Assembly (NCBI GenBank): GCA_022710715.1
Contig: JAKLGJ010000002.1
Location: 501,453 to 565,452, forward strand
Source: Candidatus Omnitrophota bacterium
Lineage (GTDB): Bacteria > Omnitrophota > Gorgyraeia > Gygaellales > Profunditerraquicolaceae
Direction of reading: 5' to 3'
DNA length: 64,000 bases
Part shown: positions 1 through 64,000 of the stretch, in pieces
How positions within the stretch are numbered: the stretch's first letter is position 1
How the letters are laid out: each line of letters starts with the position of its first letter
Notes under the pieces: generated by a model
Told to the model about the DNA's origin: nothing
Seen by the model: only the letters and a program-made list of their open reading frames with translations
Database searches by the model: none
Made by a program: the position numbers and the translations under genes

Positions 1-51
1 GCGGCTGTCGCCATGCTGCAAGCGGGCAGTGCGACTGCAGAGGAGGTTCGG

Positions 52-573
52 ATGAACGATACGTTAAAGACGATCTTTAACCGCAAGAGCGTGCGCGTAT
101 ATTCTGAAGCGGCGGTTTCCGACGAGCAGCTGTTGATGCTGGTCAAAGCCGGGATGGCCGCGCCGACTGCGGTGGACAGGCGTCCGTGGGAGTTTATCGT
201 CATTACCGACAAGGCGGTGCTGAAAAAGATGGCTGATGCCATGCCGTATGCGAAAATGGCGGCGCAGGCTCCCGCGGCGATCGTTATCTGCGGCGATACC
301 GACAGGCAATTCGGCGGCCGGCAGGCGTCATACTGGCAGATGGATTGCAGCGCGGCCACGGAGAATCTCCTGCTTGCCGCGGAGTCCATGGGGTTGGGCG
401 CGGTCTGGACCTCGGTGTACCCGGAAGAGGACCGCATGGCTGCGATGCGCGCGATCCTGGGTATTCCGCAGCACGTGATCCCGTTGAATCTGGTGCCTGT
501 GGGCATCCCCCGGGGCGCTGAAAAACCCAAAGACAAGTATAACCCGGGACAGATCCATAAGAATAAATGGTGA
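52..573 (+). CDS. nitroreductase-family NAD(P)H oxidoreductase
   Basis: ORF 13-573; GGAGG at 38-42 then ATG at 52; nitroreductase-fold motifs (KSVRVY, RRPWEFIVI); stop overlaps next ATG (ATGGTGA). Confidence 0.75.
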   Translation: MNDTLKTIFNRKSVRVYSEAAVSDEQLLMLVKAGMAAPTAVDRRPWEFIVITDKAVLKKMADAMPYAKMAAQAPAAIVICGDTDRQFGGRQASYWQMDCSAATENLLLAAESMGLGAVWTSVYPEEDRMAAMRAILGIPQHVIPLNLVPVGIPRGAEKPKDKYNPGQIHKNKW

Positions 574-2270
574 TGAGTCTTTCGATCCGGAAATTCAGCT
601 TTACCGCAGTCGTAGGCGCAGCCGCGCTCTGCGCGTTCTTGTTGCTGGTGATCGAGAACGCGGCTTTTTTGAGCCCGTACGCGCATATGGTCGGAGAACT
701 CAATCTGGCCATACTGCTTGTTTTTGCTCTGGATGTGCTCCTGCGGTTGTTCTCCAGCGAAGACAGGAGAGCGCATCTCAAACGTAACTGGTTTGATTGG
801 GTAGTGTTCATCCCGTTGTTCCAGCTGATTGCCGGCGGCGGCGCCGCCCCGTCTTTTGTGATTACCCGCCTGACCGCTATCGCCGCGATACTGATTTCCC
901 ATAGCCGGCACTCAAGCACGTTCATCGATTCTTTAAGCAAACGTCCCGCGCAGCTGATGGTGATTACGTTCGGTTTTGCCATCGGCGTGGGAACGGTGCT
1001 GCTGATGCTGCCCGCGGCTACCCTGTCCGGACAGAGAACTTCTCTGGCGGACGCGTTATTCACCGCCACGTCCGCGACCTGCGTGACGGGTTTGAGCGTT
1101 CAGGATACCGCGCGGTATTTCAGCCTGTTCGGACAAATGGTCATCCTGGCATTGATACAGATCGGCGGTCTGGGTATCATGACGTTCTCCATTTCGCTGG
1201 CATTGCTGCTTAAAAAACGCATGGAGATCCGTCAGGAGATCGCCATGCAGAATATTCTTGACCAGTCGGACCTTTCCACGGTCAGGAAGATGATCCTTTT
1301 TATCGTGAAGATGACTGTCGTAATCGAGGCTCTGGGTGCGCTGGTGCTCGCGTTCGCCTGGCGGGGCAGGGTCGGCGGTTTTCTTCAAACCGTCTTTGCC
1401 GCGTTATTTCATTCCGTGTCCGCGTTCTGCAATGCCGGATTCTCGACCTTCAGCGATAATCTGATGGGATTTCAGCGTGATAGCGTCACCACTCTGACCA
1501 TCGGCTCGCTGATCATCGCGGGAGGGCTGGGGTTCGTGGTGATCAGCGACGTGTTCTTCGTCTGTAAGAACCGATTGCGCCGCGGCAGGGGAAAGCGCGA
1601 GCACTTGAAGGTGCAGTCGCGCGTTGTTCTCTGGGCCAGCCTGATTCTGATTGCGGGCGGAGCTCTGGGATTGTTTATCGCCGAGAAGAACCTGCTGCTG
1701 GCGGGGCAGGGGCTGCGGGGGCGCGTGTTGATCCCGCTCTTTCAGTCCATCACCGCCCGGACCGCAGGATTCAATACCTGCGATATCGGCCGGCTCTGTC
1801 CGTTGTCGCTGTTGCTGATTATTCTGCTCATGTTCATCGGAGGATCGCCCTCTTCCACCGCAGGAGGTGTAAAGACTACCACGGTCACCATTCTCTGGGC
1901 TTTGCTGATGAGCGAACTGCGCGGCAGACAGCACGTTGAGGTTTTCAAGCGCACTATTCCCTCGGAAACCGTGCAGAAAGCGGCGGTGATCCTGGTTTTT
2001 TCGCTGCTGTTGGTTTCCGTTTTTACGGGATTGCTGCTGTTTGTCGAACATAAAGGATTCATCGAAGTCTTTTTCGAAACGGTGAGCGCTTTCGGTACGG
2101 TCGGCCTGTCTACCGGCATTACGCCCGCGCTGACAGTGCCGGGAAAGCTGCTGATCACCGTGCTCATGTTTATCGGCAGGATCGGTCCGTTGACCATCGG
2201 ATACGCGTTATTCGGGTCCCGGCGTCCGGCGCAGTATATGTACGCGCAGGAATCGGTAGGGATCGGATAA
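567..2270 (+). CDS. trkH: TrkH/KtrB-family K+ transporter with about 115-aa N-terminal membrane extension
   Basis: TrkH-like repeats (FTATSATCVTGLSV, GGLGIMTF, GGSPSSTAGGVKTTT); 567 aa, longer than typical TrkH. Confidence 0.8.
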   Translation: MVMSLSIRKFSFTAVVGAAALCAFLLLVIENAAFLSPYAHMVGELNLAILLVFALDVLLRLFSSEDRRAHLKRNWFDWVVFIPLFQLIAGGGAAPSFVITRLTAIAAILISHSRHSSTFIDSLSKRPAQLMVITFGFAIGVGTVLLMLPAATLSGQRTSLADALFTATSATCVTGLSVQDTARYFSLFGQMVILALIQIGGLGIMTFSISLALLLKKRMEIRQEIAMQNILDQSDLSTVRKMILFIVKMTVVIEALGALVLAFAWRGRVGGFLQTVFAALFHSVSAFCNAGFSTFSDNLMGFQRDSVTTLTIGSLIIAGGLGFVVISDVFFVCKNRLRRGRGKREHLKVQSRVVLWASLILIAGGALGLFIAEKNLLLAGQGLRGRVLIPLFQSITARTAGFNTCDIGRLCPLSLLLIILLMFIGGSPSSTAGGVKTTTVTILWALLMSELRGRQHVEVFKRTIPSETVQKAAVILVFSLLLVSVFTGLLLFVEHKGFIEVFFETVSAFGTVGLSTGITPALTVPGKLLITVLMFIGRIGPLTIGYALFGSRRPAQYMYAQESVGIG

Positions 2271-2287
2271 TTCAAGGAGATGAAACT

Positions 2288-2971
2288 ATGCGCCATATAG
2301 CGGTAATCGGTTTGGGAAGATTCGGCAGCACCGTCGCCAGGGAACTGACCGATCGGGGAGCTCACGTGATCGCGATCGACGCGCACAAACAGAGGGTGGA
2401 TGATATCAAGGAGTCCGTTACCTATGCCGTGGTGGCCGACGCGACCGATGAGCAGGCGCTGCGGGGAATAGGGGTGCAGAACGTCGACGTGGCGGTGGTA
2501 TGCGTGGGGGAGAATATCGAGGCCAATCTGTTGACCACGCTGCTGCTTAAAAGAATGGGCATAAAAAAGGTTTGGGCGCGGGCGATCAGCCCTTTGCAGC
2601 AGGAGATCCTCAAGACGATGGATGTCGACAATATCATCAATCTTGAGGAAGAGATGGGCGCTATTGTCGCGAACAGCCTGATCTCTCCGGCTATTTCCAA
2701 AGCTATCCCGTTGACCGCCGACCATATTATCATCGAAATGAAAGTTCCCCGGTCGCTGGTGGGCAAGACTCTGCGCGAGATAAAATTGCGGGAACTGTTT
2801 AAAATCAACCTGATCGCGGTAAAGCAGAAAAAACCGGCGATCAACGATCAGGGAGATCGGGTGTTCGAGGAAATGCTGGTGCATGTGCCTTCTCCGGACG
2901 AACCTTTGAAGGAAGAAGATATCCTGTTAGTGATAGGGGGTAATGATGACATACAAAAGTTCGCCAAATAA
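2288..2971 (+). CDS. TrkA/KtrA-type K+ uptake regulatory subunit (TrkA-N Rossmann + TrkA-C)
   Basis: AAGGAG RBS; IAVIGLGRFG NAD-binding motif; immediately follows trkH. Confidence 0.85.
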   Translation: MRHIAVIGLGRFGSTVARELTDRGAHVIAIDAHKQRVDDIKESVTYAVVADATDEQALRGIGVQNVDVAVVCVGENIEANLLTTLLLKRMGIKKVWARAISPLQQEILKTMDVDNIINLEEEMGAIVANSLISPAISKAIPLTADHIIIEMKVPRSLVGKTLREIKLRELFKINLIAVKQKKPAINDQGDRVFEEMLVHVPSPDEPLKEEDILLVIGGNDDIQKFAK

Positions 2972-3677
2972 ACGCGTTGCGCCAGCGAACGTCCATACCG
3001 TCACCATTCTCTGGGCGGGATTATTCCTTCTCATCGCCCTCGGGTATGCGCTCGCCTTGGGGGCTTACCGGTCGAACCCGTATCTTTTCTATTGCCTGCT
3101 TGTCGCCGGTATTCTTGCCTGCGGTATCGCGGCTTATCTGACGGTCAAAGCGCTGTTGTTCCGCCGGAAGCTGCTCGCGTGTATCCGTCACCTGCTGGCC
3201 AATGAATACCAGACGGGGATGCGCGTTGCGCGGGGGCCGTGTGACGAAATAGTCCGTTTCGAAAAACGGATCAACAGCATGGTGGATCAGTTGCGGGTAT
3301 ACAACAGTCTTCAGATAGAGCGGATCAGCGCTTTGAACAAGTCGATCGATATCGTTTACCGTAATATCGCCGAAGGTATCATTATCGCTTATCCGGACAA
3401 GCGCGAATTTCGCCTGAATCCGGCGGTGCAGCGCATGTTTCAGGTCGAACAGGAGGTTATCACGTTCGACGCCATCGAGAAACAACCGGGCAACCGGCGT
3501 TTTGTCGCGCTGTTCAAGGAAGCGGTGGAAATGCGCAAAGTCATTACCGAAGGTATCGTGACGCTGGAGTTGCCCATCCGTCAGTCCAGTTTGAACGTGA
3601 TGGTGGAGATCATCCCGGTCAAGGACAAGGGGGAATCCGTGGCGCTGGCGATCATCTTCGTGAACAAGGCCGAATGA
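2943..3677 (+). CDS. hypothetical membrane sensor-like protein (2 TM helices + cytoplasmic PAS/HAMP-like region, no output domain)
   Basis: 244-aa ORF; two hydrophobic helices at N-terminus; overlaps trkA end. Confidence 0.5.
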   Translation: MMTYKSSPNKRVAPANVHTVTILWAGLFLLIALGYALALGAYRSNPYLFYCLLVAGILACGIAAYLTVKALLFRRKLLACIRHLLANEYQTGMRVARGPCDEIVRFEKRINSMVDQLRVYNSLQIERISALNKSIDIVYRNIAEGIIIAYPDKREFRLNPAVQRMFQVEQEVITFDAIEKQPGNRRFVALFKEAVEMRKVITEGIVTLELPIRQSSLNVMVEIIPVKDKGESVALAIIFVNKAE

Positions 3678-3743
3678 GAGTCCGCGTAGCGTCGTCCGGT
3701 CGCCGAAATGTATTAAATGTCTCGCCGGGTGTGCAGTTGATGA

Positions 3744-3749
3744 TATAAT
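3744..3749 (+). promoter_or_regulatory. consensus -10 hexamer TATAAT immediately upstream of tolC-like ORF
   Basis: tataat at 3744-3749 directly abuts ATG 3750; suggests short-leader or leaderless start at ATG 3759/3765. Confidence 0.3.
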
Positions 3750-3764
3750 ATGTACAATATGTGT

Positions 3765-5057
3765 ATGCATCGAAGCGTCACGCACATTGTGTTGTTCCTC
3801 TTGTTGCCGGTCTCTGTTTGCTGCGCCCAGGAAGAGAAAAAAGCTCTGACCTGGCTTGAATGTGTCTTTCTCGCCCAGAAAAACCACCCGGATCTGATCT
3901 CCGCGCAGGAGAACGTGAAAGAAGCGCAGGCCAGCCTTGATGTCACAGCCAGCGGTCAGTATCCCCAGGCAAGCGCCACCGCTGGAGTTTCGACTTCGCA
4001 TTCCCGCACTAAAGACGATTCGACCGGTTCCACCAGCACCGCCACGACCAATGCATATTCATACGGCGCAAGCGCCAGCCAGCTTCTTTTTGACGGGTCC
4101 AAAACGTCCAGTAAGGTCAGCGCGGGCAGGGAAAACGTAAACGTCGCACAGCAAGCGTTCCGCTACGCTTCAGTCGATGTGCGTCAGCGCCTGCGCTCGG
4201 CGTTTATCAGCGTGCTCAAAGGGCAGGAATCGGTCAAGATTATGCAGGAGATTTTCGATATACGGCGCAGCAACCTCGAGTTGATCACGCTGCGGTACGA
4301 ATCGGGTACCGAACATCGGGGCGCTCTGTTAAGCGCGCAGGCAAATTCAGCCCAGGCCGCGCATGAATTAGCGCAAGCCCGGCGGGCGCTTGAGTCTGCC
4401 CGCTATCAGCTGATCAAGGAGATGGGGGTTGAGCAGTATCCCGACATTTCCGTTACGGGCGATTTCGAGGTCAGCGTGTCCCTTAAAGACAAACCTGATA
4501 TGCGGGCGATAACCGACAATCATCCATCGGTACAAAAACTCGCCGCCCAGACGCGTGCCGCTTCGTTCGGGATCAAGGTTAACGAGGCTGACTTCTGGCC
4601 GGCGCTGTCGATTACCGCCGGCGCGAATAAAACCGGCGCCCACTGGCCGCCGCACAACAGCGCTTTGACTACCGGTCTTTCCTTATCCTGGCCGTTCCTT
4701 GAAGGCGGGCTGCGTCAGGCGCAGGTTGCCCAGTCCCGGTCGCAGTTGATCCAGGCGCAAGCCGATCAACGCAGCGGACGCTCCGGCGTTTTGTTGACCC
4801 TGGAACAGAAGTGGGCCGCGTTGCAGGACGCGGTTGAGAACGTCGCAGTACAGCGTCGATTCCTTGCGGCAGCCGAAGAGCGTTCCGCTATCGCCGAGGC
4901 GCAGTATTCCATGGGTTTGCTGAAATTCGATAACTGGACGATAATCGAAGATAATCTGGTAAGCGCGAAAAAAACATTTATTGACGCTCAGGCCAATGCG
5001 TTGCTTGCCGAAGCTAACTGGATCATGGCCAAAGGAGAGACGCTTGAGTATAATTAA
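3765..5057 (+). CDS. TolC-family outer membrane efflux protein
   Basis: signal peptide MHRSVTHIVLFLLLPVSVCCAQ; OEP-family repeats; ORF begins 3750 but in-frame ATG 3765 gives a typical signal peptide. Confidence 0.8.
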   Translation: MHRSVTHIVLFLLLPVSVCCAQEEKKALTWLECVFLAQKNHPDLISAQENVKEAQASLDVTASGQYPQASATAGVSTSHSRTKDDSTGSTSTATTNAYSYGASASQLLFDGSKTSSKVSAGRENVNVAQQAFRYASVDVRQRLRSAFISVLKGQESVKIMQEIFDIRRSNLELITLRYESGTEHRGALLSAQANSAQAAHELAQARRALESARYQLIKEMGVEQYPDISVTGDFEVSVSLKDKPDMRAITDNHPSVQKLAAQTRAASFGIKVNEADFWPALSITAGANKTGAHWPPHNSALTTGLSLSWPFLEGGLRQAQVAQSRSQLIQAQADQRSGRSGVLLTLEQKWAALQDAVENVAVQRRFLAAAEERSAIAEAQYSMGLLKFDNWTIIEDNLVSAKKTFIDAQANALLAEANWIMAKGETLEYN

Positions 5058-6057
5058 AAAGAAGAGTTTCTGGGTTATACTGATTGTGGTCCTGGCTGCC
5101 GCGGGCATCGGTCTGGGGATCATGCGGCCGCAGCAGAGTACGCAGGAGATCGTGAAAGAAATAAGCCCGCATACAGGCACGATCCAGACGCTGATCTCTT
5201 CGACGGGTACGGTGTTGCCGAAGAACAGACTGGAGATCATCCCGCCGGTCGCCGGCCGGATCGAGAGTATCGTGGTCAAAGAAGGCGAAAAGGTCAAGAA
5301 AGGCCAGGTCCTGGGATGGTTGAGTTCCACCGACCGCGCGGCGCTGCTTGATGCGGCGCAGGAGCAGGGCGAAGAGAAATATAACTACTGGCAGGAAGTG
5401 TACAAACCCATCGCGTTGATGGCTCCGATTGACGGTGAAGTCATTGTCGCGACCATACAGCCGGGGCAGACAGTGACCGCCAGCAGCGCGGTCCTGGTGC
5501 TCTCCGATCAGCTGATCGCGCGGGCGCAGGTCGACGAAACGGACATCGGCAAGATCAAGGTCGGCCAACAGGCCGTGATCACCCTGGACGCGTATCCGGA
5601 TTCCAGGATCAAGGCGGTGGTGGATCACGTTTATTACGAGTCCTCGACCGTCAACAACGTCACCATCTACAAGGTGGATCTGATCCCTCTTCAAGTCGCG
5701 CCGTTTTTCCGTTCCGGAATGAACGCCACCATCGATTTTATCGTCGAAAGCAAGGATAACGCGTTGCTCCTGGCGCAGGAGGCGGTGAATTCCGATAACG
5801 GGGAGAGTTACGTAGTGGTGCGCGGGCCGGACGCGAAAGAATTCGTCCCGCGGCAGGTGACGCTCGGTCTGACGCAGGGCAAGAACGTCGAGATCCTGAC
5901 GGGGTTATCTGCCGACGACACGGTTATCGTCAGATCGAAGAAGTACACGCTGCCGAGAGCTGATTCTCTCGGAAAAAATCCTTTTCTGCCCAGCAGAAGA
6001 AATCCATCCTCCAACGTCAAGAAAAGCGGTCCGGGCGCAGGCGCGCCGCCGCCGTAA
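5044..6057 (+). CDS. macA: HlyD/MacA-type periplasmic adaptor subunit
   Basis: AAAGGAGAG RBS then TTG 5044; N-terminal TM anchor, biotinyl-lipoyl-like and beta-barrel segments; between TolC-like and MacB-like genes. Confidence 0.75.
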   Translation: MSIIKKKSFWVILIVVLAAAGIGLGIMRPQQSTQEIVKEISPHTGTIQTLISSTGTVLPKNRLEIIPPVAGRIESIVVKEGEKVKKGQVLGWLSSTDRAALLDAAQEQGEEKYNYWQEVYKPIALMAPIDGEVIVATIQPGQTVTASSAVLVLSDQLIARAQVDETDIGKIKVGQQAVITLDAYPDSRIKAVVDHVYYESSTVNNVTIYKVDLIPLQVAPFFRSGMNATIDFIVESKDNALLLAQEAVNSDNGESYVVVRGPDAKEFVPRQVTLGLTQGKNVEILTGLSADDTVIVRSKKYTLPRADSLGKNPFLPSRRNPSSNVKKSGPGAGAPPP

Positions 6058-6068
6058 ATCGTTACGCC

Positions 6069-8039
6069 ATGATCGAGATCAAGAATATTCATAAGACATA
6101 CACCATGGGCAAGGTCGAGGTGAAAGCCCTGGACGGGGTGTCGTTGAAGATAGACGACGGTGAATTTGTCGCCATTATGGGCGCGTCGGGTTCGGGAAAA
6201 TCGACGCTCATGCATATCCTGGGGCTTCTGGATCGGCCGGACGCCGGGCAGTACCTTCTGCGCGGCCAGGACGTTACCGCGTTATCGGATGAGGCATTGG
6301 CGGTGGTCCGCAACGGTTTGATAGGATTCGTCTTCCAGCAGTTCCATCTGTTACCCCGGATGTCCGCGCTTGAAAACGCGGAATTGCCGTTGGTCTACGC
6401 CGGCAAGCGGCATCTGCGCGAAAAAGCGCGGGCAGAACTGGCCGGCGTCGGTCTCCAGGACCGGGTGCTGCACCGGCCCAGCGAATTGTCCGGAGGCCAG
6501 CAGCAGCGGGTCGCGATCGCGCGGTCGCTGGTTAACGATCCGGTGATGCTTTTGGCCGACGAGCCGACGGGAAATCTCGATTCCAGGAGCAAAGCGGAGA
6601 TCATCGCTATCCTGAAACAGTTGAACGCCAGGGGCAAGACGGTGGTTATCGTTACCCATGAACCGGAAGTGGCGCAGCAGACGCGCAGGATCATTACCAT
6701 GCGCGACGGCAAGGTCATCGCCGATGCAAAGAACGTGCCCGCGGGAGGATCCGCTGTTTCGGCCGTTACCCCGGAATCGGGGAGCACGGTCAAGGATCTG
6801 TTAGCCGAACGCCACAGGGTCGCCGGAAAGATTAAATTCCTCGATTATGTCCGCCAGGCGTTGTCCGCTATGATATCCCATAAGATGCGTTCGATATTGT
6901 CGATTCTCGGGATCCTTATCGGTGTTGCCGCGGTTATCGCGATGCTGGCGCTGGGGACGGGCGCCAAGGTGTCCATCGAGCAGCAACTGCAATCGTTGGG
7001 ATCGAATCTTCTCTGGCTTCATCCGGCGCACGGCAGGTCGGGCGCGGTCGCGTTGGAAAGTACCGCGACGCGCTTTACGCAGGTGGATATCGATCTCCTG
7101 GCGCGCTTGCCGCATGTGAAACGCGTGTACGGTTCGGTAACCGCCCGCGCCCAAGTCGTGTACGGCAGCAATAATACCAATACCCAGGTCGAAGGGACGG
7201 GCACGGAATATCCCGCTATGCGCGCGGCAACGCCGGTAGCGGGGAGGTTCTTCACCGAACAGGAGATGCGCGCCAGGGAAAAGGTAGCGCTTCTGGGGAC
7301 GACGGTCCTGACCAATCTGTTCGGCGAAGCCAATCCGGTCGGAGAGACCATTAAGATCAATTTGATCAATTTTAAAGTGATCGGCGTTCTTCCGTCTAAA
7401 GGCTCGGGGGGATTCCGCGATCAGGATGACACGGTGATCGTTCCGCTGACCACCGCGATGTACCGGGTTTTCGGCAAGCAGTACATCGATTCGATTTACG
7501 TCGAAGCGGTGTCCGCCGGGGATATCGACGCGGCGCAGGAAGAGGTGCGCCGGGCATTGAATAAGCAGCATCGTTTAAAGGCCGACGACACGGAGTCGGT
7601 CGATATAAGGAACATGTCCGAGATCAAAAGCACGCTCGAATCGACGATGAAGACGTTGACCATGCTGCTGGGGTCCATCGCCGCCATTTCTCTGCTGGTC
7701 GGCGGCATCGGGATCATGAATATCATGCTTGTTTCGGTCACCGAGCGCACCCGGGAGATCGGGTTGCGCAAGGCGATCGGCGCGAACAACAAGGATATCA
7801 TGATGCAGTTCTTGATTGAAGCGGTGCTGATGTCTTTCATCGGCGGCATCGTCGGCATTGTCCTGGGAGCCGGCGCGTCCGTGGTGATGAAACTCGCGGC
7901 CGGGTGGGCGGTGCAGGTGTCTTTGTTCTCGATCGTGCTTGCGACCGTGTTTTCCCTGATCGTGGGGGTGGTTTTCGGCCTCTGGCCCGCGAGCCAGGCG
8001 GCGAAGTTGAATCCGATCGAAGCGTTGCGGTATGAGTGA
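6069..8039 (+). CDS. macB: MacB-type fused ABC ATPase + FtsX permease
   Basis: Walker A GASGSGKST, ABC signature LSGGQQQR, Walker B LLADEPTGNLD, C-terminal 4-TM FtsX domain. Confidence 0.9.
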   Translation: MIEIKNIHKTYTMGKVEVKALDGVSLKIDDGEFVAIMGASGSGKSTLMHILGLLDRPDAGQYLLRGQDVTALSDEALAVVRNGLIGFVFQQFHLLPRMSALENAELPLVYAGKRHLREKARAELAGVGLQDRVLHRPSELSGGQQQRVAIARSLVNDPVMLLADEPTGNLDSRSKAEIIAILKQLNARGKTVVIVTHEPEVAQQTRRIITMRDGKVIADAKNVPAGGSAVSAVTPESGSTVKDLLAERHRVAGKIKFLDYVRQALSAMISHKMRSILSILGILIGVAAVIAMLALGTGAKVSIEQQLQSLGSNLLWLHPAHGRSGAVALESTATRFTQVDIDLLARLPHVKRVYGSVTARAQVVYGSNNTNTQVEGTGTEYPAMRAATPVAGRFFTEQEMRAREKVALLGTTVLTNLFGEANPVGETIKINLINFKVIGVLPSKGSGGFRDQDDTVIVPLTTAMYRVFGKQYIDSIYVEAVSAGDIDAAQEEVRRALNKQHRLKADDTESVDIRNMSEIKSTLESTMKTLTMLLGSIAAISLLVGGIGIMNIMLVSVTERTREIGLRKAIGANNKDIMMQFLIEAVLMSFIGGIVGIVLGAGASVVMKLAAGWAVQVSLFSIVLATVFSLIVGVVFGLWPASQAAKLNPIEALRYE

Positions 8040-8119
8040 AGAAGCGTTGTATTGCCAAGACCGCGAGCGCGTAGTAGAATAAAACCGGATAGGTGGGTTG
8101 TTCTAACAGGGAGGGCGCC

Positions 8120-8635
8120 ATGCAGGAGGTTCAGGCTATGTGGGATAAGATTTCGGGTTATGTGATCCAGTACGGGTTCGGTTTTTTATCGGCAATCTTG
8201 ATTTTCTTGATTGGAAAATGGCTCGCCAGGTTTGTCTCCGACATGGCGGATAAGGCGATGGTAAAATCCAAGGTGAATCCCACCCTGGCCTCTTTTTCCA
8301 AGACGTTGATGTATTACGGTTTGTTGACGTTTGTCTGTATCGCCGCGTTGAGTAAGCTGGGCGTACAGACGTCTCCGTTCGTCGCGGTGATCGGCGCCGC
8401 CGGACTTGCCGTTGGTCTGGCGCTACAAGGCACACTGGCGAATTTCGCCGCCGGAGTCATGCTGATATTCTTCCAGCCGTTTAAAGTCGGGGAAGACATT
8501 GAAGCGGGCGGAGGTGCCGGGATCGTCAAAGAGATACAGATCTTCAGCACGATTCTGCAGTCCAAAGACAACAAAAAAATCATTATTCCCAATTCCAAGA
8601 TCACCGGTGATAAAATAGTCATCAATCCGAAATAA
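8120..8635 (+). CDS. short MscS-like mechanosensitive channel family protein
   Basis: TM3-like Gly/Ala-rich helix (VIGAAGLAVGLALQGTLANFAAGVMLIFF) followed by beta domain; GGGAGGG RBS. Confidence 0.55.
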   Translation: MQEVQAMWDKISGYVIQYGFGFLSAILIFLIGKWLARFVSDMADKAMVKSKVNPTLASFSKTLMYYGLLTFVCIAALSKLGVQTSPFVAVIGAAGLAVGLALQGTLANFAAGVMLIFFQPFKVGEDIEAGGGAGIVKEIQIFSTILQSKDNKKIIIPNSKITGDKIVINPK

Positions 8636-8642
8636 AGGATGC

Positions 8643-9965
8643 ATGCATAGCGTCAGGGATGTGGGATTGGTGTTGTTGCCGCCTGCCTGGCCCAAAGTGC
8701 CTCCGCTGGGTGTGGGATATCTTCAGGCGTACCTGCGCGCGCAGCATATCGGCGCGGATATCATCGATCTGAATAATCTGTTCTTTAACCGCGCCGACGC
8801 GCGAGAGCATTCGGAATGGCTGGTCGGTTGTAATCCCTCTTTTGAGCATTCCCTTCTTGAACATCTGCGCCGCAACCACGCGGATCATTTCTCACGCATA
8901 GTCGAGGAGCTGTCGGGTTATTCCGTTCTGGGGTTCTCCTGTTTTCGCAGCAACTGGCACAGCACGCTGGCCATGATAGGTTTGTTGAGGGAACGGGGAA
9001 AAAGCCCGCGCGTGCTGCTTGGCGGACCGGAAATCGCGCGCCGCTTCTTCAAGGATGGTAACCGCTTCATCGAGGAGATGTCCGCTCTGGTCGACCATCT
9101 GGTTATCGGCGAAGGGGAACGCGGCATTCATGCGTATCTCGAGGGCAGGACGCGCGGCGCGCCGGCGACGTGTTTCGCGCAGCTCGACGATCTTGGAGCG
9201 CTGCCGTTTCCCCGGTATGAGGGACTGGATCTATCGGATTATCCGCGCGCCGATGCCCGGCCGCTGCTTTTCTCCCGCGGTTGCGTGCGCAGTTGCCGGT
9301 TCTGCGCGGAGCGACTTCTTTTTCAGGGGTTCCGCTGCCGCCGGGCAGATTCCGTGGTCGAAGAAATGGATTTTCATCTCCGGCGGGGAGCGCGTCAGTT
9401 CATTTTTTTCGATTCCTTGCTGAACGGGGATCTCGAAGGTCTGGAAGCGCTGTGCGAGGCTATCCGTCGGCATTTCGGCGCGGTCGCCTGGGAAGCGCAG
9501 ATCGCCGTGCGTTCGGATATGGATCCGTCGCTTCTGCGCGCGATGAAGGAGAGCGGCTGCTATAATCTGTTTATCGGTCTGGAATCGGGCGCCGAAAGCA
9601 CGCTGCGGAGAATGAACAAGGGTTTTAGCGCCGCTGCGGCCGAAGCGTTTTTCCGCCGTCTCAACGACGCGGGGCTGACGTTCGGGATCAGCCTGATCAC
9701 CGGGTATCCCGGCGAGACCGCCGCGGAATTCCAGGAAAGCCTGGATTTTGTAGTCCGCAACCGCGCGCTCATCCCCAAGATCGAGCAGATAAATCCTTTC
9801 AGTTATTACGACGGGACGGCGGCTGATCCGGCGGCGGATTACCGTCTCAACGATGTCGCTCTCGAACGGATGGAAACTTTTGCCGGCACGATCAAACAAT
9901 GCGGGTTCAAATACACCAAAGCCTTTATCGGGAACCTGGTGGAGAGAGCGTCGTATGGATGTTAA
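8643..9965 (+). CDS. B12-binding-domain radical SAM protein
   Basis: N-terminal B12-binding Rossmann-like region; CxxxCxxC (CVRSCRFC) radical SAM motif. Confidence 0.8.
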   Translation: MHSVRDVGLVLLPPAWPKVPPLGVGYLQAYLRAQHIGADIIDLNNLFFNRADAREHSEWLVGCNPSFEHSLLEHLRRNHADHFSRIVEELSGYSVLGFSCFRSNWHSTLAMIGLLRERGKSPRVLLGGPEIARRFFKDGNRFIEEMSALVDHLVIGEGERGIHAYLEGRTRGAPATCFAQLDDLGALPFPRYEGLDLSDYPRADARPLLFSRGCVRSCRFCAERLLFQGFRCRRADSVVEEMDFHLRRGARQFIFFDSLLNGDLEGLEALCEAIRRHFGAVAWEAQIAVRSDMDPSLLRAMKESGCYNLFIGLESGAESTLRRMNKGFSAAAAEAFFRRLNDAGLTFGISLITGYPGETAAEFQESLDFVVRNRALIPKIEQINPFSYYDGTAADPAADYRLNDVALERMETFAGTIKQCGFKYTKAFIGNLVERASYGC

Positions 9966-10812
9966 AGAAGTGCATATTCAACGCATACTCAATCCTACTT
10001 CCATCGATCTGGGAGAGTATGTGATCAATCCCTACCTGGGCTGCGCTTACGGCTGTCTCTACTGTTATGTTCGCTCAAACCGCGTGGTCAGCCGGAAGGC
10101 GATGGAATGGGGAAGCTTTGTGGAAGTGCGGGTGAACGCCTGCCAGCGCCTGGAAAAAGAGCTGTTGCTGCGGCGGCCCGCCACCGTGTTGCTCGGTTCT
10201 ACCACCGAATGCTTTCAGCCTCTGGAAGAGCAGTATCATCTGACGCAACGGATACTCGAGATCCTTAATCGCAACGGGGTCGGCTACGTGATCCTGACGC
10301 GTTCGCCGGCGATCCTGAACAGTCTGGCGTTGCTCAAACAAGGCTGCTGCCGGCGGGTCTATTTTACCGTCAACGATTATCCCCGGGAATTCAAAAACAA
10401 ACTTGAACCGTTCAGTCCTTCATTTGAAGAGCGGCAGCAGGCAGTCAACGCTCTTCTGGATGAAGGCGTGCCGGTTATCCCGTATTTTTCTCCGGTGTTG
10501 CCGGGCATCTCCGAGTATCGGGATGTTTTCCGGCTATTCCTCCGCGCAGAGAGCGTTGAGTTCGAATGCCTGAATTTCAATCTGGGCAACATCGACGATA
10601 TTATGCAGGCTATCGGCGAGGTTGACCCCGGTCTGGCGCAGGAGTATGCTGTTATGCGCGCGAATAAACCCGACTATAGCCGCGCCTGGCAGGCGATACA
10701 GCAGGATATTGCCGACCGGGCCTCTGCGGCGCGCAAGCGTTTCGCCATACACGTGCATCAATTTGGAGGATACTTCCAGAACAGTTATGCTTCCGGCTCG
10801 ACGCGACACTGA
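9955..10812 (+). CDS. radical SAM protein, spore-photoproduct-lyase-like (COG1533) family
   Basis: CAYGCLYC CxxxCxxC motif near N-terminus; overlaps upstream gene by 11 nt. Confidence 0.65.
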   Translation: MDVKEVHIQRILNPTSIDLGEYVINPYLGCAYGCLYCYVRSNRVVSRKAMEWGSFVEVRVNACQRLEKELLLRRPATVLLGSTTECFQPLEEQYHLTQRILEILNRNGVGYVILTRSPAILNSLALLKQGCCRRVYFTVNDYPREFKNKLEPFSPSFEERQQAVNALLDEGVPVIPYFSPVLPGISEYRDVFRLFLRAESVEFECLNFNLGNIDDIMQAIGEVDPGLAQEYAVMRANKPDYSRAWQAIQQDIADRASAARKRFAIHVHQFGGYFQNSYASGSTRH

Positions 10813-12577
10813 AATCAATCCGGCTTTCCGGCGCATCGGTATCTGCGCGTTGCTGTTGTGCGCGGTTTTGTGCGCGTATCTGCCGTCTTTAACCGGTGGT
10901 TTTATCTGGGACGATCAGGCGTTGGTCAGGGATAACCTGCTCATCCGAAGATGGTCCGACGCCGGCAAGCTTTTTTCCGGCGATATCATCGCCGGCGCGG
11001 CCATGGATTCCTGTTTTTACCGGCCGTTACAGATGATCAGCTATCTGGTCGATTATTCATTGTGGCGCCTGCGGCCTGCGGGTTTCCATCTGACCGGTCT
11101 GGTGCTTCATGCTCTGGCCGCCTGCGCGGTATACGCCTTGATCCGGACATTCTGGCGGCGCAGAACCACCGCTCTGCTGGGCAGTTTGTTTTTTGCTTTG
11201 CATCCGGTACAGACCGAAGCCGTGGCGTATATTGCAGGGAGAGCGGACATTCTCTGCGGATTGTTCGTTATCTGCGCATTTATTTTCCATGTCCGTTTCG
11301 ACCGGGAAAAACGCCTGTTCGATCTGGCGGCAAGCGTTGCAGCGTTTGCCTGCGCTCTGTTATCCAAAGAATACGGACTGGTTTTTCTTTTGCTGATACC
11401 GCTTTATCATCTGATTTTTCGCAGGAAGCCCCGGTGGAGCGCGGTGCTCGCGCCGTGTCTGGTTACCGCGGCATATCTGATCGCGCGTTTTCAGGCGGTC
11501 TCCTGCGCGACAGGTGCCGTGCCGTCGTCGGATTTCGGGCAACGGCTGGCCGGATTCTTCGCTGCGCTGGCAACCTATGCGGGGTTGATCGTTGTCCCGG
11601 TCGATCTTCACATGGCTTACGGGCAGCGGATATTTTCCTGGATGCATCCGCAGGTTCTCGCCGGGATAGGTCTCGCCGCAGCGATCGCGGTCGCGTTGAT
11701 CATGCTGATGCGTCGTCAGCGCAGGGCGGAGGCGTTCTTCCTGGCCTGGTTCGCGGGCAGCCTTCTGCCGCAGTCCAATCTTTATCCGATCAACGCTTAT
11801 TGTGCGGAGCACTGGCTGTATCTGCCCCTGGCCGGGGTGTGCGCTCTGGTCGCTCATGCCGCGGCGGCGCTTTTGCGCGTTCGCAGGTTTTCGTGGCTGG
11901 TGCGTCTGTATCTGGCGATAACCCTCATCGTGCTTGCTGCGCTCACCTGGAAGCAGGCGCAAACCTGGCGAACCCCGGTGCCCTTCTTCGAGCGGACCGC
12001 GCGTTTCGCGCCCGAATCGTTTGCGGTGCAGATCGAGCTCGGCCGGGCCTACAGCGAACTGGGCAAGCACGATCTGGCGCTCGCCGCTTTTTCAAAAGCG
12101 CGCGACCTGGCGCCGACGAATCCCCGGGCGTATTCCAATCTTGCCGAAGCATATCAGCGCGCCGGCGATGAAAAACAGGCGGAAGCGCTGTATCTGCGGG
12201 CCATAGAGCTGGCGCCGGCGTACGAGAAAGCGTACATCAACCTTGGCGTACTCTATGAGGGCAGAAAAGCGTATGAGCGGGCCCGGGAAATGTATCTGGC
12301 GGCGGTGCGGATCAATCCGCGCGTGCGCGCGGCGCATTTCAATCTGGGAAATGTTTATCTGGCGCAAGCCCGATTCGATGATGCCGTCGCGTCTTACCGT
12401 CAGGCCGTGACGCTCGATCCGGATCACGGGCCGGCCTGGAATAATCTGGCCATAGCCTTGATCCAGTTAAAAGACTACCGGCAGGCGATATCGGCCTGCG
12501 ACCGCGCCGCGGCGCTGGGCGTGGTTAATCGCAGAGTGCAGGACAGTCTGCGACCTTACCGGAGCGGTCAGAGATGA
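10787..12577 (+). CDS. TMTC-like membrane protein: DUF1736 polytopic (GT-C-like) N-terminal domain + C-terminal TPR repeats
   Basis: FIWDDQALVRDN..YRPL motif typical of DUF1736; many TM helices; 4-5 TPR repeats at C-terminus. Confidence 0.65.
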   Translation: MLPARRDTEINPAFRRIGICALLLCAVLCAYLPSLTGGFIWDDQALVRDNLLIRRWSDAGKLFSGDIIAGAAMDSCFYRPLQMISYLVDYSLWRLRPAGFHLTGLVLHALAACAVYALIRTFWRRRTTALLGSLFFALHPVQTEAVAYIAGRADILCGLFVICAFIFHVRFDREKRLFDLAASVAAFACALLSKEYGLVFLLLIPLYHLIFRRKPRWSAVLAPCLVTAAYLIARFQAVSCATGAVPSSDFGQRLAGFFAALATYAGLIVVPVDLHMAYGQRIFSWMHPQVLAGIGLAAAIAVALIMLMRRQRRAEAFFLAWFAGSLLPQSNLYPINAYCAEHWLYLPLAGVCALVAHAAAALLRVRRFSWLVRLYLAITLIVLAALTWKQAQTWRTPVPFFERTARFAPESFAVQIELGRAYSELGKHDLALAAFSKARDLAPTNPRAYSNLAEAYQRAGDEKQAEALYLRAIELAPAYEKAYINLGVLYEGRKAYERAREMYLAAVRINPRVRAAHFNLGNVYLAQARFDDAVASYRQAVTLDPDHGPAWNNLAIALIQLKDYRQAISACDRAAALGVVNRRVQDSLRPYRSGQR

Positions 12578-13323
12578 GTGTTTTTAAAATTCTTTTCGGC
12601 ATTGAGGAAAAAGAGGTGCGGTCCTGCTGTGTGGTGATGCCGCTGATCGCTCCGGGTATTCTGGAGCAGTGCGGAGTGGGAAAGCTTGCCTGCGGTCGAT
12701 TATATGCTGCCGCCAGTAACAGCCATCTGACCGTGATCGCTGCCCGGGTGGGCGCGGGATTCGTCGGAGACGCCGTGCTCTATCTCAAAGATACCGGCTG
12801 CCGGACGGTTTTCTTATTCGGTTCCTGCGGGCTGGTCAAACAGACCGCGCGGCTGCACATCGGTGCGACGGTCGTTCCCTCGTCCTGTCGCGCCCAGGAA
12901 AGTTTTTCCCGGACGCTCGCAGGAGCGCGTATTCCGGCCGGGACCGTCTCGCCGGATGCGCGGCTCTACGCCGCCTTCAGGCGTTTTGCCGCCCGGAAAG
13001 CCGTGGGCGTCAGGTGCTTGACGGTTGCATCCCTGAAATTGGAAGAGCAGGCGCTGCCGGAATATCTCAAGGCAGGCATTGAAGCGGTGGATATGGAGTG
13101 TTCGGCTTTCTTTGCCGCCGCCGCGCATGCAGGATTGCGGTCGCTGGCGCTGTTTTACGCCGGCGATATCCTTAAAGTCAAACCGTTTTACCGCGAGCAG
13201 CGGGCTGCGGAGAGACATGCGCTGACAAGCGGTATACGCACCACGGCGGATTTATTGATCGGGTTCGCGGCAGAAGCGTCTGCGCACAATTACCAGGTGG
13301 GGGAAGGTCTACCGAAGAAATAG
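12574..13323 (+). CDS. PNP_UDP_1 phosphorylase-superfamily protein (MTA nucleosidase / futalosine hydrolase-like)
   Basis: 249 aa; fold-level resemblance only; ATGA overlap with upstream gene. Confidence 0.45.
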   Translation: MSVFKILFGIEEKEVRSCCVVMPLIAPGILEQCGVGKLACGRLYAAASNSHLTVIAARVGAGFVGDAVLYLKDTGCRTVFLFGSCGLVKQTARLHIGATVVPSSCRAQESFSRTLAGARIPAGTVSPDARLYAAFRRFAARKAVGVRCLTVASLKLEEQALPEYLKAGIEAVDMECSAFFAAAAHAGLRSLALFYAGDILKVKPFYREQRAAERHALTSGIRTTADLLIGFAAEASAHNYQVGEGLPKK

Positions 13324-14429
13324 CCCTGGGCAAATTCCACGCCCAGGGTAAGCAGGCAGGCGTACTCTTCCTGGGTTTCCACGCCTTCGGCGATCAGGCG
13401 GCTGTTAATCTTCCGGGAGAGATCGCAGATGACCTGGATCAGGCTTTGTTTAACGATATCCAGGTGCACGTTCCGGATAAGGCTCATATCGACTTTGATA
13501 AACTGCGGTTTTAATTCCGCAATCGATTTCAGACTGGCGTACCCTTCGCCCAGGTCGTCGATGACGATCATCACGCCCATGGGTTTCAGATCGTTCAAAT
13601 TGCTGGCCAGCCGGGTAAAGTTGGAGATGAAGGTGCGCTCGGTTATCTCCAAACAGATCTGGGAAGCAGGAATGGCGGAACCGGAGAGAAATTCCAGGTT
13701 TTTCACGTAATCCGAATTGATCACCGCCGGGTCGGTATTCAAAAACAACAACGCTTTCTTGACGAATCCGGCGGCGCGTTCTACTGCCAGGGAAAGGCAG
13801 AGCGAATCCAGCTGGAAAGACATGCCGGCTTCTTCCGCCAGCGCGAACAGATTGACCGGGTTTTCCAGGAAGGTGCCTTGCGGGCCTCTGGCCAGCGCTT
13901 CGTAGCCGAACGGTTCCTTGTTCTTCATGATCACGATCGGCTGAAAAAGAGTGCGGATGGATTTCTGTTCGATGATGGTGCGCAGCTGCTGAATTTTCTC
14001 GTTGCGCTCCTGCATGGTGAGGGAACCGGTGATATTCGCCGTCCGTTGCAGGATCGCTTTTATCCTGACCAGTATTTCTTCAAAGGGGAAATGTTTACCG
14101 ATATAATCCGCCACTCCCAGGTTAAAAGCCTCGATCTTGTCCAGGATCTTATCCTGGCAGGTGAGCATGATAATGGGGATATGGGTGGTGTGCAGATTTT
14201 CTTTGAGGGTTTTGCAGACTTCATGGCCGCTCATTCCCGGCATATTCAAATCAAGCAGCACCAGGTCGGGATTGAGCAGCCCGGCTTTTTCGATCCCTTC
14301 TTGAGGCAGGGCGGCGAGGACAACCCGGAATTTTGCGTTCTCCAGAGCGAAACGCATCATTTCGGCGAAATCTCTCTCGTCGTCAATAATCAGGATAAGC
14401 TTTTTGGTTTCCATAAGGGTAATCGCCAC
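13290..14429 (-). CDS. response regulator receiver + EAL domain (c-di-GMP phosphodiesterase)
   Basis: REC (LLDLNMPGMSG..), EAL motifs (EALAR, DDLGEGYAS, EGVET). Confidence 0.9.
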   Translation of the reverse strand: MAITLMETKKLILIIDDERDFAEMMRFALENAKFRVVLAALPQEGIEKAGLLNPDLVLLDLNMPGMSGHEVCKTLKENLHTTHIPIIMLTCQDKILDKIEAFNLGVADYIGKHFPFEEILVRIKAILQRTANITGSLTMQERNEKIQQLRTIIEQKSIRTLFQPIVIMKNKEPFGYEALARGPQGTFLENPVNLFALAEEAGMSFQLDSLCLSLAVERAAGFVKKALLFLNTDPAVINSDYVKNLEFLSGSAIPASQICLEITERTFISNFTRLASNLNDLKPMGVMIVIDDLGEGYASLKSIAELKPQFIKVDMSLIRNVHLDIVKQSLIQVICDLSRKINSRLIAEGVETQEEYACLLTLGVEFAQGYFFGRPSPTW

Positions 14430-14502
14430 CTTTTAGTATACTGGAAATCCGGAAAAAAGAAATAGATTTTTGCAGGGAGATAAAGAAAGCGCAGGTGCAG
14501 CC

Positions 14503-15018
14503 ATGAAAGCGGCGATCGAAGTCAAAAAGGGCGATATTACCCGCGAGCAGGTGGAGGCTATCGTCAATGCCGCAAATACCTCGCTGCTCGGCGGAGGAGG
14601 AGTCGACGGCGCGATACATCGGGCTGCCGGACCGGAATTGCTGAAAGAGTGCCGGACGCTGGGAGGGTGCGAAACCGGTCAAGCCAGGATAACCGGCGGA
14701 TACAACCTGCCCGCGGATTTTGTCATCCATACCGTCGGGCCGGTCTGGCATGGGGGCGACCGGAATGAGGATGCGCTTCTGGCAAACTGTTACCGCAACT
14801 GTCTTCTGCTGGCCGCAGAGCGCGGGATAAAGACCATCGCTTTTCCCGCTATCAGCACCGGCGTGTACCGGTTCCCGCTGGAACGGGCCGCGCGTATCGC
14901 GGTGGCGGTTGTGCGGGAGACGCTTGCCCGCACTCCCGGGATCGAGAAAGTGATATTTGTTTGTTTCAACGAAGAAACGCGCGCTGCGTATGCCGGGCTG
15001 CTGGCGGGCGGCGGATAG
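14503..15018 (+). CDS. macro domain protein (O-acetyl-ADP-ribose deacetylase-like)
   Basis: [30 protein letters not shown] motifs. Confidence 0.9.
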
Positions 15019-15085
15019 ATTTTGTTTTGCCAGTCCGGGGTTTTCTAGTATAATGATGCTCAAGCGGCTTTAACCGGGAGGTCAT

Positions 15086-15244
15086 GTGAAGATCGGCACG
15101 CATCAGGTTCAGACGTTCAAGATCCGGAACAGAAAAGGTTATGCTGCAGTCAGCGACGGTCATCTGACCGAAGGCTCGACGCTGGCTCAAGCGCTGGAGC
15201 GGATGGAGAAAGCTCTGCGCAGAACCCGGACAAAAACGAAATAG
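15086..15244 (+). CDS. small HicB/UPF0150-like protein (orphan, no HicA partner seen)
   Basis: GGGAGG RBS, GTG start; 52 aa; pattern GYAAVSDGHLTEGSTLAQALERMEKAL. Confidence 0.35.
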   Translation: MKIGTHQVQTFKIRNRKGYAAVSDGHLTEGSTLAQALERMEKALRRTRTKTK

Positions 15245-15255
15245 CAAATGGCGAT

Positions 15256-15648
15256 ATGAAGAAAAAAGAAGACCTTAATTTCGAAATTGCATTTTTCGAA
15301 GGCGTGCTTTCCTTTGCGCCGGATTTCACCGAAGCTCTTTTCTGCCTCGGCGATGCCTATTCGAAAAAAGGCCGGTTTGAAGAAGGTCTGATCATTGATC
15401 TGCGTTTGAATAAGCTGCTGCCCGCAGACGAGACTGCCCGCTATAATCTCGCCTGCGATTATTCCCTCCTTAAGCAGCCGGATGCCTGTCTGGCTGCTCT
15501 GCATCAGGCGATCGAACTGGGATACCGGGATTTTTCTTTTATGCACAAGGATCCCGACCTGGCTTTCATCCGCACCGATCCGCGTTACCAGCAGTTGCTC
15601 GCTCGCTGGCTTACCCGAGAACGCGGGGTTAATCAAAAAATCCAGTAA
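15256..15648 (+). CDS. TPR-repeat protein
   Basis: 130 aa, TPR-like helical repeats. Confidence 0.6.
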   Translation: MKKKEDLNFEIAFFEGVLSFAPDFTEALFCLGDAYSKKGRFEEGLIIDLRLNKLLPADETARYNLACDYSLLKQPDACLAALHQAIELGYRDFSFMHKDPDLAFIRTDPRYQQLLARWLTRERGVNQKIQ

Positions 15649-15656
15649 TCGTTATC

Positions 15657-15716
15657 GGGGACGTTCCCCAAGGGGACACCCCTGTTAACAGGGGTGTCCC
15701 CTTGGGGAACGTCCCC
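15657..15716. repeat. perfect 60-nt palindrome (30-bp arms, GTTAAC centre) built of G4/C4 mini-hairpins
   Basis: ggggacgttccccaaggggacacccctgtt|aacaggggtgtccccttggggaacgtcccc is its own reverse complement; lies just after the TPR gene stop. Confidence 0.9.
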
Positions 15717-15759
15717 ATTGAAATTTGCAGAAAATATGTTATCCTTTTAGTGGAAATTG

Positions 15760-16015
15760 ACACTCTGTCAGTTTACCTGCTGATAAAGGCAAACTAGCAG
15801 TAATGCTGGGACGTTCAGGATGCCCTGAAAGGGCAGACTGAACCCCGCAAGTCTTGTTCAAAGCGAGCTTGCGGGGCAAAGCGACAGTCCCACGTGTTCG
15901 TGCAGGCACCCGGCGCAATCGGAAGATGCGCCAGTGCATTGCTCGTGCAGTGGGAGGCTGCGTTGCCAAAGGGGTAAGCCATCATGCAACCCTAAGAGCC
16001 CCTTAGGGTTTTTTA
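15760..16015 (+). ncRNA. candidate structured ncRNA (possibly SRP RNA/ffs-like), unclassified
   Basis: about 420-nt gap with no credible ORF; TTGACA -35-like at 15747; several strong hairpins incl. ccccgcaag..cttgcgggg and GNRA-capped helix gttcag-gatg-ccctGAAAggg-caga-ctgaac; ends in an intrinsic terminator. Confidence 0.35.
15990..16015 (+). terminator. intrinsic terminator (ccctaag-agccc-cttaggg + T6)
   Basis: 7-bp GC stem then tttttt. Confidence 0.7.
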
Positions 16016-16026
16016 TCTCCCTTTGA

Positions 16027-16058
16027 AAACCCGGTGAAAGTTTGCCGGGTTTTTTTTG
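16027..16058 (+). terminator. second intrinsic terminator (acccgg..ccgggt + T8)
   Basis: hairpin then tttttttt; immediately upstream of RBS of next gene. Confidence 0.6.
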
Positions 16059-16069
16059 TGGGAGGGCTG

Positions 16070-16531
16070 ATGGCTCAAAGACTGCTTCTGGCAACGCTCA
16101 TAACCCTGGTTGCGGCGGTTTATCCCGCGTCCCGCGGGTTCGCTCAAGTGAACATCGATTTTCAGGTTATCCAGTCCATCGAATCGGGAGGTAACCCCGC
16201 GGCCTTCAACGATCGTACCCGTTGTTACGGTCTCTATCAGATTTCCGAAATCTGCCTCCAGGATTACAATCAGGTCAACGGCACGCAGTACCTGCCCGGA
16301 GATCTGTTCAATCCCGGTGTGAATGCCAGCATTGCCGGATGGTATTTCGAACGGATCAATTTCATGCTCGATCATTACGCCGTTCCCCGGAACCTGACTA
16401 CGGTTATCGCCTGCTACAACTGGGGCATCGGTAACGTGGTGAAGTGGTATCGCCAGGGAGCTGATTTCGCAGCACTTCCCTGGGAAACCCGCGCGTACAT
16501 TCAAAAATACCTTTCCTTGACCGCCCGATAG
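16070..16531 (+). CDS. lytic transglycosylase (SLT domain) with signal peptide
   Basis: ESGGNPAA..GLYQI SLT family-1 motifs; GGAGGG RBS; listed ORF start 16034 lies inside the terminator. Confidence 0.8.
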   Translation: MAQRLLLATLITLVAAVYPASRGFAQVNIDFQVIQSIESGGNPAAFNDRTRCYGLYQISEICLQDYNQVNGTQYLPGDLFNPGVNASIAGWYFERINFMLDHYAVPRNLTTVIACYNWGIGNVVKWYRQGADFAALPWETRAYIQKYLSLTAR

Positions 16532-16644
16532 TTTCGTTACTTCCTCTCCCCTGATACTTCAAAGCATACCGGCCGATTTTTTTTGTTTATTTGACTCCTG
16601 AAAATGACTATAATGAGAGATACGAGACCTTAACCAGGAGGCGA

Positions 16645-17631
16645 ATGATGAATGAATCCAGCCACAATCATTTAGTATGGAACAAGCCCGTCACCCGGCG
16701 CGGATTGATGCAATTCGGTCTGGGCAGTCTGTTGTCTTTATGCGTCAGTCAGCTGATCCCCCCGGCGGTATTTGCCCAGCTTGCCGGCGTAACCTCGAAT
16801 GGCCGCGTCAAAAAGCAGATCAAGGGTGATCACGACCTGGCGGCAGTTCAGGGGGACGACCCGGCAGTGATTACCCGTAAGGCGGTGGAAGCGATGGGCG
16901 GGATGAGCCGTTTCGTGAAAAAGGACGCGGTGGTGGTGGTCAAGCCGAACATGGCCTGGGACAGAGCTCCGGAATATGCCGCGAATACCAATCCCCAGGT
17001 TGTTGCCACTCTGGTCCAGATGTGTTATGAATGCGGCGCGCGCCGGGTCAATGTTTTTGACAATCCCTGCAACAGCGCCCAACGGGTGTACGAGAATACC
17101 GGTATCATGCGCGCGGCGAAAGAGAAAGGCGCCAGAGTGTACTTCATGGATTCCTGGAATTTTCTCAAGGCCCGGTTCGCCTATGACAGCCCCATGCGCG
17201 ACTGGCCGGTTTTCCGTGACGCCATCGAATGCGATACGTTCATCAACGTGCCGATAGTCAAACATCACGGGCTGACCGGTTTGACGCTTTCGATGAAGAA
17301 TCTCATGGGCGTCTGCGGCGGGACCCGCGGCCTCATACATCTCGATATAGGCAGAAAGCTGGTCGATATCACCGATTTCATCGCTCCGGATTTAACCGTG
17401 GTCGACGCGTTCCGGGTGCTCATGCGTCACGGGCCCAGCGGCGGAAGCCTGGACGATGTAGCGCTCAAGCGGCAGGTATTTGCCGCAACCGATCCCACGC
17501 TTGCCGACGTGTACGCCTGCCGGATAATGGATGTCGATTACAACACCATCCCTTATATTGCGGAAGCGATAGACCGGGGAATGGGCGCTTACGATCTCGG
17601 CGCCGCCGATATCGTCGAACTGAAAGCCTGA
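16645..17631 (+). CDS. Tat-signal DUF362-domain protein (periplasmic)
   Basis: CCAGGAGG RBS; twin-arginine motif TRRGLMQFGLGSL; DUF362 core (VVVKPNMAWDRAPEYAANTNP...). Confidence 0.7.
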   Translation: MMNESSHNHLVWNKPVTRRGLMQFGLGSLLSLCVSQLIPPAVFAQLAGVTSNGRVKKQIKGDHDLAAVQGDDPAVITRKAVEAMGGMSRFVKKDAVVVVKPNMAWDRAPEYAANTNPQVVATLVQMCYECGARRVNVFDNPCNSAQRVYENTGIMRAAKEKGARVYFMDSWNFLKARFAYDSPMRDWPVFRDAIECDTFINVPIVKHHGLTGLTLSMKNLMGVCGGTRGLIHLDIGRKLVDITDFIAPDLTVVDAFRVLMRHGPSGGSLDDVALKRQVFAATDPTLADVYACRIMDVDYNTIPYIAEAIDRGMGAYDLGAADIVELKA

Positions 17632-17638
17632 TGCCGCC

Positions 17639-19225
17639 ATGAAAAAAATGATCGTGCTGCGGCGTTGTTCGCAGGCAGCATCCGTATCGTTGTGCATGTA
17701 TATCCTCTGGTCAACCACGTACCCTCTGCGCGGGAACGTGGCGCCCGCCATTCTTTTTAAACTCGACCCGTTGATCATGATCCTGACTTCCGTCAGCGAG
17801 CGGCTGCTCGTATCCGGGATCGTCCTGGCTTTGTTCATGCTGGCGCTGACTGCGGTCCTGGGAAGGTTTTTCTGCGGCTGGGTGTGCCCTCTGGGCGCCG
17901 TCATTGACGTCGCGGGGGCGCTGCGCCGATCGCGGCAGCCGGATGACCGGAGCAACGAGCGCCGGAGCCGCCCGAAGTTTATCGTGCTGCTGGCGTTGCT
18001 GATCTGCGCAGCCGCGGGGATCCAGCTGGCCTGGGCGGTGGATCCGGAGGTCATCTTCGCCCGGTTCATTTCGCTGAACCTTATTCCCGGGGCGACAGCG
18101 GCGGCAGACGGACTATTTGCCTGGTTGATCCAGACGTTCGGTTTCTACGGTCCGGTCTACGATTTTTACCGCCAGCTTACAATGTCCGTGTTGGGGGTTA
18201 AAGTATATTACTTCGCCCATGCTGTTTTGATCCTGGCGATGTTCGTCGCGGTTGTCGGCATGTCGCTGGTGTTTTCACGTTTCTGGTGCCGGACGCTCTG
18301 CCCTCTGGGGGCGCTCTATGCTCTGTTCGCCCGCCGGACTTTACTGCGCCGGACAGTGCAACCCTGTGCGCAATGCATGCGTTGCCGCACCGATTGCCGC
18401 ATGGGGGCGATCAAAGAAGATCTTTCTTATGCGCCGGGCGAATGCGTTCTCTGCATGGATTGTCTGTACCAGTGCTCGACGAGAGAGATCCGGTTCGGTT
18501 TCAGCCGGGGCGGCGCTGCCCGTCGGCTGCCGGAAGAATCCGGGGGGATTACCCGCAGGCAGTTTTTACTGCTGGGTGCGTTAGCTTTAGGCAGCGCGGG
18601 AGCGGGAGAGTATCCCCAGACGCAGGAAAGCGCGCCGGACAGCGCAGGGGGAGCGCAGGAAATCAAACAGGTTTTTCCGGGCAGGGTTATCCGTCCGCCG
18701 GCAGCTTTGCGGGAGCGGGCATTCCTTAATCGGTGCGTCCGCTGCGGCAATTGCATGAAGGTCTGTATCACCAACGGACTGCAGCCGGCGCTTTTTCAAA
18801 GCGGATATGCCGGGATATGGACGCCGCAACTGGTTTTCGAGATCGGTTACTGCGAGTATCAATGCACGCTGTGCGGTCAGGTCTGTCCTACCGGCGCCAT
18901 CCCGCGGTTGAGCGTGGAAGAAAAGCGAAAGACGCGCCTGGGGCTGGCGCGTATCGATCGCGCGCTCTGTCTGCCCTGGAGAAAGAATAAGCAGTGTATC
19001 GTCTGCGAAGAACATTGCCCGGTATCCAACAAAGCCATCGTTTTCAAAAAAACGCTGATCGACGGAAAGCAGGTATTCCGGCCGTATGTCAACCTGGATC
19101 GGTGTATCGGCTGCGGCATCTGTCAGACGAAATGTCCGGTTCGGCCTGTCCGGGCGATAAAGATATATCCGGTCAGGGAAACCCGCAGCGAAGGCAGTAT
19201 TCAAAGTGCACAAAAGCTGGTATAA
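17639..19225 (+). CDS. NapH/MauN-like membrane polyferredoxin (two CxxxCP TM motifs + multiple 4Fe-4S ferredoxin motifs)
   Basis: FFCGWVCPLGA and FWCRTLCPLGA; six CxxCxxC(x3)C(P)-type clusters at C-terminus. Confidence 0.75.
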   Translation: MKKMIVLRRCSQAASVSLCMYILWSTTYPLRGNVAPAILFKLDPLIMILTSVSERLLVSGIVLALFMLALTAVLGRFFCGWVCPLGAVIDVAGALRRSRQPDDRSNERRSRPKFIVLLALLICAAAGIQLAWAVDPEVIFARFISLNLIPGATAAADGLFAWLIQTFGFYGPVYDFYRQLTMSVLGVKVYYFAHAVLILAMFVAVVGMSLVFSRFWCRTLCPLGALYALFARRTLLRRTVQPCAQCMRCRTDCRMGAIKEDLSYAPGECVLCMDCLYQCSTREIRFGFSRGGAARRLPEESGGITRRQFLLLGALALGSAGAGEYPQTQESAPDSAGGAQEIKQVFPGRVIRPPAALRERAFLNRCVRCGNCMKVCITNGLQPALFQSGYAGIWTPQLVFEIGYCEYQCTLCGQVCPTGAIPRLSVEEKRKTRLGLARIDRALCLPWRKNKQCIVCEEHCPVSNKAIVFKKTLIDGKQVFRPYVNLDRCIGCGICQTKCPVRPVRAIKIYPVRETRSEGSIQSAQKLV

Positions 19226-19268
19226 TAGCCTGGAGAGCGATAAGGGAAAATCCTCCGGGTACAACACA

Positions 19269-20349
19269 TATGAAAAAAAGTCCGGTCTATACCGTTTCAG
19301 TCAACGAATCAGACAGCCAGGAGGACGTCGCCGGCAAGTTAGAACGTCTTCTGCAGGCGGGTCGCCTGTTGCAGTGGGTCGCGCCCGGGGACCGGACTGC
19401 GGTGAAAATGCATTTCGGAGAGCAGGGCAATACCGGTTTTGTCCGGCCGGCATATATCCGGGTAATCTGTGAAGCGATCGGCCGGCAGCAGGGAGTACCG
19501 TTCCTTGCCGATACCAACACGCTCTATAAAGGCCGGCGGACCACGTCCGCGGAGCATCTCAAGCTTGCGGCTGAACACGGTTTCGTCCCCGCGCAGGTAG
19601 CGGCAGAAGTGATCATTCCCGACGATACCCGAAAGGAAGAGGTGCGGGAAGTGCCGGTGAACGGCGCGTATGTCAAAACCGCGAAAATTGCCGCTGTGTT
19701 CCGGGAAGCGGACGGGCTGGTCGATGTGGCGCATTTCAAGGGGCACCTGATGACAGGTTTCGGCGGTGTGCTCAAGAACGCGGGCATGGGCTGCGCCACC
19801 CGCGAGGGAAAGCTTTTTCAGCACTCGGATGTGGCGCCGTTCGTGATCACGCGCAAATGCACCGGTTGCTCATCCTGTTCGGGGGTGTGCCCGGTTCAGG
19901 CGATCGTTCTGCGCGAGGGTAAAGCTGCGGTCGATCCCGCCCGGTGCATCGGTTGCGCGAGTTGCATTGCCGCCTGCGCGTATGCGGCCATCGATGTTAA
20001 ATGGGAATCCGGCGGCAACGTCATGCAGGAAAAAATGGCCGAATACGCCTGGGCCGTGCTGCAGAATAAAAAAGGAAAATCGGTTTTCATCAATTTCGCC
20101 CTCAAGATAACCCGGGAGTGCGATTGTCTGGCCAAGGACGATCCCCGCGTCGTCGCTGACATCGGGATATTCGCTTCGTTCGACCCGGTGGCCTGCGACA
20201 AGGCCTGTTTTGACGCGGTGTGCGCCAGAGCGGGGAAGGATATTTTCCGCGAATTGCATCCTCAACGAGACGGTATGAAACAACTGCGCCATGCCGCGGC
20301 TATGGGGCTGGGGGCGCTGGACTATGAACTGATCAGGGCGGGTGAGTAA
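19269..20349 (+). CDS. cytoplasmic DUF362 domain + 2x[4Fe-4S] ferredoxin fusion (COG2768-like)
   Basis: DUF362-like N-region; CTGCSSCSGVCP and CIGCASCIAACA ferredoxin motifs. Confidence 0.65.
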
Positions 20350-20363
20350 CGAGAAAGGCAGCA

Positions 20364-20978
20364 ATGGGATCATTCAAGCACGCAGTGTGTTATACCATCG
20401 GGCATTCCAATCATACCCGTGAGCGCTTTCTGGCTCTGGTGCAGGCATACGGGATTTCGTCGGTAGTTGATGTGCGCAGCCAGCCGCACAGCGCTTTTGT
20501 GCCCCACTTCAACAAACCGGCGATCGAAGAGTTCCTGGTGGCCGCCGGCATAGGGTATACGTATATGGGTTCGCGTCTGGGCGGCCGCTATACGGACCCG
20601 GCAGTACTCTTTCCGGACGGCAGGGTTAATTTCGCCCTGGTCCGGCAAAGCCGCAGGTTTTTAGACGGGATGACCGAGTTGATCGAATGTCTCCGGCGGG
20701 AAACGCGCGTAGCGTTACTGTGCGCCGAGAAAGATCCGTTTGATTGCCATCGCTTTGTCCTGCTCGGACGCAGTCTGGAAGAGCGGTGTTTCACCGTGAC
20801 GCACATCATTGATGAAGAGAACGTCGTTACCAATAAACAGCTGGAAGAAAAGCTGCTTAAAGCGTACGAAAAAAGGAATTACCAGTATTCATTCCTGGAG
20901 CCGGCGAAAACGCCGCAAGAACTGCTTGCCGAGGCGTATGAATTAAGGAATAAAGATATAATCGCCGCCAGAAGATAG
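20364..20978 (+). CDS. DUF488-family protein
   Basis: TIGHSNHTRERF.. motif typical of DUF488. Confidence 0.6.
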   Translation: MGSFKHAVCYTIGHSNHTRERFLALVQAYGISSVVDVRSQPHSAFVPHFNKPAIEEFLVAAGIGYTYMGSRLGGRYTDPAVLFPDGRVNFALVRQSRRFLDGMTELIECLRRETRVALLCAEKDPFDCHRFVLLGRSLEERCFTVTHIIDEENVVTNKQLEEKLLKAYEKRNYQYSFLEPAKTPQELLAEAYELRNKDIIAARR

Positions 20979-21001
20979 CGGTCTAACCATCGAGGTGACG
21001 T

Positions 21002-21403
21002 ATGCGCAGAAGAATAGGCGTTGGGCTGGTGACCATCTGTGTGGCGGTGTCCGTGCTGCTGGGCGCGACGTATGACCGTAATGAAGAGGCTGTCCCGAGG
21101 GCGCCGCGGGAATTTTCCGGCAAGATCGTTGCATTCGGCGATACATTCGTTTCGGTACAGCGGGAAACTTCGCGTACCGCCGCCGTACGCCATCGCTTCA
21201 AGATCATCAAAGAGACGATTATCACCGGAACGCTGTCAGTCGGTGCGCAGGTCAGGGTGCTTTACAAAGTGGTGCGGTTTTCCCGTAAGAAGAGCGTGCG
21301 CAGGGCATTGCTGATCGAAGTTATCCCTGAAGTCAAACCGCAGGATGCCGAAGCCGAAGCGCTTCCTCCTTCAGCGATCGAAGAGAATGATGAGGAATAC
21401 TAA
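21002..21403 (+). CDS. hypothetical secreted/membrane-anchored protein
   Basis: 133 aa; N-terminal hydrophobic segment; acidic C-tail. Confidence 0.4.
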   Translation: MRRRIGVGLVTICVAVSVLLGATYDRNEEAVPRAPREFSGKIVAFGDTFVSVQRETSRTAAVRHRFKIIKETIITGTLSVGAQVRVLYKVVRFSRKKSVRRALLIEVIPEVKPQDAEAEALPPSAIEENDEEY

Positions 21404-21411
21404 CCGGGGGA

Positions 21412-21909
21412 GTGCTTCGCATGCAGGCAGGCTGGTATAGCAGGATTGCGATCGCGTGCATGCTCCTGGGGGCAGCCTGTCCGCCGGCGCGTGCCGCCGC
21501 TGCCCAGACAGGCAGGCTGGAGCAGGCCAGGGAATTCGTGGTCGCGTCGGCTTTAAAAACAGCGGCAAAAGGTTTTATTGCTACCGGCGGGCTGGCCAAG
21601 GTCAAAGCGAAAATAGAAACGCTGGATGACAGAGCGTTTGCCCGCGACTATGCCCAGACCTATGCATATCTGAAGGATTACCCGGCGCTGGTGAAGCAGG
21701 AATCGTTGCGTCCGAACATGTCTCGGAAAGAAGTGCTGCGGATCATAGGGACGTGGGATAATGCGAAAGTGTTCAGGATGATCGATGGTTTACCTAACCA
21801 TACCGTAGCCGCGCATTTCCAGCATTACGTCGGGGTAACGACGGATGAAGTGGATTCCATAGACGTACGCCGGGCAGCGCGGGATATTTTTGAACGGTTG
21901 AGCAAATAG
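21412..21909 (+). CDS. hypothetical secreted protein
   Basis: 165 aa; signal-peptide-like N-terminus. Confidence 0.4.
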   Translation: MLRMQAGWYSRIAIACMLLGAACPPARAAAAQTGRLEQAREFVVASALKTAAKGFIATGGLAKVKAKIETLDDRAFARDYAQTYAYLKDYPALVKQESLRPNMSRKEVLRIIGTWDNAKVFRMIDGLPNHTVAAHFQHYVGVTTDEVDSIDVRRAARDIFERLSK

Positions 21910-21917
21910 GGGGTTGC

Positions 21918-22331
21918 ATGATCAGGAAAGCCAGTCTCGGGAAAGAGATCATTGTCAATGTGGTGAATAAGATCGGGATACTCTCGGATATCGCGGTTAT
22001 CCTGGCCGATCACGGGATCAATATCGAAGGCATCGCCGGTTACGCCAAGGAGATCAACAAAGAAGCGGAGATCCTGCTGGTGACCAGCGATAATCAGCGT
22101 GCGGCCGACGCATTGCGCAAGAAAGGTTACGGGATCCCGGGTGAGCGTGAAATCGTCATACTGGAGCTGGAAAATAAAACCGGGGTACTCAAGAATGTCG
22201 TCCTGCGGCTGGCTGACGTGGAAGTGGATATCCGGCATATTTACGGCAGCTGTTGTTCTCAAGGCTGTCCGGCAAAAGTATTTGTTTATACCAGCAATAA
22301 CGAGAAGGCCATCGTGGCTTTCAATAAATAG
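21918..22331 (+). CDS. ACT-domain protein
   Basis: two ACT-like beta-alpha-beta-beta-alpha-beta units (VVNKIGILSDIAVILADHGINIEGI). Confidence 0.6.
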   Translation: MIRKASLGKEIIVNVVNKIGILSDIAVILADHGINIEGIAGYAKEINKEAEILLVTSDNQRAADALRKKGYGIPGEREIVILELENKTGVLKNVVLRLADVEVDIRHIYGSCCSQGCPAKVFVYTSNNEKAIVAFNK

Positions 22332-22359
22332 CACCTGTGTTTGTGCGAAAGGAGACGGG

Positions 22360-22818
22360 ATGAACAAGACAATGGTTACAGTGGTGAGCGTGAGTTTGCT
22401 GGTTTCCGCCGCGGGTTGCCAGAGTTCGCCTAACCGCGCCGGCGAAGGGGCGTTGATCGGCGGGTTGATCGGCGCAGGAGCCGGAGCGATTATCGGACAT
22501 CAGAGCGGCGAGCGGGATAAAGGGGCATTGATCGGAGGGGTCACCGGCGCGCTGGCCGGAACGCTGGTCGGCAGCCAGGTGCAGAAGCAGCCCGCCGGAG
22601 GACAACAGGCTGCAGGGGCCCAGGGGCAATCGTCCAATCCCAATCAAATGAGCGTCCCGCAGATCATCGATATGACCCGGCAAGGCGTGCATGAAGACGT
22701 GATCGTGGACAGGATCCGCTTGAGTAATTCGCGGTTCGTGCTTTCTGCCGAAGACGTGGCTTACCTGCAGCAGAACGGGGTGAGCCAGAAAGTCATAGCC
22801 GCCATGCAGGGTTATTGA
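22360..22818 (+). CDS. lipoprotein with glycine-zipper (YMGG/17-kDa-antigen-like) domain
   Basis: AGGAGACGGG RBS; lipobox-like SAAGC; GALIGGLIGAGAGAIIG repeats. Confidence 0.6.
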   Translation: MNKTMVTVVSVSLLVSAAGCQSSPNRAGEGALIGGLIGAGAGAIIGHQSGERDKGALIGGVTGALAGTLVGSQVQKQPAGGQQAAGAQGQSSNPNQMSVPQIIDMTRQGVHEDVIVDRIRLSNSRFVLSAEDVAYLQQNGVSQKVIAAMQGY

Positions 22819-22833
22819 TAAACGGCTGACAGA

Positions 22834-23256
22834 ATGGCTGAATTCGGGGTCGGATTAGATAAAGAAAAAGCGCTGACGGATAAGATGCTCGAGCTGGGTG
22901 TGCGCAGCGGGGACATCCAGGAGCATTTTGTGCGCTCCAGCGGTCCGGGCGGACAGAACGTCAACAAAACGTCCACCTGCGTATATCTCAAACATATCCC
23001 CACCGGTATAGAAGTCAAATGTCAGCAGGAGCGTTCGCAGGCGTTAAACCGGTATCGCGGGCGCCAGTTATTGCTGCAGAAGATCGAAACGCTGATCCTG
23101 GGAAAACGCTCGGCCGAACAGCAGCGTATCGAGAAGATCCGCAGGCAGAAGCGCCGCAGATCCAGAAGGGCGAAGCTGAAAATGCTCGAGGCGAAACGCC
23201 GGCATTCCGAGAAGAAATTGTTGCGCTCTTCCGGTCGGCAGTTATCCGATATCTGA
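22834..23256 (+). CDS. arfB: alternative ribosome-rescue factor ArfB (GGQ-motif peptidyl-tRNA hydrolase)
   Basis: SGPGGQNVNK motif; basic C-terminal tail; 140 aa. Confidence 0.9.
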   Translation: MAEFGVGLDKEKALTDKMLELGVRSGDIQEHFVRSSGPGGQNVNKTSTCVYLKHIPTGIEVKCQQERSQALNRYRGRQLLLQKIETLILGKRSAEQQRIEKIRRQKRRRSRRAKLKMLEAKRRHSEKKLLRSSGRQLSDI

Positions 23257-23456
23257 GCTGAAAGCGTTTTCAAAAAAAAACGTTTTACCCCTTGAAACGC
23301 TGCGGTTATGAGTGTATCTTTATGGTGGAACCATAAGGTTTAGTAACGAGCGCATCATGAGTATGGGCCACGGAGAGGAAATGACCGATAACATTTTCCC
23401 AACCGTGGCTTTTTTATTGGCAGCGTTGCGCCGCGGGATCAGAAAAGGGGGCACCG

Positions 23457-23804
23457 ATGGCTGTCTGGAACTTTGTGGAGCGAAGGAAGTTCGTGCGGTA
23501 CGAGGTGAAATTCCCTTTACGCAACCTTGACCTCTACGCGAAGGTCAGCAAATTCTGCGCGACTAACGATATCAGCGCCAAAGGCATCGGCTGCATCTCT
23601 TCCGACGAAATGGCGGTGGGAACCCGCCTGCAGCTATCCCTGGATACGCCGGACAGCTCGGAACATGTCCTGATCAACGGTACGGTGGTCTGGTCGGTTC
23701 AGGTCGGTCCGAACCGGTATCGCGCGGGAATCGCGCTGGAAGACGGCAGTAACATCAAAGCCGTGCCGCTGGTATTGAAAGCGATCCAGACGCGGTATTA
23801 TTGA
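23457..23804 (+). CDS. PilZ-domain protein (c-di-GMP receptor type)
   Basis: RRKFVR ... DISAKGIG motifs. Confidence 0.7.
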   Translation: MAVWNFVERRKFVRYEVKFPLRNLDLYAKVSKFCATNDISAKGIGCISSDEMAVGTRLQLSLDTPDSSEHVLINGTVVWSVQVGPNRYRAGIALEDGSNIKAVPLVLKAIQTRYY

Positions 23805-23846
23805 TACGCGTTTGCCGCTGCGCAGCCAAGAAAGAGGCACATACAA

Positions 23847-24233
23847 GTGATTCTGGAAAGAGGTTCCGACCGCCGGCGTTTTCAGAGGTTAAAGCTGCAC
23901 ATGAGCGTGTATTTCCGCGTCGACGCGCCCATCTATGCCCGGGTATGGTTCGGCGACCAGGAAATGGAAGCGGACATGGTCGACATCAGCGAACAGGGCA
24001 TGGGTATTCGTACCCGCCACGATATCCCGTTATTAACCACGCTGCGTATCCGTTTTTCTCTTTTTAAATTGAACCGGCAGGGCGCGGTCGATTTCTCCGC
24101 TCCGTTTGAGATGGAAGGGGAGGTGCGTTCGAACATCTCCGGCGACGAGAAGGACCGCCGCTTAGGTATTTGTTTTATTCATCAGCAGGAGAGATTGGCT
24201 GCGGCAATCGGAGATTTTGCCAGCGCCGCGTAG
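23847..24233 (+). CDS. PilZ-domain protein, second tandem copy
   Basis: AAGAGG RBS, GTG start; DRRRFQR ... DISEQGMGI motifs. Confidence 0.65.
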   Translation: MILERGSDRRRFQRLKLHMSVYFRVDAPIYARVWFGDQEMEADMVDISEQGMGIRTRHDIPLLTTLRIRFSLFKLNRQGAVDFSAPFEMEGEVRSNISGDEKDRRLGICFIHQQERLAAAIGDFASAA

Positions 24234-24247
24234 CAGCCCGCGCATAA

Positions 24248-24871
24248 TTACGCGCGGAAAGCATAGAGAGCAAAGCCCGCCCCGAACACCAGCAACAGAG
24301 CTGCGCAAACCCCCAGGATCATTTTGTAGACAGACAAAGAGATACACCGGCGGCTTTTGCTGATCGAAAAGGAAACAAAACTATACCAGCCGAGATCCGC
24401 CAGTATGTGCCCGCAGAAGAACACCGCGATTCCCGTCCAGCCGGCTTTCTGTGCGCCGAGCACCAGGCCGGCCCCGATGCTTAACCACCACACCGCCCAG
24501 TAAGGATTCAACAGACTCAAGGTGATGCCCATCCAGGCCAGATTGTTAGCTCCGGCAGAGGTTTCCAGCGCCGCCAGCGATACCGTTTTCAGGGAAAAAA
24601 GCAACCGCACGCCGAAGTACGCCAGCATCGCTGCGCCGGAAAATGATATGATTTTCAGCACGAGAGGCTGGTTCAGTATCCGGGCCAGGCCCAGCGCGAT
24701 GCAGGCGACCATGAACAACTCCACCAGCGCATGGCCCAGGGTGACCAGCGGTCCGGTTTTCGCGCCGCTGCGCGCGCTTTCGGCGATCACCGCGGTCAAC
24801 AGCGGCCCCGGCGCCAGCGCGCCGGACAAAGCGATAGTGAAAGAAAGCAAAAACAGCGATAAATAATGCAT
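24248..24871 (-). CDS. LysE/RhtB-family amino-acid exporter
   Basis: 207 aa, 6 TM; N-terminal LysE-type motif (ALAPGP). Confidence 0.7.
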   Translation of the reverse strand: MHYLSLFLLSFTIALSGALAPGPLLTAVIAESARSGAKTGPLVTLGHALVELFMVACIALGLARILNQPLVLKIISFSGAAMLAYFGVRLLFSLKTVSLAALETSAGANNLAWMGITLSLLNPYWAVWWLSIGAGLVLGAQKAGWTGIAVFFCGHILADLGWYSFVSFSISKSRRCISLSVYKMILGVCAALLLVFGAGFALYAFRA

Positions 24872-24927
24872 AGGGGTATTCTACAACAATTTTTCCCAAA
24901 CGGCAAAGAGTCTGTTATAATAAGGCC

Positions 24928-26151
24928 ATGGAACGGGTTAAACGCATCTTGATTATCTCGAGCGATAAGACGTTGCGCGACGTGCTGATGTTCTGTTTCG
25001 ACGGCTGGGGATATGAAGTGTTCCTGCAGGACGTCCCGGGGAACGACGTTAATCAGATCAAACGGATTTCTCCGGACGTGATCGTGGTTGACGTGCAAAC
25101 CGCGCGCAAGCCGCAGCTGGAGATCTGCCAGTTGCTCAAAGACGATTTTCTCACCGCGTTCATCCCCATCATTACCATTATCAATAAACGGCAGCTGCGC
25201 CAGCAATTGCTCGACATCCGCCAGGGCGTCGACGATTATCTGATCAAGCCGCCGGATCCGCTGGATCTGCGCATCCGCATCGAAATGGCTTTGAAGCGCT
25301 CCCAGTACAGCTATCACACCAACACGCTCACCGGGTTGCCCGGCGCGCGGATCATCGAAGAATGCGTCCGGGACAAGATCCACCAGGGTAAGCCGTTTTC
25401 CTTCGGTTACGTCGACATCGACAATTTTAAATTCTTCAACGACGCCTACGGGTATCACAAAGGCGATAAAGCGATCATGCAGGTCGCCTATATGCTTTAC
25501 ACGGTGATCAAAGAAGCCGGCAACCCGGAGGATTTTATCGGGCATATCGGCGGCGACGATTTTGTTTTTGTCACCACGCCGGAGAAATACGCGGCGATCT
25601 GCCGCAGCTTCATCGAGCAGTTCGACACGCTTATGCCGTTTCATTATTCGGCGGAAGATCGTGATCAGGGATTCGTGATGGCCCGGGACCGCACGCATAA
25701 GGTGCGCAAGCTTCCGTTGATGAGTTTATCCATTGCCGTGGTCAACTGCAGCGAGTCCCAGCCGTTCAAGAGCCTGGTAGAGGTCAGCGACAGAGTGGCG
25801 GAGATCAAGGGATATTTGAAAGCCCAGCCGGGCAGCAAATTCATGGCGGATCGCAGAAGCGGCGATGCCGTTAACGGCGCAGAGCCGCAATCTGCCGGTC
25901 CGGCGCCTGCGGAAAAGCGCTCCCGGACGCATAGGCCGCTGGGACAGATTCTTATCGAGCGCAAATGTATTACTGTCGAGCAGCTGGACGAGGCGTTGCG
26001 CGTCAACTGGCATCGCGGGGTAGCCCTGGGCGAGATACTCAAGGAATGCGGATATATCAAAGATCCGGATCTGCAAAGCGCTCTGGAAGCGCAAAAAGCA
26101 CTTTCTGCGCCGGGTGGCGAAATCGTCCCGCGGCCGCAGATGCTTAATTAA
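24928..26151 (+). CDS. REC + GGDEF-like (GGDDF variant) + C-terminal tandem MshEN-like motif protein
   Basis: REC domain; GGDEF fold with HIGGDDF in place of GGDEF/GGEEF; C-terminal LGQILIERKCITVEQLDEAL and LGEILKECGYIKDPDLQSAL repeats. Confidence 0.75.
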   Translation: MERVKRILIISSDKTLRDVLMFCFDGWGYEVFLQDVPGNDVNQIKRISPDVIVVDVQTARKPQLEICQLLKDDFLTAFIPIITIINKRQLRQQLLDIRQGVDDYLIKPPDPLDLRIRIEMALKRSQYSYHTNTLTGLPGARIIEECVRDKIHQGKPFSFGYVDIDNFKFFNDAYGYHKGDKAIMQVAYMLYTVIKEAGNPEDFIGHIGGDDFVFVTTPEKYAAICRSFIEQFDTLMPFHYSAEDRDQGFVMARDRTHKVRKLPLMSLSIAVVNCSESQPFKSLVEVSDRVAEIKGYLKAQPGSKFMADRRSGDAVNGAEPQSAGPAPAEKRSRTHRPLGQILIERKCITVEQLDEALRVNWHRGVALGEILKECGYIKDPDLQSALEAQKALSAPGGEIVPRPQMLN

Positions 26152-26160
26152 AGGAAGATA

Positions 26161-26334
26161 TGGCTAAAAAATGCAGTAAATGCGGTGTTCCTCTGGAAGG
26201 ATTCGGGTATACCTGGATCGCTTCGAAATTATTCGGCGTCAGCCCTTCGCAGAAAGATCCGCAGTTATGCAACAAATGCGACGGCGAAAAACCAAAAGAA
26301 AAGCGCGGTTGCTGCGCTTGCGGCGGAAAATAGT
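26161..26334 (+). CDS. small Cys-rich zinc-ribbon protein (57 aa)
   Basis: AAGGAAG RBS; CSKCG..CNKCDG..CCACGG. Confidence 0.45.
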
Positions 26335-26336
26335 CT

Positions 26337-26819
26337 ATGTGCCCGAGCAATCTGTTGCATCTACTGGCGATACCGGCGGTGTTTATCGCCGTGATCCATT
26401 CCTATAAGCGGCAGCGGGACAATGCCGGGGCCAACGCGCGCATACTTTCCGGATTGCTGCAGGCGCCGGCCGAGATAAACGGTTTTTGGAACATCAATTT
26501 TACCCTGGAGGGGCTTTACCGCAATCGCAAGGTCGGTTACGCTTACGTCCTTTCTTCCCACGCGCGCAGCCCCTATTGCAGCCTTTTCATCGAACCGCGA
26601 TTCTCCGCGCAGAATCAAAAAACGCCGGTTTTTCAGTGGAGCTATCCCCGTCCGACCCGCAATACGGTATTGAGGGGCGGGAAAATTCACTATTCCCGGG
26701 AAGATATTGTTGAGGGTTTTGTCTGGGGCGGTCTGGCGGTTATGGATAAGTTTGAAGCGCAGAAGGTTCTTGAAGAATTGAGCCAGGCCGCGGAAATAGT
26801 GGAAAAAAAGCAGCAATAG
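26337..26819 (+). CDS. hypothetical membrane-anchored protein
   Basis: 160 aa; N-terminal TM. Confidence 0.4.
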   Translation: MCPSNLLHLLAIPAVFIAVIHSYKRQRDNAGANARILSGLLQAPAEINGFWNINFTLEGLYRNRKVGYAYVLSSHARSPYCSLFIEPRFSAQNQKTPVFQWSYPRPTRNTVLRGGKIHYSREDIVEGFVWGGLAVMDKFEAQKVLEELSQAAEIVEKKQQ

Positions 26820-26821
26820 AC

Positions 26822-26850
26822 TTGACAATTTCTGCAGCCTATGCTATACT
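26822..26850 (+). promoter_or_regulatory. sigma70-type promoter TTGACA-17-TATACT
   Basis: ttgaca 26822-26827, 17-nt spacer, tatact 26845-26850; in an AT-rich gap upstream of giant gene A. Confidence 0.55.
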
Positions 26851-26917
26851 TTGACAAATAAGCATAAGACCTTTGTTTTGAGAAGGTTTTGCGTCTGAAC
26901 TAAATCAAGAATAACGC

Positions 26918-26967
26918 CACGGTTCTTGATAAGAGCAGGTTCTTATCAACGGATCGTGGTTTTTTTA
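26918..26967 (+). promoter_or_regulatory. terminator/attenuator-like hairpin + T7 within the 5' leader of giant gene A
   Basis: ccacg / ttgataag paired with cttatcaa / cgtgg, then ttttttt; located between the predicted promoter and the RBS. Confidence 0.4.
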
Positions 26968-27025
26968 TTGGCATGTAAAATACTTTAGTAAAGATTTAAT
27001 GAATTAACCAATAAAGGAGAGGCAG

Positions 27026-30000
27026 ATGAAGATGATGCGCAGAGTTATGGCAGTGGTGGTGGGATTTTGTTTACTCCTGGAGCAGACCGGATTCGCTCAA
27101 GTCGCTCCGCAATTCAATGTCCCGGCATACCTCAACGGTTATGTGGCTGCGGATAAATTCCGTCCGGTTCAATTGCGTTCGATCTCTCTGGGCCAGGATG
27201 CCCAGGATCTGAACCTCTATCTCGACGCCGGAGACGCCAGGAATATCTCTTCCCGTCAGGCCAAGGAATCCGCGCGCCAGCTTCTGGAATATTTCCGCGT
27301 CGGCCTCGCTTTGCCCAACCAGTCTTTCTGGGTGAATCTGCGCCCGGATGCGCAAGACAAGATCCTGGACATGTCGCTGGAAAGAACCGACATGGGAAAA
27401 ATTCTGCTGGAAGCCGATCTGCAACTTAAGAAAGATCTGGCTGCCTTCACTTCTCCGGATACCCGCGAGGGCAAGCAGTACTGGAACCGGCTTTACGCCA
27501 GAGCCGAGCAGATCTTCGGACCGGACAATATCACCATTCCTACGATTACCCGGCCCTGGATCGTTCCGGGCGAGATCATCCTGCGCCAGAGCCAGGAGAG
27601 CGCCTACATTTATAAGGCTACCCTGAAAGTGATGCTCGAGCAGGATTGGTTCGCGCAGCCGGATGCCGCGCTGGGCATCAGCGCCGCAGTCATGGCTGAC
27701 AAGCGGGTTCAGGAACTTAACGCTTATTCATCCGAATTGATCCGCACGCATATCCTTCCTAAATTAACCGCGGAAGTCAACTCTTCGCGCAAGTACGCCG
27801 CTTTGCGCCAGGTCTATTATTCGCTCATTCTGGCGCAATGGTACAAGCGGCAATTTCAGGGCAAAGACAACGCCTATGCGAGGCGCATCGACAGCCGCGA
27901 TCTGTCCGGCCTGGAATCGCGACACGCGTGGTCAAAAACCACCGCTTTTAATGCTTACAAGAAATCATTTTCCGAGGGTGAATATAAGAAAGAGGAAATG
28001 GTACGCAGCGGCAAAAATGTGATCGTGCACCGGTATTTCAGCGGCGGCGTGAGCGTGGTGAACACCATGGCCGCGCAGAACAGCGTGAGTAACCAGGTAT
28101 TCACCAGCAACAACGCGGCATTGACCGAACCGTTGATCGCTTATTCCGCCCAGACCGACGAGGTCACTCCCGCGCAGCAGAGCGAGGTCGCGGTCAAGGA
28201 TACTGAAACCCAGGAAGAACCGGCGGGCCGCCTGGAAAAAGGCTGGGTCATTGCCAACCATATCCTGGTTTCTTTCCACGTGGCGTTCATCGTTTCTCTG
28301 TTGAGCCTGCCTGTAGCCGAGATGTTCAGCAAATGGGATGTCCTGCAATACGTGTTTGCCAGCGCGGAAACTCCTTTGAGCGCGTTGTTGTGGTATATCG
28401 GCTGGCACAGCGGCATCGCCCTGCACGAAATGGGCCATTACCTCAAGGCGGTGAAGACGTCCGCTTTGAGAGCCGAACTGCTCCCGGCAGCAGAGGCAAA
28501 GATGCGCCAGGGTTTTCTGGGTAGAATGAAGTGGTACGCAGAGATGTTCGTGAAAATTCCCTGGGGTAAATTCGAAGGGGTGAAGAAAGTAGGCAGAGGC
28601 ATTGCCGCTAATTATTATCCGGATGCGCCATTCAACGCAGCAGTTGCCGCAGAAGGACCCCGTTTCAGCGGGAAAGTAGCCAAGCTTACCCTGCCTGCAG
28701 GCATAGGGTTACTGGCGGCTGGTCTCTTTGCCCAGACTGTGCCGGCTTTTGCCGGTATAGGCGATGCTCTGGTTTTCCTGGGCAGAATGTTTTTCGGTAT
28801 CGGCGCGATCTCTTTTCTCGATTACAAAATGGCTGATCCCGGTAAGCTTGCCGAGTTTGACGAGCGCGAGCGCAAAGCCGCGGAAAAAGCCAAGGCTGTT
28901 ACCGCAGAAACAGTGCAGGCCGAGCAAATCTCCTGGAAGGATCAGATGGGCGACGTTAAGAAGAAAATGCTCCGGCAGCGCATTCAGGAAGCGGAAACCC
29001 GCTGGGGCGTATCTATTCGCGCTCCCTGGGGTTGGCGCAACTCCGGTATGGGCGGACGCCATACCGAGAAAGAATACCCGCAGAGCAACATTTCCATGCA
29101 GGAAGCCATGTTCATTCCTTTAAGCGCTAAAACCTACGAAGACGCGCAGCGCATGGTCGTAGAGCTGCAAACCCGGTTGCATCAAATCATCAATAAAGTC
29201 GAAGGCGCCCGCGTTGAAGGTATCGGTCTGGAAGGCGGTCTGGCTACGTATATTGAAAAGGATCCCAGCGATCTGGTTCCTGAACAGCGCTTATGGCGCT
29301 TGATGGTGCAGGCAATCAAAGAGTCGGGTTTTAAACCCGGCGAGGATGTGGTTCTGGCATTCGACCCGGCGGCAAGCGAGTTGGAAATCGCCTATCGCGA
29401 AAAGTACGAACAGCCTGATGCGGTAGGTATGTATCTGTTCTGGCGCGACGCCAACCAGGTAGTGATGAGCCGCGATCAGTTGATGGATCTGTATGATTGG
29501 GCGATCGAGAACAATATTCCTTTGATCTCCGGCGAGGATTTATTCGCGGAGGACGATTATGAAGGATGGAAGCTGGCCATGGCCAAGTATGGCGATGTGA
29601 TGTTCATCATCGGAGACGATGTGGCTACTACTAATGCCCACACCGTAGAATTCCTCGCGGACGAAAAGCTGATAAATACCCTGTTGGTCAAAGCCAATCA
29701 GATCGGCTCATTAGCCGAGACATTGCTGGCTATGTTGACCGGCCTGGGCAAGGGGTTGGAAATGGTGGTTTCCCACCGTTCCAAGTCTCCCAATGACGAT
29801 ATGGAAGCGCAGGTAGCATTGTCGGTTAACGCCGTAGGGTTAAAAGCCGGCGGCGGCGCCAATACCGAGAGATTGGTCAAGTACGGCGCTATTATCAAGA
29901 TGATGAAAGAAGCCATCCTGGATGCGGCCATGAAAGACAGCAGGGGAGTGACCAACAAGGAGCTGGAGCAGCAGGTGACCGCGGTTATTGATCAGCTGCA

Positions 30001-31270
30001 GATCACCAGGATCGTCGCGTACGAGGAATCGACCAATGCGGGTATCCCGACCGCAGGTGCGACGGTGAGCTTCGGCATTCCCGGGAGCTTGAGGTACGAG
30101 AGTCTTTTCAAGATGTCGGGTTCCACTCCGCTGGGCACCAGCGCCGGCACCGGAGAAGCGATCCATCTGATCGATTCTAACTTTGCCCCGAATGAACTGA
30201 CCGCGCAGTATCCCGACCTGTTCGACAAAAGCGCCACCGGAACGTATTCGTTCAAAAAGTCGGTTGACGATAATCAGATTATCGCCAAAGACGATGCCGT
30301 CCTTACGGAGTTTTATAAGAGGGCGAACCGTTACAGCGGCAAAGGCGTATTGAACGCGGTTTCCAACGTGGAAAAGATACTGGCGGAGAAGTTTGTCGGC
30401 AAAAAGTTATCGGAGTTGGGCGGCATTGAGAATATAGATAAGGTTTTGCTGGAAGCGGAATTCGAATTAGGCGTGGCGCGCGGTTTGATCAGTCGCGATG
30501 CGCCGATGGATGAAAAGATCAAGTTCATGCAGCGCAAAGGTAATATCGGCATGAATGCGCTTCTTTCCACATCCCTGGCCTTGGGCCGCATGGTTACGGC
30601 AATGCAGGGTAAGGAATTGTGGCAGACTTTGCGCGAGACGATGGCGACGACCATCGCCCGCACTATCGCCGAAAGCGAAGGCGTCAGCGCGCAGGAGCTG
30701 GAGCAGAACTATACCTTCGAACAGCTGGTCGAAAAGTTGCAGAAGTTCGAACAGGCGCGCAAGGAGCGCAAAGACGAACGTCCGTTGTATGCGTATCTGG
30801 AAGCGGCGTTGCCGGTATACGGCGAGGCTGACGGCGGGTCGCAGGTGCAGGACGGCGGATTGAAGACCGATGCGCAGGAAGTCGTCGAGCAGCAGACCGT
30901 GGCGGTTGAGCAGCAGGCTGCTGCGGCGAATCAGGCTCCGGAAGAGCTCGGCGGCGTGGATCTGCGCGCTTTGCCGGTGTCGGTCAAGCCGGTCGATGCA
31001 TCGCGGGTCGTTCCGGTTAATTCCGCGCTGCTGAAAATGTCCCTCCAGGACCTGGATAAGACCTGGACGGATTTGCGCGGCAAAGTGGAAGGGCAAGCGG
31101 TCCCGTACCAGCAGCTCAAAGAATACGTGGCTGCCTGCAAGTCCCGCGCTGATGCCGCAAAGCAGCTGGCGCAGGTGCGCCGTTACATCGGCGAACTGCT
31201 CAAGCTCGAGGAAGAGAGGGCTATCGCATCCTCTTCCGAGATGCATGAGATTGTCGGTATTATCGGCTAA
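27026..31270 (+). CDS. giant secreted/membrane protein A: signal peptide + conserved N-domain + 4-TM region with HEMGH motif + circularly permuted enolase-like domain + Q/E/A-rich tail
   Basis: AAAGGAGAGG RBS; 1414 aa; enolase barrel motifs (AFDPAASE, IGDDVATTN, LLVKANQIGSL, VVSHRS, LVKYG) precede enolase N-domain motifs (ITRIVAYEESTNAGIPT.., PLGTSAGTGEAIHL, RYSGKGVLNAV). Confidence 0.85.
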   Translation: MKMMRRVMAVVVGFCLLLEQTGFAQVAPQFNVPAYLNGYVAADKFRPVQLRSISLGQDAQDLNLYLDAGDARNISSRQAKESARQLLEYFRVGLALPNQSFWVNLRPDAQDKILDMSLERTDMGKILLEADLQLKKDLAAFTSPDTREGKQYWNRLYARAEQIFGPDNITIPTITRPWIVPGEIILRQSQESAYIYKATLKVMLEQDWFAQPDAALGISAAVMADKRVQELNAYSSELIRTHILPKLTAEVNSSRKYAALRQVYYSLILAQWYKRQFQGKDNAYARRIDSRDLSGLESRHAWSKTTAFNAYKKSFSEGEYKKEEMVRSGKNVIVHRYFSGGVSVVNTMAAQNSVSNQVFTSNNAALTEPLIAYSAQTDEVTPAQQSEVAVKDTETQEEPAGRLEKGWVIANHILVSFHVAFIVSLLSLPVAEMFSKWDVLQYVFASAETPLSALLWYIGWHSGIALHEMGHYLKAVKTSALRAELLPAAEAKMRQGFLGRMKWYAEMFVKIPWGKFEGVKKVGRGIAANYYPDAPFNAAVAAEGPRFSGKVAKLTLPAGIGLLAAGLFAQTVPAFAGIGDALVFLGRMFFGIGAISFLDYKMADPGKLAEFDERERKAAEKAKAVTAETVQAEQISWKDQMGDVKKKMLRQRIQEAETRWGVSIRAPWGWRNSGMGGRHTEKEYPQSNISMQEAMFIPLSAKTYEDAQRMVVELQTRLHQIINKVEGARVEGIGLEGGLATYIEKDPSDLVPEQRLWRLMVQAIKESGFKPGEDVVLAFDPAASELEIAYREKYEQPDAVGMYLFWRDANQVVMSRDQLMDLYDWAIENNIPLISGEDLFAEDDYEGWKLAMAKYGDVMFIIGDDVATTNAHTVEFLADEKLINTLLVKANQIGSLAETLLAMLTGLGKGLEMVVSHRSKSPNDDMEAQVALSVNAVGLKAGGGANTERLVKYGAIIKMMKEAILDAAMKDSRGVTNKELEQQVTAVIDQLQITRIVAYEESTNAGIPTAGATVSFGIPGSLRYESLFKMSGSTPLGTSAGTGEAIHLIDSNFAPNELTAQYPDLFDKSATGTYSFKKSVDDNQIIAKDDAVLTEFYKRANRYSGKGVLNAVSNVEKILAEKFVGKKLSELGGIENIDKVLLEAEFELGVARGLISRDAPMDEKIKFMQRKGNIGMNALLSTSLALGRMVTAMQGKELWQTLRETMATTIARTIAESEGVSAQELEQNYTFEQLVEKLQKFEQARKERKDERPLYAYLEAALPVYGEADGGSQVQDGGLKTDAQEVVEQQTVAVEQQAAAANQAPEELGGVDLRALPVSVKPVDASRVVPVNSALLKMSLQDLDKTWTDLRGKVEGQAVPYQQLKEYVAACKSRADAAKQLAQVRRYIGELLKLEEERAIASSSEMHEIVGIIG

Positions 31271-31368
31271 ACGGCCGGTAGATCAATGATGTTCAAGGAA
31301 GCCACGGTTCTGGATTGAGCGATCAGTCGAGCACCGTGGCTTTCTGCTCTGTGGAGAGGCGTGTGATC

Positions 31369-34300
31369 ATGCATAGAGGCATCGGATCCATCCGAAAAAC
31401 AGTCTCCATTCTAACCAGCCTGGTTCTGCTGCTGCAGACGGCAGGCTTCGCTCAAGTTTTTTCTCCGTCCGCGGTCAATGCGGATGTTCCCGCATCACGC
31501 CTGTCCGGCTGCTGCCGGCCCATGCATCTGCGCTGGCTGGCAGTGGATCCGGATAACCGGTCATTCAACGTCATTCTGGACACCGGAGACGCAACCGGTA
31601 TTTCCCCCCGACGCCTGCGCGAAGAATCTCAAAAACTCATCGAATATTTCCTCATCGGTCTGGTCCTGCCCAACAGCTCGTTCTGGGTAAATCTACGCCC
31701 CGACGCGCCTTTGCGCGTTATTGATCCTTTGCTGGAGCGCACCGACGTCGGCAGGATACTGCTGGAAGCCGATGTGCGTTTGAAAAAAGATCTGGCCGCA
31801 TATACGTCTCCCGCCACCGCGCAAGGGCGGCGTTACTGGGATGCGTTGTATAAACGGGCTGCAGAGCTGTTTGGTCCGGCGCAGATAACCGTTTCCACCG
31901 CTTCCCGTCCCTGGATCGTGCCCGGCGAGATCATCATCGGCGAAGGCGAACAGGGAGCGTATGTGTATAAGGCGACTCTGGACGTGCGCTTGGAAGACGA
32001 TTGGATCGGCCGTTCGGATCCTGTGTTGAAACAGCTCAACGCGTACGGCGCGCAATTGCTCAAGCGGGAAATCCTGCCCGGGCTGATCAAAGAAGTGAAT
32101 ACCTCGGAGAAATACGCTGCTCTGCGCCAGGTGTACTATTCGCTGATCCTGGCGCAATGGTTCAAACTGCATCCGGCTCAGGCCGGCGCTTCCCTGTCCG
32201 CGATCGTCGACGCAGCAGATCCCGTCGGACTGGCTTCGAGCATTCCCTGGTCCAAGAATACATTTACTGCCGAATATCGCCGGTCCCTGCAGGCGGGCGA
32301 ATACAACCAGAAAGAATACGTGCCGACTTCCGCGGGCTTGAGTCTGCGTCAGTACGCCAGCGGAGGCGCGCTTTTCAACGGCAGCAGCCGGGTTCTTTCG
32401 GTGTCGCCGGGATTGGGCCGGGCAGTTCTGCATGCGCCGGCGCCGTACCGGCAGGCGCTCGAAGTTCCTTTTCCGCAGGCGGTGCGCGTTGTGCTTTCCC
32501 GTCGGTCAAACGTTGACACGCATGCGGATGAGCCGGATGGCGGTACCCAGGCGCAGGAAGAGATACGCATTATGGCATTGTACGGCGGTTTGCAGCGGTT
32601 GACGAATTTTGTGCTGAAAGAATCCCGCCCGTCGGCAGCGCGATTGCTGCCGGATATCGCCAGGTCGGGGCACGCGCAGATGGTCGCCGCGGTAGTGCCC
32701 GAACTGATGCGCGCCGCGGCTTCCAGTAACCGGCCCGATATCCGGGCGGCTGCCAATGAATGCCTTGCCGCGGTCCGGTCCCCGGCTCAGACGGCTGCAC
32801 TCGAGCCGGTTGCGCCGGAGTCGTCTCTGCAGCCGGCTGCCGTTTCCGCGGTAGACCGGGAAAACCTCGCCGGTTTTCTCCACGCGATGGGCGGCCGGGA
32901 TATCAACGCAGCCATTGCCGCATGTGCGGCCATGCGCGCATTGTTCAAAGAGAAGCCGGGTTTGTGGGCAGACCGGCAGGTCGTTGAAGCTGTCGGGCCT
33001 GTTCTGAAAAGCAGTTTTCCGAGAGCGCGATTGGCGCTGATGGAAGCCGTTGAACAAAGTATCAGCGCTCCGGTCAGCGATGAGCTTCTTTTCCTGGTTT
33101 TAAAAGGAATGAATGATCGCGACGACCAGGTGAGCGAAAGAGCGCTTTTCGCGTTCGCGCGCATACTCGCCGCGGAGCCGCGCCCGGGTCATACCGGTGA
33201 GGCGCTTGCCCGGATCATGGATGAGCCGGAATCTTTCGCTATTGCCGGGTTGGTATTCGACCTTATCGCCAGAAAGGGCGCCGGCGAGCTTGAACCGCTC
33301 TGGCAGTTGCACGCCGGAAACCGGGCGCACTTGCGCCGGGCGCTGGAGCAGAATCTCGCCGATGCCGCTTTTCCGGGATTGTATACGCTAAACGACGTTT
33401 CCTGGCGCGGGCTGGCCGAACAACTGATTGAATACAACCGTCTTACCGCCGATGCGGACGCGCCGCTGCGTTCGGTGATCGTCAAGATGCTCCTGGCCCG
33501 CGAAGGCGCGGTGTCTTTCGGCCGGATGAAATGGCTGGTGGCTGAATCGCTTTCGTATTTCCACGTCAATCTCGCGCATGCGCTGGAAAAAACGCGTTCG
33601 GTCGCCCTGCGCCGGCAGCTGATCAAGGCTTCCGGCGTGAGTACCGCGGACAGCATCGAAGTGTTGCGCACCCGGGCCATCCGGTTCGCGGCCATCGCGG
33701 ACAACGATACGAGTTTCGATTCTTCCAGAGGCGTGGCCGGACGTATTCGCAGCGATATCCATCTGCGTCTTTCTCCCCAGGACTTGCGCGCGGTCAGAGC
33801 CTACCGCACATTCCTCGACGGAGACGCTTCCGAACTGACCGCTCTGGGGTATACGATCAGTGAATCCGACCGCGTCCCGCCGGAACGCAAGGCGCGGGTG
33901 GCCGCGGCCGCCGAAGATCTGCTGGACGCGCTGGAGGAGATATTCGGCGAAGAGAGCGGGAAAGGGGTGAGGGCGTATTTCGCTCTGGCGAAAAAGATGT
34001 TCCGGGACCATCCGGTTCTCGCGAATGAGATCCAGGAAATTCTTGATTTTTCCGGAAAGAAAGATCTGGCGTATCTGGAGCGGATCAATGCGGCCAGGAG
34101 CCTTCTGGCGGAGGTCGGCCGAACCATGCGCTCGACGGAACTGATGATGAGTATCGGGCTGGATAACGCGCTGGAGAACCTGTATTACGGGGGCGTTGCC
34201 GCTTTCGAACCGTCGGTGGATTACGCCGATGATCTGCAGACGCTGAAGGTTGTGCGCAGCCTGATGGAAGCGGTGCGGTTGAACGGTTACTGTCGGGAAG

Positions 34301-36342
34301 AGATCGCGATGATTGTTTTGCAGGTCGAAGCGGTGCTGGCGAGAGGGATACGCAATCAGGAAGACCGGCTGGAGATCTATGCGCTGTACCGCCGGCTGGA
34401 GCGGATGATCAAAGGTATTTCCCAGGAGACGATCAACGATTATCAGGAGATCGCGCAGCGCCTGGGCGCTGCCGCGGGCAAAGCCGATGCTCCCTGGGTC
34501 GGCGAATTCTCCGCTCAACTGATGCGCCGGGACGTGGTGTACTGGCTGGCCAGCGTGACGGAGAAAGCGATGCAGTCGGCCATGTCTTCCGCGGGGATCA
34601 GCGGCTGGCAGGTGATCCAGGAAGGCGTCGCGCGGGGAAGGATCAAAGTGATCGTCGATAATGAGGATTTCGCCGGCCTCAAGGATGATGAAATAGCGGT
34701 CGCCGCGCAGCTTCCCGACGACAGCCGGTTTCTTATTCATGCCAGAGGGATCATTACCACCGGGGTGGAATGTTTGCTGTCTCATCCCGCAGTCCGGGCG
34801 CGGCAGCAGAAAACGGTTTTCGTCTCCGCTCCATCTCTGGATGAGGCAAAAAAATACGCCGGGCAATGGGTAGAGCTGTCAGCGCAGGGAGAGCAGGTGA
34901 TCATCCGGCCTCAAGCTGAAGCCGAGGCGCAGCGGGAAGCTTCGATCGTGCCGAAGAAAAAGCCGGCCGGGGCGATTGCACCGGTGGAGCCTGACCGCGC
35001 CTGGAGTGCGGCAGTGGTTCTCCCGTCGGATTATACGCCGCAGCGGGTAGGTAATAAAGCGTATACCTTGAGCCGGATACCGGATAATCTTATCGCCGGG
35101 CAGAGAACGGCCCGTCATTTCAGTTTGAGCTTCGCTTTTTTCGATGCGGTGTTGGCGCTTGAGATTAATCGCGCCCGCAAACAGGAGTTGCAGGTTTTGC
35201 AGCAACGGGTGATCCAGGCAGCCCGGGATCAGGATGTGCGTGAGGATTTACGGCGTATGCGGGCTTTGGTGGAAGAGCTCGAGCTGCCGCAGCAAACGCT
35301 GGGAGAAATCGTCGCCACCGCGACGGAGTTGTTTGGCCGGGAAACGCCGCTTTTCCTGCGCTCCAGCACCAATGCCGAAGACCTGGCGGATTATTCGGGC
35401 GCAGGGGTGTATGATTCTTTCGGCGCGGTAACGCTTTCTCCGCCGGACATCGCCCGCCATGTCAAAAAGGTATGGGCTTCAGTCTGGAATGAGAAAGCGT
35501 TTTTCGACCGCCAGGCGAATGCTATCGATCACGCCGCGGTGCGGCCGGCAGTCTTGATCCAGGAGATGCTGAATCCGGAGTATTCCTTTGTCATCCATAC
35601 CCGGTCGCCGGTCAACGGCAATGACGGGGCGGTGCTCATCGAAGCGGTGCAGGGATTCGGGGAAACGCTGGTCAGCGGCCTGGACGCTTACGCCGGGCAG
35701 GCGTATCGTTTCAGCGTGGATAAGTCTACCGGCGAGCTCAAGTTGATCTCGTTCGCGAATAAGAGCCGCAAGATCGTTGTGCGCGCCGGCCGTTTCAACG
35801 ATGCCGCCGCGGATTATCACGATGACTGGCTGGTGACGCCTGAAGGACGGCAACTTCTGCAGCGCATAGGCATGGCCGCGATCAAACTCGCGGACGCCGC
35901 AGGCGCCGCCCAGGATATCGAGGGCGTGATCGTCAATGACCGGGACGGGCGCACAGTCGGATTCGTCCAGACGCGCGCGCAGGTTATGCTGAATGCGGAC
36001 GGCGGCAATCTTCTGGGCGGAGTGGATCTGCGCCTGTTATCCGCCGACAATGCCGCCGCGGCCGGCGCGCAGATCCCGCGGGCGCGCGGGATATTCCTGG
36101 AGCGGTCCGCCGCCGAATGCGACGGGATCTGTCGCGCTCTGCTTGCCGGATTGGAACGTGACCCGTCGTCGCTGGAAGGATTGCGGGAATACGTGGTGGA
36201 GATGGGCGTCCGGGCGGACGCAGAGCAGCGGTTGAAAGACGTGTCCATCTGGTTGATGAACCGGCTGCGCATGGAAGAGGCGGCTGTGATGAAAACTCCC
36301 GCGCCGCTGCGGGAAGCGCTTGTCTGCCTCGGCGCGAGGTAA
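31369..36342 (+). CDS. giant secreted protein B (paralog of A): signal peptide + conserved N-domain + HEAT/ARM-like helical repeats + C-terminal PEP-utilizing-enzyme ATP-grasp (PPDK_N-like) domain
   Basis: GGAGAGG RBS then ATG 31369 (ORF opens 31315); N-domain clearly homologous to A (e.g. SFWVNLRPDA, RPWIVPGEII, KYAALRQVYYSLILAQW identical); C-terminus has LRSSTNAEDLADYSGAG and VLIQEMLNPEYSFVIHTRSPVNGNDGAVLIEAVQGFGETLVSG. Confidence 0.85.
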   Translation: MHRGIGSIRKTVSILTSLVLLLQTAGFAQVFSPSAVNADVPASRLSGCCRPMHLRWLAVDPDNRSFNVILDTGDATGISPRRLREESQKLIEYFLIGLVLPNSSFWVNLRPDAPLRVIDPLLERTDVGRILLEADVRLKKDLAAYTSPATAQGRRYWDALYKRAAELFGPAQITVSTASRPWIVPGEIIIGEGEQGAYVYKATLDVRLEDDWIGRSDPVLKQLNAYGAQLLKREILPGLIKEVNTSEKYAALRQVYYSLILAQWFKLHPAQAGASLSAIVDAADPVGLASSIPWSKNTFTAEYRRSLQAGEYNQKEYVPTSAGLSLRQYASGGALFNGSSRVLSVSPGLGRAVLHAPAPYRQALEVPFPQAVRVVLSRRSNVDTHADEPDGGTQAQEEIRIMALYGGLQRLTNFVLKESRPSAARLLPDIARSGHAQMVAAVVPELMRAAASSNRPDIRAAANECLAAVRSPAQTAALEPVAPESSLQPAAVSAVDRENLAGFLHAMGGRDINAAIAACAAMRALFKEKPGLWADRQVVEAVGPVLKSSFPRARLALMEAVEQSISAPVSDELLFLVLKGMNDRDDQVSERALFAFARILAAEPRPGHTGEALARIMDEPESFAIAGLVFDLIARKGAGELEPLWQLHAGNRAHLRRALEQNLADAAFPGLYTLNDVSWRGLAEQLIEYNRLTADADAPLRSVIVKMLLAREGAVSFGRMKWLVAESLSYFHVNLAHALEKTRSVALRRQLIKASGVSTADSIEVLRTRAIRFAAIADNDTSFDSSRGVAGRIRSDIHLRLSPQDLRAVRAYRTFLDGDASELTALGYTISESDRVPPERKARVAAAAEDLLDALEEIFGEESGKGVRAYFALAKKMFRDHPVLANEIQEILDFSGKKDLAYLERINAARSLLAEVGRTMRSTELMMSIGLDNALENLYYGGVAAFEPSVDYADDLQTLKVVRSLMEAVRLNGYCREEIAMIVLQVEAVLARGIRNQEDRLEIYALYRRLERMIKGISQETINDYQEIAQRLGAAAGKADAPWVGEFSAQLMRRDVVYWLASVTEKAMQSAMSSAGISGWQVIQEGVARGRIKVIVDNEDFAGLKDDEIAVAAQLPDDSRFLIHARGIITTGVECLLSHPAVRARQQKTVFVSAPSLDEAKKYAGQWVELSAQGEQVIIRPQAEAEAQREASIVPKKKPAGAIAPVEPDRAWSAAVVLPSDYTPQRVGNKAYTLSRIPDNLIAGQRTARHFSLSFAFFDAVLALEINRARKQELQVLQQRVIQAARDQDVREDLRRMRALVEELELPQQTLGEIVATATELFGRETPLFLRSSTNAEDLADYSGAGVYDSFGAVTLSPPDIARHVKKVWASVWNEKAFFDRQANAIDHAAVRPAVLIQEMLNPEYSFVIHTRSPVNGNDGAVLIEAVQGFGETLVSGLDAYAGQAYRFSVDKSTGELKLISFANKSRKIVVRAGRFNDAAADYHDDWLVTPEGRQLLQRIGMAAIKLADAAGAAQDIEGVIVNDRDGRTVGFVQTRAQVMLNADGGNLLGGVDLRLLSADNAAAAGAQIPRARGIFLERSAAECDGICRALLAGLERDPSSLEGLREYVVEMGVRADAEQRLKDVSIWLMNRLRMEEAAVMKTPAPLREALVCLGAR

Positions 36343-36358
36343 TCACCCGGCGTATGTC

Positions 36359-36386
36359 TTGCATAATCGCGGATTTGTGCTATACT
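36359..36386 (+). promoter_or_regulatory. promoter TTGCAT-16-TATACT upstream of hydrogenase maturation operon
   Basis: ttgcat 36359-36364; tatact 36381-36386. Confidence 0.45.
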
Positions 36387-36440
36387 AATATATACCTGCG
36401 GTAAGGAGCTTATCTGAAGCCAAGGGCGCGTAGTATGATG

Positions 36441-36467
36441 ACCTATCCTTATCGGGTAGGTTTTTTT
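36441..36467 (+). promoter_or_regulatory. terminator-like hairpin + T7 in leader, followed by two further hairpins (36487-36512, 36505-36525)
   Basis: acctatcc-ttatc-gggtaggt then ttttttt; cttgcgca..tgcgcaag and ttgccc..gggcaa stems. Confidence 0.4.
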
Positions 36468-36531
36468 GTTATTGGCACCTTGCGCAGATCGGAATTGCGC
36501 AAGTGTTGCCCCTGTGGGCAAGGAGGGCGGA

Positions 36532-36783
36532 ATGAAAAAGCACAGCGTGGGAGTGGTGGCGATCCTGGTGAAACGGCGCGCGCAGACCGCGCCGCACGTC
36601 AACGATATCCTTACCCAGTACGGGGAGATTGTGATAGGCCGCATGGGTTTGCCGCATCATAAACAGGATATGAACATCATTACCCTGATCGTCGACGCGG
36701 ATACGGATCAGATCGGCGAGTTGACCGGCAAGCTGGGTATGCTCAAGGATGTTACGGTCAAGTCTACCCTGGCTAAAGTCTGA
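36532..36783 (+). CDS. TM1266-like putative [FeFe]-hydrogenase system regulator (small ACT-like protein)
   Basis: GGAGGG RBS; 83 aa; pattern VVAILV..R....VNDIL..YG..I.GRMG.P.......II.L.VDA..D.I..L.GKLG; adjacent to hydG/hydF. Confidence 0.5.
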   Translation: MKKHSVGVVAILVKRRAQTAPHVNDILTQYGEIVIGRMGLPHHKQDMNIITLIVDADTDQIGELTGKLGMLKDVTVKSTLAKV

Positions 36784-36821
36784 TCTCGCGGGCGCCGTCG
36801 AGGCGTAAGAAAGCGGAAAGC

Positions 36822-38297
36822 ATGATGGAGACGATCAAGAGAGAAGAAGTGGAGCGTTATCTGGAGCGGGGCAGGGATTTTATCGACGATGCCCTGATCG
36901 AACGCCTGCTGGAAGAGAATAAACAGCCCGATGCGCGGGCTGTGCGGGAGATCATTGCCCGGGCCCTGGAGATCAAGACGCTGGAGCCTGCGCAAACCGC
37001 GGCGTTATTGCAGGTGCAGGATGATGCGCTCTGGGAAGAGATTTTCCAGGCCGCCGCGAAGATCAAGACCAAAGTGTATGATAACCGGGTGGTGACGTTT
37101 GCGCCTTTGTACGCCGCGAATAAGTGCGTGAATAATTGTTCTTACTGCGGGTTCAGGCGGGAGAATCCGGCGATCCAGCGCCGGGTGCTGGATTTCGACG
37201 CGATCCGGGAAGAAACGCGCGTGCTTGCCGGCAAGCTTGGCCACAAACGCCTGATTTTCGTGTGCGGCGAACATCCGGAGTCCGGGGCGGATTATATCGC
37301 CGAGAGCATGCGCACCATTTACAGCGTGAAAGAAAAAGTGCGCAACGGACGCGGAGAGATCCGCAGGGTCAATGTCAATGCCGCGCCGATGAGCGTGGGC
37401 GATCTGATCAAGATCAAAGACGCCGGCATCGGCACCTTTCAGGTTTTTCAGGAAACCTATCATCACGCCACCTATGCCCGGGTGCATCCCGCCGGAACGG
37501 TCAAATCGGATTTCGGCTGGCGGCTGTACGCGTTGCACCGGGCGATGGAAGCCGGTATCGACGACGTGGCGATCGGCGCTCTGTTCGGTTTGTACGACTG
37601 GAAATTCGAGGTTATGGGCATGCTCTTCCACGCCCGGGACCTGGAAAAGCGTTTCGGCATCGGTCCGCACACGGTTTCCATGCCCCGGATCGAGCCGGCA
37701 GCCAACACGCCGTTTTGCGACCACGCGCCCCACCGGGTTAGCGACCGCGATTTCAAACGCCTGATCGCGGTGCTGCGTCTGTCTATTCCGTATGCCGGGA
37801 TGATCATTACCTGCCGGGAGCGCCCGGGGTTTATTCGGGATGTTATCCCGATGTGCACGCAGCGGGACGCTTCCAGCCGCATCGGCGTGGGCGCGTATAC
37901 TGGCCAGCAGCAAGAGCAGCAGCAGGATATCCAGCAATTCATCCTGGGAGATACGCGTTCCCTGGATGAAGTTATCCGCGAGCTGGCCTCTCTGGGGTAT
38001 ATCACTTCATTCTGCACCGCAGGGTACCGCTGCGGCCGCACCGGCAAGAACATCATGACCCTGCTGCGCACCGGGAAAGAAGGCTGTTTCTGCAAATTGA
38101 ACGCCATCCTGACCTTCCAGGAATGGCTGGAAGATTTTGCCAGCCGGGAAACCAGGGAGATCGGCGAGCGGATCATCGCTCAAGAGATCGCGCAGGTTAC
38201 CGAGCGGGTGCCCGCGTACTTTACGCCGGAGCTGCTGGAGAAAATGCTGGAATTTCACCGCCGGATCAAATCCGGAGAACGGGATCTGTGTTTTTAG
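36822..38297 (+). CDS. hydG: [FeFe]-hydrogenase maturase HydG (radical SAM tyrosine lyase)
   Basis: 491 aa; CVNNCSYC radical SAM motif; ThiH/HydG-like length and C-terminal Cys cluster. Confidence 0.8.
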   Translation: MMETIKREEVERYLERGRDFIDDALIERLLEENKQPDARAVREIIARALEIKTLEPAQTAALLQVQDDALWEEIFQAAAKIKTKVYDNRVVTFAPLYAANKCVNNCSYCGFRRENPAIQRRVLDFDAIREETRVLAGKLGHKRLIFVCGEHPESGADYIAESMRTIYSVKEKVRNGRGEIRRVNVNAAPMSVGDLIKIKDAGIGTFQVFQETYHHATYARVHPAGTVKSDFGWRLYALHRAMEAGIDDVAIGALFGLYDWKFEVMGMLFHARDLEKRFGIGPHTVSMPRIEPAANTPFCDHAPHRVSDRDFKRLIAVLRLSIPYAGMIITCRERPGFIRDVIPMCTQRDASSRIGVGAYTGQQQEQQQDIQQFILGDTRSLDEVIRELASLGYITSFCTAGYRCGRTGKNIMTLLRTGKEGCFCKLNAILTFQEWLEDFASRETREIGERIIAQEIAQVTERVPAYFTPELLEKMLEFHRRIKSGERDLCF

Positions 38298-38312
38298 GAA
38301 GGATTGGTATTC

Positions 38313-39572
38313 ATGGAAAAAGCGCCTAAATCGCTGCGTTTGCATATCGGGATATTCGGGCGGACCAATGTGGGCAAGTCCAGTTTTTTGAACCTGGTGG
38401 CCGGACAGGATGTGGCGATCGTGTCCGAAGTGCCCGGCACGACAACCGACGTGGTCGAGAAAACCATGGAGTTGCTTCCTCTGGGGCCGGTGGTATTCCT
38501 GGATACGGCCGGCATGGACGATACCTCCGAACTGGGATCTTTGCGGCTGAAGAAGACCCGCAAAATTTTCGACCGGTCGGATGTGGTCCTGCTGCTGCTG
38601 GAACCGGATATCTGGACGGAATATGAGGATGGTATTATTGAGGAAGCCCGGTCCAGAGCGATCCCGGTGATCCTGGTGGTGAACAAGATCGATCAGAAGC
38701 AACCTTCTTCGGCATACCTGGAACGGCTCGAAAAGGTAACCGAGCGAATAGTCCTGTGTTCCAGCCTTGACGGTAAAAAACGCGATACCTATCTTAATCC
38801 TTTGAAGCAGAAGCTGATCGAAACCTGTCCGGAAGAGTTTTTGAACCCGCCGCCATTGATCGCGGATTTGATCCCGGCCGGCGGGCTGGCAGTGCTCATC
38901 GTTCCCATCGATCTGGAAGCGCCCAAGGGAAGATTGATCCTGCCGCAGGTGCAGACTTTGCGCGATTGCCTGGATAATGGCAGCATGGCGCTGGTAGTCA
39001 AAGAGAGTGAGTATGCCGTCGCGTTGCGCCAGCTTACAAATCCTCCGGATCTGGTAGTCTGCGATTCGCAGGTGGTCTTGAAGATGGTCGAGGATACGCC
39101 GGAAACTTTGAGGTGCACTACTTTTTCCATGCTCTTCGCCCGCAATAAAGGCGATCTGGTCGAGGCGGCGCGGGGCGCGGCAATGCTGGAATCGTTGCAG
39201 CCGGGCGATAAAGTGCTGATCGCCGAAGCCTGTAGCCATCATCCTATCCAGGATGATATCGGCCGGGTGAAGATCCCCCGCTGGCTGCGGCAGTTCGTAG
39301 GCGGCGACCTGCAGATCGATGTTTCTTCCGGAAGAGATTATCCGGAAGACCTGGCGCAGTATAAGCTGATCATCCATTGCGGCGGGTGCATGCTTACCCG
39401 GCGGGAGATGCTCTTCCGGATCGAAAAAGCCCAAGAAGCAGGCGTGCCGATCACCAACTACGGCGTGGCCATATCCGTTCTGCAGGGCGTGGCGCAGCGC
39501 ACCCTGGCGCCTTTTCCCGCGGCCTGGGAAGCTTTCCGCGCGGCGCAGGGGGAGAGGGCGAAAAAAGCTTGA
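38313..39572 (+). CDS. hydF: [FeFe]-hydrogenase maturation GTPase HydF
   Basis: AGGAAGGA RBS; G1 GRTNVGKSS; C-terminal CSHH...HCGGC FeS motif. Confidence 0.85.
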   Translation: MEKAPKSLRLHIGIFGRTNVGKSSFLNLVAGQDVAIVSEVPGTTTDVVEKTMELLPLGPVVFLDTAGMDDTSELGSLRLKKTRKIFDRSDVVLLLLEPDIWTEYEDGIIEEARSRAIPVILVVNKIDQKQPSSAYLERLEKVTERIVLCSSLDGKKRDTYLNPLKQKLIETCPEEFLNPPPLIADLIPAGGLAVLIVPIDLEAPKGRLILPQVQTLRDCLDNGSMALVVKESEYAVALRQLTNPPDLVVCDSQVVLKMVEDTPETLRCTTFSMLFARNKGDLVEAARGAAMLESLQPGDKVLIAEACSHHPIQDDIGRVKIPRWLRQFVGGDLQIDVSSGRDYPEDLAQYKLIIHCGGCMLTRREMLFRIEKAQEAGVPITNYGVAISVLQGVAQRTLAPFPAAWEAFRAAQGERAKKA

Positions 39573-39693
39573 TTTTTTCGGAAAATGTGATATATTTTAA
39601 ATCTCTACTGCAAAAAGTGAAGGACTCCTTCCTGATTGCTTAGTCTCAAATTCATCCCTTTACAGTGAACGGAAAGACGAGAGAAGGTCGGCA

Positions 39694-40164
39694 ATGGAAC
39701 AGAAGATTTCTATTGAAATCAAAAATTTGGTAGATAAGTGGAAGAGCAAAGAGGGCAACCTGATCATGATCCTCCACGAGATCCAGAATCATCACGGGTA
39801 TGTCCCGCGCGAGCTTTCTCTGGAGCTTTCCCAGATGCTCGACGTTCCTCTGGCGCGCATCTACGAAGTGATCACCTTCTATAATTTCTTCAAACTCACT
39901 CCCCCGGGCAAACACAAGATCGCCGTTTGCATGGGCACGGCCTGTTATCTCAAGGGCGGCCAGGACCTGATCAACGAAGTCAAGAACATTCTGCATATCG
40001 AACCCGGACAGACCACCAAAGACGGACAATACTATCTGGATATGGTGCGTTGCCTGGGATGTTGCGGTCTGGCGCCGGTAATGATGATAGACGAGAAAGT
40101 ATACGGAAAAGTCAAGAAGAGCGAAATAATGGATATTCTCTCCAAGCACGGGAGCACAGATTAA
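39694..40164 (+). CDS. NuoE/HndA-like thioredoxin-fold [2Fe-2S] subunit
   Basis: CMGTACYLKG...CLGCCGLAP. Confidence 0.85.
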   Translation: MEQKISIEIKNLVDKWKSKEGNLIMILHEIQNHHGYVPRELSLELSQMLDVPLARIYEVITFYNFFKLTPPGKHKIAVCMGTACYLKGGQDLINEVKNILHIEPGQTTKDGQYYLDMVRCLGCCGLAPVMMIDEKVYGKVKKSEIMDILSKHGSTD

Positions 40165-40167
40165 ACC

Positions 40168-40518
40168 ATGGATAAACTGACCCCAGAGGCAATCGACAGG
40201 ATATTCAAACAGAACCGGCAGCAGTCCGCCAACTGGATCAAGGTCGGGATGAGCACCTGCGGCATTGCCGCCGGCGCGGATGAAGTGTATGCCACCCTGG
40301 TCGAAGAAATAAAGAAACGCAATATACAGGTTACGGTCAAGAAATGCGGTTGCCTGGGTATGTGCCACGCCGAACCCCTGGTGGAAGTCTGCGTGGACGG
40401 CATGCCCACCGTGATCTACGGCCGGGTGAACAAGGAAATCGCGGTAAAGATACTGGATAAACACGTTAATTCCAAAGCATTGTTAAACGATTATATTTTC
40501 GATCTCGAGACCAAATAA
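40168..40518 (+). CDS. HndB-like small [2Fe-2S] ferredoxin-domain subunit
   Basis: STCGIAAGA...CGCLGMCHAEP. Confidence 0.7.
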   Translation: MDKLTPEAIDRIFKQNRQQSANWIKVGMSTCGIAAGADEVYATLVEEIKKRNIQVTVKKCGCLGMCHAEPLVEVCVDGMPTVIYGRVNKEIAVKILDKHVNSKALLNDYIFDLETK

Positions 40519-40520
40519 TC

Positions 40521-42260
40521 ATGTTCAAGAAAACCATTCTTTTAAAAGATACCAGTTTCAGCCCGGAAGATAAGACCAGGGATGTATTCACCCGCTGCCT
40601 GGATTATTTGAGGGAAAAACAGCTGGAACAGGATATCCAGGTGGTCAGGGTTGCGGACAGCGGGGTGTACGGTCAGGGGCTGGTAATGAAAGTCCTGCCG
40701 GATGCGACGCTATATGTCAATTTGAAAGATGAGGATGTCACCAGGGTCATCGATGCCGCGGCGCAGAATAAGACGATCGAAGGGTTGGCGCTGAAGAAAG
40801 CGCCCAAGCAGATCCGCATCGTGTTGCGTAATTGCGGAAAGATCGACCCGGAATCCCTCGAAGAATACATCGCTACCGGCGGGTATGTCGGTTTGAAGAA
40901 AGCTTTGCTGGAGCTCACCCCGGATAAAGTGATCGAGGAGATGAAGAAAGCGGGTTTGCGCGGCCGCGGCGGCGCTGGATACCCCACCTGGATGAAATGG
41001 AAATTTGCCCGCCAGGTCGTTGCAGACCAGAAATTCGTCATCTGCAATGCCGATGAAGGCGACCCGGGCGCGTATATGGACAGAAGCGTGCTGGAAGGCG
41101 ATCCGCACTCGGTGATCGAAGGTTTGATCATTGCCGCGTACGCGGTGGGAGCGTCCAAAGGCTATTTCTATATCCGCGCCGAATATCCTCTGGCGGTGGA
41201 GAGGATTCAGAAAGCTATCGACCAGGCCAATGCAGCGGGCTTGCTGGGCAAGAACATTTTAGGCAGCGCGTTCAGCCTCGATCTGGAGATCCGTCTGGGC
41301 GCCGGGGCGTTTGTCTGCGGCGAAGAGACGGCATTGATCGCTTCGATCGAAGGCCGGCGCGGCACGCCGCGTCCCCGTCCGCCGTATCCTTCGGTAAAAG
41401 GTCTCTGGGATAAGCCCACGGTGATCAATAACGTGGAGACTTTGTCCAATGTTTCGTTTATCCTTTTGAAGGGCAGCGAGCAGTTCGCGAGCATCGGGAC
41501 GGAAAAATCCAAAGGCACCAAGGTTTTTGCCGTGACCGGGAAAGTCAAGAATTCGGGGCTGGTGGAAGTGCCCATGGGCATTACCTTGAGAGAGATAGTC
41601 TATGATATCGGCGGCGGCACGATTTCCGGCAAAGCGGTCAAAGCCGTGCAGACCGGCGGCCCTTCCGGCGGAGTGATCCCGGTAGACGCGCTGGATACCC
41701 AGGTGGATTACGAAAACCTGCAGAAACTGGGATCGATCATGGGGTCCGGCGGCATGATCGTCATGGATGAAGAGGATTGCATGGTGGATATCGCCAAATT
41801 CTACCTGGGTTTTTGCGTGGACGAATCCTGCGGTAAATGCGCGCCCTGCCGTATCGGCGGCTACCAGATGCTGGAAGTGTTGAAGCGCGTGGCCAACGGT
41901 CAGGCCAAGCTCGAAGATATGACCGTGCTGCGGCGGATCTCCCAGGCGATGCAGAAAGCGTCTCTCTGCGGATTGGGTCAGACCGCGGCCAACCCGGTGC
42001 TTTCCACGATGAAATATTTCGAAAGCGAATACAAACAGCATATCGAGAACAAGAAATGCCCCGCGGGCAAATGCTCGGCGCTGTCCAACTACGCGATCAT
42101 TCAGGAAAAGTGCAAACGCTGCTCGCTCTGCCAGAAGAATTGCCCGGTGGAAGCTATCCCGGGGAGCAGGGAAGACGGATTTACCATTGTCCAGGAAAAA
42201 TGTATAAAATGCGGACGCTGTCTTGAAGTCTGTAAATTCAAGGCCGTATCCAAAACATAA
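40521..42260 (+). CDS. NuoF/HndC-like flavoprotein subunit (FMN/NAD(P)H binding, FeS clusters)
   Basis: GLRGRGGAGYPT motif; C-terminal ferredoxin CxxCxxCxxxCP motifs. Confidence 0.9.
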   Translation: MFKKTILLKDTSFSPEDKTRDVFTRCLDYLREKQLEQDIQVVRVADSGVYGQGLVMKVLPDATLYVNLKDEDVTRVIDAAAQNKTIEGLALKKAPKQIRIVLRNCGKIDPESLEEYIATGGYVGLKKALLELTPDKVIEEMKKAGLRGRGGAGYPTWMKWKFARQVVADQKFVICNADEGDPGAYMDRSVLEGDPHSVIEGLIIAAYAVGASKGYFYIRAEYPLAVERIQKAIDQANAAGLLGKNILGSAFSLDLEIRLGAGAFVCGEETALIASIEGRRGTPRPRPPYPSVKGLWDKPTVINNVETLSNVSFILLKGSEQFASIGTEKSKGTKVFAVTGKVKNSGLVEVPMGITLREIVYDIGGGTISGKAVKAVQTGGPSGGVIPVDALDTQVDYENLQKLGSIMGSGGMIVMDEEDCMVDIAKFYLGFCVDESCGKCAPCRIGGYQMLEVLKRVANGQAKLEDMTVLRRISQAMQKASLCGLGQTAANPVLSTMKYFESEYKQHIENKKCPAGKCSALSNYAIIQEKCKRCSLCQKNCPVEAIPGSREDGFTIVQEKCIKCGRCLEVCKFKAVSKT

Positions 42261-42263
42261 CCT

Positions 42264-44018
42264 ATGCCTAAAGTCATCAAAGCTAAAATTAACGGGATCC
42301 TTTTGAGAGTGCCCGAGGGGACCACGATCCTGGAAGCCGCGGAAAAAGTCCAGGTGAAGATCCCGACGTTATGCAAGCATCCCGATCTGACCGCGTCCGC
42401 CGGGTGCGGCATCTGTATCGTCAGGATCAAGGGCACCGCGAAAATGCTGCGCGCCTGCAGCACTCCGATCGAAGAAGGCATGGAGATCATTACCCATGAC
42501 CCGGAGATCGTGGAGATACGCAGAACGGTGATCGAGCTGATCCTCTCCAACCATCCCAATGATTGCTTGAAATGCGGGCGCAACAATAATTGCGAACTGC
42601 AGAAACTGACCGCCGACTTCGGCATCCGCCAGGAGTCGTTCCCGCAGTTTCTGAAAAATCTGCCCACGGATAATTCGACCAATACCATTACCCTGGAACC
42701 GCCGAAATGCATACTCTGCGGCCGCTGCGTTGAAGTCTGCCAGAACGGGCAGGACGTCTGGGCGTTGTCTTTTTTGGAACGGGGGATCAAGACCAGGATC
42801 TCTCCGGCCGGCGAAATCCAGCTGGCGGATTCTCCGTGCGTGCGCTGCGGGCAATGCTCGAATCACTGCCCCACCGGCGCGATCGTCGAGAAAGACCACA
42901 CCGGAAAAGTCTGGGAGGCGTTGCTTGACCCGGACAAGTTCTGCGTGGTCCAGATCGCTCCGGCCGTGCGCGTGGCCATCGGCGAGGCATTCGGATTTCC
43001 CGTGGGGACCAATCTGACCAGAAAGATGTACGCGGTGCTGCGCCGTCTGGGATTCAAGGCGGTATTCGACACTTCTTTTGCCGCGGATGTTACCATCATG
43101 GAAGAGGCCAGCGAATTCGAAGAGCGGTTTATCAACAACAAAAAGCCGCTTCCTCTCATTACCAGCTGCTGCCCTTCCTGGGTCGATTTTATGGAGAAAT
43201 TCCACGGGGACATGATCGAGCATTTCTCTTCCTGCAAGTCCCCGCACGAAATCCTGGGAGTACTCTCCAAGACCTATTATGCCAGGAAGAACAATATCGA
43301 TCCCGCGAAGATATTTATGGTTTCGATCATGCCCTGCACGTCCAAAAAATACGAGATCAGCAGGAGCGATGAGATGTTCGCTTCCGGATATCAGGATATC
43401 GATGTGGCTTTGACCACCCGGGAGTTGTCCCGGATGATCAAACAGTCCGGCCTGGATTTTAACCACCTCCCCGAAGAAGAGTGCGACAGCATCCTGGGCG
43501 AATATGCCGGCGCGGGGGTTATCTTCGGAGCCACCGGCGGCGTGATGGAAGCGGCGTTGAGAACCGCGAATTACTTCATTACCGGCAATGAGCTGGAGAG
43601 AGTCGATTTCGACGCGGTGCGTGGTCTCAAAGGCGTCAAGGAAGCGGAGATCGAGATCGCCGGCAAGAAAGTCAAGATCGCTATCGCTCACGGCCTGGGC
43701 AATGTGGAGTATGTGATCAACAAAGTCCGGGAAGCCAAAAAGAATAATAAGGAAATGCCCTGGCATTTCATCGAGGTTATGGCTTGCCCCGGCGGCTGCG
43801 TCGGCGGCGGCGGGCAACCGTATAACGTCACCGATGAGCTGCGCATCAAAAGAGCCGAAGGTTTATATAAGGAAGATAAGACCAAGGAGATCCGCTGTTC
43901 GCATCAGAATCCGTATATCAAGAGGATCTACGAGGAATTCCTGGAAAAACCTTTAAGCGAAAAATCCGAGAAACTTTTACACACCGCCTACAAATCCCGT
44001 CCCACCTACCGCAAATAG
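42264..44018 (+). CDS. hydA: [FeFe]-hydrogenase catalytic subunit (HydA/HndD-type, NuoG-like N-terminus)
   Basis: H-cluster motifs TSCCPSW, MPCTSKKYE, EVMACPGGCVGGGGQP; N-terminal 2Fe-2S + 4Fe-4S domains. Confidence 0.95.
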   Translation: MPKVIKAKINGILLRVPEGTTILEAAEKVQVKIPTLCKHPDLTASAGCGICIVRIKGTAKMLRACSTPIEEGMEIITHDPEIVEIRRTVIELILSNHPNDCLKCGRNNNCELQKLTADFGIRQESFPQFLKNLPTDNSTNTITLEPPKCILCGRCVEVCQNGQDVWALSFLERGIKTRISPAGEIQLADSPCVRCGQCSNHCPTGAIVEKDHTGKVWEALLDPDKFCVVQIAPAVRVAIGEAFGFPVGTNLTRKMYAVLRRLGFKAVFDTSFAADVTIMEEASEFEERFINNKKPLPLITSCCPSWVDFMEKFHGDMIEHFSSCKSPHEILGVLSKTYYARKNNIDPAKIFMVSIMPCTSKKYEISRSDEMFASGYQDIDVALTTRELSRMIKQSGLDFNHLPEEECDSILGEYAGAGVIFGATGGVMEAALRTANYFITGNELERVDFDAVRGLKGVKEAEIEIAGKKVKIAIAHGLGNVEYVINKVREAKKNNKEMPWHFIEVMACPGGCVGGGGQPYNVTDELRIKRAEGLYKEDKTKEIRCSHQNPYIKRIYEEFLEKPLSEKSEKLLHTAYKSRPTYRK

Positions 44019-44088
44019 CAGACGCTTTCCCCATCCATAAGGGGTGCAGCGATTTGCAAAGATATTGTATGGTTCGAAAAAGGGAGTT

Positions 44089-44130
44089 CTGGAAAAATCC
44101 AGGCTCCCTTTTTAGTTTTTTGAGGTATAA
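44089..44130 (+). terminator. intrinsic terminator after hydA
   Basis: aaaagggag-ttctgg-aaaaat-ccagg-ctccc then ttttt. Confidence 0.55.
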
Positions 44131-44163
44131 TGGAAACGGTTTGTAATCACAAGGGAGCTTGAG

Positions 44164-45117
44164 ATGCGTATTCTGGTTACCGGCGCCACCGGTTTCATCG
44201 GCAGCCGCCTGGTCGATGCGTTGCTGGCTCAAGGCCATGCGGTTACCGCTCTGGTGCGCGAGACCAGCGACACGACGTTTCTTCGAGCCGGAAACGTCAA
44301 CCTGCTCACGGGAGACCTTCGCGATGCGCGCAGCATAGAAGCGTTGCCGGCGCAGCCCTGGGACGCGGTGTTCCATTGCGCGGCGATGGTCGCGGACAGC
44401 GATCCCCGGGCCCTTTTTAAATCCAATGTGATCGGCACCGGGAATATCTGCGAGCTCGCTCAACGCTCGCACGCCGGCAGGTTCATTTATCTAAGTTCCG
44501 TTGCCGTGATCAGCGGGAATCCCCGGTCGCCTCTTACCGATGATCTTCCTTACCGCGCTACCAATCTCTATGGCCATTCCAAGATCGAAGCGGAAAAAAT
44601 AGTTCTCTCTTTCAGGCAACAGGGATTGCCGGTAGCAATCCTGCGCCCGAGCATGGTGTATGGAGAAGGCGAGCCGCATATGCAGCAGGTTTTGCTGCGG
44701 CTGCTGCAATGGCGGCTGCTTGCGCTTCCGGCGCGCGGCCGTCCGAAAATGCATCTGGCGTATGTGGGCACGGTCGTGCGCGCGCTGCTTTTGGCATTGC
44801 AGAGCGACGTTTTGCTCGAAGGGACTTTCCTGGTGGCGGATGAAGACGTCTTGAGCATGCGGGAGATATTCACCGCTTTCAGCGCAGGGCTGGATGCGCC
44901 TGCGCCGTGGCTCCTGCCCTGCGGCATGACGCCGCTGTTGCGCCGGCTTCCCTGGCTGGGCAGGCGGCTGGATGCTCTGCTCAAGGATCGGGTCTACGAT
45001 ATCAGCCGGCTGAAAGCCGCGGGTTTCCCGGCAGGAGAGTATTCGACCAGAGCGTTACTTGTGCGCACGGCAAGGGAGTGGAAGAGCGGACAGTCGGCAG
45101 GTCAGATTTTCCTGTAG
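44164..45117 (+). CDS. NAD-dependent epimerase/dehydratase (SDR) family protein
   Basis: ILVTGATGFIGSRL Rossmann motif; YxxxK. Confidence 0.8.
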   Translation: MRILVTGATGFIGSRLVDALLAQGHAVTALVRETSDTTFLRAGNVNLLTGDLRDARSIEALPAQPWDAVFHCAAMVADSDPRALFKSNVIGTGNICELAQRSHAGRFIYLSSVAVISGNPRSPLTDDLPYRATNLYGHSKIEAEKIVLSFRQQGLPVAILRPSMVYGEGEPHMQQVLLRLLQWRLLALPARGRPKMHLAYVGTVVRALLLALQSDVLLEGTFLVADEDVLSMREIFTAFSAGLDAPAPWLLPCGMTPLLRRLPWLGRRLDALLKDRVYDISRLKAAGFPAGEYSTRALLVRTAREWKSGQSAGQIFL

Positions 45118-46187
45118 ATGCGGGCGTTGGAATCGGTATCCTCGAAATAATTCTTCATCTCATACACCATATTCTCGGATTTCCCCAGTACGATATATCC
45201 GTTCAGACGCAGCGATTCATGAAATTGCTTGAGGATCTGATGCTGGAGTTCTTTGTTGAAATAGATGAAGACATTCCGGCACAGCAGTATATCGATGTCC
45301 TTGAGGTATTCCTGCGAAGTCAGATCGAGGTAATTGAACGCAACCATGCTCTTTACGGATTCCAGAACGCGGTAATTGTCCCCGCTGACCGCGAAATATT
45401 TCGATACCAGTTCGGGCTCGGTGTTGATCAGCCGGTCCTTGGGGTACTCGGCTTTTTGCGCGGTATTCAGGCAGGCTTTATCCACATCGGTAGCGAAGAG
45501 TTCCACTTTAAAATGCAGGAGGGTGGTTTTAAGCACTTCCCGCAACAGTATCGCCATGCTGTACATTTCTTCTCCGCAGGCGCAGCCGGCCGACCAGATG
45601 CGCAGCGACGTGTCGTTGTTGCGCATTTTTTCCCTGGCCAGCGTTTCGATCAGATATCTGATGGTGATCCAGACCGGCTTGTCGCGAAAGAACTCCGAGA
45701 CATTGATACAGAGGGTTTCGAAAAGTTTCTCGTATTCCTGCGGCTGCCGGGCGAGCAGGTTCATGTATTCGGTATAGGAAGACAGGTTGTTGAGTTTGAT
45801 GCGCAGCGCGAAACGCCGTTTGAGCAGGTCGATGTGATAATTGCGGAAATCCAGCCCGCGGTCCTGCAGGATGCGTTCGAGCAGCCGCCGGAAAGCTTTC
45901 TTCCGGTCTTCGAGAGGCGGATGTCCGGGGTTGGCGTCGATGGTGTCGATGGCTTTGAGCACGACGTGGTTGATCTCCCGCTGGTGTTCCTCTCTCGCTT
46001 GTTGCACCGCGGCGTCAAGTTCTTCCCGGGTTACGCTGACCGTCTTCGGGGCGACCTGGGCAAGCACCTCTTTGAGCATGTCTTTTCTGCATTTGGCGCA
46101 GGTGCAAATGTCGTAACGCATGTTCAGGCTGCGCTCGAGGGTTTCCAGGGCGATGATTTCAATGAGATTGTAGTTTTGAACGCTCAT
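45102..46187 (-). CDS. ComFB-like N-domain fused to CheR-type SAM methyltransferase
   Basis: N-term YDICTCAKCRKDML..PKTV (ComFB 4-Cys pattern); CheR motifs (INVSEFFRD, IWSAGCACGEE, LLCRNVFIYF). Confidence 0.7.
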   Translation of the reverse strand: MSVQNYNLIEIIALETLERSLNMRYDICTCAKCRKDMLKEVLAQVAPKTVSVTREELDAAVQQAREEHQREINHVVLKAIDTIDANPGHPPLEDRKKAFRRLLERILQDRGLDFRNYHIDLLKRRFALRIKLNNLSSYTEYMNLLARQPQEYEKLFETLCINVSEFFRDKPVWITIRYLIETLAREKMRNNDTSLRIWSAGCACGEEMYSMAILLREVLKTTLLHFKVELFATDVDKACLNTAQKAEYPKDRLINTEPELVSKYFAVSGDNYRVLESVKSMVAFNYLDLTSQEYLKDIDILLCRNVFIYFNKELQHQILKQFHESLRLNGYIVLGKSENMVYEMKNYFEDTDSNARIYRKI

Positions 46188-46212
46188 GACCCTATTATAT
46201 CACCGGCAGGGA

Positions 46213-47307
46213 TTAAGGGGAGGGGATTTTTTTGTAGAGGCGCGAATCGAAGTCGATCTCCTGAAAAATGCTTTTGACGTCACGGATCATGCTTTCCGAT
46301 TTTCCCATCACCAGATAGCCTTCCGGCTTGAGGGATTGATAGAATTTCATGAGGATCTGTTCCTGGAGGTTGCGGTCGAAGTAGATAAAGACATTGCGGC
46401 AGAAAACAATATCGGCGTTTTCGATCAGTTCGGTCGAGGTTAAATCGAGATAGGCGACGGTTATCAGGTTGTGTATCTCCGCGCTGACCGTCCAGCTTCC
46501 GTCTTTGCCGGCGAAGTATTTCTCCAGCAATTTTTTGTCCACGTTCTTGAGGCTCTCTTTGCCGTAAACGCCTTTCCCCGCGGCATCCATAACCTTCTTG
46601 TCCACGTCAGTGGCATGGATCTGTATCTGGAAATCGGACATGCCCGGTCCGAGCAGCTCGCGCAGGATGATGGCGATGGTGTGCGCTTCTTCGCCGCTGG
46701 CGCAGCCGGCGGACCAGATCTTCAGGCTATGGGAGTTTTCTTTTTTTTTAGCCCGGATCATTTCCTCCAGAACCCGCTTGACCGCTACCCAGACTTCCGG
46801 ATCCCGGAAGAATTCAGAAACGTTGATGCAGAGAACTTCGAAGAGTTTGTCGTATTCTTCGGGATGGTTGATCAGATACCGCAGATAGTCGGCGTAGGTG
46901 GCGAGCTTGAGGGTGCGTATGCGCACGGCTACTCTGCGCCGCAGCAAATCCTGATGATAGTGCCGGAAATCAAGACTGCGGTCCTCGCGTATTTTGTCCA
47001 GCAGCAACGCAAAAGTTTTGTTTTTGTCTTCTTTGATCTGATGCCGCGGATTGTTGCCGACCAGCTCGATCGCTTGAAGAATGGCTCTGGCTATCTGGGC
47101 CTGATGTTCCACCCGGGTTTGCTGAATAATTGTGTGCATCGCGCCTTCCTGCGTGGTCACGTATTTTGCCGGCACATGGGAGAGGATATAGGCGAGCATG
47201 TCATTTTTACAGACTGCACAGGTGCAAATATCATAGCGCAGAGTAAGCGCGCTTTGCAGGTAATCCTGGGCAATGTCTTCAATGATATTTCTAAGTTTTT
47301 CAGACAT
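46213..47307 (-). CDS. ComFB-like N-domain fused to CheR-type methyltransferase, tandem paralog
   Basis: YDICTCAVCKNDML..PAKYV; INVSEFFRD, IWSAGCASGEE, VFCRNVFIYF. Confidence 0.7.
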   Translation of the reverse strand: MSEKLRNIIEDIAQDYLQSALTLRYDICTCAVCKNDMLAYILSHVPAKYVTTQEGAMHTIIQQTRVEHQAQIARAILQAIELVGNNPRHQIKEDKNKTFALLLDKIREDRSLDFRHYHQDLLRRRVAVRIRTLKLATYADYLRYLINHPEEYDKLFEVLCINVSEFFRDPEVWVAVKRVLEEMIRAKKKENSHSLKIWSAGCASGEEAHTIAIILRELLGPGMSDFQIQIHATDVDKKVMDAAGKGVYGKESLKNVDKKLLEKYFAGKDGSWTVSAEIHNLITVAYLDLTSTELIENADIVFCRNVFIYFDRNLQEQILMKFYQSLKPEGYLVMGKSESMIRDVKSIFQEIDFDSRLYKKIPSP

Positions 47308-47464
47308 ATTAGTTTATGATGGATTTCCTTCGTCCGGGAACAAAAAACCCACCCGCTATGTTTATTTTTCACAACAATCATTTAAATATACCATTTACCG
47401 GAGTGCTTGTCAAGGTCTTCCTAAATATTGCGCAAATCAATAATTTAAAATAATAATATTTTTC

Positions 47465-47492
47465 TTGCATAATCTATCAAATATGATAAAAT
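47465..47492 (+). promoter_or_regulatory. promoter-like TTGCAT-16-TAAAAT in AT-rich divergent intergenic region
   Basis: 220-nt region of about 30% GC between divergent cheR-like and pilin genes. Confidence 0.3.
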
Positions 47493-47529
47493 ATGACAAA
47501 TATTATTAAGGTATATCAGGAGCTTCCAG

Positions 47530-48183
47530 GTGAGAGTTTATAGAGTCAATGAAGTCGCCGAGAAACTGGGTATTTCCAAGCAGACCCTGCTGCGTTACGA
47601 GAAGAAGGGCGTGTTTCCTAAATCGCAGCGTAATCGTATTAATAGCTGGCGTGAATATACGGAGGATGATGTTCGTAAACTCCAGTCGATTATCGGTCGG
47701 GCATTTACGCTGATCGAGTTGATCATGGTGATGGTGATCATCGCTGTTCTGGCGGTATTCACCATCCCGACTTTCGACGTTTTTTCCAGCATGAAACTCA
47801 ATGCGGCAGCGCACAGGACCATGTCCGATATCCGCTATGTCCAGGGATTGGCGACGACGACGCACAGCCGTTACCGGATCACGTTCAATGCTGCAGCCAA
47901 TACGTATGAGGTGCGTAACAGTTCGACTAACGCGTTGATCCGGCATCCTTTTACCCGTCAGAACTTCACCGTCAGCCTGAACGCCGATCCGCAATTTACC
48001 GGCGTGGATATCGGTAGCGTCAACTTCGACGGAGGACAGGTGCTGCAGTTTAACTGGAAAGGCGAGCCTGAAACCGGCGCAGGCGCGTTGCTTGCCGCGC
48101 AGGGAAGCGTGAGGCTGGCTTATCAGGAAGAGAATATGAGTGTAACCGTCAGCCCGGGTACGGGATTTGTCAAGGTGCAGTGA
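47530..48183 (+). CDS. MerR-type HTH domain fused in frame to a GspH/FimT-like type IV pseudopilin
   Basis: AGGAG RBS, GTG start; aa 1-55 HTH (AEKLGISKQTLLRYEKKGVFP); aa 56-75 prepilin signature GRAFTLIELIMVMVIIAVLA; C-terminal GspH/FimT-like domain. Confidence 0.7.
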   Translation: MRVYRVNEVAEKLGISKQTLLRYEKKGVFPKSQRNRINSWREYTEDDVRKLQSIIGRAFTLIELIMVMVIIAVLAVFTIPTFDVFSSMKLNAAAHRTMSDIRYVQGLATTTHSRYRITFNAAANTYEVRNSSTNALIRHPFTRQNFTVSLNADPQFTGVDIGSVNFDGGQVLQFNWKGEPETGAGALLAAQGSVRLAYQEENMSVTVSPGTGFVKVQ

Positions 48184-48184
48184 A

Positions 48185-48661
48185 ATGCGCAAGAGCGGGT
48201 TTACCTTAATCGAACTGGTGGTGATTATCGTGGTGGTAGCTATCGCCATCCCGGCATTGTTGAATACCTGGGCGGGCATTTCCTGGCGTTCCATGAATTC
48301 GGAATTTATTGCCGATGCCGATATATACCTGCGGGAGTTGATGGAAGAGATCAAGGTCAAACGTTTCGACGAAGTCACGTCCCGGCCATGGACTGCGTCG
48401 AGCCTTTTCGCCTCCGGGCGCAGCGATGAAACCGAAGAGATCAATAACCGGACAAAGTTTGACGATATCGACGATTACAACGGATACGTCGATTCCACGG
48501 GCGGTTTTAACCGCAGCGTCGGCGTCAGCTATGTCAATCTGACCGGTTCAAACTGGCAGGATGTGGCCGGTCCGACGGATTTTAAGCGCGTCCGGGTATC
48601 TGTTGACCGCGCGCGAAATGCGATCAGCGTTTCCACGGCTACTATTATAAGCGGGTATTAG
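48185..48661 (+). CDS. type IV pseudopilin (GspI/PilV-like)
   Basis: canonical class III leader MRKSG|FTLIEL. Confidence 0.75.
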   Translation: MRKSGFTLIELVVIIVVVAIAIPALLNTWAGISWRSMNSEFIADADIYLRELMEEIKVKRFDEVTSRPWTASSLFASGRSDETEEINNRTKFDDIDDYNGYVDSTGGFNRSVGVSYVNLTGSNWQDVAGPTDFKRVRVSVDRARNAISVSTATIISGY

Positions 48662-48662
48662 C

Positions 48663-49163
48663 ATGCAGAAGCATTCAACGCGCCGCAGAGGCGTTACGTT
48701 AATCGAGCTGGTAGTCGTTATCGTGCTGGTGGGGATTCTGACCGGCCTGGGCAGCCTGTATTTAAAAGAGGTGATCGACCTGTGGAATTTTGTTTCTTTC
48801 CGCAGCGAAGCGGTGAGCACCACGCGGGTTGCGGTGACGCGGATGCTGCGTCAAATGCGCCAGGTGCGTAACGACACGTCCGTTACGTTCGCCAACGCCA
48901 CCCGGTTTCAGTTCACGGACAGGAGCGGCGCCGTGGTGAATTTCAATCTTTCCGGGACAACCTTGTTATGCAATAACAATATCCTGGCCGAAGGGGTCAG
49001 GAATCTTTCCTTTACGTACATGGATAACAGCGGTACATTGTTGCTCAATCCGGCAGTCAGTCCGCTGGCAACGAATATTCGGCTCATTCGTATCGGGCTT
49101 ACGGTGCAGGCCGGCACGCAAAGCAAAACGATCAGCGTGCAGGTTGCTCCGCGAAATCTGTGA
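48663..49163 (+). CDS. type IV pseudopilin (GspJ/PilW-like)
   Basis: MQKHSTRRRG|VTLIEL. Confidence 0.7.
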   Translation: MQKHSTRRRGVTLIELVVVIVLVGILTGLGSLYLKEVIDLWNFVSFRSEAVSTTRVAVTRMLRQMRQVRNDTSVTFANATRFQFTDRSGAVVNFNLSGTTLLCNNNILAEGVRNLSFTYMDNSGTLLLNPAVSPLATNIRLIRIGLTVQAGTQSKTISVQVAPRNL

Positions 49164-49176
49164 GGCAGGAGGTGGC

Positions 49177-50814
49177 GTGCGCATAAACCGGTGGAAAGAA
49201 ACATTGCGCAGTGAGCGCGGCGTTAGCCTGATCGTGGTTATTTTCGTGATCATGCTCCTGGGGGTTATGGGGTGGGCTTTGATGTCCATGCAGAGCGTGG
49301 ATTTCGAGATGAGCTGGCGTAATCTCGATTCCGAGCGGGCGCTGGATGTGGCGGAATCCGGATTGCAGGAAGCGCTTAACCGCATCTCCACCGGTTCCGC
49401 TGAATTCAATAACGATACCAAAGTGCTCAATCGCACCCTGGAGAGCGGCCAGTATGTCGTCACCCGTACTACCGTCAATTCCAACATCAGCGTGCTTTCC
49501 ACCGGTTATGTGCCGGCGCAGGCGAATTACCGTGCGATGCGTCAGCTGGGCATGTTGATTACCAGCGCCAGACTGGATAAAGTCGTTCAGGCGCATAATC
49601 GTTTCAATTGGACCGACATTTCCGGTTCCTCGAGTTTCAACGGCACCATCCAGGCGGCCTGGTATAACGGTGACGACGTGCTTCCGGATAATCAACAATC
49701 CTCGGATATCACCCCCATTCCCCGCACCGGCAGTTCGCCGGCGCCGGTAATCGGGGCTACTCCGTATCCGCGCATCGATATGGCCGGGTATCAGCAGGAA
49801 GCCGCGAGCAGCGGCACGGTCTGGACTCCGCCGCGCACCGGGGTGATCAGCTCTAAAACGGATCTGGGGACAGGGAAAACCCAGCTTGTGTTCACTCCGG
49901 CGGATATGTTTAAAAGCCCGCACGCTCAATTTGAAGGCCAGGCGCTGCGCAATATCTCCCGCGGCCATTGGGATGCTTCATATGCCGCTTTGGCCCCGGT
50001 GACCAGCAATGTCGGGAATCAGAGGGCGGACGTGGATACCATCAGGGTAAACGGTTGGCAGGTCGGCGACAGGGTCATGCTTATTCCGGCGATAGCTCCG
50101 GCGGGAGGCAGCGGTCATCAGACCTTGACCCATAATAATACGCAGAAAACCATCGCTTTTCACCTGGATTGCGAATATGATAATCTGGCGGTAGGGGACG
50201 CGGTGCGTAACCTGGACCGGGCAAATGACAGCTGGTCGTATGATCAATGGGGGACAGTGACTTTCGTCGAAGTCAAGAACAGGCTGACCAACATCACGGT
50301 GAGAGTGGATAGTTCGGTCAATCTTACCCTCGCCGCAAACCAGTGGCAGGTCGGAGATCTGATCTGCGCGGCGAAGTTGTATGATGATACGTGGACCGTC
50401 GATCAGAATATTGTCTACGTGCAGGCGGATACGGTATTCAATGTGGCGAGCTTCATCAATGCTTTTTCCGGCACCAGTATTATCAGCGAGGGTGATATCG
50501 GTATTAAAGGTACGGGGATGATGCTTTTTTCCCAACGGCCGGATCCGTACCCTGCGCTGGCCACCAAGAACGGCAACATTTCTTCCCCGGATCTGCCTAA
50601 CTGGATTTTGCGCTTATTGGGGCTGGGCAGGGTGTTCGATACCCTGATCTATTCGGAAACCGGGGATATTTTCTTTACTTTTCTCTACGGCACTGCGGTA
50701 GTCGGCAACAATGTCACCCTGGTCGATAAATCCGTGGTGAGATACAACGCGGTTATCGCGCAAGCGCCGCATTTTATCATGGATATGATAGCGCAGGACT
50801 GGCAGGATGAATAA
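49177..50814 (+). CDS. GspK/PilX-like large minor pseudopilin
   Basis: GGCAGGAGGTGG RBS, GTG start; ERGVSLIVVIFVIMLLGVMG GspK-like N-terminus; 545 aa. Confidence 0.6.
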   Translation: MRINRWKETLRSERGVSLIVVIFVIMLLGVMGWALMSMQSVDFEMSWRNLDSERALDVAESGLQEALNRISTGSAEFNNDTKVLNRTLESGQYVVTRTTVNSNISVLSTGYVPAQANYRAMRQLGMLITSARLDKVVQAHNRFNWTDISGSSSFNGTIQAAWYNGDDVLPDNQQSSDITPIPRTGSSPAPVIGATPYPRIDMAGYQQEAASSGTVWTPPRTGVISSKTDLGTGKTQLVFTPADMFKSPHAQFEGQALRNISRGHWDASYAALAPVTSNVGNQRADVDTIRVNGWQVGDRVMLIPAIAPAGGSGHQTLTHNNTQKTIAFHLDCEYDNLAVGDAVRNLDRANDSWSYDQWGTVTFVEVKNRLTNITVRVDSSVNLTLAANQWQVGDLICAAKLYDDTWTVDQNIVYVQADTVFNVASFINAFSGTSIISEGDIGIKGTGMMLFSQRPDPYPALATKNGNISSPDLPNWILRLLGLGRVFDTLIYSETGDIFFTFLYGTAVVGNNVTLVDKSVVRYNAVIAQAPHFIMDMIAQDWQDE

Positions 50815-50839
50815 ACGTCGTTTATGCATGGGGGGAGCA

Positions 50840-51109
50840 ATGAATAAAAAACTGATCGTGGGATTTCTTCTCGCTCTGGGTATAGTGGGCATGGCGGGAT
50901 TCCGGCTCTATGCCCAGCGTCTACCCAGCCAGGATGCGGCTGCGGCGATGCAGAGTCTGGGAGGATTGGAGGGCTCTTTTTCTTCGCTCCGGAGCAGCCT
51001 GGATAAGAGCACAAAAGAGCTTTCCCAGAAACTGGACCAGGTGCTTGCGAATCAACAGGCGATTTTGAAAGAACTGGAAGTCGTAAAAGTAAGAGCGTCA
51101 AGGAAATAG
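50840..51109 (+). CDS. small membrane-anchored coiled-coil protein
   Basis: GGGGGAG RBS; 89 aa; start uncertain (alternatives 50807/50828). Confidence 0.35.
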   Translation: MNKKLIVGFLLALGIVGMAGFRLYAQRLPSQDAAAAMQSLGGLEGSFSSLRSSLDKSTKELSQKLDQVLANQQAILKELEVVKVRASRK

Positions 51110-51134
51110 CGTTTACCGGGGGAGACGAATTCCC

Positions 51135-51162
51135 TTGACAGTTAAGCATACATCGGTAGAAT
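51135..51162 (+). promoter_or_regulatory. internal promoter TTGACA-16-TAGAAT upstream of pilM-like gene
   Basis: ttgaca 51135-51140; tagaat 51157-51162. Confidence 0.4.
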
Positions 51163-51169
51163 TGAGACA

Positions 51170-52963
51170 ATGGTCAATCCTGCGGTGACAGAAAAAAACA
51201 AAGTTCCGGCAAAAGCTCCAGCGGCGGCTTCCGGTCCATCGCCGTTTGCCGGCATCGGCTCTATTCTCTACCGCTTTTTCACCGCGGACCAGCATCTCAT
51301 CGGCCTCGATATCGGCTCCAGCTACCTCAAACTGCTCCAGTTGCATCAGGTCAAGGACGGTTATCAGATCAAGCATTATATTGCCCGGGCAATCCCGCCG
51401 AACATCAGGGACAATGCCGCCGAAAAACGCAAATTTATCGGAGAGTTCATCAAAGAGTTCTTGAGCGAAGCCCGGGTAAAACGCTGCCATGGCCGGCTTT
51501 CTTTGTCCGGCAAGGGAGTGTTCGTTTTCTTTCTGAACGTGCCGAATCTCAATAAGAAGGATCTGCGCGGAGCCGTGGGGATCGAATTAAAGAAACGGCT
51601 TCCTTTCCAGCTCGATATCAATAATGTCAGTTTTGATTATTACATCAACGGCCAGGCCAAAGACGAAAAAACCGTCAGCCTTCAGGTGACCTGTATCGCC
51701 GTGGATCGATTTACCATAGACGACCAGGTTCAATTCCTCAAAGATATCGGGATTCAACCGGCGGCGATCAACGCGGTATCCGACGTGCTGGGTAATCTGA
51801 TGGCGTGTTGTTTCAGCGCTCCGGCGGATAAAACGCTGGCATTGCTCGATATCGGGGCAAGTACGGCGTTATTGAATTTTTACAAAGGCAAAAACCTGAT
51901 TTTTTCGCGGGAGATCCCTATCGGGGGCGATCATCTGACGCACGCGCTGGCAAAAGCCATTACCACTTCCGCCGGGCCGGTAACTATCGGCGTGGAGGAT
52001 GCCGAAAAGATAAAGCGCAATTGCGGCATTCCCATGGCCGAAGACGCGCATTCGGAATTCCTGACGGACTTCGGGCCATTGCCCGCAGAACAATTACTGG
52101 CGTTGCTGCGTCCGTTGCTGGAGAGGCTGGTGTTGGAGATCTCGCGCACGCTGACTTATTACGCCAAGACCTATAAAACCCCGGCGATCGAGGAGCTGTA
52201 TATCACCGGCGGGACATCCCGGTTGAAGAATCTGGACAAATTCCTGCAGTTCAATCTGGAAGGCGTCAAGCGGGTAGAACATTTGAATATTCTCAAAATC
52301 GTCAAAGGCTGGGCGGACAAAGGCATCCTGAAGCAGGAATTGATGATGGAACAGGCGGCGCCGCATCTGGCGGTGGCGTTCGGGCTCTGCCTGGGAGCCG
52401 CCGGCAAGGTGAATCTCATTCCGCCGAAAGAACGCCTGGAGCAGAAACTCGCGCTGATCGTTACGCTGCTGCGGGTCGCCTTTCCGCTGATCCTGGTGAT
52501 CAGTATCGGTTTCTATATATCCACCTACGCCAATGCATTGAAAATGAAGGTTGCGGTGAGCAGGGTGGCGGGCGAGATCAACAGCATGGAAGGCACCGCT
52601 TCCCAGGTCCGTCAGTATATGGAATTGAAGGGGAAGCTCGATCAGGGCAAGGGGTTGCTCAACCAGGCTAAAGGCAGGCAGCCGCTATGGCAGGGAGTGC
52701 TCAAGGAATTGAGCGCGCTCACTCCCCAGGAGATCGTGCTGACGAAAGTATTCGTCGAGCAAACCAAGGACGGCAAGGATCTGCATCTGATCGGGCGGGC
52801 TTCCAGCAGGTATACCATCGTGGATCTGGTTATGACCCAGTACATCGACGCTCTGGAGGAATCGCCGTTTTTCAGCGACGTGCGGGAGCTCTCCCGGAAA
52901 AAAGACATGTACGATCCGGTGCCGTCGGCGGATTTCGAACTGGTCTGCAGAATGGATTATTGA
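51170..52963 (+). CDS. pilM: PilM (actin-like ATPase) fused to PilN-like TM/periplasmic domain
   Basis: LIGLDIGSSYLKL PilM N-terminus; about aa 400 TM helix then PilN-like coiled region; 597 aa. Confidence 0.7.
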   Translation: MVNPAVTEKNKVPAKAPAAASGPSPFAGIGSILYRFFTADQHLIGLDIGSSYLKLLQLHQVKDGYQIKHYIARAIPPNIRDNAAEKRKFIGEFIKEFLSEARVKRCHGRLSLSGKGVFVFFLNVPNLNKKDLRGAVGIELKKRLPFQLDINNVSFDYYINGQAKDEKTVSLQVTCIAVDRFTIDDQVQFLKDIGIQPAAINAVSDVLGNLMACCFSAPADKTLALLDIGASTALLNFYKGKNLIFSREIPIGGDHLTHALAKAITTSAGPVTIGVEDAEKIKRNCGIPMAEDAHSEFLTDFGPLPAEQLLALLRPLLERLVLEISRTLTYYAKTYKTPAIEELYITGGTSRLKNLDKFLQFNLEGVKRVEHLNILKIVKGWADKGILKQELMMEQAAPHLAVAFGLCLGAAGKVNLIPPKERLEQKLALIVTLLRVAFPLILVISIGFYISTYANALKMKVAVSRVAGEINSMEGTASQVRQYMELKGKLDQGKGLLNQAKGRQPLWQGVLKELSALTPQEIVLTKVFVEQTKDGKDLHLIGRASSRYTIVDLVMTQYIDALEESPFFSDVRELSRKKDMYDPVPSADFELVCRMDY

Positions 52964-52964
52964 T

Positions 52965-53567
52965 ATGCCCAGGAAATTCAGCAACGTAACCTATATCTTC
53001 GTCTACACCGTATCCGGGATCGCGGTCCTGACGGCGGCGTTCCTGCTCGTCGGCCGGCCGAGCCTGCAGTATCTCAAACGGCAGAAGGCGGATTTCGATG
53101 CCCAGCAGCAGTTGTTGTCCCATTCGGAGCAGCTTATCCGCAGCGTGCCGAATCCGCAGAAGGAGATCGTCGACATACAGCAGAAAATCGAAGAATTCCG
53201 CAAAACGGGAGTGGGCGGCAAGCAACTGCCCCGGATTATTCAACTCTTGAGCCAGTCGGCTGCCGGCAGGGATATCGTGATTATCAGCATCGGCCCCCGG
53301 GAAGATATGCGGGCCTCGCAGGAGAATCTTCCCGCCGGAGTGAATAAAGTCTATATCGAGATGATCTTTACCTGTTCGTTCAAAACGCTGGGGGAATATA
53401 TCAAGGCTTTGACCGAGCTGCCCGGCGTTTTCAGCATCGAAAGCATCGCCGTGGAAAAGGTGCCCTTGCAGCTGTTGTCCCAGAAAGACGCTGCGCGGGT
53501 CGCCGCATCGTCACGCGATCTACAGGTTGATCTGATCATCAGCACGTTCACTATCTATGAGCTGTAA
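52965..53567 (+). CDS. pilO: PilO-like pilus assembly protein
   Basis: single N-terminal TM, coiled coil, gene order after PilM/N. Confidence 0.55.
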   Translation: MPRKFSNVTYIFVYTVSGIAVLTAAFLLVGRPSLQYLKRQKADFDAQQQLLSHSEQLIRSVPNPQKEIVDIQQKIEEFRKTGVGGKQLPRIIQLLSQSAAGRDIVIISIGPREDMRASQENLPAGVNKVYIEMIFTCSFKTLGEYIKALTELPGVFSIESIAVEKVPLQLLSQKDAARVAASSRDLQVDLIISTFTIYEL

Positions 53568-54074
53568 ATGACCAAAAAAGAACAAACCCAGTTAATGATT
53601 ATCGGCGGCGGCGTGTTGATCCTGGCGCTGATTCTGCCGGGAAGCCTCAAGAAGTCGCTGCGCGGCGGCCGTCCGCCCGCTCCCGCCGCGGTTTCAGAAC
53701 CCCTGGCGGTGGATACTGCGCCGGCCGCACCGTTCTTTACCGACGCTGCCCCGGGCAGCGAACAGATCATCGGCGAGCAGCTGAAACGCATTGAAATGCC
53801 CTGGAGCAGGGATCCGTTTACCGTTACCTACGATGCGCGCGACGGATTGCGGGAATTCCAGCTGAAGGGTATTTCATTCGGGACCGATAAAAGCGGTTTC
53901 GCTTACATCAACGAACAGATTGTGAAGAAGGGGGATCTCCTCGGCGACTACGAGGTGGTCGAGATCGAAAAAAACAGAGTATTATTGAAGAGGGGGCAGC
54001 AAAGCTTCTACCTGACCTTTCCCGATGATGGAATAAATAGCGCGTCCGGTAACCCGGCTGCGAAGACGAGGTGA
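53568..54074 (+). CDS. pilP: PilP-like protein
   Basis: TM anchor, Pro/Ala linker, C-terminal beta domain; precedes secretin. Confidence 0.5.
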   Translation: MTKKEQTQLMIIGGGVLILALILPGSLKKSLRGGRPPAPAAVSEPLAVDTAPAAPFFTDAAPGSEQIIGEQLKRIEMPWSRDPFTVTYDARDGLREFQLKGISFGTDKSGFAYINEQIVKKGDLLGDYEVVEIEKNRVLLKRGQQSFYLTFPDDGINSASGNPAAKTR

Positions 54075-54077
54075 CGA

Positions 54078-55481
54078 ATGAAAGTCCGCATGGCGATTCT
54101 ACTGATGATGGCAGGGATGTGGGCGTTGCTTTCTCCGGCGGCGACCGTGTCCGCCCAGGAGCAGCCCAAGAGCGAGATAATCGAATACCTGGAGTTCCGG
54201 GAAGTGGATATCAAGGATGTTCTGCGCCAGTTGTCCAAACAGTATAACCTGAATATCGTTTTCTCGGAGTCGGTCCGGGGACTGGTCACCGTGCAGTTGA
54301 ACAAGGTCAGCGTTGAGCAGGCGCTGGATTCGATCATCACGGTGAACGGATTCGCCTATACCAAAAAAGACAATGTGTTCAAGATCACCACCCAGGAAGA
54401 GGCGGCGCGCGAGGGCAAGCAGACCAAGTTGTTCCGATTGCGCAATGCGGACGCGGCTAAACTCAAAGACACCCTGTCCAAGGTCTTGAGCCCCGACGGG
54501 TCGATCGAAGCGGATGCCCGGTCGAATTCTATCGTGGTCACGGATTCGCTGACGGTGATCAATAAGATCGAGCGGATGATCCCCTCGCTGGATGAGGTGA
54601 CGTCCCAGGTGCTCATCGAAGCGAAATTGATCGAAACCTCGCTGACCAATACCGAAAAACTGGGCATCGATTGGCAGACGACGATACGCGCTTCCGGTTC
54701 AAAACGGCCGACCACGCTGCCGTTCTTGAGCGGGAAAAGCAGTGTGAACGAAAAACTCCTCTCCGAAAACGATACGACGGACTTTCCCACCGCGCATGGA
54801 TTCCCGTATTCGGCCGCCGATGATTTTACCCTGGGCACGCTGGATTTTACCGGATTGAGCGTGGTGCTGGATTTTCTGAAGTCGCGCACCAACACCAAGC
54901 TGGTGGCTTCGCCGCGCATTGTGACGTTGAATAACCAGCAGGCGACGATCAATGTCGGCAAAGTGGTGCCCCTGGCGCTCTATGAACGCAATGAGACCAC
55001 CGGCGCCTGGGAAGTTACCGGGTGGGAGGAGATGAACGTGGGGGTCAATCTGCAGGTCACCCCGCAGATCAGCCCGGACGGTCATATCAAATTGAAACTC
55101 AAGCCCGAGGTGAGCAATATTATCGATTATATCGGCGAAGACGTTAACCGCCGGCCGATCACCTCTACCCGTACCGCGGAGACCGAAGTGATCATCAATG
55201 ACGGAATGACCGTGGTTATCGCCGGGCTGGTTAAGGAAAAGGACTCTTTGACCACGAACAAGATACCGATACTCGGCGATATCCCGTTTATCGGTGCGTT
55301 CTTCACCCGCAAGGAAACCGGCACCGATGAGGAGCCCAAAGAGCGCACGGATCTGTTGATTTTTGTCACCGCCAGAATACTCAAGGATAATCAGGACGTT
55401 GGCGTCGCCGCGGATACCGCAGGGACGAGCGCCTATGCGCGTCCTTTCAAAACGGAGATCAGGGAGAAAAATGCGCAATGA
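54078..55481 (+). CDS. pilQ: secretin (PilQ/GspD family)
   Basis: signal peptide; N0/N1-like domains; C-terminal secretin motif VIINDGMTVVIAGL...IPILGDIPFIGAFF. Confidence 0.9.
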   Translation: MKVRMAILLMMAGMWALLSPAATVSAQEQPKSEIIEYLEFREVDIKDVLRQLSKQYNLNIVFSESVRGLVTVQLNKVSVEQALDSIITVNGFAYTKKDNVFKITTQEEAAREGKQTKLFRLRNADAAKLKDTLSKVLSPDGSIEADARSNSIVVTDSLTVINKIERMIPSLDEVTSQVLIEAKLIETSLTNTEKLGIDWQTTIRASGSKRPTTLPFLSGKSSVNEKLLSENDTTDFPTAHGFPYSAADDFTLGTLDFTGLSVVLDFLKSRTNTKLVASPRIVTLNNQQATINVGKVVPLALYERNETTGAWEVTGWEEMNVGVNLQVTPQISPDGHIKLKLKPEVSNIIDYIGEDVNRRPITSTRTAETEVIINDGMTVVIAGLVKEKDSLTTNKIPILGDIPFIGAFFTRKETGTDEEPKERTDLLIFVTARILKDNQDVGVAADTAGTSAYARPFKTEIREKNAQ

Positions 55482-56622
55482 AAAAATCGGGATAGTGCTG
55501 ATCAGCATCGCTATCGTCGGAATAGTGACGATTTATTACCAGGCTTCGTTGCGCAAGATGCAGCGGGTTACCGTTACGCAGAGCGCTTCTCAAGAGCGCG
55601 CGATCGCGGACTTGCAGAGCGAAATGGCCGCGTTCGCTCAAGCGCAGGCGGAACTGAAAAAGGCGTTATCCACGGCTGAAGGGGCGCTGCAGCAGGAGCG
55701 CACGACAACGTTCGATCTGCAGCAGAAACTGGCCCGGAGCATCGGGGAGAATAAACTGTTGAGTCGTAAGATCGCCGCCGCGGTGAAAGACACCGCCAGG
55801 ATTCCCGGTCTCGAGCAGCAGATCGAAAACGCGGCCCGGGGCGCAGAAACGCTGAAGCAGGAAGTGGATACGGTCCGGCATAATTTCGAACTGGTGCAGT
55901 CCGTACGGGCGCGTATCAGCGAGATCGAGCGCAGCCTCGCCGACCTGCGTTTAAAGCCCGGCAAGGAGGAAGTGATCAAGGTCCGTCTTGAGGGTATGAC
56001 TGCGGAATTAGGCAAGATGAACCAGTATCTGGCCGGTTTGCGCGAAGCCAGATCTCCCGTAACGGCGGCGCCTTCCGTTCAGTCGCCGGCGCCGGTCAAT
56101 CTGGAACGGGAAAAGGTCAGCCTTAACGACGAGCTGAAGTTCCGCGAGGAGATACAGTATTTGAAGAATCAGTCGGAAACGGTCGCTAAAGACAACGCCG
56201 TTCTCAAAGAGAAATACCGCCTGGCCCAGGATCTGCTCAATCAGAACAAAGCCGATCTGTCCGGCAAGGAGGAAAGGATATTCTCTTTACAGTCGCGCCT
56301 GATCGAAATGGAGAGCCATGTCAACGAGCTGCAGCGCCGCTATGAGCAGCTGGAAAAGGATGCGGTTTCCCTTAAAGAAAAATACATCGCCAGCGAGCTG
56401 GAAAAGGAAGACGTGCGCAGCAGGCTCGCCCAGACTACCGCGGAGTTGAACGAAGTGCGCAAGAAATTCGTGGATATGCTGGGAAAGATCTCCAGTGTTT
56501 TTAAAGGGACGGAAGAGGCGCAGCACAACGGCGCTGCCGTTTCCCCGCCGGGTAATGCCACCGGAGGACAGGGCAAGGTGGCGGTCGAATTGATCCCGCA
56601 GCAACCCCGGAGCGCTCCATGA
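55471..56622 (+). CDS. membrane-anchored long coiled-coil protein
   Basis: AGGGAG RBS; N-terminal TM then about 340 aa of heptad-rich sequence. Confidence 0.5.
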   Translation: MRNEKIGIVLISIAIVGIVTIYYQASLRKMQRVTVTQSASQERAIADLQSEMAAFAQAQAELKKALSTAEGALQQERTTTFDLQQKLARSIGENKLLSRKIAAAVKDTARIPGLEQQIENAARGAETLKQEVDTVRHNFELVQSVRARISEIERSLADLRLKPGKEEVIKVRLEGMTAELGKMNQYLAGLREARSPVTAAPSVQSPAPVNLEREKVSLNDELKFREEIQYLKNQSETVAKDNAVLKEKYRLAQDLLNQNKADLSGKEERIFSLQSRLIEMESHVNELQRRYEQLEKDAVSLKEKYIASELEKEDVRSRLAQTTAELNEVRKKFVDMLGKISSVFKGTEEAQHNGAAVSPPGNATGGQGKVAVELIPQQPRSAP

Positions 56623-57215
56623 GCACGATAGTTTCCGGTACGATGATTCTGCTGTGTGTCTTGTACGCGCTGGCTGTGCCGCGCGCATCTTTTGCCGGGC
56701 GGAGCCCGGTCGCCGAGCAGGTCGATGCGTCGTCGGTCCGGCAGGAGAAGATCAAAAAAGCCAGAGAATTCTATGCCCAGGGGCAGAAATTCCTGCGGGA
56801 AGGCAATTATTCTGCAGCCAACGAGGCCTTCGGCAAAGCCGAGCTGGTGCTGGGGCGCGAAGCGCCCGCGCAACTTTATGAAGCGCCGCCGGCGCCGGCC
56901 GATGCCGCTGCGGCGGAGCGGATAATCCCGCTGCCGGTTCAGGACCCGTCTTTTTATTACAATGCGGGAGTGGAGGCTTTGAAGAAAGGCGCATATAAAC
57001 AGGCGGAGGAAGCTTTCAGGAAATCGTTGAGTTTCGATCCGCAGGATAAAGACGCCTGTTATAATCTTGCCGTGCTGTATGAGAATTATCTGGGCAACAA
57101 GCGCGAAGCGCTCAAATATTACCTGCGTTACGTAAACCTGGCGCCTGAAGCTCCGGACGCGGCGCAGGTCAGGTCATGGATCGATCAGCTCAATACCGAG
57201 GTGTCCGCGGAATGA
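56619..57215 (+). CDS. secreted TPR-repeat protein
   Basis: signal peptide; TPR repeats. Confidence 0.6.
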   Translation: MSTIVSGTMILLCVLYALAVPRASFAGRSPVAEQVDASSVRQEKIKKAREFYAQGQKFLREGNYSAANEAFGKAELVLGREAPAQLYEAPPAPADAAAAERIIPLPVQDPSFYYNAGVEALKKGAYKQAEEAFRKSLSFDPQDKDACYNLAVLYENYLGNKREALKYYLRYVNLAPEAPDAAQVRSWIDQLNTEVSAE

Positions 57216-59020
57216 ACGATTACGATCTCGAACAGCTGTTGTTGAACGAAGATCTGATTACGCCGGAGCAGCTGGAGAAGGCTAAAGAGGAGATGCAGCG
57301 GATGAAACGGCCGCTGGAGCAGGTGCTGGTCGACGCCAAGATCATGCCGCGCGCCGTGCTCTACGGAGCGATCGCCAAAAGCCAGGGGTTCAATTACGCG
57401 AATCTCTCCGGTCTCAAAGCCAACGATGAACTGACCAAGCTTATTCCCGAAGAGCTGGCGCATAAAACCCAGTCGGTGCCTTTCAAGATCGAGAATGACA
57501 CGCTGCATATCGCCCTGGTCGATCCGGCGGACCTGTCGGCCATAGACCAGCTGCAGATGCAGGCCGGTATGTCCCTGGAACTGTACCTTTCGTCTCCCAA
57601 GGAGATCGACGAGGCGCGCGGGGCGATCTACGCCAAGCAGCAGAGCGCCGAAAGTCTTTTGTCCGAGTTGAGCGCCGAGCCGCGTTCGGATACCAAGCCG
57701 GTTTCCGAAGGCGCCAACATCATCAAAATCGTGGATCTGATCATTACCCAGGCAGTGCGCGACCGGGCTTCCGATATCCATATCGAGCCGGAGCAGGAAT
57801 TGTTGCGCATCCGCTTCCGGATCGACGGGATACTCCACGAAATTCCTTCTCCGCCGAAAGAATGGGAGTCGCCGATCATTTCCCGCGTCAAAGTGCTTGC
57901 CGGCATGGATATCGCGGAAAGCCGCGTCCCGCAGGACGGTCATTTTCAGTCCAAGATCGAAGATAAAGTGATCGATTTCCGCGTCTCCACGCTGCCGACC
58001 ATTTACGGCGAGAACGTGGTTATGCGTTTGCTGGATACCGCTTCAGTGATGATCGGGCTGGAGAAACTTGGTTTCGCTCACGATGACCTGGTCAGATATG
58101 AAGAGCTTATTTCCCGACCGTACGGTATTATCCTCTCTACCGGCCCTACGGGAAGCGGCAAGACCACCACGCTGTACTCGGCTTTGATGCGCATCAATAC
58201 CATCGATCGCAACATTATTACCATCGAAGACCCGGTGGAATATCGACTGGGCCTGATCCGTCAGATCCAGGTCAATCCCAAAGCCGGCATTACCTTTGCG
58301 GGAGGGTTACGGGCTATCCTGCGCCAGGATCCGGATGTGATCATGGTCGGAGAGATCAGAGACATGGAGACGGGGATTACCGCCATTCAGTCGGCTCTGA
58401 CCGGCCATCTGGTATTTTCCACCCTGCACACCAACGACGCGCCGTCTTCGGTCACCCGTCTGGCGAACATGGGCGTGGAGCCGTTTTTGATCTCCGCGGC
58501 GTTGATCGGGGTTATGGCGCAGCGCCTGGTCAGGACGATCTGTCCGAATTGCCGCGAGCCGTACGAGCCTACCAAAGGAGTGATGAAAAAGTGGGGGTTG
58601 GAAGGCCGTAAGGATGTAGCGCTTTATCGAGGGAAAGGCTGCGATTTCTGCAAGGGCACAGGTTTCCGCGGCCGCACCGGATTATATGAATTGATGATCT
58701 GCGACGATGAGATCCGGGAGATGATTCTGACCAATACCTCGCAGGTGGTCCTGCGACAGAAAGCCCGCGAAAAAGGCATGAAAACCTTGAGTGACGACGG
58801 AGTGGTTAAAGCGCTGCAGGGGATTACGACGCTGGAAGAAGTTGCGCGCGTCTGCGAGGAACATATCGAACTCAAAGCCGTTCCTGCCGCGGAGTTGAAA
58901 CCGGTGGCTCCGGCTGCGCAGCCGCTGCCCCGCGCTGCTGCCCCGAAGGTGCAGGTTAATACGGCGCAGATGGAAGAATATCAGAAACGTATCGGAAACT
59001 GGCTGGGAGGTAAACAATAA
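57212..59020 (+). CDS. pilB: PilB/GspE-type assembly ATPase with N-terminal MshEN/T2SSE_N domain
   Basis: Walker A GPTGSGKTT, Asp box, His box, tetracysteine CPNC..CDFC; ATGA overlap with upstream gene. Confidence 0.9.
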   Translation: MNDYDLEQLLLNEDLITPEQLEKAKEEMQRMKRPLEQVLVDAKIMPRAVLYGAIAKSQGFNYANLSGLKANDELTKLIPEELAHKTQSVPFKIENDTLHIALVDPADLSAIDQLQMQAGMSLELYLSSPKEIDEARGAIYAKQQSAESLLSELSAEPRSDTKPVSEGANIIKIVDLIITQAVRDRASDIHIEPEQELLRIRFRIDGILHEIPSPPKEWESPIISRVKVLAGMDIAESRVPQDGHFQSKIEDKVIDFRVSTLPTIYGENVVMRLLDTASVMIGLEKLGFAHDDLVRYEELISRPYGIILSTGPTGSGKTTTLYSALMRINTIDRNIITIEDPVEYRLGLIRQIQVNPKAGITFAGGLRAILRQDPDVIMVGEIRDMETGITAIQSALTGHLVFSTLHTNDAPSSVTRLANMGVEPFLISAALIGVMAQRLVRTICPNCREPYEPTKGVMKKWGLEGRKDVALYRGKGCDFCKGTGFRGRTGLYELMICDDEIREMILTNTSQVVLRQKAREKGMKTLSDDGVVKALQGITTLEEVARVCEEHIELKAVPAAELKPVAPAAQPLPRAAAPKVQVNTAQMEEYQKRIGNWLGGKQ

Positions 59021-59026
59021 TTCATT

Positions 59027-60295
59027 ATGCCGGTATATGCCTATAAAGCAGTAGACAATAAAGGACAGGCGGTCAAAGGCGAGATGCAGGCGGATAACGA
59101 GATCGCGCTTACTACCGAACTGGCAAAGCTGGGGTATTTGCCGATCGGCATCGAAATGCTGGCCGAGAAAAAAGAAAGCGGTAATTCTTTAACCCGGATA
59201 TTTTCCGGCGGCAATAAGGTTAATTTCCAGGAACTGGTTATTTTTACCCGGCAGTTTTCCACCATCATCAAAGCTGCGGTCCCGATCATCGAAGGCTTGC
59301 GGGTTCTGGCTACGCAGTCGGAAGACCCGGTCCTGAAAGACGCGTTGTTCAAGATCATCCATGATGTCGAATCCGGCATCAGTTTGTCCAAAGCGATGAC
59401 CAAGCATCCCAATGTTTTTTCCGAACTCTATGTCAATACCGTGATCGCCGGAGAAAGCGCGGGGATCCTGGATAAGGTGTTGATCAAGCTTTCCCAGATG
59501 CTGGAAGAGGATCAGGAGACCCGGCAGAATATTATGACCGCTCTGCGTTATCCCATCATGGTGGTTATCGCTTTGATAGCGGCAGTGGTGGTGCTTTCAG
59601 TGGCGGTCATCCCGCAGTTCGCCAAGATCTACTCGGATGCGAAAGTGGCACTGCCGCTTCCCACCCAGGTGATGATCGTGATCAGCAATATCATCCTGGG
59701 CCCGTGGGCCAAGAGCCCCATCCTCGGGCTGAAAATCCTCTGGTTTGTGCTGCTGGCCGGCGGAGCCGGCGGTTTGTATTTTTTATTTCAGTTCGCGATT
59801 AACACCAAACAGGGCAGGTGGTACTGGGACGGTTTGAAGTTCCGTTTACCGGTGGTGAGCAAAGTATATATCAAGATCACCATGCTGCGTTTCGTCTCCA
59901 TGCTCAACGTTTTGTATCAATCCGGGCTGCCGGTGCTGCATACGCTGGATATCGTCAGCTCGACTATCGGCAATGTAGTGCTGGCCAGAGAGATCGATAA
60001 GATAAAGCGCGATGTGGCCGACGGCAAAGGTATATCCGGAGGCATACTCAACAGCCCGCTGTTTCCCCGCCTGGTCGGGTATATGGTTTCGATCGGCGAG
60101 AAATCCGGCGCATTGACCATAATGCTGGATTCGTTGTACGATTTTTATTATCTGGAAGTCAAGACTACGGTGAAGAATCTGACCACCATGATCGAACCGA
60201 TCATGACTTCGGTCCTGGGCGGAGTGGTCATGGGAATGGCGCTGGCGATCTTCCTGCCCATGTGGAAGATGATACAGGTAATCAAGCAGAGTTGA
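59027..60295 (+). CDS. pilC: PilC/GspF-type inner-membrane platform protein
   Basis: 422 aa, duplicated T2SSF domains. Confidence 0.85.
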   Translation: MPVYAYKAVDNKGQAVKGEMQADNEIALTTELAKLGYLPIGIEMLAEKKESGNSLTRIFSGGNKVNFQELVIFTRQFSTIIKAAVPIIEGLRVLATQSEDPVLKDALFKIIHDVESGISLSKAMTKHPNVFSELYVNTVIAGESAGILDKVLIKLSQMLEEDQETRQNIMTALRYPIMVVIALIAAVVVLSVAVIPQFAKIYSDAKVALPLPTQVMIVISNIILGPWAKSPILGLKILWFVLLAGGAGGLYFLFQFAINTKQGRWYWDGLKFRLPVVSKVYIKITMLRFVSMLNVLYQSGLPVLHTLDIVSSTIGNVVLAREIDKIKRDVADGKGISGGILNSPLFPRLVGYMVSIGEKSGALTIMLDSLYDFYYLEVKTTVKNLTTMIEPIMTSVLGGVVMGMALAIFLPMWKMIQVIKQS

Positions 60296-60296
60296 T

Positions 60297-61142
60297 ATGG
60301 ACGATATAGAGAAGCTCCTGGTCGAACGGGGATTGATCAACCCGGAAACGCTTGATCTGGCGCGACTGGAAGCCGCGAAGAACGGATATTCTGTATGGCT
60401 GTCTTTAGTCAAACTGGGGTATCTTACGGAAACGCAATTAATGGTTTTCTTCGCCCAGGAGAGCGGCATCGCCTATATCAACCTTTCCGATTACCGGATT
60501 GCGCCGGAGGTTCTTCATCTCCTGGACGAGCATTTTTGCCGTCAGAATACGGTCATTCCTGTATGCAAGATCAATGACCTGTTGTATCTTGCCTGCAGCA
60601 ATCCGCTGGATCCCGCGCTTGTTGACGCTGCCGGTAAACATTGCGGATTGAGCGTGGAACCGCTTTTTGCGACCACCGCCGCGATCACTGCGGCGCTTGA
60701 TTATTACTGGAGACTCAACGAGAGGAATTTTTCCGCCGGACAGTTCATTTCCCGGAAGAATCCCCTGAAAGGGGTGGGGTTCTGGAGGGAGTCCGAACGG
60801 TTATTCCTTTCTTTGCCGGTTACCGTGGCGGTCCGCGACCAGGGTATCGCTCTGGCTCCGGCGCAGCAACTTAAGGCGCAAGCCCAGGATATTTCGCAGA
60901 ACGCTAAGGCAATCGGCATTGCCTGTCCGGTATTCTTGCCCAGGGGGGTAAGTCTTTTCATGGAATTTGACGGTTTGAAAAGACCCGGGGCCAGGCAAGA
61001 GGAATTTTGCGCAACCGGAGAAATAATTCGTTGTTTTATGCTCAAAGAACGGGATTATTTTCTGGGTGTGACCCTGGGCGAGCTTGATCCCGTTCTAAGG
61101 CAACGTCTTTTGGAAAAAGCCTTTACGCGAAATACGGCTTGA
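60297..61142 (+). CDS. stand-alone MshEN/T2SSE_N-like domain protein with unknown C-terminal domain
   Basis: N-terminal LVERGLINPETLDLARLEA..LVKLGYLTETQL resembles GspE N-domain. Confidence 0.5.
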   Translation: MDDIEKLLVERGLINPETLDLARLEAAKNGYSVWLSLVKLGYLTETQLMVFFAQESGIAYINLSDYRIAPEVLHLLDEHFCRQNTVIPVCKINDLLYLACSNPLDPALVDAAGKHCGLSVEPLFATTAAITAALDYYWRLNERNFSAGQFISRKNPLKGVGFWRESERLFLSLPVTVAVRDQGIALAPAQQLKAQAQDISQNAKAIGIACPVFLPRGVSLFMEFDGLKRPGARQEEFCATGEIIRCFMLKERDYFLGVTLGELDPVLRQRLLEKAFTRNTA

Positions 61143-61167
61143 CAATTACTATCAGGTATCATAGAAT
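61139..61167 (+). promoter_or_regulatory. sigma70-type promoter TTGACA-17-TAGAAT
   Basis: ttgaca 61139-61144 overlaps upstream stop; tagaat 61162-61167; AT-rich. Confidence 0.5.
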
Positions 61168-61236
61168 ATCATCAAATAGTATTAAGCGTATTTAGGATAA
61201 CTTTTACCAACCCAACTCAAGGCGGTGTGGAAAGAC

Positions 61237-61428
61237 ATGAGCCTCAAAATTTTTACAGCTCAAGAAGTTGCGCAGATGTTGGGGATCTCGAAGCAGACGC
61301 TTTTTCGGTATGAAAAGAAAGGCATTTTCCCTAAGGCTAAGCGCCATCTGATTAACCAGTGGCGCCAATATACCGAAGAAGATATTAAGAAGCTGAAGAG
61401 TATCCTGGGGATAGGTGTTATTCGTTAG
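61237..61428 (+). CDS. stand-alone MerR-type HTH protein, paralog of the HTH fused to the pseudopilin at 47530
   Basis: MSLKIFTAQEVAQMLGISKQTLFRYEKKGIFPKAKRHLINQWRQYTEEDIKKLKSILG, about 65% identical to aa 1-55 of the 47530 protein; ORF may start at GTG 61225. Confidence 0.65.
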   Translation: MSLKIFTAQEVAQMLGISKQTLFRYEKKGIFPKAKRHLINQWRQYTEEDIKKLKSILGIGVIR

Positions 61429-61452
61429 ATCCCTTTCCAACAGAACAGGTGA

Positions 61453-62082
61453 ATGAAGATGAAGAAAGACGTAGATATCAAACAAATGCTTATCATTATC
61501 GGCGGTATTGCGCTCACCATCGCCTGTATAGCTTATGCGGCCTGGCCTTTTATACGGGACCGCATGGAGAGCAGTAAAATGGCTCAAGCTAACCGGGAGT
61601 GGGAGGCAAAAGAGAAGGCCGCAGGCAGGTCCGGACTGGGTGGGTTGCAGGTAGTCATTCCCGGTTCGTCCGCAGTTGTTCCTGCACCGGTAGATCCTGC
61701 CGCCCCAACGCCGGCAGAGCCGCCGGGCGTTGAGCCGTCCGCCGCGTCACAATCTCCGGCGCAACCTGTGCAGGAAGCGAAACCCGTTCCGGAAACCGCT
61801 CCGCTGGTGCCGGAAGCACCCAATCCTTTTTTGACTAAAGAAGAGCGGGAGATCATCAAAAAGCGGGGTATACTGCCGGTACTGGATTATTTGACGGTAA
61901 ACGCGATTATTGTCTCGCCGTCCGGAAGTCAGGCGGTTATTGACGGCCGGATCCTGCGCGAGGGAGATATTATAGACGGCAAGCAGATAGTCCGGATCGA
62001 ACCGGAGCAGGTCATCTGCAAGGATTCGTTCAGGGAATATATGATCAGGATCGGGAACGTAGTGAAAGAACCGGAAGAATGA
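61453..62082 (+). CDS. PilP/GspC-like protein (TM anchor, Pro-rich linker, C-terminal beta domain)
   Basis: AIIVSPSGSQAVIDGRILREGDIIDGKQIVRIEPEQVIC C-terminal domain. Confidence 0.45.
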   Translation: MKMKKDVDIKQMLIIIGGIALTIACIAYAAWPFIRDRMESSKMAQANREWEAKEKAAGRSGLGGLQVVIPGSSAVVPAPVDPAAPTPAEPPGVEPSAASQSPAQPVQEAKPVPETAPLVPEAPNPFLTKEEREIIKKRGILPVLDYLTVNAIIVSPSGSQAVIDGRILREGDIIDGKQIVRIEPEQVICKDSFREYMIRIGNVVKEPEE

Positions 62083-64000
62083 CGCGAATACCGTGGCAGG
62101 ATAGAAGTGGGGTCCGGCTGGCAGGCGCGCTGGTTTGCCTGTTGTTATTGACCGGATGGGAAAGAGTCGATCTCGGCGAGTTTCTGGCGCAGCAGAAAGC
62201 GCAGCAGGCTGCGCCTGGCGGGCAGGCGGAGACAGCGGAGAATCTGACGCCCTATCGGATTTTAGAGAAGATGACCTATGCCTACTCTTCCCTGGAATCG
62301 GTCGACGTCAATCTGGAAGTCTGGATAGAGAATCCCCTCTTGCATATGAAAATAGATTCGATTAATTATATTCATAACGTGGACGATTATAAGAGTGATG
62401 GAAAAGTAAGCGTGTCATTGTTGCTTCCCTACAGCGCGTCTACGTCCCGGTGGGTGCAGACCTATAACTGGAAAGGTATTCCGTTTACCTGGGATTGGGA
62501 AGAACGGGAGTGGAAAACCGAAGAGCTGGAAATTTCCGACAAGCAGCTTAATCGCGCGCTGGCTTACGGGCTTTTTCACAGCCTTTTTACGGTTAAAACG
62601 GACAATGTGGATCTGGAAACGATACGTTTTCTGGGGATCGAGAAGCGGCGGAATAAGGATTGTTATGTCTTGCAGTATGACCAGGATCCCAGGATGTTCA
62701 AACGCTGGGAAACGGTGGGTTCGATCAACACAAAGTTATGGATAGATAAGGAAACGTTCCTGCCGGTGATCATGCGCGCCGAGGGTTCGATCAGCGACGT
62801 GTACTTGCTGCAGCAGGTGGAGTATTCGCATTATAACGCTTCGCCGGAATTGGTCCTGCCTCTGGCGGTGGTGGAAAAAGTGAAACAGGAGCGGGCGATC
62901 CTGGAGAAGAAAGCGTTGCGGTTCCCTGCAGAGATCGGCGCTATCCGCGGTTGGCAGGCGCCGGATACCATCCCGTTTACCTATCTGGACCGGGTGCAGG
63001 TGAAAAAAGATATGGAACGGCTCTTTGACCAGGAATATACGCCGGAAAAGCTGCAGCAGGAGGAATTCATTTTTAAATGGCTGGGACTGTTGCACAAGGA
63101 CGCTGATTACAGGATAAGCGCGATCAATTCCGAGATCGACGGGATAGCGGCATATTACGATCCTGCCGGCAAGCGTATCGTGATGGGGGATTGGCTGCAT
63201 CCCATGTTCGCAGAGGCGGTGCTGGTGCATGAGATGACGCATTATCTGCAGGACGCTTTATTCGATACGGAAAACTACCGCAAGAAAGCTGAACTCAAGA
63301 ACAATGAGGACGCGATGATGGCTTACCGCGCCGTCCTGGAAGGCGAAGCGACTGCGGTGATGCTGGAATATTTGCTCAAGAAAGACAAGAAGGATTTTAA
63401 ATCCCTGCCCGACGTTGCCGGCCAGATCGAAAAAGACCTTTTGCGCGAGGAAGCGTTCACCCGCGATAATGTTTATTATAATCTGTACACGTACGGGACG
63501 GCTTTTATGCAGGCGTGCCTGCGGTCGCATGACTGGAAGTGGCTCGACGAGCTGTATAAGGCCCCGCCGCTTTCCATGAGGCAGATTTTGCACGCGTCGG
63601 ATTATATCGACGCGGAACGGCTGCCGACGACTGCCGCTGCGCTGCGGGTACCGGTGTTGCCGCCGGGATGGCAGACGATCTATTCCAACCGTCTGGGAGA
63701 ATTCCTGATCGACCAGTCTTTGCGTCAGTTTTTGAGCCGCGATCGGGCGGAAGATTGCGCCCAGGGGTGGAAGGACGATACGCTCTGCGCGCACGTGAAT
63801 GCCGCAGGAGCTCGGTGCGTCACTTTCTGGACGAAATGGGACAGCCAGGAGGACGCCGAAGAATTTTTCAAGGGATACGCCGATTGGTTGCGTAAAAAAT
63901 TCGCCGCAGCGCAATTCGAGGATAAGCCCGGATATGTCTGCGCGGCGCTCGAAGACAATGAGTTCTTTTTTTGCAGCCGGGATGCGGATGTAGTGTGCAT
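62079..64000 (+). CDS. HExxH-motif (HEMTH) putative metallopeptidase-like protein, 3'-truncated by window end
   Basis: read manually: ATG 62079 (ATGA overlap), no in-frame stop to 64000 (over 640 aa); absent from ORF track because no stop; N-terminal TM; LVHEMTHYLQD at about 63220. Confidence 0.55.
   Translation, partial: MTRIPWQDRSGVRLAGALVCLLLLTGWERVDLGEFLAQQKAQQAAPGGQAETAENLTPYRILEKMTYAYSSLESVDVNLEVWIENPLLHMKIDSINYIHNVDDYKSDGKVSVSLLLPYSASTSRWVQTYNWKGIPFTWDWEEREWKTEELEISDKQLNRALAYGLFHSLFTVKTDNVDLETIRFLGIEKRRNKDCYVLQYDQDPRMFKRWETVGSINTKLWIDKETFLPVIMRAEGSISDVYLLQQVEYSHYNASPELVLPLAVVEKVKQERAILEKKALRFPAEIGAIRGWQAPDTIPFTYLDRVQVKKDMERLFDQEYTPEKLQQEEFIFKWLGLLHKDADYRISAINSEIDGIAAYYDPAGKRIVMGDWLHPMFAEAVLVHEMTHYLQDALFDTENYRKKAELKNNEDAMMAYRAVLEGEATAVMLEYLLKKDKKDFKSLPDVAGQIEKDLLREEAFTRDNVYYNLYTYGTAFMQACLRSHDWKWLDELYKAPPLSMRQILHASDYIDAERLPTTAAALRVPVLPPGWQTIYSNRLGEFLIDQSLRQFLSRDRAEDCAQGWKDDTLCAHVNAAGARCVTFWTKWDSQEDAEEFFKGYADWLRKKFAAAQFEDKPGYVCAALEDNEFFFCSRDADVVC

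Follow-up and report, generated by a model that had tools for sequence, protein, structure and literature searches.

Architecture and genomic setting of the gene

The gene studied here lies on the plus strand at positions 24928 to 26151 of the window, by which we mean the whole 64,000-nucleotide stretch of DNA that was analysed. The ORF listing confirmed that this ORF is real and that its coordinates are exact. Its sequence-only reading as a receiver (REC) domain followed by a GGDEF-fold domain and an MshEN-like tail was upheld by HMM matches, by searches of the PDB and by the predicted structure. Public databases hold a 100% identical protein named "diguanylate cyclase [Candidatus Omnitrophota bacterium]", and 120 full-length homologues share 59-70% identity with the target. 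The encoded product is a cytoplasmic c-di-GMP signalling protein belonging to a family conserved across Candidatus Omnitrophota. The features of the gene and its surroundings are as follows.

24928..26151, + strand: whole gene (407 aa, ATG start), encoding REC, GGDDF-type GGDEF domain, linker and MshEN_N tail
24940..25299, + strand: atypical REC, residues 5-124 (Pfam Response_reg and AF2 fold)
25090..25092, + strand: codon of Asp55, putative phospho-acceptor (aligns with PleD D53; 120/120 homologues)
25315..25860, + strand: GGDEF-fold domain of the GGDDF clade, residues 130-311 (Pfam, AF2, Foldseek)
25522..25533, + strand: position of the RxxD inhibitory site, reading NPED (residues 199-202), Arg absent (five residues upstream of GGDDF)
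25549..25563, + strand: GGDDF signature, residues 208-212 (translation; column-for-column with PleD GGEEF)
25861..25929, + strand: disordered linker, residues 312-334 (pLDDT <50 over residues 305-332; mean identity 12%)
25936..26094, + strand: MshEN_N unit, residues 337-389 (NF053729, PDB matches, 5HTL fit, NfrB identity)
23457..23804, + strand: PilZ protein 1 (115 aa; Pfam PilZ 43 bits; RKFVR and DISAKG intact)
23847..24233, + strand: PilZ protein 2 (128 aa; Pfam PilZ 45.6 bits; RRFQR and DISEQG intact)
13290-14429, - strand: REC-EAL protein
57176-59020: PilB, MshEN and T2SSE
60297-61142: stand-alone MshEN protein

Conservation across the homologues differs by segment: the REC is the best-conserved domain (75% mean identity), the tail (56%) equals the C-terminal half of the GGDEF domain (57%), and the linker is at 12%. 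The pTM of the full-length AF2 model is 0.59. An antisense ORF of 300 aa (24796-25698, - strand) was taken to be spurious, the plus-strand gene having strong homology support. Upstream of the ATG there is a sigma-70-like site whose end lies 6 nt from the start codon.

The receiver has the (beta-alpha)5 fold in the AF2 model. Pfam Response_reg (PF00072) matches residues 7-118 with 28.6 bits, slightly less than the gathering score of 30.2, and NCBIfam response-regulator models align to residues 5-134. The conserved residues comprise D55, T83 (107/120 homologues) and K107 (118/120). After beta-1, where receivers have the acidic pair that binds Mg2+ and PhoB has E9-D10-E11, the target has, by the offset of the NCBIfam alignment, S11-S12-D13, so that one acidic residue remains nearby; the canonical acidic pair appears to be lacking, and phosphorylation is therefore uncertain. 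Because this S-S-D pocket appears degraded and no kinase gene adjoins, c-di-GMP sensed by the tail may be one of the main inputs that regulate the protein.

The claim that a dense c-di-GMP network is built around the pilus genes of the window proved only loosely true. The genes exist as described: the window holds two PilZ ORFs with the RxxxR and DxSxxG motifs intact, a REC-EAL protein, a PilB with an MshEN domain and a stand-alone MshEN protein. The pilus cluster, however, is more than 22 kb away, the sampled contexts of the homologues are free of pilus genes, and the 53-residue motifs of PilB (32.3 bits) and of the stand-alone MshEN protein (21.8 bits) both score below the NF053729 cutoff of 38. 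A residue-by-residue mapping of the PilB MshEN domain showed that both critical glycines are replaced. In the neighbourhoods of homologues that were sampled, five distinct and unrelated contexts, we found no shared operon, kinase or pilus genes; the 160-aa ORF downstream of the target is not conserved. An Rfam scan of the window returned no c-di-GMP riboswitch and no other family.

The GGDDF domain and its clade

HMM searches identified the central domain as GGDEF, with scores above cutoff for both Pfam GGDEF (PF00990; 51.8 bits, cutoff 23.8) and TIGR00254 (50.5 bits, cutoff 37.4), and in both cases it is only the N-terminal two-thirds of the profile that aligns (positions 3-106 of 161 for Pfam). 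The AF2 model contains a complete GGDEF fold (residues 130-300) plus an extra beta-hairpin at residues 249-263, and its top Foldseek matches are WspR, PleD and DgcR; against isolated GGDEF domains the alignments cover 171-181 columns with TMt 0.6-0.72. Neither the Pfam and TIGRFAM models nor any PDB sequence alignment extends over the C-terminal half of the domain, which has diverged too far. A search of the PDB with a profile of the clade alignment (see below) found no solved member, every alignment ending at the GGDEF hairpin.

The signature had been read correctly as HIGGDDF: translation places it at residues 206-212. It departs from the canonical [G/A/S]G[D/E]E[F/Y] at the fourth position, which is Asp, and GGDDF is unchanged in all 120 close homologues. 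Indeed, D163, K168, N171, D180, G208, G209, D210 and D211 are each fixed in 120/120 homologues, and D163, K168, N171, D172, D180, H206 and K298, which correspond to PleD D327, K332, N335, D336, D344, R366 and about K442, respectively, are all invariant in the protein family. The best PDB matches by both sequence and structure are PleD, WspR and DgcR, in which, as in the target, a REC precedes the GGDEF fold, and whose metal-binding Asp and the equivalents of K332, N335 and D344 the target keeps. The target differs from these proteins in having GGDDF for GGEEF or GGDEF, His for R366, an extra beta-hairpin, an atypical acidic pocket and an added C-terminal MshEN_N, and in having no RxxD I-site. 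In GGDEF cyclases the RxxD inhibitory site is common, not universal; in this family residue 199 is N in 105 of the 120 homologues and R in one.

The target belongs to a clade of REC-linked GGDEF domains, defined in the present analysis, that we refer to as GH[IV]GGDDF. This clade is large (848 clusters at E<=1e-30) and spans many phyla, cultured Actinomycetota included. GGDDF occurs in 131 of the top 150 cluster representatives and AGDDF in 16 (147/150 together). In a sample of 31 sequences from the wider clade, D163, K168, N171, D172, H206 and G208-F212 are fixed, and D180 is present in at least 90%. The markers that we list for GH[IV]GGDDF domains (H-x-[GA]-G-D-D-F, L134, L137, P138, Y240, R255, P263, K298 and R310) are invariant in alignment A2, and the target has all of them. 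In sequence scores, PDB proteins reach about 62 bits whereas clade members reach 180-520 bits. A typical member is a plain REC-GGDDF protein of about 310 aa without another output domain, often with a kinase adjacent; histidine kinases are the commonest neighbour in the wider clade (28 of 79 loci), and the clade core is also found fused to EAL, HD-GYP-type and MshEN domains. These neighbours and fusions place the clade core inside c-di-GMP circuitry. MshEN-tailed forms, among those seen, are confined to Omnitrophota or unclassified MAGs, and longer relatives have a full MshEN domain.

Cyclases that make c-di-GMP are usually judged active or dead by their GG[D/E]EF motif. The fourth-position Glu of the motif is described as the cross-dimer catalytic base, so that the shorter Asp could impair catalysis, and it had been suggested from the sequence that the GGDDF domain may be inactive or a binder. 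While the Asp substitution is real, the suggestion of inactivity is weakened because GGDDF is invariant and clade-wide, because the metal- and guanine-binding residues are conserved, and because the GGDDF domain of GSU1937 from Geobacter sulfurreducens is catalytically active (PMC8835794). Judged by this conservation, GGDDF here is not a sign of decay, and the domain most likely works as a diguanylate cyclase, with Asp for Glu at the fourth motif position. GSU1937 is the only GGDDF enzyme that we found in the literature to have been characterised as an enzyme; when assayed with biosensors in E. coli, it made both cGAMP and c-di-GMP (PMC8835794). We liken it to the target by its GGDDF motif; unlike the target, it has an N-terminal transmembrane domain, no REC, no MshEN and the Hypr Ser at the position of D180.

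We consider it unlikely that the GGDDF domain is dead, perhaps binding GTP or acting as a scaffold, in a protein that serves as a c-di-GMP receptor or adaptor, reading the messenger with its MshEN_N tail and signalling by protein contacts. Such a role would fit with the location of the one departure from GG[DE]EF at the described catalytic base, with the lack of a cyclase phenotype for the GGDDF-EAL protein PA3258, with the His in place of R366, the change of the N-terminal "NRR" motif to "PGA/PGN" and the divergence of the C-terminal half, and with an atypical receiver that has no adjacent kinase. Degenerate receptor GGDEF domains of the PelD and FimX type, however, usually lack metal- and base-binding residues, whereas those of the target are fixed across a huge clade. 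Moreover, the prevalence in that clade of plain REC-GGDDF proteins, often beside a kinase, is the pattern expected of an enzymatic output, and the activity of GSU1937 likewise argues against a dead domain. We regard as highly improbable a third reading, namely that the domain makes another nucleotide, for example cGAMP in the manner of Hypr enzymes or a Cas10-like cyclic oligonucleotide. Cas10 has a GGDD motif and makes a cyclic oligonucleotide, and the target gives a weak Pfam match to Cas10-Cmr2_palm2; this match is not significant (E=0.21), and we rejected the Cas10-type reading. In favour of cGAMP, the sole characterised GGDDF enzyme is a Hypr cGAMP synthase, and MshEN is reported to be able to bind cGAMP as well (Wang 2016). 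The Ser diagnostic of Hypr enzymes is nevertheless absent at the PleD D344 position, which is D180 in all 120 homologues, and almost every clade representative likewise has Asp there, along with N171; the cGAMP-synthase reading was dropped; the fusions in the clade, furthermore, are to c-di-GMP-specific EAL and to HD-GYP-type domains.

The linker and the MshEN_N tail

The GGDEF-fold domain is followed by a linker that, measured from R310 to P337, ranges from 21 to 36 residues across homologues. Beyond it, both tail motifs quoted in the sequence-only reading are present, at residues 338-357 and 367-389, and the proposed MshEN similarity of the C-terminal region is borne out by NCBIfam NF053729 ("c-di-GMP_motif, MshE-related") and by the PDB. 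Specifically, NF053729 (cutoff 38) aligns over 53 of its 53 positions and scores 56.3 bits with the complete sequence and, with the tail alone, 65.6 bits (E=2.5e-18), a match far better than chance would give. The PDB matches of the lone tail and of a profile built from 28 tails of the family are solely to MshEN/GSPII domains, with E-values of 3.2e-15 for PilF and 4.2e-8 for VcMshE (5HTL). The unit is laid out as motif I (residues 337-360), a spacer WHRGV (361-365) and motif II (366-389). Its four-helix model fits c-di-GMP-bound 5HTL to 0.8 A over 57 columns (TMq 0.82, probability 1.00), a likeness that may partly reflect the training of AF2 on 5HTL; the Foldseek E-value of this match is only 0.02 because the domain is small. 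The fit to PilF GSPII-B is also 0.8 A, and that to non-binding relatives is 1.9-2.4 A.

The Pfam MshEN model, PF05157, found no match in the target. This is no evidence against the tail, because PF05157 models the MshEN_C (T2SSE_N1) subdomain; in the long relative P0123 it aligns at 394-477, downstream of the motif. The target tail is MshEN_N only, without MshEN_C, and is not a full MshEN domain. Neither the strict nor the relaxed regular expression of Wang 2016 matches the tail motifs, and we dropped the regular-expression approach and relied instead on HMM, profile and structure comparisons.

Residues P337, G339, L353, L357, W361 and G368 of the tail are unchanged in the homologues (n=120). 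The motif Gly (position 3) is G339 and G368, both in 120/120, and the motif Leu (positions 2, 17 and 21) are, with counts out of 120, L338 (104), L353 (120), L357 (120), L367 (102), L382 (103) and L386 (117). Position 1, Arg in the consensus, is P337 in motif I and A366 in motif II, the latter being Ile, Val or Ala in most of the family; position 24, Gln in the consensus, is N360 in motif I, where the family has His, and Q389 in motif II. In the mutants of Wang et al., changes at Leu and Gly contacts had a more than 10-fold effect and Arg and Gln mutants a less than 5-fold loss, and every Leu and Gly contact position from that study is retained in the tail.

V. cholerae MshE (5HTL) and Thermus PilF GSPII-B/C have the same two-motif, 53-residue, four-helix c-di-GMP site (rounded tail-profile E-values 4e-8 and 3e-15, respectively). 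In these proteins, unlike the target, the unit is N-terminal, is followed by MshEN_C and a T2SSE ATPase, and retains the consensus Arg at position 1 in each motif as well as Gln at position 24. Residues 484-544 of E. coli NfrB, a c-di-GMP-binding segment, share 45% identity with the tail (E=1e-11), and the two have in common "RPLGQIL" and the same three deviations in motif I. NfrB is a glycosyltransferase with a C-terminal MshEN that binds c-di-GMP (Kd about 1 uM) and is activated by it, so that the enzyme is controlled by a module on its own chain; NfrB differs from the target in having a full MshEN (N and C subdomains), a canonical RLG in motif II and a glycosyltransferase partner.

The tail most likely binds one c-di-GMP molecule. 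Against binding, the equivalents of VcMshE R9 and R38 are Pro and Ala/Ile/Val, and motif I ends in N or H, not Q. The tail might instead be a docking or dimerisation module through which the enzyme is anchored to a partner, for instance a PilZ protein; we think this role rather improbable. The loss of both Arg and the change of Q to H/N recall PilF GSPII-A, a non-binding "landing pad" that has the same Q-to-H and Arg-loss changes and that did not regain binding when only the consensus was restored. Degenerate MshEN domains are known to serve in protein binding, as in the complex of the Xanthomonas PilB N-domain with a PilZ protein (PDB 7LKM), and PilZ genes adjoin, two upstream here and a STAS-PilZ gene 3 bp downstream in loci L004 and L005. 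Yet the tail scores 27 bits over the c-di-GMP-motif cutoff, whereas the degenerate MshEN domains of the window fall below it; the contact positions, both Gly and every Leu, vary little or not at all; the tail model is closer to ligand-bound structures than to non-binders; and NfrB, with the same motif-I variant, binds c-di-GMP.

A candidate self-sensing cyclase

The analysis shows directly how the domains are arranged, which motifs are conserved, to which clade the protein belongs and that its tail resembles c-di-GMP-bound MshEN in structure; catalysis, c-di-GMP binding and any coupling between tail and cyclase are inferred. Since a cyclase-type domain is joined to a tail that resembles a known c-di-GMP receptor, the same protein probably both makes and senses this signal. 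We put at about even the chance that it is, in full, a self-sensing diguanylate cyclase, in which a REC-linked GGDDF cyclase carries a flexibly tethered, c-di-GMP-binding MshEN_N tail. Dimerisation mediated by the REC would bring two GGDDF domains together to make c-di-GMP. The 53-residue four-helix unit, tethered by a flexible linker of about 25 residues, would sense either the product or the ambient c-di-GMP pool and send a feedback signal to the enzyme or to a partner. The tethered receptor would in effect replace the missing RxxD product-inhibition site.

More tentatively, and with clearly less confidence, we suggest that GH[IV]GGDDF is a major lineage of active cyclases whose Omnitrophota members gained an NfrB-like MshEN and trimmed it to a 53-residue sensor of their own product. 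Such a lineage would have its own active-site solution, with Asp as the base, His for R366 and the extra beta-hairpin; its receiver would have drifted towards a phosphorylation-independent scaffold, and the invariant Trp that is peculiar to this family, lying in a spacer that normally varies, may compensate for lost Arg stacking.

MshEN fusions are listed in Supplementary Table 4 of Wang 2016, among them MXAN_2809 (MshEN-HD-GYP-REC-DUF4388), MXAN_7396 ((MshEN_N)2-REC-ACyc) and Bd2402 (REC-MshEN_N-UNK), in which MshEN or MshEN_N occurs with REC and a nucleotide-signalling enzyme, as in the target. There is no GGDEF among the architectures listed there, and our literature search for GGDEF-MshEN fusions and for "IGGDDF"-type strings found none. 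Unlike the listed fusions, the target would join the receptor to an enzyme that synthesises the receptor's own ligand. Hundreds of clusters from many phyla strictly keep GGDDF and all substrate-binding residues, which suggests that many GGDDF proteins written off as degenerate may in fact be enzymes or, failing that, form a functional class of their own. In the largely uncultured Omnitrophota, this receiver-cyclase-receptor protein, with a conservation of about 60% identity, probably has a central place in signalling. A synthase fused to a high-affinity receptor for its own product is an arrangement that we did not find described for MshEN domains and, if true, would offer a simple system in which to study feedback without an I-site.

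Domain anatomy and the MshEN_N tail

A protein 100% identical to the product of the target gene is named 'diguanylate cyclase [Candidatus Omnitrophota bacterium]' in public databases.

24928–26151, plus strand: target gene, 407 aa, ATG start
25549–25563, plus strand: GGDDF signature

The three-domain organisation proposed by the sequence-only reading is borne out by a Pfam match to GGDEF (residues 131–232, 51.8 bits), a weak one to Response_reg (residues 7–118, 28.6 bits vs a gathering score of 30.2), and a match to the NCBIfam c-di-GMP motif model NF053729, whose 53 positions span residues 337–389 end to end (56.3 bits; cutoff 38). The GGDDF reading holds as well, both in translation and in a phmmer search of the PDB that places the GGEEF of PleD exactly opposite it. 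The match noted from sequence alone is real and beyond chance. In an AlphaFold2 model (59 family sequences as input; mean pLDDT 80), residues 1–129 form a (beta-alpha)5 receiver, residues 130–300 a complete GGDEF fold with an extra beta-hairpin (249–263), residues 305–332 are disordered, and the tail contains four helices (338–344, 350–363, 367–373 and 379–393); Foldseek returned WspR, PleD and DgcR as fold neighbours.

Mean identity to the query, by region, over 120 homologues
REC: 75%
GGDEF, N-terminal half: 67%
GGDEF, C-terminal half: 57%
Linker: 12%
MshEN_N tail: 56%
Residues beyond the tail: 6%

The tail is thus under constraint equal to that of the catalytic domain (56% vs 57% for the C-terminal half of GGDEF, with 12% for the linker), and the tether between GGDEF and tail is unconstrained, its length ranging from 21 to 36 residues across homologues.

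Independent tests by HMM, PDB sequence, structure and comparison with E. coli NfrB are concordant in identifying the tail as an MshEN_N unit, as had been suspected from its motifs. The isolated tail scores 65.6 bits on NF053729 (E=2.5e-18), and by sequence it matches only MshEN/GSPII domains in the PDB (PilF, 4.9e-8; VcMshE 5HTL, 0.003, in register with residues 6–64 on 6–64). A profile of 28 family tails strengthens these matches (PilF, 3.2e-15; 5HTL, 4.2e-8), and every one of its best 14 PDB matches is MshEN/GSPII. A tail-only structural model (pLDDT 84.8) superposes on c-di-GMP-bound MshE and PilF GSPII-B at 0.8 Å over 56–57 columns (TMq 0.80–0.82), whereas it fits the non-binding XpsE and Xanthomonas PilB-N more poorly (1.9–2.4 Å). 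BLASTP against NfrB pairs the tail with residues 484–544 (45% identity, E=1e-11), a segment holding L490 and G491, two residues whose mutation impairs the function of NfrB; the Kd of NfrB for c-di-GMP is ~1 µM (PMC8669469). Pfam PF05157 is a model of the MshEN_C subdomain and for that reason does not match the target; in a long relative, P0123, it lies at 394–477, downstream of the motif at 341–393. The target carries MshEN_N alone, without MshEN_C.

Upstream of the gene, the 56-bp divergent gap to a LysE family gene on the opposite strand contains a sigma-70-like site (24893–24927: TTCCCA, a 17-nt spacer and TATAAT with an upstream TG), with 6 nt from the end of the site to the ATG at 24928. 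This hints at an mRNA leader that is very short or absent, the promoter consensus used being that of sigma-70, which may not be that of Omnitrophota.

Predicted catalysis and c-di-GMP binding

All 120 close homologues have GGDDF, and equally invariant are D163, K168, N171, D172 and D180 (PleD D327, K332, N335, D336 and D344), H206 (PleD R366), K294, K298, R309 and R310. An exhaustive HMMER search over 1.84 billion cluster representatives identified 848 clusters at E≤1e-30 that match over REC+GGDEF at 30–45% identity and score 180–520 bits, vs ~62 bits for PleD. Among the best 150 of these 848 the motif is GGDDF in 131 and AGDDF in 16, and the guanine-recognising Asn and Asp are kept in nearly all. 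Scanning one genome per species for GH[IV]GGDDF gave >600 matches, in Omnitrophota, Elusimicrobiota, Chloroflexota, Planctomycetota, Nitrospirota, Gemmatimonadota, Acidobacteriota, Clostridia and Actinomycetota, the last including cultured Micromonospora, Salinispora and Actinoplanes. The typical clade member is a REC-GGDDF protein of ~310 aa, and its commonest neighbour is a histidine kinase (28/79 loci); the core also occurs fused to EAL (cluster representative P0149), to REC and an HD-GYP-type phosphodiesterase (P0157) and in hybrid kinases (P0140). An alignment of 31 clade sequences shows conservation of the beta-hairpin insertion (target residues 249–263, window 25672–25716), which precedes the 'SIAVV' strand and is accompanied by invariant Y240, R255 and P263, and of a C-terminal 'PGSxYLxDRR' motif. 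No GGDEF HMM or PDB sequence aligns with either feature, and a profile search of the PDB found no clade members, all alignments ending at the GGDEF hairpin. The wider clade is arguably a more consequential lead than the tailed protein.

The interpretation with most support is a cyclase that senses its own product: REC domains would dimerise, GGDDF domains would produce c-di-GMP, and the tethered MshEN_N unit, standing in for the missing I-site, would bind that product and feed back on the cyclase or a partner. The target lacks the RxxD inhibitory site, reading NPED at this position, and Arg occurs there in 1/120 homologues. One rival has the GGDDF domain catalytically dead and the protein acting purely as receptor or adaptor. 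GGDDF has only a handful of mentions in the literature: the GGDDF domain of GSU1937 has been shown to be catalytically active, and the paper on it describes the fourth residue of the GGDEF motif as a cross-dimer catalytic base (PMC8835794), PA3258, with GGDDF, lacks a cyclase phenotype, and the activity of Bordetella and Streptomyces GGDDF proteins is only putative. Against a dead domain, strict conservation of all substrate- and metal-binding positions in a very large clade whose response regulators otherwise have no output is the pattern expected of an enzyme, which weakens the earlier suggestion that the domain may be inactive or a binder. By this conservation GGDDF is a clade signature, not decay, and we lean towards a catalytically competent domain. 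An alternative nucleotide product is disfavoured because D180 occupies the Hypr Ser position.

[quoted passage not shown] The MshEN consensus comprises two 24-residue motifs, RLGxxhhxxGhhxxxxLxxxLxxQ, with a 5-residue spacer between them; mutation of hydrophobic or Gly residues causes >10-fold loss of binding, and of Arg or Gln <5-fold (Wang et al. 2016). In the target family (n=120), Gly-3 of both motifs (G339 and G368), L353 and L357 do not vary, and L338, L367, L382 and L386 are kept in 102–117. Motif I has at position 1 a Pro that is invariant and follows Lys/Arg. Counting against binding are His (Asn in the target) at position 24 of motif I, Ile/Val/Ala at position 1 of motif II, and a conserved W-[KR]-R-G (W361 in 119/120) where the spacer normally varies. 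NfrB, however, shares all three motif-I deviations, including a Pro likewise preceded by a basic residue ('RPLG'), yet binds c-di-GMP. The non-binding PilF GSPII-A has Q-to-H in motif I and has lost Arg in motif II, and a return to the consensus alone does not regain binding, since the site is also obstructed by an N-capped extended helix alpha-1 and by contacts between subdomains (PMC12002112). That Pro337 begins helix alpha-1 and that the target has no C-subdomain would argue against a block of this type. On balance, c-di-GMP binding by the tail is somewhat the likelier outcome.

Origin of the tailed architecture

Among the cluster representatives, ~18 clusters bear the tail. Five forms of ~480 aa (P0123, P0125, P0128, P0134 and P0139) combine REC-GGDDF with a full MshEN domain that matches positions 2–138 of the PilB N-terminus and 471–607 of NfrB; they have the 'PLGQ…HW' signature in common with the target family but retain RLG in motif II. 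The target family appears to be a shortened derivative from which MshEN_C and the Arg of motif II are gone. In the genome scan, every locus with the tail (L008, L009, L014, L015 and L020) is from Omnitrophota or an unclassified MAG, and P0125 is named as Omnitrophota. Published MshEN fusion partners include REC, HD-GYP, adenylate cyclase, CheA, CheX and glycosyltransferase domains; a GGDEF-MshEN fusion is not among them and literature searches found no description of one.

The receiver seems to be eroding in the tail-bearing branch. S11-S12-D13 replaces the acidic pair in the target family, with D55, T83 and K107 retained, and in several long forms the phospho-Asp itself is replaced, by Ser in P0139, P0142 and P0163 and by Glu in P0134. 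No kinase adjoins the target homologues in the five contexts sampled.

Genomic neighbourhood

The sequence-only reading had placed the protein in a dense c-di-GMP network around the pilus. The listed genes all exist: two PilZ proteins (RxxxR and DxSxxG intact), a REC-EAL protein (EAL, DDLGEG and EGVE) and, inside the type IV pilus cluster (48167–62082), PilB (MshEN+T2SSE) and a stand-alone MshEN protein.

57176–59020: PilB; MshEN fold by PF05157, NF053729 32.3 bits (cutoff 38)
60297–61142: stand-alone MshEN protein; MshEN fold by PF05157, NF053729 21.8 bits (cutoff 38)

The network itself stands less well. The target lies >22 kb from the pilus genes, with two giant ORFs and hydrogenase genes between; the neighbourhoods of its homologues in five contexts are unrelated to one another; and, within the window, its tail gives the strongest match to the c-di-GMP motif. 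By published criteria PilB and the stand-alone protein look like non-binders. Both critical glycines of PilB are Glu (E19 and E48) and L29 is Lys, so that, with its score below cutoff, the pilus ATPase is probably no direct c-di-GMP receptor through the MshEN site. Genes for c-di-GMP proteins do recur beside the family: two PilZ genes here, a STAS-PilZ gene 3 bp downstream in loci L004/L005 and, in L006, a PAS-GGDEF-HD gene immediately upstream of the target homologue. In L006 the homologue adjoins a protein of canonical type, with GGEEF and an RxxD site, so ordinary cyclases coexist with the target family.

The C-terminal half of the stand-alone MshEN protein (60717–61139) is weakly PilZ-like (PF07238, E=0.0044, 17.8 bits vs cutoff 22.5), its RESER and DISQNA resembling RxxxR and DxSxxG. 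The protein, at the end of the pilus operon, may join a degenerate MshEN domain to a PilZ-like one, recalling the Xanthomonas PilB-N/PilZ partnership. Other genes in the window are as follows.

51170–52963, plus strand: PilM-PilN fusion in the pilus cluster, 597 aa (PilM_2 45–408, PilN 510–593)
46213–47307, minus strand: ComFB-CheR_N-CheR methyltransferase fusion
36822–44018, plus strand: [FeFe]-hydrogenase and maturation set between target and pilus cluster (radical-SAM/BATS protein, HydF, two thioredoxin-like [2Fe-2S] ferredoxins, Nuo51-type flavoprotein, hydrogenase large subunit)
27026–31270, plus strand: giant ORF in the region immediately downstream of the target, 1414 aa, hydrophobic N-terminus (Enolase_C TIM-barrel 686–962, Enolase_N fragment 1090–1143)
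31315–36342, plus strand: second giant ORF, 1675 aa (GWD1_pHisD phosphohistidine-like 1098–1204, PPDK_N ATP-binding 1295–1560)

The ComFB family has recently been established as c-di-NMP receptors, and this Omnitrophota ComFB-CheR architecture has already been mentioned (PMC12448109); the fusion is likely a further c-di-GMP input in the window, into chemotaxis methylation. The adjacent giant proteins both have glycolysis-type enzyme domains. In the first, the Enolase_N fragment follows rather than precedes Enolase_C, making the domain order unusual or permuted; in the second, both domains lie close to the C-terminus, with ~1100 residues without an assigned domain ahead of GWD1_pHisD.

What the first reader, a model, noticed from the sequence alone, without database searches (positions are those of the whole stretch)
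27026..36342. Pair of giant paralogous secreted proteins carrying glycolysis-derived domains
Two adjacent genes encode 1414-aa and 1658-aa proteins. Their signal peptides end almost identically (..QTGFAQV / ..QTAGFAQV). Both share a roughly 320-aa N-terminal domain of unknown function with long identical stretches (KYAALRQVYYSLILAQW; SFWVNLRPDA; RPWIVPGEII). After this domain they diverge. Protein A has a 4-TM block with a membrane-embedded HEMGH motif followed by an enolase-like domain. Protein B has about 700 aa of HEAT/ARM-like helical repeats followed by a PEP/pyruvate-binding ATP-grasp domain of the PEP-synthase/PPDK N-terminal type. Both accessory domains therefore relate to phosphoenolpyruvate chemistry, yet they sit in exported or membrane proteins behind a strong promoter and a structured leader. 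I cannot map this architecture to any described system. It looks like a candidate novel envelope-associated module.
Basis: partly seen in the sequence, partly recalled or inferred. Interest (0 to 1): 0.9.

Follow-up and report, generated by a model that had tools for sequence, protein, structure and literature searches.

The report
Capped enzyme-carrier proteins of Omnitrophota
These two large genes belong to a very large, undescribed protein family of the uncultured phylum Omnitrophota in which the same export signal, the same N-terminal domain of unknown fold and the same C-terminal domain bracket interchangeable, apparently active cytoplasm-type enzymes (here an enolase and an ATP-driven dikinase), which raises the question of where these bacteria use such enzymes.

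Summary
ORF A (27026-31270, 1414 aa) and ORF B (31369-36342, 1657 aa) share a Sec-type signal peptide and a ~320-aa N-domain (47% identity, E 7e-93). A carries a membrane block with HEMGH and a circularly permuted enolase with all checked catalytic residues intact. B carries helical repeats and a phospho-His domain followed by an ATP-grasp domain, with no PEP-binding barrel. Protein A is found identical on at least 8 independent contigs, so it is not a chimera.

The pair is not a stand-alone PEP module. The N-cap defines a family of 7,743 clusters, almost all Omnitrophota. It is always at the N-terminus and almost always paired with the C-cap. Cargo between the caps runs from about 150 to over 7,000 aa. 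It includes PGK, GAPDH, TPI, aldolase, enolase, PPDK, phosphoglucomutase, kinases, methyltransferases and HEAT/TPR. One member holds most of lower glycolysis in a single chain. The N-cap has no Pfam match and no PDB fold match.

Best reading: the caps are shared targeting or assembly modules for exported enzyme cargo, related to the described giant "Archaeovorin" proteins. Localisation and function are inferred, not shown.

The parts
26822..26850 (+). Promoter-like site, TTGACA-17-(TG)TATACT
   Evidence: 11 of 12 consensus matches with an extended -10 TG, directly after the stop of the upstream ORF. It is a consensus match only.
26916..26966 (+). Leader hairpin (CCACGGUUCUUGAUAAGA...UCUUAUCAACGGAUCGUGG) followed by U7. 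It looks like an intrinsic terminator or attenuator about 60 nt before the ATG of A.
   Evidence: The leader 26857-27030 folds at -47.2 kcal/mol, z -4.25. The motif CCACGGTTCTTGA recurs before B and before family genes in L004 and L006. No Rfam match.
27026..31270 (+). Gene A, 1414 aa: signal peptide, N-cap, TM/HEMGH block, permuted enolase, C-cap
27026..27097 (+). A signal peptide (aa 1-24, predicted cleavage after GFA)
   Evidence: Positively charged n-region, 12-aa h-region and a G-F-A|Q site. The same features occur in 156 of 179 family members. No dedicated predictor was available.
27098..28060 (+). A N-cap domain (aa 25-345)
   Evidence: 47% identical to B. 351 or more Omnitrophota homologs. 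AF2 pLDDT 84.9. No fold or sequence match in the PDB. No Pfam match.
28241..28819 (+). A membrane block (aa 406-598) with about 4 hydrophobic segments; HEMGH at 28424-28438
   Evidence: Hydropathy and charge analysis. 54% identical in the ortholog L006, including HEMGH, and absent from all other members checked. No Pfam or PDB match.
29081..29911 (+). A enolase TIM-barrel domain (aa 686-962)
   Evidence: PF00113 E 7.6e-48. Aligns to residues 158-411 of solved enolases. H159, Q167, E168, E209, D246, E290, D317, K345, H373, R374, S375 and K396 equivalents are all conserved.
29993..30775 (+). A enolase N-terminal-type domain placed after the barrel (aa ~990-1250), i.e. a circular permutation; Ser-loop GTSAGTGEA at 30134-30160
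   Evidence: PF03952 at 42.1 bits against a cutoff of 35 on the isolated segment. Local alignment to E. coli enolase residues 2-140.
30944..31267 (+). A C-cap domain (aa 1307-1414), starting LGGVDLRALP
   Evidence: Similar to the C-terminus of B. HMM E 4.5e-30. AF2: disordered motif followed by 4 helices, pLDDT 72.7.
31301..31345 (+). A-B intergenic hairpin, GCCACGGTTCTGGA...CACCGTGGC, followed by a weak T-run. It is the second copy of the leader motif.
31369..36342 (+). Gene B, 1657 aa: signal peptide, N-cap, helical region, phospho-His domain, ATP-grasp, C-cap
31369..31452 (+). B signal peptide (aa 1-28, predicted cleavage after GFA)
31453..32385 (+). B N-cap domain
32386..34590 (+). B helical region (~735 aa). 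HEAT-like, but only below Pfam thresholds.
   Evidence: HEAT_2, HEAT_EZ and HEAT at E 5e-4 to 3e-3, all below the gathering scores
34606..34926 (+). B swivelling phospho-histidine domain; catalytic His1139 at 34783-34785 (LLSHPAVRAR)
   Evidence: PF22973 GWD1_pHisD, 29.5 bits against a cutoff of 27. The His aligns with the catalytic His of rifampin phosphotransferase 5fbs.
35197..35994 (+). B ATP-grasp nucleotide-binding domain (PPDK_N)
   Evidence: PF01326 E 2.2e-31. Best PDB matches are rifampin phosphotransferase and PEP synthase, E 2.5e-27.
36013..36339 (+). B C-cap domain, starting LGGVDLRLL

Best explanation
A and B are two tandem paralogs of a very large, Omnitrophota-specific family of modular 'capped carrier' proteins.

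Shown here:
- Every member starts with a Sec-type signal peptide and a conserved ~320-aa N-cap of unknown fold.
- Almost every member ends with a conserved ~105-aa C-cap, which has a GGxDF/LRxLP motif followed by a small helical bundle.
- Between the caps lies interchangeable cargo.
- In A, the cargo is a membrane-embedded HExxH block plus a circularly permuted enolase with an intact active site.
- In B, the cargo is a helical scaffold plus a His-phosphotransfer/ATP-grasp dikinase module of the glucan-water-dikinase or rifampin-phosphotransferase type. B lacks a PEP-binding domain, so it most likely phosphorylates something other than pyruvate.

Inferred:
- The signal peptide sends the polypeptide through Sec and is cleaved after GFA.
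- The two caps, which are under far stronger conservation than the cargo, act as a common targeting, retention or assembly module. They bring many different enzyme cargos to the same extracytoplasmic place, which could be the periplasm, the cell surface or the contact zone with a host or prey cell. This is similar to the way dockerins or TPS domains give unrelated passengers a common address.
- A would be the membrane-anchored member and B a soluble one.
- Both genes are driven by a strong promoter through a shared hairpin/U-run leader that may act as an attenuator.
- The family is the small-to-medium-sized counterpart (0.4-7 kaa) of the giant multi-enzyme 'Archaeovorin'-type proteins already described for this phylum.
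For: Family and architecture:
- N-cap homologs are nearly all Omnitrophota.
- 7,743 clusters at 50% identity were found. In 149 of the best 150 the N-cap starts within the first ~20 residues, and it is always a single copy.
- The C-cap is terminal in 59 complete GTDB-locus proteins. Three of the four apparent exceptions are split genes and the fourth may be one too. It is also terminal in 117 of 142 representatives.
- Natural 'empty' members consist of N-cap, linker and C-cap only, e.g. P0050.

Export signal:
- 156 of 179 members have an SPase-I-type site near residue 25.
- The h-region is 8-14 aa, too short for a membrane anchor.
- There is no conserved twin-arginine motif.
- 123 of 179 members have no TM-like segment in the cargo.

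Caps more conserved than cargo:
- The N-caps of unrelated-cargo paralogs are about 50% identical, with 41-59 invariant columns.

Cargo diversity and integrity:
- Cargo includes PGK, enolase, aldolase, TIM, GAPDH, PGM/PMM, transketolase, transaldolase, FBPase, GPI, ROK, PPDK, guanylate kinase, NUDIX, HD, methyltransferases, HEAT and TPR.
- Catalytic residues of the enolase, TPI, GAPDH and PGK cargos are conserved.

Novel caps:

Genuine genes:
- Protein A is identical on at least 8 contigs.

Link to known giants:
- The domain vocabulary and the localisation puzzle are the same as in West-Roberts et al. 2023 and the 2026 preprint.
Against: - No localisation data exist. Signal-peptide cleavage and export are predicted from sequence features only; SignalP and DeepTMHMM were not available.
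- Much of the cargo needs ATP, NAD+ or SAM (PGK, GAPDH, kinases, ATP-grasp, HATPase_c, AAA, DnaJ, methyltransferases). These are not expected outside the cytoplasm, so extracytoplasmic catalysis is biochemically awkward.
- In A, the K/R-rich loop 471-550 (14 K+R) and the K/R-rich stretch after TM4 fit a cytoplasmic location by the positive-inside rule. That would put the enolase and C-cap inside the cell if only three segments span the membrane.
- No conserved transporter or receptor gene was found next to family genes; the recurrent neighbours are housekeeping genes.
- An interaction between the N-cap and the C-cap was not tested.
- The cysteine co-occurrence test for a disulfide in the C-cap was inconclusive.
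Confidence: 0.5

Rival explanations
1. Membrane-tethered cytoplasmic metabolon. The N-terminal hydrophobic segment is not a cleaved export signal, or only the N-cap is exported. The cargo enzymes stay on the cytoplasmic face. There the caps assemble glycolytic and other enzymes into a membrane-associated complex that channels substrates in these very small, metabolically very active cells.
For: - The cargo is overwhelmingly cytoplasm-type and cofactor-dependent, with intact active sites.
- Members that fuse consecutive glycolytic steps suggest channelling: L023 has GAPDH, PGK, an aldolase-like domain, TPI and enolase; L062 has enolase fused to PPDK.
- In A, the charge distribution fits a cytoplasmic enolase if one hydrophobic segment does not span the membrane.
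- Both preprints note that predicted extracellular locations of such domains 'seem highly unlikely' or may reflect missed TM segments.
Against: - The N-terminal segment has the classic features of a signal peptide: basic n-region, 8-14-aa h-region and a small-x-small site.
- 69% of members, B included, have no further TM-like segment that could return the chain to the cytoplasm.
- A positive n-region predicts an N-in/C-out orientation.
Confidence: 0.2
2. Prey- or host-directed effectors. The caps are a secretion and translocation signal for delivery into, or onto, the cell to which the epibiotic or predatory Omnitrophota cell is attached. ATP, NAD+ and sugar phosphates are available there, and the cargo rewires or drains the victim's metabolism.
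For: - Omnitrophota are inferred to be host-dependent or predatory nanobacteria.
- The pattern of a signal peptide, a conserved N-terminal domain and a long variable passenger resembles two-partner-secretion and other effector architectures (established knowledge).
- The cargo list is effector-like in its diversity: kinases, NUDIX, HD, FHA, DnaJ, methyltransferases, metabolic enzymes.
- This reading removes the cofactor paradox.
Against: - No secretion-system genes are conserved next to family genes.
- The N-cap is not a TPS beta-helix and matches no known secretion domain.
- A carries a multi-span membrane block that is hard to reconcile with translocation into another cell.
- There is no experimental evidence.
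Confidence: 0.15
3. One reading: a dedicated two-gene envelope module built around phosphoenolpyruvate chemistry (enolase makes PEP, the PPDK/PEPS-type protein uses it).
For: - Enolase and a PPDK_N-type protein are adjacent and probably co-transcribed.
- In L062 an enolase is fused to the start of a bona fide PPDK match within one capped protein, so the pairing recurs.
Against: - B has no PEP/pyruvate-binding domain (PF02896). Its domain order (His domain, then ATP-grasp) is that of glucan-water dikinases, not PPDK or PEPS.
- All NCBIfam PEPS and PPDK scores are far below their cutoffs.
- The shared domains are family-wide caps found with dozens of unrelated cargos.
- The ortholog of A in L006 continues into other cargo (GPI-like) and is not followed by a B-like gene in the part held.
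Confidence: 0.07
4. Artefact: assembly chimera, pseudogene or spurious ORFs.
For: Family genes are repeats that often break assemblies; many database homologs are partial.
Against: - The protein is identical on at least 8 contigs from independent ENA and JGI assemblies, with identical neighbours.
- Both ORFs are uninterrupted, at 1414 and 1657 codons.
- Catalytic residues are conserved.
- Thousands of homologs share the same architecture.
Confidence: 0.01

Closest known systems
Giant multi-enzyme 'Archaeovorin'-type proteins of Omnitrophota (West-Roberts et al. 2023, bioRxiv 10.1101/2023.11.21.568195; 2026 preprint 10.64898/2026.06.07.730766)
   Same: - Same phylum.
- Signal peptide and/or TM segments.
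- Same domain vocabulary: HEAT, TPR, PPDK_N, NUDIX, HATPase_c, AAA_5, methyltransferases, PGM/PMM, ROK, TPI, GPI, FBPase, aldolase.
- Same unresolved puzzle of cytoplasm-type enzymes predicted to be outside the membrane.
   Different: - Those proteins are defined by size (10,000 or 30,000 aa and above). A and B are 1.4-1.7 kaa and the family seen here spans 0.4-7.4 kaa.
- Neither preprint, as far as read, describes the conserved N-cap/C-cap pair, PGK/GAPDH/enolase cargo, or permuted enolases.
- Whether the giants carry the caps was not tested.
Enolase (phosphopyruvate hydratase, PF03952 + PF00113, TIGR01060)
   Same: Both domains are present and every catalytic and metal-binding residue checked is conserved in A.
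   Different: - The domain order is reversed (barrel, then N-domain).
- Identity to E. coli enolase is only about 30%.
- The score is below the TIGR01060 cutoff (184 vs 300).
- It is embedded in a 1414-aa signal-peptide protein after a membrane block.
His-domain/ATP-grasp phosphotransferases: alpha-glucan water dikinase (GWD), rifampin phosphotransferase, PEP synthase/PPDK
   Same: - ATP-grasp nucleotide-binding domain and swivelling His domain with the catalytic His.
- The order His domain then ATP-grasp, and the PF22973 match, are as in GWD.
   Different: - No PEP/pyruvate barrel, so not PEPS or PPDK.
- No CBM45 or other carbohydrate-binding module was detected, so not a demonstrable GWD.
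- No rifampin-binding domain.
- The putative substrate-binding part is an unassigned ~735-aa helical region.
Common-address systems for diverse passengers: TpsA proteins of two-partner secretion (signal peptide + conserved TPS domain + long variable passenger), and dockerin-tagged enzymes of cellulosomes
   Same: The logic is the same: one conserved terminal module shared by many paralogs with unrelated catalytic passengers, behind a Sec signal peptide.
   Different: - There is a second, C-terminal cap.
- No TpsB-like or cohesin-like partner was found nearby.
- This is an analogy only, not homology.
Glycosomes of kinetoplastids (glycolytic enzymes sent to a compartment by terminal targeting signals)
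   Same: Several consecutive glycolytic enzymes carry the same terminal targeting-like elements.
   Different: - This is a conceptual analogy only.
- The elements here are large domains rather than short PTS peptides, and the route is Sec.
- No compartment is known.
- Glycolytic cargo is a minority of the family (5 of 142 representatives by BLAST).

Membership tests
Enolase (phosphopyruvate hydratase) | C-terminal TIM barrel with metal ligands D246/E290/D317 and catalytic E168, E211(209), K345, H373, K396 | tested here: met
   PF00113 E 7.6e-48. All these residues are conserved in A: E693, E736, D780, E837, D865, K889, H917, K940.
Enolase (phosphopyruvate hydratase) | N-terminal capping domain with the Ser39/42 loop | tested here: met
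   PF03952 at 42.1 bits against a cutoff of 35 on the isolated segment. GTSAGTGEA aligns to SGASTGSREA with the Ser conserved.
Enolase (phosphopyruvate hydratase) | Canonical order (N-domain before barrel) and an equivalog-level score | tested here: not met
   The barrel is at 686-962 and the N-domain at ~990-1250. TIGR01060 scores 183.9 against a cutoff of 300.
Enolase (phosphopyruvate hydratase) | Catalyses 2-phosphoglycerate <-> PEP | not testable with these tools
   Needs an enzyme assay of A residues ~680-1260.
PEP synthase / pyruvate phosphate dikinase | ATP-grasp nucleotide-binding domain (PF01326) | tested here: met
   E 2.2e-31 at B 1278-1543
PEP synthase / pyruvate phosphate dikinase | Swivelling phospho-His domain with catalytic His | tested here: met
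   PF22973 at 29.5 bits against a cutoff of 27. PF00391 is weak. His1139 aligns with the catalytic His of 5fbs.
PEP synthase / pyruvate phosphate dikinase | PEP/pyruvate-binding TIM barrel (PF02896) and the order ATP-grasp -> His -> barrel | tested here: not met
   No PF02896 hit even at E 0.1. The order is His -> ATP-grasp. All NCBIfam PEPS and PPDK scores are far below their cutoffs, e.g. 115.6 vs 883.
Alpha-glucan water dikinase-like | His domain immediately N-terminal to a C-terminal nucleotide-binding domain | tested here: met
   pHisD at 1081-1187, then PPDK_N at 1278-1543
Alpha-glucan water dikinase-like | N-terminal starch/glucan-binding modules (CBM45/CBM20) | tested here: not met
   No CBM hit in B 340-1075; only sub-threshold HEAT
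   The HEMGH motif is present and conserved in the ortholog. There is no PF02163 hit or any other peptidase hit at E up to 10, and no PDB sequence hit.
Omnitrophota giant 'Archaeovorin' proteins | Omnitrophota origin, signal peptide/TM, mixed metabolic/regulatory/HEAT-TPR domain content | tested here: met
   Searches compared
Omnitrophota giant 'Archaeovorin' proteins | Giant size (30,000 aa and above; 10,000 aa and above in the 2026 catalog) and glycosyltransferase/peptidase content | tested here: not met
   A is 1414 aa and B is 1657 aa. The largest N-cap protein among the best 150 is 7,391 aa. No GT or peptidase domain was found in A or B.
N-cap/C-cap carrier family (defined here) | Signal peptide + N-cap at residue 1 + C-cap at the extreme C-terminus, one copy of each | tested here: met
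   A and B both have them.
Two-partner secretion TpsA | TPS beta-helix domain after the signal peptide, and a TpsB partner gene | tested here: not met
   [not shown]

The most novel reading that the evidence does not exclude
Omnitrophota place catalytically competent glycolytic and other sugar-phosphate or nucleotide enzymes outside the cytoplasmic membrane, in the periplasm, on the surface, or at or inside the attached host or prey cell. They do so by means of a phylum-specific N-cap/C-cap addressing and assembly system of novel fold. This would amount to an 'exo-metabolon', a bacterial functional analogue of the glycosome, that processes host-derived phosphorylated metabolites or harvests energy there. 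A (membrane-anchored permuted enolase) and B (His-dikinase) would be two of its parts.
Probability: 0.15. Interest if true: 0.95.

Novelty: new variant of a known kind. Interest (0 to 1): 0.7.

Why it matters
If the caps are a common address or assembly module, they define how an entire uncultured phylum of ultra-small, host-dependent bacteria deploys hundreds of different enzyme passengers. They also give a simple sequence handle for studying the puzzling giant proteins of this phylum: a ~320-aa N-cap present in 7,743 protein clusters.

The cofactor paradox becomes directly testable on proteins of manageable size (1.4-1.7 kaa) instead of 30-150 kaa giants. The paradox is that intact PGK, GAPDH, enolase, kinases and even a lower-glycolysis polyprotein sit behind textbook Sec signal peptides.

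The finding also provides:
- a confidently modelled domain with no known fold;
- a natural circularly permuted enolase with an intact active site;
- a dikinase module with an unknown substrate.

Tried and rejected
1. A single-sequence scan of genome contigs with the N-domain of A found nothing, because its patterns were too specific. The repeat with alignment A2 worked.

2. A search of the large protein index with the C-cap profile returned only 14 short fragments and gave no cargo census. That tool seems to favour short proteins.

3. A combined N-cap plus C-cap alignment on P0050 for structure prediction was abandoned, because MAFFT placed the C-cap fragments onto the N-cap. The C-cap was modelled alone instead, so N-cap/C-cap docking was not tested.

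4. The AFDB50 fold library was unavailable.

6. The HEMGH block was searched against Pfam at E up to 10 and against PDB sequences without result. The M50 assignment is rejected as untestable or not met.

7. The neighbour analysis found only housekeeping synteny (gyrA/B, rsmI, glmS) and a GGDEF regulator. No secretion partner was found.

8. TM-count parity (to test whether the N- and C-caps lie on the same side) was too noisy with a hydropathy heuristic.

9. Cysteine co-occurrence in the C-cap, as a proxy for a disulfide, was inconclusive.

10. Whether capped enzymes are the only copies in a genome could not be settled:
   - All 22 Eno/TPI/GAPDH/PGK hits in 1.35 Mb of loci lie in capped ORFs, but the sample is biased toward family loci.
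   - The last database search showed only that L062's enolase cargo is closest to standalone Myxococcota-type enolases.

11. Kizina et al. 2022 (closed genome plus proteome) is not held.

12. A Tat signal was considered and rejected. A has RR, but the family consensus is K/R-variable and B has no twin arginine.


Full report
**Observation**

The window encodes two adjacent + strand ORFs.
- A is 27026-31270, 1414 aa.
- B runs to 36342. From its first ATG at 31369 it is 1657 aa. An upstream in-frame TTG at 31315 is unlikely to be the start.

BLASTP of A against B gives 47% identity over 342 N-terminal residues (E 7e-93). It also gives a second, unreported match between the last ~107 residues of both proteins (26%, E 2e-6). 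tblastn finds no further copy of either domain in the window. Protein A is encoded, identical in sequence, on at least 8 contigs from independent ENA and JGI assemblies (up to 914 kb), with B and the same neighbours beside it. The genes are therefore not an assembly chimera.

**Domain content of A**

- The signal peptide is MKMMRRVMAVVVGFCLLLEQTGFA|QV.
- The N-domain spans residues 25-345.
- After a short acidic linker comes a hydrophobic block with segments at about 406-431, 448-470, 551-574 and 577-598. HEMGH lies at 467-471.
- This block is 54% identical, HEMGH included, in the one ortholog found (L006). It is absent from all other family members.
- The block matches no Pfam family even at E = 10 and no PDB sequence. 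The M50 idea is therefore unsupported.
- Pfam Enolase_C matches 686-962 (E 7.6e-48). Enolase_N matches further downstream, and passes the gathering score when the segment is scanned alone (42.1 vs 35 bits).
- Alignments to solved enolases and to E. coli enolase show the barrel first (enolase residues ~158-411) and then a complete N-terminal-type domain at A ~990-1208. This is a circular permutation.
- All catalytic and metal-binding positions checked are conserved: H159, Q167, E168, E209, D246, E290, D317, K345, H373, R374, S375, K396 and the Ser loop.
- The protein scores below the TIGR01060 equivalog cutoff (184 vs 300). It is only about 30% identical to E. coli enolase.

**Domain content of B**

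- After the signal peptide and N-domain comes about 735 aa of helical sequence with only sub-threshold HEAT matches.
- Next is a phospho-His swivel domain (PF22973, 29.5 vs 27 bits), and then the ATP-grasp domain PPDK_N (E 2.2e-31).
- The catalytic His (His1139, LLSHPAVRAR) aligns with that of rifampin phosphotransferase 5fbs.
- There is no PEP/pyruvate-binding barrel. The order His domain then ATP-grasp is that of glucan-water dikinases, not PEPS or PPDK. All NCBIfam PEPS and PPDK scores are far below their cutoffs.
- B is therefore a generic ATP to His~P to acceptor phosphotransferase with an unknown acceptor. It is not demonstrably a PEP enzyme.

**The shared domains define a large family**

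- The N-domain has no Pfam match. It has hundreds of close homologs (44-61% identity), nearly all from Candidatus Omnitrophota MAGs.
- A pattern scan of one genome per GTDB species found 410 encoding stretches. The 78 loci kept are almost all Omnitrophota, with 4-6 or more copies in single MAGs and frequent tandem copies.
- An exhaustive HMMER search of 1.84 billion cluster representatives found 7,743 proteins (6,435 at E <= 1e-30).
- In 149 of the best 150 the domain starts within the first ~20 residues and occurs once. Protein lengths run from 410 to 7,391 aa, with a median of about 1,400. A and B are typical in size.
- An HMM of the C-terminal domain finds it at the extreme C-terminus of 59 complete proteins in the GTDB loci.
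- The four apparent exceptions were three short N-cap-only ORFs (L009, L034, L058) and one 1,883-aa protein (L035). For L034, L058 and L035, an ORF carrying the C-domain follows directly, so these are split genes. Nothing longer than 120 aa with a C-domain follows the L009 ORF.
- The C-domain is also terminal in 117 of 142 representatives. The remainder are consistent with truncation at contig ends.
- Natural minimal members (for example P0050, 608 aa) consist only of signal peptide, N-cap, a linker and C-cap.

The architecture is therefore signal peptide, N-cap, variable middle (about 150 to over 7,000 aa), C-cap.

**Cargo**

Pfam scans of the middle regions of 68 GTDB-locus members and of 38 full-length representatives gave:
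- Central carbon metabolism: PGK (9), enolase (4), class II aldolase (3), TIM (2), GAPDH (2), PGM/PMM (3), transketolase, transaldolase, FBPase, cupin-type GPI, ROK and FGGY kinases, PPDK_N/PEP-utilizers, GH94 phosphorylase.
- Nucleotide, signalling and other enzymes: guanylate kinase, NUDIX, HD, Metallophos, SAM methyltransferases, HATPase_c, AAA_5, FHA, DnaJ.
- Scaffolds: HEAT and TPR.

Many members have no Pfam match at all.

Every one lies in a capped ORF. Notable members are:
- L023 (3,609 aa): GAPDH, GAPDH, PGK, a GatZ/KbaZ-like aldolase domain, TIM and enolase in one chain.
- L075: GAPDH, TPI, PGK.
- L042: PGK, GAPDH.
- L062: a canonical-order enolase (TIGR01060 306.8 vs 300) fused to the start of a true PPDK match.

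Catalytic residues of the TPI, GAPDH and most PGK cargos are conserved.

Glycolytic cargo is nevertheless a minority, found by BLAST in 5 of 142 representatives. L062's enolase cargo is 55-62% identical to ordinary ~430-aa enolases of Myxococcota and Deltaproteobacteria MAGs. Cargo can therefore be captured from conventional enzymes.

**The caps**

- AlphaFold2 with a 58-sequence alignment gives a confident alpha/beta model of the N-cap (pLDDT 84.9, pTM 0.79).
- Foldseek gives nothing at E <= 0.001; the best TM-score is about 0.1.
- A profile search of PDB sequences is empty.
- The N-caps of paralogs with unrelated cargo remain about 50% identical, with 41-59 invariant columns. Even the signal-peptide c-region (..QxGFAQVA) is conserved.

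**Export signal**

In 179 complete members:
- 156 have a small-x-small site near residue 25;
- 155 have K or R in the first 10 residues;
- the uncharged h-region is 8-14 residues (median 12), too short for a membrane anchor;
- 123 have no TM-like segment in the cargo.

There is no conserved twin-arginine motif. By sequence these are Sec signal peptides. No dedicated predictor was available.

**Interpretation**

What is shown is the architecture, the size and taxonomic restriction of the family, the intact active sites and the novelty of the caps.

What is inferred is the function of the caps. Two invariant terminal domains are kept under much stronger constraint than the interchangeable middle, in many paralogs per genome. 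This is the signature of a shared address or assembly module. I therefore favour (0.5) the view that the caps target, retain or assemble exported cargo at one extracytoplasmic site. A would be a membrane-anchored member and B a soluble one.

The main difficulty is biochemical. Much of the cargo needs ATP, NAD+ or SAM. In A, the positive-inside rule would put the loop 471-550 (14 K+R) and the stretch after TM4 in the cytoplasm.

Two rivals follow from this:
- a membrane-tethered cytoplasmic metabolon (0.2);
- effectors delivered to the attached host or prey, where cofactors exist (0.15).

No conserved transporter or receptor gene accompanies family genes. The recurrent neighbours are gyrA/B, rsmI, glmS and, in 12 loci including this window, a GGDEF response regulator.

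**Comparison with the literature**

West-Roberts et al. (2023 preprint) describe giant Omnitrophota 'Archaeovorins' of 30 kaa and above. These carry HEAT, TPR, PPDK_N, NUDIX, HATPase_c and AAA_5 and, less commonly, TPI, GPI, FBPase, PGM/PMM and aldolase domains. The domains are predicted to be extracellular, and the authors remark that a missed TM segment might explain this.

A 2026 preprint catalogues 916 proteins of 10 kaa and above. It finds 94% with a signal peptide or TM segments, describes 'multi-enzyme metabolic clusters', and reaches the same topological puzzle.

Neither preprint, in the sections read or searched, nor Seymour et al. 2023, mentions the N-cap/C-cap pair, PGK/GAPDH/enolase cargo or permuted enolases. 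The present finding is thus a new, sharply defined variant of a known kind: the small and medium-sized capped relatives of those giants. Whether the giants carry the caps is untested.

**Regulation (side observation)**

- A near-consensus promoter lies at 26822-26850.
- It is followed by a ~170-nt leader that folds strongly (z -4.25).
- The leader contains a hairpin plus U7 at 26916-26966. Its 5' arm motif, CCACGGTTCTTGA, recurs in the A-B spacer at 31302 with one mismatch. Two occurrences were observed against 0.05 expected by chance.
- The motif also recurs upstream of family genes in L004 and L006.
- There is no Rfam match.
- It may be a shared attenuator.

**Verdict**

The PEP-centred interpretation is only partly supported. 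The real finding is a very large, undescribed capped-carrier family with a novel-fold N-domain. Its members include two typical ones here, and elsewhere whole stretches of glycolysis behind Sec signal peptides. Interest 0.7. Mechanism confidence is moderate to low and hinges on localisation.

Noticed in passing
window 26857-27025 and 31301-31345; L004 6730-6775; L006 8737-8749 and 8884-8930: A hairpin plus U-run leader element is shared. Its motif, GCCACGGTTCTTGA, occurs upstream of A, in the A-B spacer, and upstream of family genes in two related MAGs. An upstream AAUCAAGAAU could pair with the 5' arm of the hairpin as an antiterminator. There is no Rfam match. It may be an attenuator or regulator-binding RNA common to capped-carrier genes in this clade.
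   Followed up: partly
window 24928-26151, with PilZ genes just upstream at about 23457-24233: A response-regulator/GGDEF protein directly upstream of A recurs as a neighbour in 12 of the family loci. Two PilZ-domain genes precede it. This hints at a possible c-di-GMP link to these genes.
   Followed up: no
window 26337-26819: A 160-aa ORF lies between the GGDEF gene and the promoter of A. It has an N-terminal hydrophobic segment and no Pfam match. It is called as a gene in the public assemblies.
   Followed up: no
window 36466-44018: Downstream of B lies a [FeFe]-hydrogenase maturation and electron-bifurcation-type cluster: a TM1266-like ACT protein, HydG-like radical SAM, HydF GTPase, two NuoE-like 2Fe-2S proteins, and NuoF-like and larger Fe-S proteins.
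   Followed up: no
L023 9980-20806 (MAG LacPavin_0920_WC90_MAG_43_22; same as P0241): A single 3,609-aa capped protein carries two GAPDH-like domains, PGK, a GatZ/KbaZ-like aldolase domain, TIM and a degenerate enolase barrel (E168 replaced by T, K396 by G). That is most of lower glycolysis in one signal-peptide-bearing chain.
   Followed up: partly
L062 17995-21060: A capped protein has a canonical-order enolase fused to the start of a genuine PPDK match, cut off by the end of the locus. Its enolase is 55-62% identical to standalone enolases of Myxococcota and Deltaproteobacteria MAGs, which suggests cargo capture by gene transfer and fusion.
   Followed up: partly
C-cap start in A (30944-30970), in B (36013-36040) and family-wide: An invariant double glycine opens the C-cap (GGIDF/GGVDL). 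DGG motifs also recur in the linkers: EADGGSQVQDGG in A, DEPDGG and NADGG in B. C39 double-glycine peptidase domains are reported to be common in Omnitrophota giant proteins. The GG sites could therefore be processing sites. This is speculation and was not tested.
   Followed up: no
L018, L024, L037, L039, L048, L060, L071 (labelled 'uncultured Planctomycetales') and L030 (labelled 'Deltaproteobacteria'): Several contigs that carry typical family genes are labelled with other taxa in their records. This is probably misclassification or mis-binning of Omnitrophota DNA rather than true occurrence outside the phylum.
   Followed up: no
L034, L035, L058: In three loci the capped gene is split into an ORF carrying the N-cap and an immediately following ORF carrying the C-cap. 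The cause could be a frameshift, a sequencing error or a true split.
   Followed up: no

What the first reader, a model, noticed from the sequence alone, without database searches (positions are those of the whole stretch)
29000..30640. Apparently circularly permuted enolase-like domain inside giant protein A
In protein A the enolase TIM-barrel segment comes first. In order it shows GGRHTEKEY..MQEAMFIPLSAKTYEDA, GIGLEGG, AFDPAASE, GEDLFAEDDYEGW, IGDDVATTN, LLVKANQIGSLAET, VVSHRS and LVKYGAIIKMMKE. The segment corresponding to the enolase N-terminal domain follows it. That segment shows ITRIVAYEESTNAGIPTAGATV, PLGTSAGTGEAIHL, RYSGKGVLNAV and KGNIGMNALLSTSLALG, with a roughly 50-aa insertion. 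No N-domain-like segment precedes the barrel. Positions equivalent to the metal and catalytic residues appear kept: the Asp of DPAAS, the Glu of LEGG, the Asp of GDD, the Lys of KANQIG, the His of SHRS and the Lys of VKYG. The SHRSGETED loop, however, is changed to SHRSKSPNDD. A permuted enolase fold fused into a membrane protein is not something I know to have been described.
Basis: partly seen in the sequence, partly recalled or inferred. Interest (0 to 1): 0.85.

Follow-up and report, generated by a model that had tools for sequence, protein, structure and literature searches.

The report
Circularly permuted, membrane-anchored enolase paralogue
This gene encodes an enolase whose two domains come in reverse order and which is fused to a zinc-motif membrane domain; the module has not been described, is found in hundreds of uncultured bacterial species, and sometimes sits right next to the normal enolase gene.

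Summary
In the 1414-aa ORF at 27026..31270 (+), the enolase TIM barrel (aa 660-975) comes before the enolase capping ("N-terminal") domain (aa 993-1204). Nothing enolase-like lies upstream. If the two pieces are re-joined in the normal order in silico, they align colinearly with solved enolases and with a canonical enolase over 420 positions (32% identity).

The permuted enolase is the C-terminal part of a conserved ~865-aa module (aa 402-1265). Its N-terminal part is a family-specific four-helix HExxH membrane domain. The module turns up in at least 306 species-level genomes of Omnitrophota, WOR-3, Planctomycetota, Aminicenantes and other phyla. Every one of the 22 members scanned with Pfam and all 86 loci show barrel before cap.

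All 12 enolase catalytic, metal and substrate residues are kept in 142 of 145 members, so the domain is probably catalytically competent. It is a paralogue rather than the housekeeping enzyme: a canonical eno gene lies beside it in 11 of 80 loci.

Its physiological role is unknown. The candidates are a membrane-tethered enolase, a metabolite sensor for an S2P-like protease, or a partner of a His-swivel dikinase. No description was found in the searchable literature. I class it as a new variant of a known kind.

The parts
27026..31270 (+). Gene A, 1414 aa. Identical to GenBank HRZ14918.1, 'hypothetical protein', Candidatus Omnitrophota MAG.
27026..27100 (+). N-terminal hydrophobic, Sec-signal-like peptide (MKMMRRVMAVVVGFCLLLEQTGFAQ).
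   Evidence: the same ...GFAQ ending occurs in relatives
27098..28225 (+). Omnitrophota-specific N-terminal domain (aa 25-400). It is not enolase-like and is shared with gene B.
28229..28840 (+). Family-specific four-helix membrane domain (aa 402-605). Carries HEMGH (nt 28424-28438), an AAEGP motif (family consensus AAAGP) and LD (D599, nt 28820-28822). M50/S2P-like by motif only.
   Evidence: S2P membership not supported
28841..29002 (+). Charged helical linker between the membrane domain and the barrel (aa 606-659).
29003..29950 (+). Enolase TIM-barrel domain (aa 660-975). Contains H679, E693, E736, D780, E837, D864, K889, H917/R918/S919 and K940.
29951..30001 (+). End of the helical connector (aa ~963-992 in all) that joins the canonical C-terminus to the canonical N-terminus; the part beyond the barrel boundary used here (aa 976-992).
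30002..30637 (+). Enolase capping ('N-terminal') domain (aa 993-1204). Includes the Mg-II loop PLGTSAGTGEA (S1039).
30182..30322 (+). 47-aa family-specific insertion in the capping domain (aa 1053-1099).
   Evidence: absent in the divergent members P0150 and P0182
30638..30820 (+). Conserved helical tail that closes the ~865-aa module (aa 1205-1265).
30821..31267 (+). Omnitrophota-type C-terminal tail with GGVDLR (nt 30950-30967). Shared with gene B and with many ~600-aa Omnitrophota proteins.
31315..36342 (+). Gene B (neighbour). Same N-domain and tail as A, HEAT repeats, a phospho-His swivel domain (aa 1098-1204), then a PPDK_N ATP-grasp domain (aa 1295-1560).

Best explanation
The segment encodes a natural circular permutant of enolase. 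The chain begins at the canonical domain boundary (about residue 139). It runs through the whole beta-beta-alpha-alpha-(beta-alpha)6 barrel to the canonical C-terminus. A ~30-aa helical connector then leads into the canonical residue 1, and the chain runs through the three-stranded-sheet and helix capping domain. This permuted enolase is always fused to the cytoplasmic end of a family-specific four-helix HExxH membrane domain. Together they form an old, conserved ~865-aa module (A aa 402-1265).

Shown here: the inverted order, the fold of the barrel, family-wide conservation of the order, invariance of every enolase catalytic, metal and substrate residue, and coexistence with a canonical eno gene in some genomes.

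Inferred: the capping domain still closes over the barrel, because its Mg-II Ser loop is invariant. The domain binds two Mg2+ and 2-phosphoglycerate/PEP, and carries out enolase-type proton abstraction and elimination at the inner face of the membrane. It acts as a specialised paralogue rather than as the housekeeping enzyme.

The HExxH...D site is conserved almost as strictly, and its catalytic Glu is lost together with the enolase site in two divergent members. This suggests the two sites work together. My best guess for the role is a membrane-tethered enolase that couples local 2-PG/PEP turnover to the membrane metallo-domain.
For: Order and permutation:
- Pfam and PDB hits are in barrel-then-cap order.
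- In-silico un-permutation gives one colinear alignment to solved enolases. It also aligns with a canonical WOR-3 enolase at 32% identity over 420 positions.
- All 22 members scanned with Pfam, including protein A, and 86 of 86 loci show the barrel before the cap.

Fold:
- AlphaFold2 model: pLDDT 85.7, pTM 0.84. The secondary-structure order matches the enolase barrel followed by a beta3-plus-helices domain.

Catalytic competence:
- H679, Q692/E693, E736, D780, E837, D864/D865, K889, H917, R918, S919, K940 and S1039 are invariant in 60 sequences.
- The full set of 12 is kept in 142 of 145 members of 780 aa or more.

Module:
- The membrane domain finds only 119 clusters among 1.84 billion representatives and no ordinary M50 protease. 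Every long member tested carries the permuted enolase.
- 136 of 145 members keep the H-E-H-D set as well as the enolase set. P0155 and P0163 lost both.

Paralogue status:
- TIGR01060 scores 183.9 (A) and 228 (WOR-3 homologue), against a cut-off of 300. The adjacent canonical eno genes score 608-610.
- A canonical eno lies next to the permuted gene in 11 of 80 loci, including the complete WOR-3 chromosome CP070664.1.

Distribution: 306 species-level genomes.
Against: - No activity data exist.
- Invariant family-specific changes sit next to the active site: SHRS-KSP instead of SHRS-GET, GLEGG instead of GDEGG, and a 4-residue insertion in the His159 loop. Substrate or regulation may therefore differ from canonical enolase.
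- I could not obtain model coordinates, so canonical packing of the cap on the barrel is inferred, not measured. Capping in trans (a domain-swapped dimer) is not excluded.
- The membrane domain could not be confirmed as an M50/S2P protease by profile or by fold.
- In protein A the signal-like peptide and N-domain ahead of TM1 conflict with the N-in topology deduced for stand-alone members. The side of the membrane on which this enolase sits is therefore not settled.
- Whether this Omnitrophota genome also has a canonical enolase is unknown. None lies in the 64-kb window.
Confidence: 0.72

Rival explanations
1. Sensor, not metabolic enzyme. The permuted enolase is the cytoplasmic ligand-sensing domain of an S2P-like intramembrane metalloprotease. 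Binding or turnover of 2-PG/PEP gates cleavage of a membrane substrate, in analogy to the ATP-binding CBS domain of SpoIVFB (own knowledge).
For: - HExxH, AAAGP (family consensus; AAEGP in A) and LD motifs lie in successive membrane helices.
- Sub-threshold Peptidase_M50 hits occur in three members, best E 1.1e-5.
- H-E-H-D is kept in 136 of 145 members and is degraded together with the enolase site in P0155 and P0163.
- The module coexists with a canonical eno, so it is not needed for glycolytic flux in those genomes.
- In 17 Planctomycetota loci a small two-TM coiled-coil protein follows in the same orientation. It could be a substrate.
Against: - A pure sensor would not need the catalytic acid/base pair (K889, E736) to stay invariant.
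- The membrane-domain profile does not find solved S2P sequences.
- No anti-sigma or sigma gene is conserved nearby.
Confidence: 0.25
2. Substrate module of a phosphotransfer machine. The enolase barrel binds PEP or 2-PG and exchanges phosphate with the swivelling phospho-histidine domain of an ATP-grasp dikinase. It takes the place of the PEP-utilizers_C barrel of PEP synthase/PPDK. The dikinase is fused in the ~2050-aa proteins and is a separate neighbour (gene B) here.
For: - About 40 of the best 120 homologues are ~2050-aa fusions of the module with PPDK_N and PEP-utilizers, and no hit to the PEP-utilizers_C barrel was reported.
- Their swivel domain keeps the KGGSTSHAA phospho-His motif.
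- 11 of 80 genome loci carry this fusion.
- In the window the next gene encodes a phospho-His domain plus PPDK_N and shares A's N-domain and tail.
Against: - Most family members (~870 aa) have no dikinase in the protein or nearby.
- B's dikinase is not detectably orthologous to the fused one.
- B's dikinase has no close relatives, and none of its relatives is fused to enolase.
- A ~740-aa region of unknown function lies between the enolase and the dikinase in the fusions and could be the true acceptor domain.
Confidence: 0.15
3. It is simply the cell's housekeeping enolase that happens to be membrane-anchored and rearranged.
For: - The full catalytic set is kept.
- JGI annotates many members as 'enolase'.
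- No canonical eno lies in this 64-kb window or in the Omnitrophota loci fetched.
- In Planctomycetota the gene sits upstream of a possibly DivIC/FtsB-like gene (one weak Pfam hit, E 0.009), a position that canonical eno often occupies (the last point from my own knowledge).
Against: - A canonical eno is present next to it in 11 of 80 loci from several lineages.
- It scores below the TIGR01060 equivalog cut-off.
- It is only 29-32% identical to canonical enolases, with invariant family-specific active-site-proximal changes.
Confidence: 0.1
4. Artefact: an assembly chimera, a frameshifted tandem duplicate, or a chance motif match.
For: None found.
Against: - It is a single intact ORF identical to a GenBank protein.
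- The same order occurs in more than 1000 proteins from independent assemblies and in 306 species genomes.
- E-values are as low as 1e-48.
Confidence: 0.01

Closest known systems
Canonical enolase / phosphopyruvate hydratase (EC 4.2.1.11; Pfam PF03952 + PF00113; TIGR01060)
   Same: - All catalytic, metal and substrate residues are the same: yeast S39, H159, E168, E211, D246, E295, D320, K345, H373, R374, S375 and K396 (yeast numbering from my own knowledge).
- About 31-32% identity.
   Different: - The domain order is inverted, a circular permutation at the domain boundary.
- It is always fused to an HExxH membrane domain.
- It has 47-, 21- and 8-aa insertions in the cap.
- SHRSKSP replaces SHRSGET and GLEGG replaces GDEGG.
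- It has an extra helical tail.
- It scores below the TIGR01060 cut-off.
- It coexists with a canonical eno in some genomes.
Site-2 protease / Peptidase M50 family with cytoplasmic regulatory domains (e.g. SpoIVFB with its CBS domain; own knowledge)
   Same: A multi-pass membrane domain with HExxH in one helix, an AGP-type motif (AAAGP consensus; AAEGP in A) and an Asp (LD) in later helices. A cytoplasmic metabolite-binding domain follows.
   Different: - Only sub-threshold Pfam similarity (best 25.3 bits against 27.2).
- No match to solved S2P proteins by profile or by fold.
- The fused domain is a complete enzyme, not a CBS or PDZ domain.
Natural circular permutants among (beta/alpha)8-barrel enzymes (e.g. 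transaldolase versus class I aldolases, GH70 glucansucrases versus GH13; own knowledge)
   Same: The same fold and catalytic residues are reached with a different chain start.
   Different: Those permutations cut within the barrel. Here the cut is between the two domains, so the barrel is intact and only its order relative to the cap is swapped. I found no precedent in the enolase superfamily.
PEP synthase / PPDK / alpha-glucan water dikinase / rifampicin phosphotransferase (His-swivel dikinases)
   Same: Gene B and the ~2050-aa fusions carry a PPDK_N ATP-grasp domain plus a phospho-His swivel domain. In B the His domain precedes the ATP-grasp domain, as in glucan water dikinase.
   Different: There is no PEP-utilizers_C barrel. 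These proteins are linked to a permuted enolase instead. B has no close relatives (28% identity or less).

Membership tests
Enolase (phosphopyruvate hydratase) | Enolase_C TIM-barrel domain above the Pfam gathering score | tested here: met
   163.7 bits against 21.5, aa 686-962
Enolase (phosphopyruvate hydratase) | Enolase_N capping domain above the Pfam gathering score | tested here: inconclusive
   34.5 bits against 35 in protein A. Clearly met in relatives: 71.7 bits in P0150, 64.2 in P0182 and 52.6 in P0143.
Enolase (phosphopyruvate hydratase) | Domain order N-domain then barrel | tested here: not met
   The barrel precedes the cap in A, in all 22 members scanned with Pfam (A included) and in 86 of 86 loci.
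Enolase (phosphopyruvate hydratase) | Full set of catalytic, metal-binding and substrate-binding residues | tested here: met
   12 of 12 in A; invariant in 60 sequences; kept in 142 of 145 members
Enolase (phosphopyruvate hydratase) | Score above the curated equivalog cut-off (TIGR01060, 300 bits) | tested here: not met
   183.9 bits; neighbouring canonical enolases score 608-610
Enolase (phosphopyruvate hydratase) | Enolase fold | tested here: met
   [not shown]
Enolase (phosphopyruvate hydratase) | 2-PG to PEP activity | not testable with these tools
   Needs an enzyme assay.
Circular permutant of a known fold | Re-ordering the two segments restores a single colinear alignment to the parent family | tested here: met
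   against the split, out-of-order hits
Peptidase M50 / site-2 protease | HExxH in a transmembrane helix plus a downstream Asp ligand in another helix | tested here: met
   HEMGH at aa 467-471 and D599. H-E-H-D is kept in 136 of 145 members that also keep the enolase set.
Peptidase M50 / site-2 protease | Pfam PF02163 above the gathering score | tested here: not met
   No hit in A. The best hit in the family is 25.3 bits against 27.2, in P0150.
Peptidase M50 / site-2 protease | Similarity to solved S2P structures or sequences | tested here: inconclusive
   [not shown]
His-swivel dikinase (gene B) | PPDK_N ATP-grasp domain plus a phospho-His swivel domain | tested here: met
   PPDK_N 109.8 bits; GWD1_pHisD 29.5 bits; LSHPAVRAR motif
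His-swivel dikinase (gene B) | PEP/pyruvate-binding TIM barrel (PEP-utilizers_C) | tested here: not met
   No hit.

The most novel reading that the evidence does not exclude
The module is a metabolite-gated intramembrane metalloenzyme. Turnover of 2-PG/PEP in the permuted enolase directly controls, or is controlled by, the HExxH site in the membrane. This would give uncultured anaerobes a hard-wired link between lower-glycolytic flux and a membrane event such as regulated proteolysis. In the dikinase-fused forms it would link flux to a phospho-histidine relay in which an enolase barrel replaces the usual PEP-binding barrel.
Probability: 0.2. Interest if true: 0.85.

Novelty: new variant of a known kind. 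Interest (0 to 1): 0.68.

Why it matters
Enolase is one of the most conserved enzymes known, and to my knowledge its two-domain order has been treated as fixed. This finding shows a natural, ancient circular permutant that keeps the whole active site. It is welded to a zinc-motif membrane domain and is present in hundreds of uncultured species across many phyla.

It matters in three ways:
- It is a ready-made natural experiment on how the capping domain and the barrel cooperate.
- It warns that "enolase present" calls in metagenome reconstructions may rest on this paralogue, since JGI already labels many members "enolase".
- It points to an unexplored link between PEP/2-PG metabolism and the membrane.

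All three are directly testable with a soluble construct.

Tried and rejected
- **Artefact or chimera.** Rejected, because the architecture is conserved family-wide.
- **Hidden N-domain upstream of the barrel.** None exists. The upstream 375 aa belong to an Omnitrophota-specific family with no enolase similarity.
- **Conserved gene neighbourhood as a clue to function.** Contexts differ between phyla. The only recurrent neighbours are the canonical eno (11 loci) and lineage-restricted Planctomycetota genes.
- **A and B as the split form of the ~2050-aa enolase-dikinase fusions.** Not supported at the orthology level.
- **AlphaFold database search for annotated look-alikes.** The library was unavailable.
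- **Literature.** Eight full-text searches and three papers opened gave no description of a permuted enolase or of an enolase-M50 fusion.
- **One script had an indexing bug**. It was redone correctly.
- **Look-up of gene B's exact sequence**. I used a start one codon too early, so its absence from the collection means nothing.


Full report
**The observation**

The window holds one uninterrupted ORF at 27026..31270 (+), 1414 aa. It is identical to GenBank HRZ14918.1, a "hypothetical protein" of a Candidatus Omnitrophota MAG.

Pfam places Enolase_C at aa 686-962 (E 7.6e-48). Enolase_N follows at aa 1090-1143 (E 2.6e-8, 34.5 bits against a gathering score of 35). There is no enolase hit upstream. 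TIGR01060 matches in two stretches, at 183.9 bits, below its 300-bit cut-off.

Against solved structures, the barrel matches enolase residues ~155-420. Fragments of the N-domain (residues 57-97 and 104-136) match further downstream.

**Is it a true circular permutation?**

I re-joined the two parts in canonical order (aa 992-1215 followed by aa 656-991). A single colinear alignment to solved enolases now spans residues ~55-418.

Later I obtained a bona fide canonical enolase from a WOR-3 chromosome (TIGR01060 607.8 bits). The re-joined sequence aligns with it end to end, with 136 identities in 420 aligned positions (32%). That alignment fixes the anatomy:
- The chain is cut between canonical residues ~138 and ~139, which is the boundary between the capping domain and the barrel.
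- The canonical C-terminus is joined to the canonical N-terminus by a helical connector (aa ~963-992).
- The cap carries insertions of 8, 47 (aa 1053-1099) and 21 residues.

I could not retrieve coordinates. Canonical packing of the cap on the barrel is therefore inferred from the invariance of its Mg-II Ser loop, not measured.

**Active site**

In the 60-sequence alignment the following residues are invariant: H679, Q692/E693, E736, D780, E837, D864/D865, K889, H917/R918/S919, K940 and S1039. They are equivalent to yeast H159, Q167/E168, E211, D246, E295, D320/D321, K345, H373/R374/S375, K396 and S39. The yeast numbering comes from my own knowledge. The motif correspondence is shown directly.

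Across 145 family members of at least 780 aa, 142 keep all twelve residues.

K940 in GLKAGG is. SHRSKSPxxD, GLEGG and a four-residue insertion after GGRH are invariant family signatures.

**The unit of conservation**

Homologues align with A over aa ~402-1265 at about 50% identity. This module comprises a membrane domain, a charged helical linker, the permuted enolase and a helical tail.

The membrane domain has four long hydrophobic helices, HEMGH at aa 467-471, an AGP-type motif (AAAGP in the family consensus, AAEGP in A) and LD (D599).

The module occurs in several forms:
- stand-alone ~850-940-aa proteins (WOR-3, Stahlbacteria, Cloacimonadota, Ignavibacteria, Planctomycetota);
- ~2050-aa fusions with PPDK_N and a PEP-utilizers swivel domain (Aminicenantes, Thermoanaerobaculia/Holophagae and others);
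- tandem duplicates (P0002, P0003);
- an N-terminal HD-domain version (P0058);
- insertions inside giant proteins in Omnitrophota and others (a 3214-aa ORF in L028; P0129 of 6041 aa).

A scan of one genome per species found 306 confirmed loci. The best 80 are all MAGs or SAGs.

A search with the membrane domain alone against 1.84 billion representatives found only 119 clusters and no ordinary M50 protease. All nine of the most divergent long members still show the membrane domain, then Enolase_C, then Enolase_N. The barrel precedes the cap in 86 of 86 loci.

**The membrane domain**

The H-E-H-D set is kept, together with the enolase set, in 136 of 145 members. The two members that lost the enolase set (P0155, P0163) also lost the Glu of HExxH. 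This hints at coupling, but on very small numbers.

**Paralogue, not housekeeping enzyme (at least in some lineages)**

In 11 of 80 loci a full-length canonical enolase lies next to the permuted gene:
- It is 47-100 nt downstream on the same strand in WOR-3 and Stahlbacteria, including the complete chromosome CP070664.1.
- It is also present in L035 and in a Phycisphaerae MAG (L086).
- It is convergent in two Asgard-labelled MAG contigs (L030, L032).

Identity between the neighbours (29-32%) is no higher than to unrelated PDB enolases, so the adjacency does not reflect a recent duplication. No canonical eno lies in this 64-kb window. Whether this genome has one elsewhere could not be checked.

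**Context in the window**

Gene B (31315..36342) follows A after about 45-100 nt. It shares A's N-terminal ~330 aa (47% identity) and its C-terminal tail. It also carries HEAT repeats, a phospho-His swivel domain and then a PPDK_N ATP-grasp domain.

B's dikinase is not detectably orthologous to the dikinase of the ~2050-aa fusions. It has no close relatives. The link between the permuted enolase and a dikinase is therefore suggestive: many fusions, plus this adjacency. It is not a conserved gene pair. The fused dikinases keep the KGGSTSHAA phospho-His motif and gave no hit to a PEP-utilizers_C barrel.

**Mechanism**

Shown: the permutation, the barrel fold, the invariant active site, obligatory fusion to the HExxH membrane domain, and coexistence with a canonical eno in several lineages.

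Inferred: the domain binds two Mg2+ and 2-PG/PEP and is catalytically competent at the inner membrane face. It serves a specialised role tied to the membrane domain.

Charge bias in stand-alone members supports an N-in topology with four TM helices and a cytoplasmic enolase. The N-tail has K+R 4.5 against D+E 1.6, the TM2-TM3 loop 8.2 against 3.8, and the post-TM4 segment 8.8 against 5.6.

Three rivals remain:
- a sensor domain for an S2P-like protease;
- the PEP/2-PG-binding module of a His-swivel phosphotransfer enzyme;
- a plain housekeeping enolase.

An artefact is excluded.

**Unresolved**

Proteins A and B both begin with a Sec-type signal-like peptide, followed by the Omnitrophota-specific domain. 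If that domain is exported, the four-TM core and the enolase would be inverted relative to stand-alone members. B, an ATP-grasp enzyme with no other TM segment, would then lie outside the cell. In other Omnitrophota the same N-domain is fused to phosphoglycerate kinase and to a canonical-order enolase.

**Novelty**

No Pfam or NCBIfam model describes the architecture. NCBI calls the proteins "hypothetical" and JGI calls many of them "enolase". Eight full-text searches and three papers opened gave no report of a permuted enolase or of an enolase-M50 fusion.

I rate it a new variant of a known kind, with interest 0.68. The structural finding is solid and would surprise specialists in the enolase superfamily. 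Its biology is still open.

Noticed in passing
L021:8627-9910 (+), L017:8677-10032 (+); also L020, L025, L026, L027, L033, L035, L086, L030, L032: A full-length canonical enolase (TIGR01060 608-610 bits) lies directly beside the permuted membrane enolase in 11 of 80 genome loci. In WOR-3 and Stahlbacteria it is only 47-100 nt downstream on the same strand.
   Followed up: yes
window 31315-36342 (+): Gene B has the same N-domain and C-tail as A, HEAT repeats, and then a phospho-His swivel domain placed before the PPDK_N ATP-grasp domain (the order seen in glucan water dikinase). There is no PEP-utilizers_C barrel and no close relatives (28% identity or less).
   Followed up: partly
window 27026-28225 and 31369-32370; relatives P0236-P0355: An Omnitrophota-specific ~330-375-aa N-terminal domain follows a Sec-like signal peptide ending in ...GFAQ (324 relatives). 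In other proteins it is fused to phosphoglycerate kinase (P0278), a canonical-order enolase (P0283) and HEAT repeats. This implies either exported glycolytic-type enzymes or an unusual cytoplasmic scaffold. It conflicts with the topology deduced for the stand-alone module.
   Followed up: partly
window 30950-31267 and 36013-36339: A shared C-terminal module, GGVDLR (GGIDF/GGIDL in relatives) followed by a ~100-aa helical tail, also ends many ~600-aa Omnitrophota proteins. Its function is unknown.
   Followed up: no
L028:751-10395 (+): A 3214-aa Omnitrophota protein holds the module together with a UDPGP domain and a Glu/Leu/Phe/Val dehydrogenase. In the dehydrogenase the NAD-binding domain (aa 618-774) precedes its 'N-terminal' dimerisation domain (aa 909-1008). 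This is a second enzyme with inverted domain order.
   Followed up: no
P0129 (6041 aa); L053 (no stop codon in 14.6 kb): Giant proteins embed the module among many domains separated by a recurring 'ERGAV' linker peptide, including a segment that looks SIS/phosphoglucose-isomerase-like by eye (not tested). P0001, the closest relative of A, ends in a cupin-type glucose-6-phosphate isomerase hit.
   Followed up: no
P0002 (1844 aa), P0003 (1666 aa): These proteins carry two tandem copies of the membrane-domain-plus-permuted-enolase module.
   Followed up: no
P0155, P0163, P0167: Divergent members have degraded sites. P0155 and P0163 lost the enolase catalytic set and also the Glu of HExxH (HMxxH). 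P0167 lost HExxH only.
   Followed up: partly
L036, L051, L065, L071, L079 and 12 more Planctomycetota loci: A conserved ~170-190-aa protein with two TM segments and a coiled coil lies ~160 nt downstream on the same strand (DivIC hit only at E 0.009). Divergently upstream are phosphatidylserine decarboxylase and a CDP-alcohol phosphatidyltransferase.
   Followed up: partly
L030 (Sifarchaeum-labelled) and L032 (Promethearchaeota-labelled): Two contigs binned as Asgard archaea carry the bacterial-type module next to an enolase. This could be a binning error or a horizontal transfer.
   Followed up: no
window 36822-44018 (+); also 17639-20349 and 24928-26151: Downstream of B lies an [FeFe]-hydrogenase cluster: a radical-SAM/BATS HydE/G-like gene, HydF, a NuoF-like subunit and the hydrogenase large subunit. 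Upstream are ferredoxin-domain proteins and a response-regulator-GGDEF gene.
   Followed up: no
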